Source: an uncultured archaeon (lineage in GTDB: Archaea; Asgardarchaeota; Heimdallarchaeia; Heimdallarchaeales; Kariarchaeaceae). Taken from it: a DNA stretch of 31,510 nucleotides. The position numbers and the translations under genes are program-made. The notes under the pieces were generated by a model. The model made no database searches and was not told the origin of the DNA. It worked only from the letters and a program-made list of their open reading frames with translations. Location: NCBI GenBank assembly GCA_964645535.1, contig CAZYCQ010000012.1:1-31510 (forward strand). The letters are read 5' to 3'. The stretch's first letter is position 1, and every line of letters begins with the position of its first letter. Positions 1 through 31,510 of this stretch are shown here, in pieces.

Positions 1-76
1 GTATAGACCTATTCTCCATATAGTGGATTTGTTGATTTTTGCAGAGAATTGAATTGAGGTAAGGCTCTTGGATCAT
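1..76 (-). CDS. Possible 5' end of a divergent gene running off the window (MIQEPYLNSILCKNQQIHYMENRSI...)
   Basis: Minus-strand frame is open from ATG at 76 to the window edge, preceded by GAGGT. Only 25 codons are visible. Confidence 0.35.
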   Translation of the reverse strand, partial: MIQEPYLNSILCKNQQIHYMENRSI

Positions 77-129
77 CAAAACCTCGATTCAATTTTTTAT
101 GGATCTTTCACCCTGACATGTACATAGGG

Positions 130-136
130 TTAAATA
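130..136 (+). promoter_or_regulatory. Archaeal TATA box (TTAAATA)
   Basis: Lies 24 nt upstream of the GTG at 160, the spacing seen for many genes in this window. Confidence 0.55.
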
Positions 137-159
137 TCAACATCGGGATATAATAGATT

Positions 160-1083
160 GTGTCAAGCCGAAAAGCGGCAAATGAGAAACTAGTTTCTAC
201 GATCACCTTTTATATGGGTGCTCTGTTTTTTCTTTTCTCAGTCCTGTATTCCTCTTTTATCACTGCAAATATCATAATTGTTTCAACCTATATGCTCATT
301 ATTTCAGGCTTACTTCTGGTTTTTGCATTTGTTAACAACTATCGTATCATGTTACCCCTGTTGATTGGAATGGTTGCCTTTTCCAGCATTAACCTTGGTA
401 TTCTCCTTGCAGGAATTGCAGGACTGAATAGTGATGATCCCAAGGTAGTTGCAGGACTTTCCCGTATTGTTCTGGCAGTCTTCATCATTTGGAAACTCAC
501 TGCGGAAATGAGGCACTTGACCTTGGAAATTGATCCTTTTGCACCAAAAAGAGGTTTCTTGGGAAATTTATTTCATGGTATTCTTTTCCCCAGAAAGGAA
601 TTCTTTCGATTGGTAAAGGTTTTGCTGTTTGTGGTTGGTGGGTTCTATTTCGTGATGACTGGCTTGGTATTAATTCATGAAGCAAGTGTTGACTTAAATT
701 TCTTTCAGAAAACAGAAAGGATTTCCTTGAACATCTTGTTTTTAGGTATGCAGACTCCTATGATGATGGCTTCAAGGGCTTCCGTAAGTAGAACGTTTTC
801 AGAATACATAAAGAATCTTCAATGGCTTGATGATTCCATCTTACATGATGCTTCAGAGGAAGTTGTCCGTGCTTATAACGAAATTACCAATTCCTCGGAA
901 ATTTCGTTTGATTCAATCAATTCCAACGGAAAACACCTTTGGTTGAGTGTTGTCCTCATATTGGTATTACAGGCCTATGAAAACGTTATTCTCCAATGGG
1001 ATATTGTACAGGCCATCCAATCTATTGATTTCAATCAACTCATCATAGGTGTGTTGCAATTCATATTCAACTTGATCCCTTGA
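160..1083 (+). CDS. Hypothetical polytopic membrane protein
   Basis: 307-aa ORF with about 6-7 hydrophobic segments, an upstream TATA box and no recognisable motif. Confidence 0.75.
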   Translation: MSSRKAANEKLVSTITFYMGALFFLFSVLYSSFITANIIIVSTYMLIISGLLLVFAFVNNYRIMLPLLIGMVAFSSINLGILLAGIAGLNSDDPKVVAGLSRIVLAVFIIWKLTAEMRHLTLEIDPFAPKRGFLGNLFHGILFPRKEFFRLVKVLLFVVGGFYFVMTGLVLIHEASVDLNFFQKTERISLNILFLGMQTPMMMASRASVSRTFSEYIKNLQWLDDSILHDASEEVVRAYNEITNSSEISFDSINSNGKHLWLSVVLILVLQAYENVILQWDIVQAIQSIDFNQLIIGVLQFIFNLIP

Positions 1084-1135
1084 TGAATGTTGAACAAAAA
1101 ATAGGAAAAATGCACGAAACACTAAAATAGTCTAA

Positions 1136-2077
1136 GTGATATCAAAAACAGTGGTTAACCTATCGGATAGGAAACATGTCCTTCGTGTAGAGAAGGCTAT
1201 CGGCAATCCCATCAAAAAAATCTCAGAAAAAACAAAGCTTGGTTATCTTGATGATGGGGAAAACGTAATTGAACTTCGTCTTCCTCGAATGGGCATTGAA
1301 GAATTCCCAATGGATATCTGTAACCTTCCGCATTTGAGAGTTCTAGACTTGAACTTCAACAAGATCGGTCAAATTCCAAATGAAATAGGGAAACTTAGGA
1401 ATTTGGAAGAATTGTATATCGGTCAATCCATGATGGATAAGGATTCACCAAAGATAGAATCAATCCCAGAGGGAATGACGAACTTAAGCAATCTTAGAGT
1501 TCTTGATTTAACTGGTCATTCTCTTGAAAAATTACCAAAATGGGTTTCAAATTTCATGAACTTGGAAAGGCTTTTTCTTGGAGGAAATGGATTGAAAGAT
1601 TTGCCTTCAGAAATAGGCAAGTTAACCCGATTGGAGGAACTCCAACTTTGGTCCAATCAGCTCAAGAAATTGCCAAAAACGATGAAAAACCTTTCAACAC
1701 TCAAAGTTCTTTTGCTGAGTAAAAATAATCTTAAGGAAATGCCTAAATGGATGGGAGAACTCTCCTTCTTGGAAAGGGTTGACTTTGAGGAAAACGAATT
1801 GAAAAAAATCCCCAAGGAAATCGAAAACCTTACCAATCTTGTAGAATTAAATCTTGCATCCAACTTTCTGGAGAAATTGCCTGATACATTCTGCAACCTG
1901 AAAAAGGTTGAGCAATTGGATCTGAGTGGCAATCATTTCAAAGAACCCTTGACGCACCAATGCATTGAGACATTGGAGTCCTTGAAATGGATAAATATTG
2001 AAACCCAGTTTCTTTCGACTGATGCAATGGCCTTACTCATTGATCGTGAAGTGACCATTGAGGGGTTCAATAGTTAA
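1136..2077 (+). CDS. Leucine-rich repeat protein
   Basis: About 9-10 repeats of LxxLxLxxNxLxxLPxxIxxL (e.g. LEELQLWSNQLKKLPKTMKNL) with N- and C-caps. Confidence 0.93.
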   Translation: MISKTVVNLSDRKHVLRVEKAIGNPIKKISEKTKLGYLDDGENVIELRLPRMGIEEFPMDICNLPHLRVLDLNFNKIGQIPNEIGKLRNLEELYIGQSMMDKDSPKIESIPEGMTNLSNLRVLDLTGHSLEKLPKWVSNFMNLERLFLGGNGLKDLPSEIGKLTRLEELQLWSNQLKKLPKTMKNLSTLKVLLLSKNNLKEMPKWMGELSFLERVDFEENELKKIPKEIENLTNLVELNLASNFLEKLPDTFCNLKKVEQLDLSGNHFKEPLTHQCIETLESLKWINIETQFLSTDAMALLIDREVTIEGFNS

Positions 2078-2160
2078 TTGCACGAGAGATACTTCGTAAA
2101 AAAGCGTGATAACTTCTAAGTTAAACAACCATTATATTTGGAAGAATGGTACTGATCTCA

Positions 2161-3192
2161 ATGGCTGTTGAGCGGATCATAGTAATTACAGGTTCCAAAG
2201 GTGGTGGTGGAAAAACTCCGGTGGCAATTTCAGTTGCACTTTCTCTCGAAAAATTAAAAATTCCAGTCATGCTCAGTGATTTCAATTTCAATAATGCTGA
2301 TAGTTTCTCCATTCTTCATGGTACCAATGTTGCGGAAAGAAAAAAGAAACGCTGGCTGAACGAGATGGAAAAAGATGATGAAAGTATTTGGAGAATTAGC
2401 GAATACCTTTGGCTATCAAAATGGAAAAGTGTTGCAAATCTTGGTCTTCCAAGCACAGTAGAATTTTGGGAAAAGGTCCGCAAACTTGCATCAATGGATC
2501 TAGGGGAAAAATCGCCAAAAGTCATGATTTTAGACACCAATCTGACGCTTCCGCTCATTTGTTTGCCAGAAACGAAGGTTCATGAATTCCAGAATCTCCC
2601 AACTGTTGAAGCATGGCACCTGTGGTCCCCTTCAATAGTCCTTCAACTTGGAGAACAGGAGCGGTTTATCAGAGCAATAACTAATCTGAATCGTTTCAGT
2701 CAAGGTTTTGAAGAACGAATGGTTCATATTTTCACCCCGAGGCATTACACTGCCATCTCCATCAGGAACACAATGAGTACCCTCCTTAAAGGAGAATTCT
2801 CTTTGACAAAAACCGTGAAGTTCAAACAGTCCAATCCCAAACCAATCAAGTTCAACGAGCTCAAGGATGCCCTCTTTGCCAATTTTCTTCCCAATATCCT
2901 CAATTTTTCGGCAAATAACAATACCACAATTGAAGAGCTCTTGGTTGACTGGCTGAAAAAGATCATCGAAAAAGTAGAATCAAGGGAATACAGAACCAAC
3001 AATTTGATAATTGTCCCAACCGTTGTTAACAGCATTGCCCTCCTTGTAGAGGAGTTAACCCTCAAACCCCGGAAGACGTTAAAAACCATTGCCGAAGATC
3101 TTGGAACCCTGTTCGAGGTTATTCAGCAGTTTATCACTTCAAACAAGGAGGATCTTGTGGTTTACAGTGAACAGCCTACCCTTTTTCAATGA
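2161..3192 (+). CDS. Divergent MinD/ParA-like (SIMIBI) P-loop ATPase
   Basis: Deviant Walker A GSKGGGGKT, A' strand VMLSDFN, Walker B VMILDT. ATG 2161 is preferred over 2146 because TTATAT at 2132-2137 lies 24 nt upstream. Confidence 0.75.
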   Translation: MAVERIIVITGSKGGGGKTPVAISVALSLEKLKIPVMLSDFNFNNADSFSILHGTNVAERKKKRWLNEMEKDDESIWRISEYLWLSKWKSVANLGLPSTVEFWEKVRKLASMDLGEKSPKVMILDTNLTLPLICLPETKVHEFQNLPTVEAWHLWSPSIVLQLGEQERFIRAITNLNRFSQGFEERMVHIFTPRHYTAISIRNTMSTLLKGEFSLTKTVKFKQSNPKPIKFNELKDALFANFLPNILNFSANNNTTIEELLVDWLKKIIEKVESREYRTNNLIIVPTVVNSIALLVEELTLKPRKTLKTIAEDLGTLFEVIQQFITSNKEDLVVYSEQPTLFQ

Positions 3193-3216
3193 CAAATAAA
3201 TTCAATGACAAGTAAA
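3185..3216 (+). repeat. 16-bp tandem direct repeat (TTCAATGACAA[A/G]TAAA x2)
   Basis: 3185-3200 and 3201-3216 differ at one base. The repeat abuts TTTTAA at 3218-3223. Confidence 0.8.
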
Positions 3217-3246
3217 CTTTTAATTGAGAATTAAGCATTAGATCAT

Positions 3247-5118
3247 GTGGTGCTGCGTTTTTTTCTGTACAGGACACGACTAGTAGTTGCATCCATTTTT
3301 TTAATCTCCTTTGTTTGGGGATGGATTTCACAAACTTATTCCTTCATCTCCGATGCCACTTATCTTATCCTACTGAATTTTTGGTTAGTAGTAATCACAG
3401 CCTCTTTTAATTACCTGCTACGGACTTTTGTCAAGGGTAACAACTTTGAACGTTATGGAACCATTGTAATCCTTATTTTCATCTTAGCAATCACCTTCAC
3501 CCTTAATCCAGCTCTAAAATTTTTGTCCAAAAAATACCCATTTCCTTTTTCTGCGATTGGCATGATTTCCTTGCTAAATGTTCTTTATCTTTCCTTTCAA
3601 CTATATCGCCCTGTGGACATATGGCCAAGGAATGCAATACGGTTTCTGAAGAAGCCTAAATACAAATTCACAGAACAACATTTGCAGATATTTCTAATCG
3701 GGGCAGGTTATCTGTTTTTCGAGGGATTGATCGTACTCTCCCCATATCAGGGTTTCATTATTTCATGGCTAGTCTTAATAATAATTCATCTTACTGCCCT
3801 CTATTTTCTTAGGCAAATTTATTGGATACCGACTGCACCAATTGGTGTTTGGAAGGATGCAGAAAGCCGTTACACCAAAACTAACGATTTCATGCTTTCT
3901 TCTGATAGATTGTTGGGTTATTCCATCGGTAGAATAAATTACGAGATTGATCGGGATTTAAACTTAGAACAGACCAAATCATCTCTAAATCAATTAATGC
4001 AATTTGCGACCCACGATATGATCCATCCAGAAGTATTTTGGAGGGAACTTGACAGACTCAATGGTATCCTAATCTCAGACCCCTTTTCCATGGATAATCT
4101 TGCTTTTGCAAAAATTCTGATAAATTCCGCAAGAAGATGGGGCTTTCAAGGAACTCCCGCCAAAAAATACATATTGCTTGTTTTACCTCCTCTTCTGAAA
4201 CGCTACCGCATTTTCGCTCTTCTTCCCAAATATCTTCAGGATACTGTTTATGAAATGTTTGAACTTTTTCACCTTTTGGGGATCGGAAATGAGCTTTGGG
4301 AATCCATCATCGACTATGAGATCACTACTCGAAGATATGCAAAAATGAAGCTTCCCATTCTTTCTGGAGCGCCTGTACGTCAAAGTTGGAGATTTGAATG
4401 GAACTACAGACTATTCTTCGGTGAAGAGGGCAAAAAACTTGTAGAACAGGATCTTGAGAAATTCAGGCAAATTTCCGCTAAAAGAAACTATATGTCTGAC
4501 AATTTGACAGAAAGAAATTCTTGGGAAAAAGATCTTGAAATCGCAGCGATCCACCTGTTCTCGACCTTCTTTGGGCAAAATAGCAGAATGCCTTGGGGAG
4601 GCTCTGTACGATATCCATATGAGGAATATGATTGGGTTAGACGGGGATATCTTCTTGATGATTTTTCCGAAGAGGCATATAGGAGTATCCTCCCCCCTGT
4701 TCGCACAAAAACTGGTCAACAAAAGGAAAAAACTGCAAAGGTTCCGAAAGCCTATCAGAAACATTACATTGAGGCCTATCTAAATGAGGGAAAGGTTCTA
4801 CAACTACCTGAAAAAAGCAATCGAAAACAGCCTCGGAATTGGGAAGTAAAAAAATTGTTTGCAGTTTTCCTCTTCTTTGTCTTTGCATTGACAGTGAATT
4901 TGGGATTGCATCATCCTGCGGTTGCAGCTACATTCGGTGTCCTTGGGATCTCTATGCTGATTTTCTCAATAGAAGATATTCAAGTCAGGAAAATTCTTGA
5001 GAATACAATTCCGATCACCAATGAATTTGAACTCCAACCGAAAACTTTCGAAATAAATCTATTTCTTTTTTCAATCGGTCTTCTTTGGAGCATTATTGGT
5101 GCTGCTTTCCTTATCTGA
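3247..5118 (+). CDS. Hypothetical membrane protein (N-terminal TM bundle, large soluble middle domain, C-terminal TMs)
   Basis: 623-aa ORF with about 6 N-terminal and 3 C-terminal hydrophobic helices. TATA-like TTTTAA lies 24 nt upstream. Confidence 0.8.
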   Translation: MVLRFFLYRTRLVVASIFLISFVWGWISQTYSFISDATYLILLNFWLVVITASFNYLLRTFVKGNNFERYGTIVILIFILAITFTLNPALKFLSKKYPFPFSAIGMISLLNVLYLSFQLYRPVDIWPRNAIRFLKKPKYKFTEQHLQIFLIGAGYLFFEGLIVLSPYQGFIISWLVLIIIHLTALYFLRQIYWIPTAPIGVWKDAESRYTKTNDFMLSSDRLLGYSIGRINYEIDRDLNLEQTKSSLNQLMQFATHDMIHPEVFWRELDRLNGILISDPFSMDNLAFAKILINSARRWGFQGTPAKKYILLVLPPLLKRYRIFALLPKYLQDTVYEMFELFHLLGIGNELWESIIDYEITTRRYAKMKLPILSGAPVRQSWRFEWNYRLFFGEEGKKLVEQDLEKFRQISAKRNYMSDNLTERNSWEKDLEIAAIHLFSTFFGQNSRMPWGGSVRYPYEEYDWVRRGYLLDDFSEEAYRSILPPVRTKTGQQKEKTAKVPKAYQKHYIEAYLNEGKVLQLPEKSNRKQPRNWEVKKLFAVFLFFVFALTVNLGLHHPAVAATFGVLGISMLIFSIEDIQVRKILENTIPITNEFELQPKTFEINLFLFSIGLLWSIIGAAFLI

Positions 5119-5129
5119 ATGTAAATAAG

Positions 5130-5136
5130 TATATAA
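5130..5136 (+). promoter_or_regulatory. TATA box (TATATAA)
   Basis: Lies 24 nt upstream of GTG 5160, which begins a signal peptide. Confidence 0.6.
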
Positions 5137-5159
5137 GTCGGAAAGTTTTCACGAATTCA

Positions 5160-6578
5160 GTGAACAGATTTCCTCTTTTTATTCTTCCTCTAGTCTTGAT
5201 CATTGCTCTTCCTTCTCAAGCACAGACGGATTGGACTCCCATGACTCCGATCAACACAAGAGAAGGGATTACCTTCAGTCATCCTGCATTTCTTCCATAT
5301 ACATTCCAGTCCCGTCCAGATCTGTTTATGGGATCTGAAGATGGTACCATCTATCATCAACCTATTATCAAAGCAAATAGAACTGTAGTTGAATTTGGAG
5401 GATTCGAGGCGGGACTCATTACTGCTCTTTTCCCACGGGGCGCACCATTTGCGTATGATATGAATAAGGATGGATTGGATGACCTAATCATCGGTGATCA
5501 ACAAGGCAAGGTTCATCTTCTTCTTCAGACTCCTTCAGGAAGTTTCATTCTGAATGATTCTTTCGTTAAAGGAATACAGGTTTCACAATTCGCAAAACCA
5601 ACCGCTGGAGATATTGATGGGGATGGAAAAGATGAAATAATCGTTGGTGAAGGGAATGGATCCCTTGTTGTCTTTTTCAATAGAGGGACATTAGCCTCCC
5701 CCTCATGGGAAATTGATCGGTCGTTATTTAATTTCCCTTTAGGAGAACATCCCGCACCTTTTGCGTTCAAGCCTACCTCTGACAGTCAGATTTCTGACTT
5801 GGTAATTGGAACGGAAAGATTTGGCATAATCTATGTGAAAAACCTTTCAAAAGATGGAAAAACAGCATTTGAAGTAATCCAATTCACGAATGGAGGTAAT
5901 CCTTTCCGAGAGATTGATTTTGGATCCAACACCTTTCTCACACCTTCTTTAGTTGACTTGGATGGAGATTCAAATCTAGATCTTGTGGTGGGTACAAAGG
6001 ATGGTCATCTTGAGGTATTCCGGAATTCTGGCATTGATTTTCTCACTGTCCAACGAGAGGCAGGGTTGAATCAGACAATCATAATTACCTTGGTGCTACT
6101 TCTATTTGCTGTTTCCGGAGTTGCCATTGTCTTCTACCTTAAAGGACGTCCCCAATCAGGACAGCCTATTTATCTGATGTTGGTTCATTCTTCGGGTGTC
6201 ACTCCTTTCTCCTATTCTTTCAGCAGGACGGAAGTTGAAGATGATGCTCTTGCAGGTGGGGCGTTTGCAGGCGTTTCCACAATCATTTCTGAAATCACTT
6301 CGGGATCATTGGAATCCTTGGATCTTGGAGACCGAAAAATCCTTGTCAGTCGGGTTCCATTTTTAAAAGATCCGAATTCAGAACTTCTTGTTCTCCTTTG
6401 GGCAACCAATGATGATCCCCACTTAAGAAAGCTCACAGAAGATCTTGCACATTATGTTGCCTCCAACTTTGAAGATATCTTCACATTGGGTGAAATAACT
6501 GATGAATTCACCTATAAAACTGAAGCACGAATTGAAACCCTCTTCCAAAAATACCTTGAAACAGAAAACAATAAATAG
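5160..6578 (+). CDS. FG-GAP/VCBS-repeat single-pass membrane protein with C-terminal longin/roadblock-like domain
   Basis: Signal peptide MNRFPLFILPLVLIIALPSQA. Repeats DMNKDGLDDLIIG, DIDGDGKDEIIVG and DLDGDSNLDLVVG. TM IIITLVLLLFAVSGVAIVFYL. Tail begins IYLMLVHSSGVTPFSYSF. Start moved from 5085 to GTG 5160. Confidence 0.8.
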   Translation: MNRFPLFILPLVLIIALPSQAQTDWTPMTPINTREGITFSHPAFLPYTFQSRPDLFMGSEDGTIYHQPIIKANRTVVEFGGFEAGLITALFPRGAPFAYDMNKDGLDDLIIGDQQGKVHLLLQTPSGSFILNDSFVKGIQVSQFAKPTAGDIDGDGKDEIIVGEGNGSLVVFFNRGTLASPSWEIDRSLFNFPLGEHPAPFAFKPTSDSQISDLVIGTERFGIIYVKNLSKDGKTAFEVIQFTNGGNPFREIDFGSNTFLTPSLVDLDGDSNLDLVVGTKDGHLEVFRNSGIDFLTVQREAGLNQTIIITLVLLLFAVSGVAIVFYLKGRPQSGQPIYLMLVHSSGVTPFSYSFSRTEVEDDALAGGAFAGVSTIISEITSGSLESLDLGDRKILVSRVPFLKDPNSELLVLLWATNDDPHLRKLTEDLAHYVASNFEDIFTLGEITDEFTYKTEARIETLFQKYLETENNK

Positions 6579-6603
6579 GTTCTGATGGCAAGTCATTTGA
6601 AAT

Positions 6604-7554
6604 ATGAAATGGCTTTTCCCTCTTCTCCTGGTCAGCATTTGTTTTGTACCTCAAGGTTCTGCCCAACAGACTGTCGATATTGTCGTCTCCTTTGATCCGG
6701 CTTCAATCAATTCAACAAGGATATTGGTTTCAGGTATCACAGAAAATCTCATTCTTTCAGTAGGGGATATGGAGATTCAGGTGACCAATGGGGTTGCTGA
6801 TTTTGAAACGAATGTTTTCAATCTTGGTGAGACCATGAGTCTTACATTTAATGAGGAAACATTTTCATGGTCAATTCCAAGTTCTGAATTTATTCATGTT
6901 CAGCATGTTTATTCAAGATGGGTTGGTGGTCAACCCCCTCCAATTGACAATGTTGGTCTCGGTCAAGGAGCCGTTCTCACATTGAACAAGTTGACTGCAA
7001 ATACTGAAATGAATGCGTCAAGACTTGGTGAAAAAGTTGTCAACACACTTTTGGGCAGTGAAACTGATCTGAATGATGATGGAGCAATAGAAACCCCAAT
7101 TGATCCCTTTGGTCTTCTTCAATTTATTTTCGGAATGAGGGATCATCTTGAACTTGCAGGGGTTACTCCAGATGTGGATCCGGATTTTGCACAAAATGTC
7201 AGTGCTGTTCTTCCTCTATTTGACCAATTGGTAGACAAACCAACCTACTCAGAGTTTCTTCCAAATCTGAATACCTCTGAAACACTTATGGGGAAACTAT
7301 ACCAGGTTGCTTTCGGACTGGCAACACATTCCGGAACGCAAACCATTGAGACCCTCAATTCATTGCTCGAGGATTCCTTTCAATTGACCAATTCAATTTT
7401 TCTGCAACCTAGAGAACACACATTTGGAAATACTGTTACTGTTTCTATCCAAGATGATGGAAATTCTGCTACAAGCACTGAAAATACCACGGCTTTTCCA
7501 TTTCTTCTATTTATTCCTCTTCTCTTACTTATTCGTAGACAGAATAGAAACTGA
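6604..7554 (+). CDS. Cell-surface protein with signal peptide and C-terminal sorting/anchor motif
   Basis: N-terminal MKWLFPLLLVSICFVPQGSA. S/T-rich linker, then AFPFLLFIPLLLLIRRQNRN (PGF-CTERM-like layout). Internal DLNDDG matches Dx[DN]xDG. Confidence 0.78.
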   Translation: MKWLFPLLLVSICFVPQGSAQQTVDIVVSFDPASINSTRILVSGITENLILSVGDMEIQVTNGVADFETNVFNLGETMSLTFNEETFSWSIPSSEFIHVQHVYSRWVGGQPPPIDNVGLGQGAVLTLNKLTANTEMNASRLGEKVVNTLLGSETDLNDDGAIETPIDPFGLLQFIFGMRDHLELAGVTPDVDPDFAQNVSAVLPLFDQLVDKPTYSEFLPNLNTSETLMGKLYQVAFGLATHSGTQTIETLNSLLEDSFQLTNSIFLQPREHTFGNTVTVSIQDDGNSATSTENTTAFPFLLFIPLLLLIRRQNRN

Positions 7555-7561
7555 AGGACAA

Positions 7562-8371
7562 ATGTTATTAGGAATTCGGCGATTGGGGATTTGGATGCCT
7601 TCGTCCTATGCTGTAGAGTTTGTTAATCTTATCTTCAGAATTTTAGGTCATCAAATCCCCCCAAATGGTTTGGTCACTTTTACAATTCTAGAGGCCTTTG
7701 ATCTAAAGGCTGCGGATGAAATCCCGGAAGAAGGGGAAGCGAAGGCAATCGAAGAAGTGTTGATTGAACAGCTATCAAAGATAAAAGAAATTACTTGGCA
7801 CCTGACAGTAGACGGATTTGGCACATTCAAGACATTTTTTCTTTCGGACAAGGCTCTGATGGACAAGAAGAATAGAGTGGTTGATTTCACTGCAATCAAA
7901 ATAATGGGTCTTCCCATTGAGGCTGTTCCCCTCTTGGAAAAAAAATTAGCAGATGCGTTTAATCGCCCATTCCATAAACTGATTGGCTTCGATATTGAAA
8001 CCGAACTTAATCAGGTGCGCATTGTTTATTCCAGCAATCAATTGGCGCATCTTTTCAATATGCTTCATCAGCAGGGGATGGCACTCAATCGTATTGATGC
8101 AGGGAACACACTGACCCTTTCGGCTCAGGTCATCCATCAAGGAAATACAAAAAAAAGGAATCTTCTCCTCCAAAAAACCGAAAAAGGAGCAAAGCTCTAT
8201 TTAATGCTTGATTCCTCATTGGCAGAACCTATGTTGGACATAATTACAGAGAAAGGAGATTATATGAAAAAGACAACGGAATTCGTCAAAAAAACAATTT
8301 CTCGGTTTCTTTCGGCAACTCTGGCCGACTTGGAAAAGAACGGGTATGAAGTCCCTGCAATTGACTTATGA
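7562..8371 (+). CDS. Hypothetical cytoplasmic protein
   Basis: ATG 7562 follows GAAGGA, 7 nt after the upstream stop. The ORF-track start at 7424 overlaps the previous gene and is rejected. Confidence 0.72.
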   Translation: MLLGIRRLGIWMPSSYAVEFVNLIFRILGHQIPPNGLVTFTILEAFDLKAADEIPEEGEAKAIEEVLIEQLSKIKEITWHLTVDGFGTFKTFFLSDKALMDKKNRVVDFTAIKIMGLPIEAVPLLEKKLADAFNRPFHKLIGFDIETELNQVRIVYSSNQLAHLFNMLHQQGMALNRIDAGNTLTLSAQVIHQGNTKKRNLLLQKTEKGAKLYLMLDSSLAEPMLDIITEKGDYMKKTTEFVKKTISRFLSATLADLEKNGYEVPAIDL

Positions 8372-8478
8372 TTGGTATAGATCCCAATAGCTCCCTACAC
8401 TGAATGGGATAGTCGGCCATCCGTCATTTCTCCAACCAACTCAAAGAAACAATCAAGTTACACAATAGCCATACATCA

Positions 8479-9147
8479 TCAAAATAAACTGGATGCAAAC
8501 AAATAAATGCCTGTAAAGATTAAGGAGATTGCAACAATTTTTTTGAATGTGGTATAACGCTGTCTGATCCGCACCAATTGAGAAGACGACTGAATAAAGG
8601 AAATAACGAAAAAAGGCACACTTGCACCAAAAGAGAAAGCAAGTAAGTTTAACATCTGTCCAATGAAAGTCAGGGTCAAAATGGAAACCCACATGGTAAG
8701 AAAATATCCCATTGCACAAGGGGCTGCAATAATCGTGTAAAATACACCCAAAACAAACGCAAATAGGTAATTGCTTTTAGTATCTCCCGAATAGAGCATT
8801 TCTTCTACTTTTGAGGGGATACTCATCGATAAGCCAATCGATTTCTCTGCTAACATGAGAATCCCTATGATCAATAAAATTAGGGCTTGTATTCTTGCAA
8901 ATATAACATAATTGGCAATAAGGAACTTTTTCAGTGTAGAAGTCGTAATTAATGTAAAGAGTGTAAGAACAGCGACCAAACCCAAAATCAATGCAAATAC
9001 CATGCCAATAGACTCAAAAAACTTCATTTTTCTGGTCTGCGAGACCTGAATTGTCAAAAATGTAGGAAGTAACGGAAACAAGCATGGACTGAACGAAGAA
9101 AGAAGACCCAATGAAAAATTTAAAGATAAAAGAAGAAGATTGGTCAT
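8479..9147 (-). CDS. ccdA: CcdA/DsbD-type transmembrane disulfide reductase
   Basis: Six TM helices with the paired motifs SPCLFPLLP and AAPCA. ATGA overlap with the upstream thioredoxin gene. Confidence 0.88.
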   Translation of the reverse strand: MTNLLLLSLNFSLGLLSSFSPCLFPLLPTFLTIQVSQTRKMKFFESIGMVFALILGLVAVLTLFTLITTSTLKKFLIANYVIFARIQALILLIIGILMLAEKSIGLSMSIPSKVEEMLYSGDTKSNYLFAFVLGVFYTIIAAPCAMGYFLTMWVSILTLTFIGQMLNLLAFSFGASVPFFVISFIQSSSQLVRIRQRYTTFKKIVAISLIFTGIYLFASSLF

Positions 9148-9812
9148 TTTTCACTCCTCATAACTTTTTGCTGTTCTGGAACTCCAATTTCTTTGTTCCC
9201 TGTCAATTTGAAATAAATGATGACACCTATCGTGAAAATCGCAAAAAACTGGAACATGGGATTCCCAAAAAGCTCTCCGAGGATTCCACCATTGTCTGAT
9301 GTTTCTTCATTTGCTGCCAATACTATTGTTGTTTCTCCTCCCTTATACTCCTCTATAGCTTTTGCTATTTCTGAAGCAGTTGTGATCTTCCCCCACTTTT
9401 TGATAAGATTTCCAGTTTCATCAAACAAAAAAATTGAAGGTAATCCAGTAACTTCATACTGGTTTTGAAAATTCTTATCTATATCAATTCCAAATTCCCA
9501 AGTGGCCTCATTATCCGACTTCAATTTTTGCATCTTCTTTATGTCATCATTAATGGTATCAACACTTAGGCTAAGAATCATGATTTCCGGTGCACTTCTC
9601 TTTAACGTTTTCAAGTAGGTCAATTGAATTTCGCATCCTGTACACCAAGATGCGGTAGCGTCAACAATAAACAAATTCCCTTCAAATTTGTCAAAAGAAT
9701 AATATGAATTGTCTTCGCTCAAATATTTTCCTGACAAACCATATCCTGAAACATTGGCAATACTGCCAATTAGCAGCGTTAGAATTACCATGAACTCTAC
9801 CGATTTCCTCAT
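9144..9812 (-). CDS. Exported TlpA/ResA-like thioredoxin with C-terminal membrane anchor
   Basis: Signal peptide, ASWCTGC active site, GLPSIFLFD cis-Pro loop and C-terminal TM. TTTATA at 9843-9838 lies upstream. Confidence 0.88.
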   Translation of the reverse strand: MRKSVEFMVILTLLIGSIANVSGYGLSGKYLSEDNSYYSFDKFEGNLFIVDATASWCTGCEIQLTYLKTLKRSAPEIMILSLSVDTINDDIKKMQKLKSDNEATWEFGIDIDKNFQNQYEVTGLPSIFLFDETGNLIKKWGKITTASEIAKAIEEYKGGETTIVLAANEETSDNGGILGELFGNPMFQFFAIFTIGVIIYFKLTGNKEIGVPEQQKVMRSEK

Positions 9813-10191
9813 AATTCTTTTTTTATTTTGAGGTCACTATAAAGTCAAATTATTTGGAATTTTGAATAACCTGTACCTGCTTTTAAAAAAGATTTAATCG
9901 ATGCTTTTATTTTTTACCCAACCAATGCCTAGAACGCGTGAACTAAAACTGAAATTTCAACCCCCAAATTAAAAATTAATACCTAAATCTTTAAAATTTC
10001 ATGAATTTCCAATACTCTTTCTTTTTGATCAAAACAGGCAAAAAATGATATTTCTCTTATGTTAATGGATCATGTTGATTAAAAGAATTGAACAGAGAAT
10101 TCAAAAACAATTCAAAGATTTGTTATGGAAGGGGTAGAGGTAAAGACAAATTGCTGAAAACGATCTCTCATCACAAATAAAGAAAAATGAA

Positions 10192-10265
10192 TGGACGGAC
10201 CGAGATTTGAACTCGGGGCCTCTTCCACGCCAAGGAAGCGATCTACCGGACTGATCTACCCGCCC
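10192..10265 (-). tRNA. tRNA-Ala (GGC)
   Basis: Reverse complement GGGCGGGTAGATCAGTCCGGTAGATCGCTTCCTTGGCGTGGAAGAGGCCCCGAGTTCAAATCTCGGTCCGTCCA folds as a cloverleaf. Anticodon GGC, G3:U70 Ala identity pair, discriminator A, no encoded CCA, T-rich tract downstream. Confidence 0.97.
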
Positions 10266-10459
10266 AAGACCTTAGTCTCATTTTTCATTAGTGCCATGTT
10301 CTATTTATTCTTTATGAAACGAATCGTGCATCTTGAAATTAGATGGGGGTGATTCAAATTGAACACAATGATCTGTTAGAGGAATTGGGGAATTCTCCCG
10401 CACAAAAGACTAGCGTGTCCGAAAGTTGGAAAAAATTTTGGAAAATGAGATCATATGGA

Positions 10460-10474
10460 TTGACCATTGGTCAA
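10460..10474. promoter_or_regulatory. Inverted repeat TTGACCA-T-TGGTCAA (candidate operator)
   Basis: Perfect 7-bp arms in the divergent tRNA/protease intergenic region, flanked by further ATGGAT...ATCCAT pairing. Confidence 0.4.
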
Positions 10475-10637
10475 AAATCCATGAGGTAAGATCATGCGAA
10501 GTCTATTGAAGTATGGATTATGGATGACGATTTTCAGACTCCTACCTTCGATAATGGGTGGCATTGCACAAATTTGATTTCGAATCTTCATCAATTCACA
10601 ATATTTCTCGAAATATTTTTAAAAATAACAAAAATTT

Positions 10638-13223
10638 ATGTATATGGTTGGTTCAAAAAACTACCTACGAGTTGGAGTTGGGCTTTCAATGCTCCTACTT
10701 CTGATCTTTTCAGGAGCATTGAATTCCCAGAACTTGAAAGTTGAAAAGGTTACTGACGATCTCAAAACCTCAGTTCTGATGGATTCTGATCGGAACCGAA
10801 TTTTTGATGATTTGGATGCCATAATCCAAAAATCAGCAAATGATGAGTTGATACCTGTCAGGATCAAAACAAGAGATACCCGATTCAATGTCAAATTAAT
10901 GGATATTCTAGGAATCAGTCAAGTCAAATATGAATTCACGACCGTTCCCGGAATTGCTGTATCATTGACACCATTTCAGATCCGAATGCTTGAATCATTG
11001 GATTTTGTGGTGCAGGTTGAATATGATAGGCCTGTCAAAGTTTCTTTGCAATCCGCCAACTACTGGTTTGGAACTGAAATAGCTCGAACCGATTTTGGAA
11101 TTGATGGAAATACTGACGGGAGTGCAGGATATTCCAAGGACGACATTGTCGTTGCCGTTATCGATACTGGAATCGATGCTGGACATGTAGATCTTGATGA
11201 AGGTAAAGTAATTGGCTGGAAAGATTTTGTAAACGGCAAGACTGCTCCCTATGATGACCAAGGTCATGGAACACATGTTGCCAGTATTATTGCAGGAGAT
11301 GGGGATGGAAATCCCGCTTATAAAGGTGTGGCTCCTGGTGCAGCTCTTGTAGGAATCAAGGTTTTGGATTCCCAAGGGAGCGGATCATTGACGGATGTTG
11401 AGGCAGGTGTTCAATGGGCTATTGACAATAAGGACGTATATGGGATTGAAATCATATCAATGAGCTTAGGTTCCGCAGGATCGTCTGATGGAACAGATTC
11501 TCTGTCCCAGACTGTCAACAGTGCAACAACAGCTGGTATCACGATTGTTGTTGCAGCAGGAAACGAAGGTCCCGGAGATTATACCATTGGGAGCCCTGCT
11601 GCTGCTGACAAGGCAATAACTGTTGGTGCAGCAGCTGATGTGGGCGAAAATGGTTTCAATTTAGCTTCATTTTCAAGCAGGGGACCAACTGCGGATGGAC
11701 GGATAAAACCGGACATCGTAGCCCCCGGTTATCAAATAACTGCTGCTGACAGTGGTACGACCAATGGATATGTAACCTATTCAGGGACTAGTATGGCAAC
11801 CCCATTTGTCTCTGGTACCATCGCTCTCATGTTACAGGAAAATCCGTCCCTTACCCCACAACAGGTTAAAGACATTCTAAGGGATACTGCACGGGATTTC
11901 GGACCTACAGGAAAGGATATTGATTTTGGATGGGGATTGTTGGATGGATATGAGGCCATTGATGCCGCAGATGGTGTAGACAATGGCAATTCAATTTCCG
12001 TCCCTGGACACCAAGCCTTTGTTGACACTCTAACAGGTACTGGAGATTCCGACACTTGGTCTTTCGATGTAACCTCTACTTCCTATCCGATTTCCACTAC
12101 CCTGATCATGCTAGATTTCTCGACATCCGTTGATTTTGACCTGTATCTTTATGATCCAAGTGGGACTCAGGTTGGAAAGTCAGAAGGAACATCAAGACAG
12201 GAACTAATAACGTTTACACCCAGTTCAACAGGCACATATCAAGTACGGGCATACTCATACAAAGGTAGCGGTTCTTATGTCATAGATGTGAGTGCAGGGT
12301 TGGGTTCCGCAACTCCTGTAGATAATCCCCCAACAGCAAGTATTGTAAGTCCAGCAGATGGTGATACGGTTAGTGGAACCACCCGCATTTTAGTTGGTGC
12401 AACAGATGATAATCAAGTTTCAAAAGTTGAGATATCTATTGGCGGAGGATCTTGGATTGATATCACTGCCTCAGTGGATACCAATGGATACTACTATTAT
12501 GATTGGGATACCACTACCTCTGCTGATGGATCCGTCACGATTGATGCAAGGGCGACTGACAATGCAGGTCAACAAGGGTCTGCAACAACGATTACGGTAA
12601 CAGTTTCCAATTCCGTGTCATCTGGTTCACACACAATAACTCAAACGGGAACAGTGACCTCCTCTTCGCCCGATTCATTCCAATACGTTGACGTCAACTC
12701 CATTGGCTATATTGATATTACTCTCTCATGGTCCACATCTGCGGATTTAGACTTCTACGTCTATGATCCAAGTGGTAATTACATCGGCCGTGCCTACACA
12801 ACCAACAATCCTGAAACACTTCGAATCTGGACCGAGAATTATGGAGTTGGGACTTACACCATCAAAGTTAATCTTTATTCAGGACCTGACACAAGCTTCA
12901 GTCTTGTTATTGAAGGATACGAACGTCAAGACAAGACAGGAACTGTTTCCTCTTCCAATACTCAAGACCTGCATTATTTCACCATGTCATATACAGGTAG
13001 CAGTTACGCTCGTCTGTCTTGGTCAACCTCTGCAGATCTTGATTTTTATGTGTATGATGAACTCGGAAATTATGTAGATCGAGCCTATACTACAAGCAAT
13101 CCCGAAACACTGTCCTTTACTGTCGACAATACGGGTGATTGGAGCATATTGGTAGACCTTTATAGTGGAGGCACTACCGACTATACTCTTTCTGTCTTTG
13201 TCCCGGCAGCCAATCTTTCATAA
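10638..13223 (+). CDS. Secreted S8 (subtilisin-like) serine protease with PPC-like and Ig-like C-terminal domains
   Basis: Catalytic motifs VIDTG, HGTHVA and GTSMATP; oxyanion motif AAGNEG; signal peptide and prodomain. Three DLDxYxYD-type PPC-like repeats and one Ig-like domain. True start may be ATG 10644. Confidence 0.95.
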   Translation: MYMVGSKNYLRVGVGLSMLLLLIFSGALNSQNLKVEKVTDDLKTSVLMDSDRNRIFDDLDAIIQKSANDELIPVRIKTRDTRFNVKLMDILGISQVKYEFTTVPGIAVSLTPFQIRMLESLDFVVQVEYDRPVKVSLQSANYWFGTEIARTDFGIDGNTDGSAGYSKDDIVVAVIDTGIDAGHVDLDEGKVIGWKDFVNGKTAPYDDQGHGTHVASIIAGDGDGNPAYKGVAPGAALVGIKVLDSQGSGSLTDVEAGVQWAIDNKDVYGIEIISMSLGSAGSSDGTDSLSQTVNSATTAGITIVVAAGNEGPGDYTIGSPAAADKAITVGAAADVGENGFNLASFSSRGPTADGRIKPDIVAPGYQITAADSGTTNGYVTYSGTSMATPFVSGTIALMLQENPSLTPQQVKDILRDTARDFGPTGKDIDFGWGLLDGYEAIDAADGVDNGNSISVPGHQAFVDTLTGTGDSDTWSFDVTSTSYPISTTLIMLDFSTSVDFDLYLYDPSGTQVGKSEGTSRQELITFTPSSTGTYQVRAYSYKGSGSYVIDVSAGLGSATPVDNPPTASIVSPADGDTVSGTTRILVGATDDNQVSKVEISIGGGSWIDITASVDTNGYYYYDWDTTTSADGSVTIDARATDNAGQQGSATTITVTVSNSVSSGSHTITQTGTVTSSSPDSFQYVDVNSIGYIDITLSWSTSADLDFYVYDPSGNYIGRAYTTNNPETLRIWTENYGVGTYTIKVNLYSGPDTSFSLVIEGYERQDKTGTVSSSNTQDLHYFTMSYTGSSYARLSWSTSADLDFYVYDELGNYVDRAYTTSNPETLSFTVDNTGDWSILVDLYSGGTTDYTLSVFVPAANLS
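12723..13112 (+). repeat. Internal duplication of a PPC-like domain (291-nt period)
   Basis: LSWSTSADLDFYVYDPSGNYIGRAYTTNNPETL (from 12723) versus LSWSTSADLDFYVYDELGNYVDRAYTTSNPETL (from 13014). Confidence 0.85.
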
Positions 13224-13239
13224 AACAAACGAAGTACTG

Positions 13240-13255
13240 TTCATTCCGGAATGAA
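13240..13255. promoter_or_regulatory. Perfect 16-bp palindrome TTCATTCCGGAATGAA upstream of the heme operon
   Basis: Self-complementary. Lies between the protease stop and the AT-rich TATA region (13294-13306) of hemH. Confidence 0.45.
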
Positions 13256-13323
13256 GTGAATTCAAGGTTATACGGAATCCCCTGTACATTTACTTAAAAA
13301 TATAAAGTATTTTCTGGAAAGTG

Positions 13324-14322
13324 ATGGGTATAGAAGAAACGGGAAAAACAGTTATCATCCTGTTGAACATGGGTGGACCGTCCAATTTGGATGAGGTTCA
13401 GCCTTTTCTGTTTAACCTCTTTTCGGACAAGGATTTGATTGATCTCCCACTGTTTATGAAACCATTTCAAAAACCCCTTGCTAAATTGATCGCTCTATTC
13501 CGGTCAAAAGGAACAAAGGAAATGTATCGTCAAATAGGTGGAGGGAGTCCTATTCTTTCTTTGACCAAAAACTTCGCTGCCAACGTAGAGATGGGTCTGA
13601 GAGAAAGGGGCGTAAACGCAGAAGTGAAGGTTGTAATGAGATATACCCACCCAAGAGCAAAGGAAATCGTAAAGACCTTGCAAAGGGGGGATTCTGTGGT
13701 TCTTTTTCCCCAATATCCCCATTTTGCGAACTCAACCACTGGTTCGAGTATCAAAGATTTTTTGCAATCATATTTTGAGCGTTTTCCAAAAGGTAAAGAT
13801 CCAATTGTTATCGGTGATTGGGGTACTGAACCGTTTTATATCAACTGGTGGATATCTGGAATAAGAGAGGAAGTTTCTAGACTCCATGAAATTGGGGTGA
13901 AAAATGATATCCATGTAATTTTCTCCTCACATGGTCTTCCCATGCGATATTTCAAAAAAGGGGAAACATACAAAGACAGTATTGACAAGTCTCGTCTCAA
14001 GATTATTGAAGGTCTAAAAGATCTTGATGTGACTTTCCATCAGGCATATCAGAGCCGGGCTGGACCATTTCCTTGGTTACAGCCATATACTGATGAACTG
14101 ATCGAAGAGTTGGCGGGAAGCAAGGCTGTAGTGATGGTTCCGCTTGGATTTGTTACAGACCATGTAGAGACCTCTTATGAAATAGACATTTTATATGGTA
14201 ATTTAGCCAAGCAACAGAATATTGACCATTTCAGAAGAATTCCTGTTCCAAACGATAATCCATCATATTCCGAAGAGGCGGCGAATTTTCTTGCTCACCT
14301 TATTCAAGGAGGGGATACCTAA
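13324..14322 (+). CDS. hemH: Ferrochelatase (protoporphyrin type, PpfC-like)
   Basis: LLNMGGP, YRQIGGGSP, FSSHGLP, YQSRAGPFPWLQPYT and DHVETSYEID motifs. No Cys, so no 2Fe-2S cluster. Start is GTG 13321 or ATG 13324. Confidence 0.96.
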   Translation: MGIEETGKTVIILLNMGGPSNLDEVQPFLFNLFSDKDLIDLPLFMKPFQKPLAKLIALFRSKGTKEMYRQIGGGSPILSLTKNFAANVEMGLRERGVNAEVKVVMRYTHPRAKEIVKTLQRGDSVVLFPQYPHFANSTTGSSIKDFLQSYFERFPKGKDPIVIGDWGTEPFYINWWISGIREEVSRLHEIGVKNDIHVIFSSHGLPMRYFKKGETYKDSIDKSRLKIIEGLKDLDVTFHQAYQSRAGPFPWLQPYTDELIEELAGSKAVVMVPLGFVTDHVETSYEIDILYGNLAKQQNIDHFRRIPVPNDNPSYSEEAANFLAHLIQGGDT

Positions 14323-15407
14323 TTAATCTTAAAATTTTCACGTGGAGAATTGGAAAAACCCCTCAATATGAGGTGGAAAGAGCCATCTCATCTATAAAAT
14401 GCTACAATTTGGAAAAATTGAAACAGCAATGCCAATCAATCTTTTGGCTTGAAACCTGTCAACGACTCATTATTGCGATCACTGGTAATACTGATCAAAT
14501 TGAGGAACTTATCCTCACATCAAAACTTTTCCCTCCGGAAAGATTTTCTGGAGTTGAAGGGGTTCATCATCTCCTAGAAGTTGTTTCGTCTTTTGATTCC
14601 ATTGTTGTCGGTGAAGATCAAATCTTGCATCAATTTAAAGTAGCCTACAAGGAATCCGAACAGTTTATGGATCGTATTCTGAAAAGGCTAATTCAAGGTG
14701 TAATTCGTGCAGGTAAACGAATAAGGTCTCAAACGATTTTCGGAAAATCAAGGAAGTCAACAATTTCTGTTGTGATAGACCATTTCAAGGAAGAGCTTAG
14801 CCATGCCCAAAGAGTTTCAATCATTGGAAGCGGTCAAATGGCAAAAATCATCATTGACAGTCTTAAAGAATTTCCGTTCGCAATTTCAGTTTTCAGTAGA
14901 ACCGAATCACGAATCAATATGAAAGTTGGTGGATTGAAGGTCAATCCGTTCTCTAATCTTATTCCTTCAGATATTATTTTTGTAGCATCTAAACCGGGAA
15001 GTCCAAAGCTGAAATTGAAAGATTTTGAAAACTTGGATCCTGACTGTTGCATTTTCGATTTTGGAATGCCTCGACAGACAAGTTCTGATCTTGAAAGCCA
15101 TTTTGTCAAATTATTTACACTTGAAGATCTTCTTCAACTTTCAAGAAAGAACAAAGAAGATACAGGCTTGGGGGATATCCGTACAATTTTGGACAAAGAG
15201 GCCAACAAAATCATGAGAGAGATAAGACGACTTGAAACTGCTCATATATGGGATGAATTACGGCGTAGTCTAAGATCGTTGGCGATCCGTGAAAAGGATT
15301 TGTTCTTAAATGACAGTCCTGAAGCGGAGCTGAAATTCCAAAAATTCGTCAATAAGATAATACACGTCACTCAAAAAAAAGTTGAGGAGGTATTCATTGA
15401 TCAATGA
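14322..15407 (+). CDS. hemA: Glutamyl-tRNA reductase (short form)
   Basis: Catalytic ETCQR, DSIVVGEDQILHQFKVAY, Rossmann IIGSGQMA and DFGMPR motifs. First canonical start is GTG 14373, but the frame is open upstream to an SD-preceded ATT at 14322. Confidence 0.9.
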   Translation: MNLKIFTWRIGKTPQYEVERAISSIKCYNLEKLKQQCQSIFWLETCQRLIIAITGNTDQIEELILTSKLFPPERFSGVEGVHHLLEVVSSFDSIVVGEDQILHQFKVAYKESEQFMDRILKRLIQGVIRAGKRIRSQTIFGKSRKSTISVVIDHFKEELSHAQRVSIIGSGQMAKIIIDSLKEFPFAISVFSRTESRINMKVGGLKVNPFSNLIPSDIIFVASKPGSPKLKLKDFENLDPDCCIFDFGMPRQTSSDLESHFVKLFTLEDLLQLSRKNKEDTGLGDIRTILDKEANKIMREIRRLETAHIWDELRRSLRSLAIREKDLFLNDSPEAELKFQKFVNKIIHVTQKKVEEVFIDQ

Positions 15408-16966
15408 TTCGTATTGGAACAAGAAAGAGCAGATTGGCTCTTGCCCAAGCCAACTTGGTCAGAGAAAGAGTTGAGGAGCTCGGTTTTGAGACACAATTGA
15501 TTACCTCCACATCAAAAGGTGATCTGGATCTTATTTCTCCACTTACTTCGTTACGAGGAACTGGGATATTTACAGGAAATTTGGAAAAGATGCTTCTTCA
15601 AAATCAAATTGACATTGCAGTCCACAGTCTCAAAGATATGGCATTGGAAAATCCCAATGGATTGGAAATCCGTGCAGTTCTTCCACGGGAAAGTCCTGAG
15701 GATGTTCTTCTCATCAAAGAAGACAAAGTCATATCAAAGTTTCCTTTACTGTTGCAACCACATTCAAGAATTGGAACTGGTTCTTTGAGGAGACAAGCAC
15801 AAATAAAAGAGTTCGATAAAAGTACAATTCTTTTAGATATCAGAGGAAATATTGACAGAAGAATTGAACTGCTTAAAGAGGGGTATCTAGATGGGATCAT
15901 TCTTGCAGCAGCCGTTCTGGAAAGAATGGATATTCACATTCCAAATGGGTTCACTGCAATAAGGTTGCCACTTTTTCAATTTCCCACAGCCCCCGGTCAA
16001 GGAACGATTGCTGTTCAAGTGAGAAAAGGGGAATTGCAGGAATTGCAGGCAATTAACCATGTAACAACATGGCAGGCCATCACAATAGAAAGGGAGCTTT
16101 TCGGGTCATTTCCAGGAGGGTGTAACAATGGTGTAGGGATCACTGTTAAACCCACTTGTGATGGCCTTATCCTCTTCTCATTTTACGTGCAAAATGGAAT
16201 TCACCGAAGCATAATGGCTGCAAAATCTGAAAGTGAGTTAAAGGAAAAATTCTATTCCTGGATCATCAACAAACCAATCAATAGAATACAGACAAGAAGA
16301 ACTGCCATTGTATTCACGGATGAAGCTACTGGAAAACGGTATGTCCAGAAACTCGAACAACATGGGATAGAGGCAATTTCTCTTCCCCTCATGGCTTGGT
16401 CAATCAATTACCCTCTTCTTATGGACTCCCATCTTCAATCTGCATGGAAGGATGCAGATTGGATAATTGTAACGAGTAAGCATGCTGTCCCCTTTCTTTC
16501 GAAATTAAAGACAGTCTATTCAAGAACTGGTTTCAGAACTGCCATTGTTGGTTCTGCCACCGCTGATGAAATGAGGGAATATGGTCTTCCTGTACACTTC
16601 GTCTCAACATCAGGAGTTCAGGAAATAAAGAAATTTTTGAAAAGTCAAAAGGGAAAAATACTCTATCTCTCTGGAAAGCATGTTTCAGATCCCTTGGATG
16701 AATTTAGTAACCGGTTGACCAGAATTCAGATTTATCAAACTCATCTGCTTGATGTTTCATTGCCATTCAAACCCGATTATGCTGTGGTGTTTTCCCCAAG
16801 ATCTGCAATTCATCTTCTGAACCATTTGGGCAAGGATTCTGCACAAAATTGGATTGCAATTGGCAACAAAACGGCAAGTGCCCTCTCGCAAATGGGGGTG
16901 AAACCGTTGGTTGCAAGGGAACCCACCCCTGAGGGAGTGATTGAGACAATAATTAAGGAGGCATAG
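15404..16966 (+). CDS. hemC: Fused porphobilinogen deaminase / uroporphyrinogen-III synthase (HemC-HemD)
   Basis: IRIGTRKSRLALAQA, AVHSLKD, IGTGSLRR, IRGNIDRR and cofactor Cys in GGCNN. C-terminal HemD motifs WIIVTSKHAV, VGSATA, VFSPRSA, IAIGNKTA and PTPEGV. Confidence 0.93.
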   Translation: MIRIGTRKSRLALAQANLVRERVEELGFETQLITSTSKGDLDLISPLTSLRGTGIFTGNLEKMLLQNQIDIAVHSLKDMALENPNGLEIRAVLPRESPEDVLLIKEDKVISKFPLLLQPHSRIGTGSLRRQAQIKEFDKSTILLDIRGNIDRRIELLKEGYLDGIILAAAVLERMDIHIPNGFTAIRLPLFQFPTAPGQGTIAVQVRKGELQELQAINHVTTWQAITIERELFGSFPGGCNNGVGITVKPTCDGLILFSFYVQNGIHRSIMAAKSESELKEKFYSWIINKPINRIQTRRTAIVFTDEATGKRYVQKLEQHGIEAISLPLMAWSINYPLLMDSHLQSAWKDADWIIVTSKHAVPFLSKLKTVYSRTGFRTAIVGSATADEMREYGLPVHFVSTSGVQEIKKFLKSQKGKILYLSGKHVSDPLDEFSNRLTRIQIYQTHLLDVSLPFKPDYAVVFSPRSAIHLLNHLGKDSAQNWIAIGNKTASALSQMGVKPLVAREPTPEGVIETIIKEA

Positions 16967-16969
16967 CAA

Positions 16970-17983
16970 ATGCAACCGAAACCAATGAGTGAACCAATTT
17001 TTACAACCCCCATCAAACGTTTTCATCGTTATCGAAAAACCGAAGTGATCAGAGATAGTCTCGCCGAAGTAAAGATTCTCGAAGAGGATCTCATTCTGCC
17101 CATGTTCATTCGCCATGGATCAAATGAAATCAAAGAGATCCCTCAAATGCCTGGCTTCTACCAAATCACTACTGATCAAGTAATTGACTATCTTGCTGAT
17201 TTAGTAGAATTGGGTCTAAGACAAGTCATTCTTTTTGGAATCCCCTCCATCAAAGATGAACTTGGAAGTGGTGCCTTGGATCCAAGAGGGCCTGTCCCTC
17301 AAACCATCAGTCTGCTGAAGGATCAGTTTGGATCAAGGTTGGAGATTTATGCAGATGTCTGCCTTTGTGAATATACTTCACATGGACACTGTGGTATAAT
17401 TGATCCCAATGGTTTGATCAATAACGATTCTTCATTGCCTCTCCATGCCGAGGCGGCAGTTACTTACGCAGAATCGGGTGCAGATTGGGTTGCCCCTAGC
17501 AGTATGCTTGACGGAAGGGTAAACGCCATCAGAAGAGCCTTGGATGACAGAGGGTTCCGAAATGTTGGGATTCTCAGCTATTCTGCTAAATTTGCCAGTA
17601 ATTATTATGGTCCATTCAGGCAGGCCGCAGAGAGTAGTCCTTCGTTTGGCGATAGAAAAACCTACCAAATTGACTTCAGATCTCGGCGTCAACCGCTCAT
17701 GGAATTAATGGAAGATGAACGGCAGGGTGCTGATGCATTAATGGTGAAACCGGCACTGGCTTATTTAGATATCATTGCCCATGCTCGTCAAATAACCAAC
17801 TTACCTATTTATGCCTATAATGTGAGTGGGGAATACGCCTTTGTCAAATTTGGGGCAAAACAGGGAATATTCAATGAACCGGATGTCGTTATGGAAAATC
17901 TTACTGCTATCAAACGTGCAGGTGCTGATCTGATCCTGACTTACCATGCAGAAGATATTCTCAAAAAGGGGTGGCTTAAATGA
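16970..17983 (+). CDS. hemB: Porphobilinogen synthase (ALA dehydratase, Zn type)
   Basis: DVCLCEYTSHGHCG, SYSAKFAS, YGPFR, MVKPALAYLD and AYNVSGEY motifs. GGAGG 8 nt upstream. Confidence 0.97.
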   Translation: MQPKPMSEPIFTTPIKRFHRYRKTEVIRDSLAEVKILEEDLILPMFIRHGSNEIKEIPQMPGFYQITTDQVIDYLADLVELGLRQVILFGIPSIKDELGSGALDPRGPVPQTISLLKDQFGSRLEIYADVCLCEYTSHGHCGIIDPNGLINNDSSLPLHAEAAVTYAESGADWVAPSSMLDGRVNAIRRALDDRGFRNVGILSYSAKFASNYYGPFRQAAESSPSFGDRKTYQIDFRSRRQPLMELMEDERQGADALMVKPALAYLDIIAHARQITNLPIYAYNVSGEYAFVKFGAKQGIFNEPDVVMENLTAIKRAGADLILTYHAEDILKKGWLK

Positions 17984-19254
17984 GTGATTGGGTTTCACGT
18001 GCAAAACAAGTCATGCCAGGTGGAGTTTCCTCTCCTGTAAGGAGTCTAAATGCTGTTGGGGGGAACCCCATTGTAGTTACGGATGCCAATGGTGCAAGGT
18101 TACGAACAATTGATGGAAGAAACCTCATTGATTATTGCATGAGTTTCGGTCCTCTCATTTTAGGACATGCACCAGAGCCGATTGTGAAAGCTATAATTGA
18201 GCAAGTCAAAAAAGGTACATCTTATGGCACATTGTCACCCATAGAGGTGGAATTGGCAGAACAGATTGTACATTGCCATCCTGCTATTGATTGGGTACGT
18301 TTCGTCAATAGTGGTACGGAGGCAGTGATGTCTGCAATTCGACTGGCAAGAGGAAAAACAGGTCAGGAACTCATTGTGAAATTTGAAGGAACCTATCATG
18401 GTCATGCAGACAGTATGCTTGTCAAAGGAGGGAGTGGACTTGCAACTTTAGGCATCAGTTCAAGTGCAGGGGTTCCGGAAAATGTGGCGGCACAAACTTT
18501 GGTTCTTCCTTTGGGGAACAAAGATGTCTTAAAACAAGCTTTTGAAGAATTTGGCGAAAAAATAGCTGCAGTCATTATTGAAGGAGTCCCCGCCAATAAT
18601 GGTCTTTTGATCCAAGAAAGGGATTTCTTGTTTGCTATTCAGAAAGAATGCAGAAAGTACGGAAGTCTTTTCATACTTGACGAAGTAATAACGGGTTTCA
18701 GATTGGGGCTTGGAGGAGCCACCAGTTATTATGGACTGGATCCAGATATAGTCACTCTCGGAAAGATAATCGGTGGTGGTCTGCCTGTAGGTGCATATGG
18801 TGGACGGAAAGATCTCATGGAATGGATAGCCCCTCTAGGGAAAGTCTATCAGGCAGGTACTCTCAGTGGCAACCCACTTGCCATGACCGCTGGTCTAACA
18901 ACCTTGAAGCATCTTGAAGAAAATCCTTCAATATACGCTCAATTAAGGGATAGAACAATTCAACTTGCAAAAGGAATAACAGAAATCTTTGATGCAAAAG
19001 GCAAAAAAGTGAACGCGATAACTCTTGAATCTCTTTTCTGGATGGTTTTCGAAGAAGTATCTGAACCTCTTCTCAGTCCTTCCCAACTAACCAGGGAGGC
19101 AATTAGTCAATATGCTCACTTCCATCAATTGGCTTTGAACGGGGGAATATACCTTCCACCAAGTGCGTTTGAAGTTGCATTCCTTTCCACATCGCACAAT
19201 GAAGAAATCATTGGGGAAACCCTTGACATAGTTGAAAGGAGTTTGCGAACATGA
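17980..19254 (+). CDS. hemL: Glutamate-1-semialdehyde 2,1-aminomutase
   Basis: MPGGVSSPVR, FVNSGTEA, DEVITGFR, PLP lysine in TLGKIIGGG, and YQAGTLSGNP motifs. ATGA overlap with hemB. Confidence 0.97.
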   Translation: MSDWVSRAKQVMPGGVSSPVRSLNAVGGNPIVVTDANGARLRTIDGRNLIDYCMSFGPLILGHAPEPIVKAIIEQVKKGTSYGTLSPIEVELAEQIVHCHPAIDWVRFVNSGTEAVMSAIRLARGKTGQELIVKFEGTYHGHADSMLVKGGSGLATLGISSSAGVPENVAAQTLVLPLGNKDVLKQAFEEFGEKIAAVIIEGVPANNGLLIQERDFLFAIQKECRKYGSLFILDEVITGFRLGLGGATSYYGLDPDIVTLGKIIGGGLPVGAYGGRKDLMEWIAPLGKVYQAGTLSGNPLAMTAGLTTLKHLEENPSIYAQLRDRTIQLAKGITEIFDAKGKKVNAITLESLFWMVFEEVSEPLLSPSQLTREAISQYAHFHQLALNGGIYLPPSAFEVAFLSTSHNEEIIGETLDIVERSLRT

Positions 19255-20273
19255 ACTCAAAAGAACTCTTCAACTCAGTTTTTGAAGGTAAGGATGTTGA
19301 AAGACCACCACTTTGGTTTATGAGACAGGCGGGAAGATATCTTCCCGAATATTTGTCACTTAGAGAGGGCAAAACCTTTGAACAAATGGTGATGGATCCG
19401 AACATCGCTTCCGAAATTACATTGCAACCAATTCGTCGATTTGATCTGGATGCAGCCATTATCTTCTCAGATATTCTTATTCCTCTCTATTCAATGGAAA
19501 GGGGTCTTGAAATTAAACCTGGTGTCGGTCCTGTCATAGAAAAGCCATTGGCTCTGCCTGAAGAAGTTGATGAATTATACCACCCTGTCCCCAAAAAAGA
19601 TTACCCATATCTCTCGCAATCCATTGCACAAGTCAGAGCGACCATCCCTGAGAAGTGGTTAATCGGGTTCTCAGGTGCACCATTTACCTTGGCAAGCTAC
19701 CTTATTGAAGGGAAATCAACAAGAAATGCACTGACAACAAAGGTTTTCGCATACAAATACCCTGATGCTTTTGCCAAACTGTTGGATAAACTTGTTTCAA
19801 TAGTGTTGCAACAACTTAAGGCACAAATTGGTGCCGGAGTCGATATGGTTCAAATCTTTGATTCTTGGGCAGGCTTTCTAAGTCCAACTCAATATAGAGA
19901 TTGGATACTCCCATCCCTGCATCGTATTATGGAGGAAATTGAAGTACCAAAAATTATCTATGCACGGGGAAGTTCTCATCTTCTTGCAGTATTGGATACT
20001 TGCAATCCTGATGGATTTAGCATTGACAATTCAATCTCGTTGCAAACTGCAAGGAAAATCGTGGGTGATCATAAGGTTCTTCAAGGAAATTTCGATCCTG
20101 CAATTCTCCAAACCACTCCTAGATTGGTTAGGGAAAATCTCAAACAACTTCTTGGGAAAATTGACAATCCGCGCTACATTTTCAATTTGGCTCAAGGGAT
20201 TGACAAGAATTCAATGTTAGATTGTGTACATGAAATGGTTACAACTGTAAAAAATTGGAGGTATACATCATGA
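19251..20273 (+). CDS. hemE: Uroporphyrinogen decarboxylase
   Basis: PPLWFMRQAGRYLPEY, DAAIIFSDIL, GFSGAPFTLASY, QIFDSWAG and QGNFDP motifs. Confidence 0.97.
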   Translation: MNSKELFNSVFEGKDVERPPLWFMRQAGRYLPEYLSLREGKTFEQMVMDPNIASEITLQPIRRFDLDAAIIFSDILIPLYSMERGLEIKPGVGPVIEKPLALPEEVDELYHPVPKKDYPYLSQSIAQVRATIPEKWLIGFSGAPFTLASYLIEGKSTRNALTTKVFAYKYPDAFAKLLDKLVSIVLQQLKAQIGAGVDMVQIFDSWAGFLSPTQYRDWILPSLHRIMEEIEVPKIIYARGSSHLLAVLDTCNPDGFSIDNSISLQTARKIVGDHKVLQGNFDPAILQTTPRLVRENLKQLLGKIDNPRYIFNLAQGIDKNSMLDCVHEMVTTVKNWRYTS

Positions 20274-21640
20274 GTTCAATTGAAGATGAAATAACTCCTG
20301 AACTTATTGAGAGATATGATTTGCATGTTCCAAGATATACCAGCTATCCGACGGTTCCGAATTGGTCAAAAGAATTCAAACCTACAGGTTTTATCGATAT
20401 GATTGATGAGGCCTCTCATAAAAAGGAGCCCCTGAGCCTTTATATTCATATTCCCTTCTGCATTAGAAGATGCCTCTTCTGCGCTTGTAATGTTCTCATA
20501 ACTCGAAGGGAAGATAAAGTCAAAAAATACTTGCTTTACCTAAAAAAGGAGATTGATTCAATTTCTTCAAATTTGAAGGAACGAAATGATGTGATACAGA
20601 TACATTTGGGAGGTGGTACCCCTACTCATCTTTCGCCTAGTCAAATGGCCGATCTCTTCCATCACCTGTGGAATCGTTTTAGAATTGAAGATGGAGGCGA
20701 GCTTTCGATTGAAGTGCATCCTTCTGTGACCAGTAGGGAACATTTAGATGTCCTCTATGACTTTGGTTTCAATCGTCTTTCAATGGGTGTCCAAGATTTC
20801 GATCCTAAGGTGCAGGAACGTCTTAACCGACATCAGACCTTTGAAGAAACCAATGAACTTATCACATACGCTCGAAAGCTCGGATTTGAAAGCATCAATG
20901 TCGATCTCATTTATGGGCTCCCCTATCAAAGCCCTGAAGGGTTCCGAAATACGCTCGAAAAAATTGAGGAAATTCGACCGGATCGGCTGGCAATGTATAG
21001 CTATGCCCATTTCCCAAATATCTTTCGGCATCATAAGCACATTCCCCTTGTTGAAATTCCACAAGGAAGGGATAAACTTCAGCTTTTCTTGAATGCAAGA
21101 AGATTTCTCCTAGATATCGGATATAGGCAAATCGGTTTTGATCATTTTGCTCTTGAAACCGATGGGCTCTGGAAAAGCTTCAAAAGAAAAACCCTTAGGC
21201 GAAATTTCATGGGCTATACAACAAAAAGAGGAACGGATCTCATTGGCTTTGGCTATTCTGCCATTAGTGAGCTAGAATCAGGATATGCACAAAACACCAA
21301 GGACATGTTGATGTATGAAACGTCTATTGACAAGGTCGGGGTCGCAACTGCCAAAGGCCATTACCTGTCACCTGAGGATCGTTTCCGAAAACGTATCATA
21401 ATGGATTTCCTTTGCCTTGGAGAAATCAATTTGGAGAATCTCAAAAAGAACAAGGAGGGAAACAAGATTTTGAGTAGCAGAATGGAGGTTCTTGAACATT
21501 TTGAATCCATTGGTTTCCTTCAAAAGAAGGCCAATGGGTGGAAAGCCACTCCTTTGGGAACGGTTTTCTCAAGAGTGATTGCTTCCATATTCGATGCATA
21601 TTACGATGCAGGCAAGCATTCGTTCTCTAAGTCAATATAG
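20270..21640 (+). CDS. hemN: Oxygen-independent coproporphyrinogen III dehydrogenase (radical SAM)
   Basis: PRYTSYPT N-terminal motif, YIHIPFCIRRCLFCAC, GGGTPT and RRNFMGYTT, typical of true HemN rather than HemW. ATG 20270 has GGAGGT upstream and an ATGA overlap. Confidence 0.95.
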   Translation: MSSIEDEITPELIERYDLHVPRYTSYPTVPNWSKEFKPTGFIDMIDEASHKKEPLSLYIHIPFCIRRCLFCACNVLITRREDKVKKYLLYLKKEIDSISSNLKERNDVIQIHLGGGTPTHLSPSQMADLFHHLWNRFRIEDGGELSIEVHPSVTSREHLDVLYDFGFNRLSMGVQDFDPKVQERLNRHQTFEETNELITYARKLGFESINVDLIYGLPYQSPEGFRNTLEKIEEIRPDRLAMYSYAHFPNIFRHHKHIPLVEIPQGRDKLQLFLNARRFLLDIGYRQIGFDHFALETDGLWKSFKRKTLRRNFMGYTTKRGTDLIGFGYSAISELESGYAQNTKDMLMYETSIDKVGVATAKGHYLSPEDRFRKRIIMDFLCLGEINLENLKKNKEGNKILSSRMEVLEHFESIGFLQKKANGWKATPLGTVFSRVIASIFDAYYDAGKHSFSKSI

Positions 21641-21649
21641 GTGAGAGTT

Positions 21650-23005
21650 ATGAAGCACAACACTATTATCATAGGAGCGGGAATAACTGGACTTGTTATC
21701 GCCAATGAATTAATGGACAAGGGAATTGACCCTGAGCAAATTCTCATTCTAGAAAAAGAAAATAGGGCTGGAGGATTGATTGCCACTTCCATTGAGGATG
21801 GGTTTAGTTGCGAGTGGGGTCCTGAAGGACTTCGAGGATCATCGACAAACACCCATCGGGTTTTTGAATTGGCAGGTATTGAAAAAATAGCATCAACAGA
21901 ACAGGCAAAGATCAGGTATATTTTGAAGAAAGGCAAGCTGATTTCTCTTCCAACCAACCCGATCAAGGCAATATTCAGTTCTGTCTTGTCTCCTTTTGGA
22001 AAACTTAGATTACTGATGGAACCCTTTGTATCCCCCGTTGATACAGATGAAAGCATTGCAACCTTTTTTGAAAGGAGATTTGGAAAGGGAGTTCTACCAC
22101 TTGTGGACGCATTTGTTTCTGGCATTTTTGGAGGAAATCCCTCCAAATTGAGCATTGAGCATTCATTTCCTCCCCTCAAAAGGGCTGAAAGACTGAAAGG
22201 ATCAGTCATCAGGGGGCTCATGGCTATGAAAAAAGGAACAGGACAGAAGGGTAAAAGAAATCGGCAACCCTTTCTGTTCACACCTTCCGGTGGAATGCAA
22301 CAACTTCTGAAGCAACTTTCTGAAAAGGTAAACGTAGTTTATGGAATGAAGGTGAAAGAAATCAAAAAATTGTCAAACGGTTTCATTATTCTAACAGATC
22401 AAAATGAATGGCAAGCCGAGAAGGTTGTTGTTGCAACAGGTATCCAAGGAATTTGCAATATCAAAATTGAAGGAAACTATCCCTCTCTAAAACCCGAAAT
22501 ATCCAAGGTTTCTATTGTTTCCATGGGCTTCACAAAGGATAGCTTCAGACGTCCTCCCAAGGGTTATGGTTTCCTAATTCCTGAATCCGAAAAAAAATTC
22601 CTACTGGGTGTCCTTTTCACTTCCAACCTTTTCCCTCAAAAGGCACCTCAAAACACAGTACTCCTAAGATGTTTCGTTGGAGGAGAAAGACATGAAGATC
22701 GTGCTTTAATGGATAAGGAAGAACTTATTGCCAAGGTTCAAGAAGAAGTTACTGACCTTTTAGAGGTAACTAAGCCACCGGTCTACATCTCAATCCAAAG
22801 ACATGCTCCCAAAGGAATCCCTCAACTCAACTTGGATCATGAATTCAATTTAAATTGGAAACATAAGATTGAAAAGAAATTTCCGAACCTCTATTTTGCA
22901 GGAATTGGGTGGACAAGTATATCCTGTGATGGTCTCATCAGTGAAGCAATTGAGTTGGCTCAAAAATTGACCTCCTCGAACAACGATCAAGCAATGAACC
23001 ATTGA
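21650..23005 (+). CDS. hemY: Protoporphyrinogen oxidase, HemY family (FAD)
   Basis: IIIGAGITGL, RAGGLI, EWGPE, DESIATFFERRFG, FVSGIFGG, GYGFLIP and LRCFVGG motifs. ATG 21650 follows AGGTGA. Confidence 0.93.
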   Translation: MKHNTIIIGAGITGLVIANELMDKGIDPEQILILEKENRAGGLIATSIEDGFSCEWGPEGLRGSSTNTHRVFELAGIEKIASTEQAKIRYILKKGKLISLPTNPIKAIFSSVLSPFGKLRLLMEPFVSPVDTDESIATFFERRFGKGVLPLVDAFVSGIFGGNPSKLSIEHSFPPLKRAERLKGSVIRGLMAMKKGTGQKGKRNRQPFLFTPSGGMQQLLKQLSEKVNVVYGMKVKEIKKLSNGFIILTDQNEWQAEKVVVATGIQGICNIKIEGNYPSLKPEISKVSIVSMGFTKDSFRRPPKGYGFLIPESEKKFLLGVLFTSNLFPQKAPQNTVLLRCFVGGERHEDRALMDKEELIAKVQEEVTDLLEVTKPPVYISIQRHAPKGIPQLNLDHEFNLNWKHKIEKKFPNLYFAGIGWTSISCDGLISEAIELAQKLTSSNNDQAMNH

Positions 23006-23222
23006 TTCTGTCTGAAGAAGTGAAGTTAAATTTCTCCTCGACCACAAATAGTCTGTTATCTTTTCCAAACAACGGATATCCTGTCTTATTGGGAAGAGAA
23101 ATCAATCCATACATGCACAGACCAACATTACGCACACCTCTATATTGCTTTTGCTTTTCCAAAATAATGGTTAAACTTGATAGTTTCGAAAGGTCATTTA
23201 TTTGTTTACTTTTCAAACAATA

Positions 23223-23229
23223 TTTATAA
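23223..23229 (+). promoter_or_regulatory. TATA box (TTTATAA)
   Basis: Lies 24 nt upstream of GTG 23253. Confidence 0.6.
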
Positions 23230-23252
23230 TCTTCTAAGTACATAAATGTAAC

Positions 23253-24836
23253 GTGATTGACCTTTTTTTTATTTCTTATTTAATTGGCTCACAGGTCGGC
23301 CGTGAAATCACTTCTCGTCTTGGATCATTTGGTGAGCCTGTAGACGACACTATAAAGAAGGTAATTGGTGAAGAAACTTCTTCATTCTTTAACAAAATAT
23401 CAAAAAAACTTTTCAAGAGGAAATTGTTCAAAGAAAAAGTCGGAGACATGAGTAAGGAGGAATTTTTTAAATATGTAAAAGAGGAAGCCAATCGAAATAA
23501 AACAGATATTTTAGAAATGGTAAGGGAGGAGATTCCTATGATACTTGATCAATCCCTTGCAAAATACAATGTCCATACGGCAAAGATTGAGAATGTAGTC
23601 TCTCAAGTGATTGACGAGTACATGCAAAAAGACTTCATGGCTTTAATGACTGAAAAATTTCAGGATTTGAGAAACAAAGAAACAATACTCAAAGAGCAGG
23701 AAATTAAAGAATTAATTTATGAGACATTGTACGAGGGAGATGAATCTCTTCTGTTCAGTGATTCTGCAAAACGTGTGCTCCCTGAAATCCAACTATTAAA
23801 GATTGTAAGAATGATTGCTAAGAGTAGGCAATCCCGAAGAATTTCATTATTAGATTTACAGAAGATAATCGGGAAAGATTTAGAGGAAATAAATCAGATG
23901 CTTATGCGTCTTATTTCAGAAGGTTGGATACTTGGAAAGCTGGACACGAGAGGGACATTGGATCTTACAGATGATTATCTGCAACTAGATGAGAATTGGG
24001 AGCTTCAAAGGGATCCTGACATAATTAAACAAGAAATCATTGAAGCAATTAATAGCAATGATCTCTCAAAATTATATTATTGGCGTACGAAAATTGACGA
24101 TCTTTATCTCATCAAACATAGGTTCAGAGAACAAATTGATCAAGCAATTTTGAAAAAAGAAGAAGAGATCATTCAAAAAATAAAGTCCAATTGGAAAAAA
24201 GGAGATGATGTCACCACTCTCTCCAAAATTGTCAAAAAATTACAGATTCATCCCGAAAAAGAACCTCTTTTAACTGCCTTGAAAAAGGAAGAACAGCAAA
24301 TCCGACTGCTTGACAATGAGTTTGTTCAGATAAAATCCATGTTTGCATCTAATGCTAGACAACGTTTGGGAGAAATCAAAATAAACTCAGTGCATTCACG
24401 AAGTCTCCATCAAAAGAAAACTCAACTAGAACGCATGTTTAGCCCTTCCCATTACCATGGAACGAGAATTATTTCAATAGAAGTAGAATTCCTTTCTCAA
24501 CTGGAAAAGATGTTAGGAACATCAATTCCCATGCTGAGTGATTTTCAAGAAAGGCATTTTGGAATTGTGATTGAAGATGAGAGGATAACTGAACTCTACC
24601 TCTCCTCAAAAGATATTTCAACGCTTCCTCAGACGATTGGGGAATTGAATTGCTTAAAAGTTCTTAATCTGAATTGGAATCGTTTTGAAGAACTTCCCAG
24701 GGAATTGAAAAAATTGAAAGGATTACGGGAACTTCATCTTGTTGGCAATCCTCTTTCCAGAGAAAAAGGTAATATTTCAATCCTTAAGTATCTGATCAAT
24801 AATGGATGCAAAATTTTGGGTTATGTAATTGATTAG
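23253..24836 (+). CDS. Helical protein with PCI-like winged helix and short C-terminal LRR module
   Basis: ISLLDLQKIIGKDLEEINQMLMRLISEGWILGKLD fits the PCI pattern. Three LRRs follow (ITELYLSSKDISTLP, LKVLNLNWNRFEELP, LRELHLVGNPL). Confidence 0.8.
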   Translation: MIDLFFISYLIGSQVGREITSRLGSFGEPVDDTIKKVIGEETSSFFNKISKKLFKRKLFKEKVGDMSKEEFFKYVKEEANRNKTDILEMVREEIPMILDQSLAKYNVHTAKIENVVSQVIDEYMQKDFMALMTEKFQDLRNKETILKEQEIKELIYETLYEGDESLLFSDSAKRVLPEIQLLKIVRMIAKSRQSRRISLLDLQKIIGKDLEEINQMLMRLISEGWILGKLDTRGTLDLTDDYLQLDENWELQRDPDIIKQEIIEAINSNDLSKLYYWRTKIDDLYLIKHRFREQIDQAILKKEEEIIQKIKSNWKKGDDVTTLSKIVKKLQIHPEKEPLLTALKKEEQQIRLLDNEFVQIKSMFASNARQRLGEIKINSVHSRSLHQKKTQLERMFSPSHYHGTRIISIEVEFLSQLEKMLGTSIPMLSDFQERHFGIVIEDERITELYLSSKDISTLPQTIGELNCLKVLNLNWNRFEELPRELKKLKGLRELHLVGNPLSREKGNISILKYLINNGCKILGYVID

Positions 24837-25137
24837 CGATGGAAACCTATCTACTGAATCAACAAGCTTTGCCTTGTCTACATTACATTTTCAAAAAGTT
24901 AATATTATCTTTTTCTCTGCTTCGAAGACACTTGATCATTCACTCGATTGAATTATTATAAGCAGAAAATATGATCCTACTTCTGTAGAGGTAAAGTGGA
25001 ACATAGCTAACACAAAAATTGTAAAGAAAGCTCCAGATTTGGACAGTTCATTCAAATCACGAAAATAACAGGGTTTTCAACTAAAATGAAAAAAATAGGA
25101 ATCGTTAAAAATCTGCGAAGAAATTAACGATGATAGT

Positions 25138-25362
25138 ATGTTTGTAAGAGTAGAATCCATTGGTGGGTTGATTACCAATGTTTCTGTTTTCAGGGACTTC
25201 ACCGATGCAACTAAAATAGAGGAGAATTTCAACCCTGAAGCAGATGACATAAGGGTCTTTGAATTAGGTTCCAAAATGCTCAAACAGATATTGGAAGGTT
25301 CTGAAGTTGAAATTTCCTTGACTGAATGTTGGTCTCATCCCAACGAATTCGATGCAGATTAA
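25138..25362 (+). CDS. Small acidic hypothetical protein, possibly 5'-frameshifted (true start may be 25086)
   Basis: 74-aa ORF filling an intergenic gap, convergent with the next gene. Upstream MKKIGIVK joins it if one A is removed at 25107-25111. Confidence 0.5.
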   Translation: MFVRVESIGGLITNVSVFRDFTDATKIEENFNPEADDIRVFELGSKMLKQILEGSEVEISLTECWSHPNEFDAD

Positions 25363-25366
25363 AGGA

Positions 25367-25900
25367 TCATCGATAAAAAATCACTTTGTCATTTATTGAA
25401 AAACGAATCAATTTGTTGAAGTCAAACCTTGGTCCATAAATGGCTCTATGATCCAGATACTTGTCATTTGTTACAATATTGGCATTTTTTGCAATTGCTT
25501 CCTCAATGATCTCCAGATCATCATCCCTGTCTGGATCTGCTTCAATCACCCAACCTATATTGATTAAACGTATCAGTTCCGGAGGGTCATCAATCGAATA
25601 TCTAAGGGCATTCGAAATGTAGATAATTGGATCCATTCCTGCTCTGACCAGTGAAGCTCTGACACGTTTTATGTTTACCACCTTTGGCGGGGAACCGGTA
25701 TGATAGGCCACATTGGTTCCATCAACAACTACAGGTGTTCGCCTTTTTTGGAATGTCTTTTGAAGGGTGGTAGTTTCTTTTTGTGCATAGGCCACATTTC
25801 CGTGAAATCTCACCATGTGGTTCTCTACCTGATTTTTTGGAATGGATTTGCCACAGAGTCTACACTTGACGTTCACTGATGCAAAATAATGATCTGACAA
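25367..25900 (-). CDS. C2H2 zinc finger fused to Regnase/Zc3h12a-like NYN (PIN) ribonuclease domain
   Basis: CRLC-x12-HMVRFH finger. Acidic active-site motifs VVVDGTNVA, DDDLEII and IVTNDKYLDH. Confidence 0.85.
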   Translation of the reverse strand: MSDHYFASVNVKCRLCGKSIPKNQVENHMVRFHGNVAYAQKETTTLQKTFQKRRTPVVVDGTNVAYHTGSPPKVVNIKRVRASLVRAGMDPIIYISNALRYSIDDPPELIRLINIGWVIEADPDRDDDLEIIEEAIAKNANIVTNDKYLDHRAIYGPRFDFNKLIRFSINDKVIFYR

Positions 25901-25947
25901 AGATAAGGATTAGGTTATTGCGCATAGGGCATACTAAACGCAAAAAA

Positions 25948-26469
25948 CTATCTTGCTTCCAATGTCAGCAATCGTTTTTTCGTAGCTGTGCCTCCACTTC
26001 CCGAATAATTCCCTAATTCTCCAGATTTCTTCACAACCCTGTGACATGGAACAATAAGTGGAATTGGATTCTTTGCCATAATTGAACCTACAAACCTAGA
26101 ATGGCGTTTAGTCAACCCCGATTTCATTGCCAAATCGGAATATGTAATGGTTTGCCCTTTTTTGATTGAGAACAATGTCTTCAAAACCTGGGCGTAGGAT
26201 TTTTTCATGGATTCAAAAGCGATGTCATCGTATGAAAGTGCATGAGGTTTACCTTGAAACACATCCATTATGGCTTCAATGTATTCTTCATTGGCTTTAC
26301 CCTCTGAAATTTCCAAGTCTTCCGAATAGAGCGACTGGAGTTGTTCAAGGAACTTTTCTGTATTTGGTATTGAGCGGTCAGGAACAGTACACGCCGCTAG
26401 CTTTCCATTCAATTCTGCGATGAGAAAGTTCAATCCCTCAATCTCAACATGAGAATAGGTTGCCTTCAT
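25948..26469 (-). CDS. ogt: Methylated-DNA--protein-cysteine methyltransferase
   Basis: GQTITYSDLA, RFVGSIMAKNPIPLIVPCHRVV and KKRLLTLE motifs. Upstream TATA; T-run directly after the stop. Confidence 0.95.
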   Translation of the reverse strand: MKATYSHVEIEGLNFLIAELNGKLAACTVPDRSIPNTEKFLEQLQSLYSEDLEISEGKANEEYIEAIMDVFQGKPHALSYDDIAFESMKKSYAQVLKTLFSIKKGQTITYSDLAMKSGLTKRHSRFVGSIMAKNPIPLIVPCHRVVKKSGELGNYSGSGGTATKKRLLTLEAR

Positions 26470-26507
26470 TATTGGGATGAAAAATTCTGCAATTAAAAAT
26501 ATATAGG

Positions 26508-27614
26508 TTACAGAGGATCGCTTCTAATGATTGGGCTGTCAGCTATCGGGAAAACACTAATGAGTTCACCTTGTATTTCCATCACTTCTCTCAATTCCTC
26601 AATGATCTCTACAGCGATAACATCTGCGATGTCAATTGAAAGGATCTGTTTATTTGTTTCATACATGTCATCTGAGATTTCCAGTTCATCTTTGAGCAAA
26701 GAAACCAGAAGTTCAAAATCCTTTTCATCAAAAACAGTCAATCTTGCGAATTCCAACAACCCTTCATCCGAAACAAATTCAAAAGGACGTTTGACCTGCT
26801 TTGCCCTTCTTCTGTATCTTTGTTTCAGCTGTATGCCGTCTTTGGATCCAGAACTGCAAAAATGAAGTGGAATTGTTGTTTTATCTTTGACTTTGGAAAT
26901 AACATTCAATGCAGTTTCCCTAGAACTTACCACCGCGGAATTATGAAGGACAGATACAAATCCCTTTTCCCTTAAGGAATTGAAATTGGCTTCTGTAAAC
27001 TCAAATTCATTGAGATTGACAAAATCAAGATGATGCTCATCTGCAAACAAAATAAGCCTCTCCAATTCTTCTTCCGCATGAGGAATAGCTGGAACTTCAA
27101 ATCCAATGGATTTTTCCTTATGTCTCCGTTTCAAATCCGCGGCAAATTTCCAGACTGGATAGGTCTTGAGATTTTTCGGATGAATTCTTAATTCATCGAG
27201 ACCTGCCTCAAACAATTCATCCGCAAGTTCGGGATTCTTCAGCAAGTGCATACCTGAGGTATAAAGATGGAGATGGTAATCACTGCCGTATTTTTCCTTT
27301 AGTAACTTTATTTTCTCGATTGTGCGCTGTGGCGTTTCCATTGGATCTCCTCCCGTAATCCCTGCACCAGTCGCAAGGCATTTGTCATTCTCATCAAAGA
27401 GATCCTGATCGTTTGCAAGTTTACGTTCGTTTACAAATATTGAATCATCAGTTCTTCGATCCTCTTGAATGGGACAGTAATAGCATCCGACAGTACATTT
27501 CCCAGTGACATAAAGAACTACCTTTTCCCCCTTCAGACAACGTTTGCAACCTTCTGGCAACTTTCCAACTTTGAAACTTCCGAAGGTTCCATATTCTCCG
27601 ATTGTTCTAGACAC
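26508..27614 (-). CDS. Uncharacterised archaeal radical SAM protein (COG2108-like)
   Basis: CTVGCYYC (CxxxCxxC), N-terminal LPEGCKRCLKGEK, ITGGDP, HLHLYTSG, LDELRIHP and FVNLNEFE motifs. Confidence 0.9.
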   Translation of the reverse strand: MSRTIGEYGTFGSFKVGKLPEGCKRCLKGEKVVLYVTGKCTVGCYYCPIQEDRRTDDSIFVNERKLANDQDLFDENDKCLATGAGITGGDPMETPQRTIEKIKLLKEKYGSDYHLHLYTSGMHLLKNPELADELFEAGLDELRIHPKNLKTYPVWKFAADLKRRHKEKSIGFEVPAIPHAEEELERLILFADEHHLDFVNLNEFEFTEANFNSLREKGFVSVLHNSAVVSSRETALNVISKVKDKTTIPLHFCSSGSKDGIQLKQRYRRRAKQVKRPFEFVSDEGLLEFARLTVFDEKDFELLVSLLKDELEISDDMYETNKQILSIDIADVIAVEIIEELREVMEIQGELISVFPIADSPIIRSDPL

Positions 27615-27659
27615 AACATAGTTTTGATAGGACTGAATATTAAAATTGAGGTATTTTGC

Positions 27660-28847
27660 TTATGCTACGACTACTGGTTGGTGGAGACCTGCGGTTCGAA
27701 CTCCTCTTTCGAAACGGACAAGAACCTTTCGAGAGGTTCTCTTGCCGAATCTTTTAGTGACTGAACCTTTAACTCGCTTGTTGGTATCTGGATAGATTAT
27801 TTCGACCTTCTTGCCAAGGAGGGCTTCCGGATCGAATTCTTTGGTTAGTTGAACAATGAGGGTTTCTGGGTGGATCACCCTTCTGCTTCTTCTGAATGAA
27901 GTAGAATGTCCAATCACTGTTCCTTTTCCAACAATGCTTCTAGGTTTGGATTCACCCTTGGCAACAGATTTGCCCCTGGGTTTGATGACTCTCTCCTGAG
28001 CCACGAGGTCTCTTGGAGTATAAAAGATATCTCCCTTCTTTCTTTCTTTTTTGACGAAGGTTACCTCTTTCTTCTCCTTTACCTTTTTGACTGGACGTTC
28101 TGTTTTCTCTTTCTTTTGAGTCTTCTTTGCTTTGACGGGCTGGGGTTTGGTCGGGATTTCCCGAGTGATTCTGTCAGCTTCAGCCCTCATCTGCTGTCTC
28201 TTCTTTCGAGCTTCAAGCTCTTCCTTGCTCAACCGCCGCGCCGTGACCGTCCAAGTCTCTCTAGCGGCAACCTCACTCTCATCCAGTTTTTCAATCTGTG
28301 CGATTTCCTCTTCGTCAACTTTGGTGACCTGAACTCCTTTTTTCTTTTTGGTCGTGATTACTTCCTCTTCAGGAGGCAATCTTTTCTTCTTTGGTTTCTT
28401 GGCGGTCTTCTTCTTTGGTTTTTCCGCTGGAGGTTCTTCCACCTTTTCTTCAGGTTTTTCCATTGGGGGCTCTTCTACCTTTTCTTCAGGTTTTTCCTCA
28501 ACGGGTTCCTCTTTTGGAGGTTCTTCCTTCTTCTTTTTAGTGGTTTTCTTCTTAGGCTTTTCCTCAGCGGTTTTTTCTTTTTTCTTCTTGGGCTCCTTGG
28601 CTTTCTTCGCAGGAGCCTTTGCTTCTGCAGAAGTTTTAGCCTCTACAGCTTCGGGTGCCTCTTCCGTGGCCACGGAAACTTCTGCGGCATTCTTGATGAT
28701 TTTTGAAGCTGTAGCTTTACCGATGCCCAACTCGACGATTTCCTCAACGGAAGCTTTTGCTAGTTTTTCTGCGGAGTCAAATCCTCCAGCCCTTAATTTC
28801 TCGGCCGTCTTTGGTCCGACTCCTTTGACATTTACTACATCGGTCAT
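27660..28847 (-). CDS. rpl35ae: Ribosomal protein eL33 (L35Ae) fused to N-terminal HhH domain via a long K/E/P-rich linker
   Basis: N-terminal VKGVGPKTAEKL...LGIGKATASKI (double HhH). C-terminal SFRRSRRVIHPETLIVQ...LLGKKV...KGSVTKRFG...VLVRFERG resembles archaeal L35Ae. GAGG SD upstream. Confidence 0.8.
   Translation of the reverse strand: MTDVVNVKGVGPKTAEKLRAGGFDSAEKLAKASVEEIVELGIGKATASKIIKNAAEVSVATEEAPEAVEAKTSAEAKAPAKKAKEPKKKKEKTAEEKPKKKTTKKKKEEPPKEEPVEEKPEEKVEEPPMEKPEEKVEEPPAEKPKKKTAKKPKKKRLPPEEEVITTKKKKGVQVTKVDEEEIAQIEKLDESEVAARETWTVTARRLSKEELEARKKRQQMRAEADRITREIPTKPQPVKAKKTQKKEKTERPVKKVKEKKEVTFVKKERKKGDIFYTPRDLVAQERVIKPRGKSVAKGESKPRSIVGKGTVIGHSTSFRRSRRVIHPETLIVQLTKEFDPEALLGKKVEIIYPDTNKRVKGSVTKRFGKRTSRKVLVRFERGVRTAGLHQPVVVA
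28417..28497 (-). repeat. 36-nt tandem repeat encoding EKPEEKVEEPPx
   Basis: ACCTTTTCTTCAGGTTTTTCC recurs at a 36-nt period inside the linker. Confidence 0.8.
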
Positions 28848-28908
28848 AGTTGATCCTCTAAATGGGGAGTAATTCTATCTTTAAAAAACGTATATTTTGA
28901 TACGCGGG

Positions 28909-29592
28909 TTATTCTTCTCCAAGTCTTTCTTTCAAGTTCTGAATGATTTCATCTGCTTTAAGGATTTTCTCCATGAAGCTTTGGGAGAGTTCCGCTTGAA
29001 TTCTTTCATTTTCCTCCCTTTCTTCCTTTATTTTCTCTTCTAGATCTCTAATTCGTTTCCGAAGCCTTTCCACTTCTTCGGATGAACCGATGTTGTTGGA
29101 GATTTCCTTAATTATGGTTTGGATATCCGTTCCCTCTGGGAATTTTGCTTGAGCGATCAGCTCTAGCGCTTTCTTTTCTTGAGCGAAGTGCGCCTCCATG
29201 GTTTCCCGTTCATCCTTCAATCGTTCCTCAAGATCTTTTCTGATGGTGGCTTCGTTGGCAAGTGCCTTCTTGAGCTCTCTAATTTCATCTGCAAGCTCCT
29301 GCACGTTTTCCTGTTCAAGGGTTAATGCTCTACGTGCGTTGTCTACCTTGTTCTTGACCTCTTGATATTTCTCTGCCAATTTTTCATAGGTTTTCGCATA
29401 GGAATTGATGAAATCTTGAACCAATGGATGCAAAAGATCCCAATACTCGTCGATTAGATTTTCCAATTCCTTATGTTCAACACTTCCCGTTCCCTCAACA
29501 TAAGCCACTCGTTTCATTTGGTCAATGTTAAAGTAGGGTTCATGATCTGGATAATAGTCGTCAAGACTTTTTTTCTTCTTTCGTCCGAACAT
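28909..29592 (-). CDS. Coiled-coil hypothetical protein
   Basis: E/K/L-rich heptad pattern over most of the length. ATG 29592 (MFGRKKKK) is preferred over GTG 29625. Confidence 0.8.
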   Translation of the reverse strand: MFGRKKKKSLDDYYPDHEPYFNIDQMKRVAYVEGTGSVEHKELENLIDEYWDLLHPLVQDFINSYAKTYEKLAEKYQEVKNKVDNARRALTLEQENVQELADEIRELKKALANEATIRKDLEERLKDERETMEAHFAQEKKALELIAQAKFPEGTDIQTIIKEISNNIGSSEEVERLRKRIRDLEEKIKEEREENERIQAELSQSFMEKILKADEIIQNLKERLGEE

Positions 29593-29631
29593 GAGGCTTC
29601 TAAAAAGAAAGAGCACAATCACCAAAATAAA

Positions 29632-29659
29632 ACTTTTGGGTCAACAGAACCCCAAAAGT
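29632..29659. promoter_or_regulatory. 9-bp inverted repeat ACTTTTGGG-N10-CCCAAAAGT
   Basis: Perfect arms in the divergent promoter region between the coiled-coil gene and GGR. Confidence 0.4.
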
Positions 29660-29743
29660 GACTTTGTCTATACTTTTAAAGAAGTTCACATCTATGAAAT
29701 CAAGGTAAGAAAAGTTCTAATAGAGTCAGGACTTGCATGATTG

Positions 29744-31102
29744 ATGACTGTTGAAGCGGATGTCATTGTTGTTGGGTGTGGTCCCGCTGGAAGCGCCGCA
29801 GCTATGGCTGTAGGCCGTGCAGGGTTGAAGGTCATTGTGGTTGACCGAAAACCCAAAGAGAGGATAGGAGATAAGGTATGCGGTGACGCTCTTTCACCAG
29901 ACTATCCAAAATTGGCCAACAAGTGGATTGGATATCCAATTCCTTCCAAAGATGATGGGACTTTGAAGGAGTATTGCGACGAAGCGATCCTAGTTGGCAA
30001 AAATCCTGAAACCCGGGTTAAAATCGGCTCCAAAACCGCAACTGTTGACCGATGGAAATATGGACAGAAGATCGTAAAAGAACTTGAGACAATCGATACA
30101 GTCACAATCATTCCAGAGACAAAAATTGTCGGAACAATAGTTGAGAACGGTTATTTGGTTGGGATCTCATGCTACAACAAGGAAAAAGGAAATTTCGAGA
30201 TCAGGGGGAAAATAACAATTGATGCCTCAGGCGCCCGAGGTGCAGTAAGGGCACGTTTACCAGAGGATATGTGCAAAAAATTTCCCAAAAAAATCCCACA
30301 AAAGGAGATGATCGCGGCGTACAGAGAAATCATTCGCACCAAGACACCTCACCAATTTCAACGGGCTATTTATCTTACTTATGAACCTGAACTCGAGGAG
30401 GTTATGCCTGGATATTATTGGTTTTTCAGTAGAGGGGAATGTGAGCTCAATATTGGACTTGGATACATGCTTTATGAAAAAAATATTGGGAAAAACCTTC
30501 GTGCAATTAATGACAGCGTAAGAAATCGATATTTCCCTGATTGTGAAATCCTAACCAGTCAAGGGCATCAGATTCCTGCACGTCTTCCTCTTCCCAGTCT
30601 CGTTCATAATGGTTTCATGGCTGCTGGAGATGCGGCCGCATTGGCCAATCCACTCAATGGGGAAGGTCATGGTCCCGCCATTTTGAGTGGGGCAAAGGCT
30701 GGACTTTATGCTATCGAAGCACTAAAGAAAAACGATTGGTCCGAACGAGGGTTATGGGAATATAATCGGTGGATTGCCCATACTTATGGTGTTGAGTTCA
30801 GTTGGGGGATCGCGATTGTCAAGTTTTACTTGAAACATGGGATGGATGTATTTGATTGGGTTCTCAGAAAAGGGGTGATTGAAGAGGATGATATCCTTAT
30901 CATGATCAATGAACCCGACAAAGGAATCAACATTGTTCAAAGAGCAATACGGGGCATTACCAAACCAAAAATTCTCTTTGATCTTAGAAAAACTCTGAAA
31001 CATGCAGAAGCTATTCAAAAGCATATGAAGAACTATCCGGATCCAGAAAATTTCTTCCCTTGGCTTGAAAAACTCAAAAAACTAGAGAACTATAAAATTT
31101 GA
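29744..31102 (+). CDS. Geranylgeranyl reductase family FAD-dependent oxidoreductase
   Basis: VVGCGPAG, KVCGDA, IDASG, GYYWFF and GDAAALANPLNGEGHGPA motifs. Confidence 0.9.
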   Translation: MTVEADVIVVGCGPAGSAAAMAVGRAGLKVIVVDRKPKERIGDKVCGDALSPDYPKLANKWIGYPIPSKDDGTLKEYCDEAILVGKNPETRVKIGSKTATVDRWKYGQKIVKELETIDTVTIIPETKIVGTIVENGYLVGISCYNKEKGNFEIRGKITIDASGARGAVRARLPEDMCKKFPKKIPQKEMIAAYREIIRTKTPHQFQRAIYLTYEPELEEVMPGYYWFFSRGECELNIGLGYMLYEKNIGKNLRAINDSVRNRYFPDCEILTSQGHQIPARLPLPSLVHNGFMAAGDAAALANPLNGEGHGPAILSGAKAGLYAIEALKKNDWSERGLWEYNRWIAHTYGVEFSWGIAIVKFYLKHGMDVFDWVLRKGVIEEDDILIMINEPDKGINIVQRAIRGITKPKILFDLRKTLKHAEAIQKHMKNYPDPENFFPWLEKLKKLENYKI

Positions 31103-31158
31103 CCTTGGTGCAAGTAAAGTTTAGATTAGTTTAAGAGTATTGGAAACCAAATTTTGGT

Positions 31159-31510
31159 ATGTCTGAATGGGAGATGATGAAATGGTTCGGACGACGAATC
31201 AAATGGATGTTCGGAAGATTCCCCTTTCTAATAATGGTTGGTCTGATTGTTGGTGGATTTTACCTGCAATTCACTTTTCTTGTAACCCCTAGTCCTATTC
31301 AAGGGTTCTTTCTTTTTGCAGCCTCCATGTTCTCAGTTTTTGTTGTGTTCCCTTTATGGAGAAAATTCACTCCTTATTTTGGTCCTTGGGTAATTGATTT
31401 TGCAACACAATCATTTGTTGGGAGAAAATTAATCGCAGGCGGATCCTTTGTCTACTCTGAATATGAAGAAGATCCTGAACCGTATGAGTGTGGGAATCAT
31501 CATGCTGTTT
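31159..31510 (+). CDS. Hypothetical membrane protein, truncated by the window end
   Basis: Frame open from ATG 31159 to the end (MSEWEMMKWFGRRIKWMFGRFPFLIMVGLIVGG...), two hydrophobic segments, TTTAAG 24 nt upstream. Absent from the ORF track because it has no stop. Confidence 0.75.
   Translation, partial: MSEWEMMKWFGRRIKWMFGRFPFLIMVGLIVGGFYLQFTFLVTPSPIQGFFLFAASMFSVFVVFPLWRKFTPYFGPWVIDFATQSFVGRKLIAGGSFVYSEYEEDPEPYECGNHHAV

Follow-up and report, generated by a model that had tools for sequence, protein, structure and literature searches.

A locus that carries a contiguous set of heme biosynthesis genes in an archaeon raises the question of which of the known routes to heme b these genes encode and from where the archaeon obtained them. 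The window, i.e., the whole stretch of 31,510 nucleotides that was analysed, covers the initial 31.5 kb of a scaffold with a length of 64 kb, which belongs to a source genome (G000) of 3.6 Mb that is 89% complete. According to the available portions of two earlier reports, the protoporphyrin-dependent (PPD) route as such is already known for the Heimdallarchaeota: it was reported for Ca. Heimdallarchaeota and unclassified Euryarchaeota together with the suggestion of horizontal gene transfer (PMC11459464), and a pathway figure for the Heimdallarchaeia (Fig. 3) lists HemE, N, G and H (PMC11193907). Hence, pathway and archaeal group are the same as described here, but these portions give its presence by automatic annotation and contain neither an operon nor a phylogeny, a link to the Thermoplasmatota or a test of the relation to eukaryotes. 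For the class, heme biosynthesis and complexes III and IV were reported as well (10.1101/2024.07.04.601786). The literature searched was found to contain neither the conserved operon nor the sister operon of the Thermoplasmatota, in which HemN is exchanged for HemF, nor the exclusion of the eukaryotic ferrochelatase. With this, an annotation-level remark becomes a defined cassette of 9.7 kb which is assayable in E. coli.

Positions 13,324 to 23,005 hold eight long plus-strand open reading frames in the order hemH-hemA-hemCD-hemB-hemL-hemE-hemN-hemY, whose products match, in this order, the Pfam families Ferrochelatase, GlutR_N and Shikimate_DH, Porphobil_deam and HEM4 (as a fusion), ALAD, Aminotran_3, URO-D, Radical_SAM and HemN_C, and Amino_oxidase. 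Pfam and NCBIfam together assign nine activities to the eight genes, leading from Glu-tRNA to heme b. The first gene, hemH (13324..14322), encodes a putative protoporphyrin-type ferrochelatase (PpfC-like), which scores 258 bits with TIGR00109 (cut-off 125) and carries the LNMGGP, RY, SHGLP and DHVET motifs. It is followed by hemA (14322..15407), encoding a short glutamyl-tRNA reductase of 361 residues when read from ATT, the sole operon protein to score below its NCBIfam cut-off (120 versus 210), in which the TCQR and GxGxxA (GSGQMA) motifs are nevertheless retained. The hemC-hemD fusion (15404..16966) joins a hydroxymethylbilane synthase (Porphobil_deam, residues 2-210; TIGR00212, 222 versus 164), whose cofactor cysteine is present in GGCNN, to a uroporphyrinogen III synthase (HEM4, residues 312-513). 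Next to it, hemB (16970..17983, with a start at 16970 or 16985) encodes a Zn-type porphobilinogen synthase (ALAD, 425 bits; NCBIfam, 415 versus 297) with the CLCEYTSHGHC motif and both lysine motifs, and hemL (17980..19254) a glutamate-1-semialdehyde aminomutase (NF000818, 540 versus 398). The uroporphyrinogen decarboxylase encoded by hemE (19251..20273; TIGR01464, 344 versus 303) retains the catalytic Arg, Asp and Tyr motifs RQAGRY, FSDIL and LASYL, whereas its normal C-terminal histidine (NLGHG) is replaced by glutamine. The gene hemN (CgdH; 20270..21640) codes for a radical SAM oxygen-independent coproporphyrinogen dehydrogenase (TIGR00538, 463 versus 325; PRYTSYP and CxxxCxxCxC), and the last gene (21650..23005, with a start at 21641 or 21650) for a HemY-type FAD-dependent protoporphyrinogen oxidase (TIGR00562, 215 versus 98). 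Apart from the C-terminal histidine of HemE, the catalytic motifs of the proteins other than HemA were likewise found to be intact, and they are kept in the relatives, and the hem genes are single copies in the source genome.

The genes adjoin each other closely, with four ATGA overlaps, one TAA/ATT overlap of a single nucleotide and gaps of 3 and 0-9 nt, and they are probably co-transcribed. The start of hemA most likely is the ATT at 14322 rather than the first GTG at 14373, because an ATG takes the same position in six relatives, at or beside the hemH stop codon, and because a GGAGG motif (14308..14312, plus strand), which may serve as a Shine-Dalgarno sequence, precedes it by 9 nt. A promoter and terminator scan of the operon returned chance-level results with its sigma-70 model, which is unsuited to archaea. 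Based on these data, the sequence-only reading of eight coupled genes leading from Glu-tRNA to heme b was borne out by domain and family models, motifs and overlaps, as was its statement that the window holds no ahb, cysG/cobA or chdC gene, the latter among its long open reading frames.

That bacterial-type lower-pathway genes stand in an archaeal genome could mean that the contig is bacterial or the assembly chimeric, all the more as no single listed contig spans the right operon junction. However, operon GC (0.411 versus 0.413) and tetranucleotide distance (22nd percentile of the genome) are native, the codon use is ordinary for the source genome, and the same operon occurs in more than ten archaeal assemblies, in one of them beside rpL15e and eIF5A. 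Moreover, the flanking genes have orthologs in Kariarchaeaceae, and within a hot-spring run, which probably represents the source sample, the left junction lies within a single Logan contig (12295-15367). Considering this, a bacterial or chimeric contig was rejected, its probability being negligible. In the same run, 9-29 kb showed no joints or indels. Read continuity, which the earlier reading had wished to see at both ends, was hence obtained across the 13.2 kb side, while the 23.1 kb side is covered, with no listed piece spanning it. In the sequencing runs X2 and X3, coverage of the operon is partial or nil. The host, previously considered a probable Asgard archaeon, proved to belong to the Heimdallarchaeia and presumably to the family Kariarchaeaceae, since its nearest named homologs are found in Kariarchaeaceae and LC_2.

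As to the route, the operon very probably represents the classical PPD route to heme b, in the form of a native, translationally coupled and old archaeal cassette. The substrate specificities of its enzymes, as predicted from sequence, would allow for the following reaction order: HemA and HemL would form ALA from glutamyl-tRNA, which HemB, HemC and HemD would convert into uroporphyrinogen III. Next, HemE would yield coproporphyrinogen III, from which the radical SAM enzyme HemN would form protoporphyrinogen IX without O2. Finally, the FAD enzyme HemY would oxidise protoporphyrinogen IX, and iron insertion by HemH would give heme b. The PPD pathway known from diderm bacteria as well as from eukaryotes (HemA/L/B/C/D, HemE, HemN or HemF, HemY/G/J, PpfC) resembles the operon in its enzyme set, its motifs and the lack of ChdC and Ahb enzymes. 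In contrast to it, the genes described here are gathered in a single coupled operon, which begins with hemH and includes a HemC-D fusion, HemA is short, HemE lacks the usual histidine and the host is an archaeon. Operon organisation was reported to be poorly conserved in both the PPD and the coproporphyrin-dependent (CPD) pathways (PMC10427985).

An alternative is the CPD pathway (HemE, CgoX/HemY, CpfC/HemH, ChdC/HemQ), which shares the HemE, HemY-type and HemH-type folds with the operon. It would require that HemY and HemH act on coproporphyrinogen and coproporphyrin, that heme is completed by a ChdC missing from the assembly or by some other enzyme and that HemN is a HemW-like bystander. The HemY of the operon is closest to PPD-type structures, its best matches being 1sez (plant mitochondrial PPO, 161) and 2ivd (159) as against 126 for the B. 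subtilis enzyme 3i6d, but the sequence cannot separate PgoX from CgoX, and CgoX and PgoX were described as structurally very similar with a possible overlap of substrates (PMC10427985). In favour of the CPD pathway, HemY-type oxidases work in both routes, HemE is nearest to the B. subtilis enzyme among the solved structures, the source genome is incomplete, and one member of the family (G009) possesses ChdC. HemN, however, passes the true-HemN model by the margin given above and fails that for HemW (145 versus 205), with the HemZ and HutW models far below their cut-offs. HemH scores 181 bits with mitochondrial FECH and 77 with Firmicute CpfC, its best PDB match being human FECH; judged by these features it is a protoporphyrin-type ferrochelatase (LNMGGP type). 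Further, ChdC (PF06778) was found neither in G000 nor in the relatives with a complete HemN-type operon, in a search of 41 genomes in which the controls behaved as expected. In G009, ChdC is accompanied by an SFGGP-type HemH and a HemE that is also of a different type, HemN being absent; ferrochelatases of the AYGTP or SFGGP type were found in the ChdC loci of G009 and G400 only, the window HemH being of the NMGGP type. Finally, three Thermoplasmatota genomes (G602, G493 and G508) carry HemF directly after hemE, in the position of HemN, which indicates that this slot makes protoporphyrinogen. On balance, the CPD pathway appears very unlikely, and the PPD route remains the preferred reading. 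The archaeal PPD enzyme clade spans two phyla, with modules that can be swapped between HemN, HemF or a ChdC route.

The siroheme-dependent Ahb pathway, which most heme-making archaea use, shares the steps to uroporphyrinogen III with the operon but differs in that the G000 genome yielded no methylase, AhbA/B or AhbD: at 89% completeness, there was no match to PF00590 or PF17805, and the best AhbD candidate reached 49 bits versus a cut-off of 500. Within the class, AhbD-like genes were found in family f5 only. HemF, HemJ and HemG domains were likewise absent from the 89%-complete genome. As even the tetrapyrrole-methylase family gave no match in a genome of this completeness, these absences are not proofs; the operon is the sole tetrapyrrole pathway detected in G000. 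The search for chdC and ahb in the rest of the genome, proposed with the sequence-only reading, hence left the PPD interpretation in place.

Concerning its distribution, the same gene order was found in six other genomes (G001-G004, G006 and G016; fragments from further genomes agree with it), as well as in LC_3 (on a 125 kb contig), a member of the Hodarchaeales, in family f6 and in the Thermoplasmatota genome G591. The order is hence common to Kariarchaeaceae, a sister family, LC_3 and a high-GC group of Thermoplasmatota. The suspicion that the 'Thermoplasmata' contig L179 had been misbinned was dismissed based on its GC of 0.68, and misbinning of the short contigs of the Hodarchaeales genome G078 was considered unlikely, as a flank gene on the 87 kb contig L180 best matches family f6. 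The distribution of the operon is patchy: of the genomes searched, 11 of the 400 from Asgard archaea and 2 of the 301 from Thermoplasmatota contain true HemN. HemH occurs in 9 of 12 genomes of family f1, 3 of 3 of f4 and 1 of 2 of f6, the last being the sister of f5 (Hodarchaeales), and was found in none of the genomes of f5 (0/22), f7 (0/12) and f2 (0/31).

Gene trees place the Heimdall sequences in one clade each for HemH, HemN, HemE and HemB. A joint clade with Thermoplasmatota is supported for HemB (100/99) and HemN (99) and also for HemH (96/98), where only some of the sister sequences are named, while the Thermoplasmatota HemE sequences do not form one clade with those of the Heimdallarchaeia. 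With limited bacterial sampling, the trees identified no bacterial donor, and besides one Heimdall genome, a search for loci related to HemE gave bacterial matches at 34-41%, again with no donor. The nearest kin of the operon thus appear to be archaeal (Thermoplasmatota), the lower genes being of bacterial type with no donor resolved. The phylogenies that had been called for therefore connect HemB, HemN and HemH to Thermoplasmatota and yield no bacterial source. The related proposal that this archaeon acquired and domesticated a whole pathway holds for domestication, given the native composition, and is not supported for acquisition by this archaeon, as the operon is older than the family and has its nearest kin in Thermoplasmatota, and as the search gave no bacterial donor.

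The operon could have been inherited vertically from the common ancestor of the Hodarchaeales and the order of the Kariarchaeaceae, in which case protoheme synthesis of this kind could already have been available to the archaeal host of eukaryotes. The shared order in LC_3 and f6, the single Heimdall clades and the position of LC_3 as deepest branch in the HemN and HemH trees agree with this. The absences in f5, f7 and f2, however, would necessitate several losses, and the concatenated operon tree conflicts with the RpoB tree, the latter built without LC_3, as G078 nests with f4 and not with LC_3 (AU p=1.4e-7), which points to transfer within the class. A misplacement of G007 was found to be gene-dependent, with HemE following the species tree, and was not counted as a firm transfer. 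In addition, Cox and the heme O synthase of Kariarchaeaceae were argued to have been gained from Hodarchaeales by transfer (10.1101/2025.02.26.640444, preprint), a proposal which a transfer of the operon within the class matches. Vertical inheritance with repeated loss is hence rather doubtful. The operon probably has a history of transfer, and it may best be described as an old archaeal cassette of some Heimdallarchaeia and high-GC Thermoplasmatota that would have spread by a mixture of descent, loss and transfer.

A further possibility is that the lower heme enzymes of eukaryotes descend from the Asgard operon. Human FECH, to which the HemH of the window is most similar in the PDB, has LNMGGP and further motifs in common with it, and a grouping of Heimdall and eukaryotic FECH was not rejected when one eukaryotic sequence was included (AU p=0.124), a test that is underpowered. 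When nine fungal and animal FECH sequences were used, however, the grouping was rejected (AU p=0.0016, LG+G4), the fungal and animal FECH being placed with a bacterial set (100/99). P0364, initially a candidate for the lone sister of eukaryotic FECH, was discarded as wider sampling gave a larger bacterial set. The C-terminal Cys extension sought as a feature of eukaryotic FECH is missing from HemH, and by PDB similarity scores, bacterial or plant homologs rank above the human enzymes UROD, PPOX and PBGD. Also, HemF prevails in eukaryotes, and so does ALAS outside plastids. An Asgard source of these enzymes is therefore highly improbable; according to the trees, the fungal and animal ferrochelatase is not derived from the Heimdall operon clade. 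Claims on eukaryogenesis are limited accordingly, the eukaryotic ferrochelatase coming from another source. Due to the patchy distribution and the conflict with the species tree, the presence of the operon in the eukaryote host is unproven. That the cassette was present in the common ancestor of Hodarchaeales and Kariarchaeaceae, that the host could make protoheme before the mitochondrion with the chemistry of modern eukaryotes and that bacterial counterparts later displaced its enzymes is an unlikely scenario. The relevance to the eukaryote host lineage that the earlier reading had seen hence shrinks to an indirect one, with FECH excluded and the operon absent from most Heimdallarchaeia searched.

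Heme demand, by comparison, is evident from the source genome, which encodes coxB-coxA-coxC and a heme o synthase on contig C39 and a second heme-copper oxidase on C6. Most likely, heme b made by the operon would feed both oxidases via heme o synthase, so that the cassette would explain the heme source of the Kariarchaeaceae oxidases. The genome, at 89% completeness, yielded no complex III cytochrome b, and respiration and oxygen scavenging consequently cannot be told apart. Of the demand and respiratory capacity deduced earlier, the demand was thus substantiated by the oxidases that the search of the rest of the genome revealed, and full aerobic respiration was not. The usual electron acceptor of HemY is O2, and the combination of an O2-independent HemN with an O2-using HemY would suit a life at low oxygen. 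Of 83 genomes of the class, 23 contain COX1 and 14 HemB, and nine Hodarchaeales genomes with COX1 gave no HemB match, which shows that oxidases do not imply heme synthesis; many oxidase-bearing Hodarchaeales seem not to make heme. In the operon-bearing genomes, the operon HemB is the only HemB found.

Among the relatives compared, the Kariarchaeaceae genome G009 was found to retain operon-type hemA and hemCD (contigs L169, positions 3719-8732, and L168), which are followed at this locus by a gene for the coproheme decarboxylase ChdC fused to a Rieske domain and then by a HemH of the SFGGP type, an ABM-domain gene being located upstream. The hemB, hemE and hemY of this genome are unrelated to the operon versions, and G009 has apparently switched to the coproporphyrin route. 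The operon backbone identified in the window also occurs in high-GC Thermoplasmatota (contigs L298, L301 and L297 of G602, G493 and G508, and L216 of G591), where one slot is filled by either HemF or HemN, and a single Thermoplasmata MAG (G400) carries a hemB-L-E-N-Y piece together with a separate hemC-D-chdC-E-H cluster (L179 and L183).

At the residue level, the His of the HemE NLGHG motif (window ~20190-20210) is replaced by Q, R, I, K, T or V in all Heimdall operon HemE proteins; in the bacterial HemE compared it is kept. In the ferrochelatase tree, a set of apparently bacterial enzymes (P0364, P0409-P0425) was joined with the fungal and animal ferrochelatases (support 100/99), and most of these enzymes possess a C-terminal Cys motif of a similar kind. 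Both checked members of the set reside on bacterial contigs (L220, L221).

HemB was present in only 19 of the 400 Asgard genomes searched. COX1 without detected HemB was identified in nine genomes of the Hodarchaeales family f5 (G056, G057, G061, G062, G069, G070, G071, G073 and G076), four of which are at least 93% complete, and these nine are considered candidate heme auxotrophs. Of the heme-copper oxidases encoded by the genome of the window itself, the second (scaffold C6, 76781-78121) is divergent and comes with a subunit II of its own.

The apparent start of the window's hemA (region 14308-14324) is a non-canonical ATT, which overlaps the hemH stop and is preceded by a GGAGG motif. Six relatives possess ATG at this position, and no variant was seen in the covering contig; such a start could dampen the first committed step. 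An AT-rich, TATA-like stretch (13295-13306) locates ~20 nt 5' of hemH. Unlike the Hodarchaeales genome LC_3 and the relative G007, where a divergent TrmB-family regulator lies directly upstream of hemH (L177:1434-2300; L182:1985-2803), the window lacks such a regulator at this position.

A DsbD/CcdA-type membrane protein and a thioredoxin-like gene (8479-9812, minus strand) lie 3.5 kb 5' of the operon. The products encoded at 1136-2077, 5085-6578, 23253-24836 and 25367-25900 comprise two proteins with leucine-rich repeats, a propeller of the FG-GAP type that weakly matches BBS2/BBS7, and a Zc3h12a-like NYN nuclease. The minus-strand gene at 27660-28847, for which orthologs were found in other Kariarchaeaceae, encodes a helix-hairpin-helix N-terminus, a low-complexity middle and a C-terminal weak ribosomal L35Ae match. 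The window ends at a scaffold gap of 10 N (C12:31511-31520).
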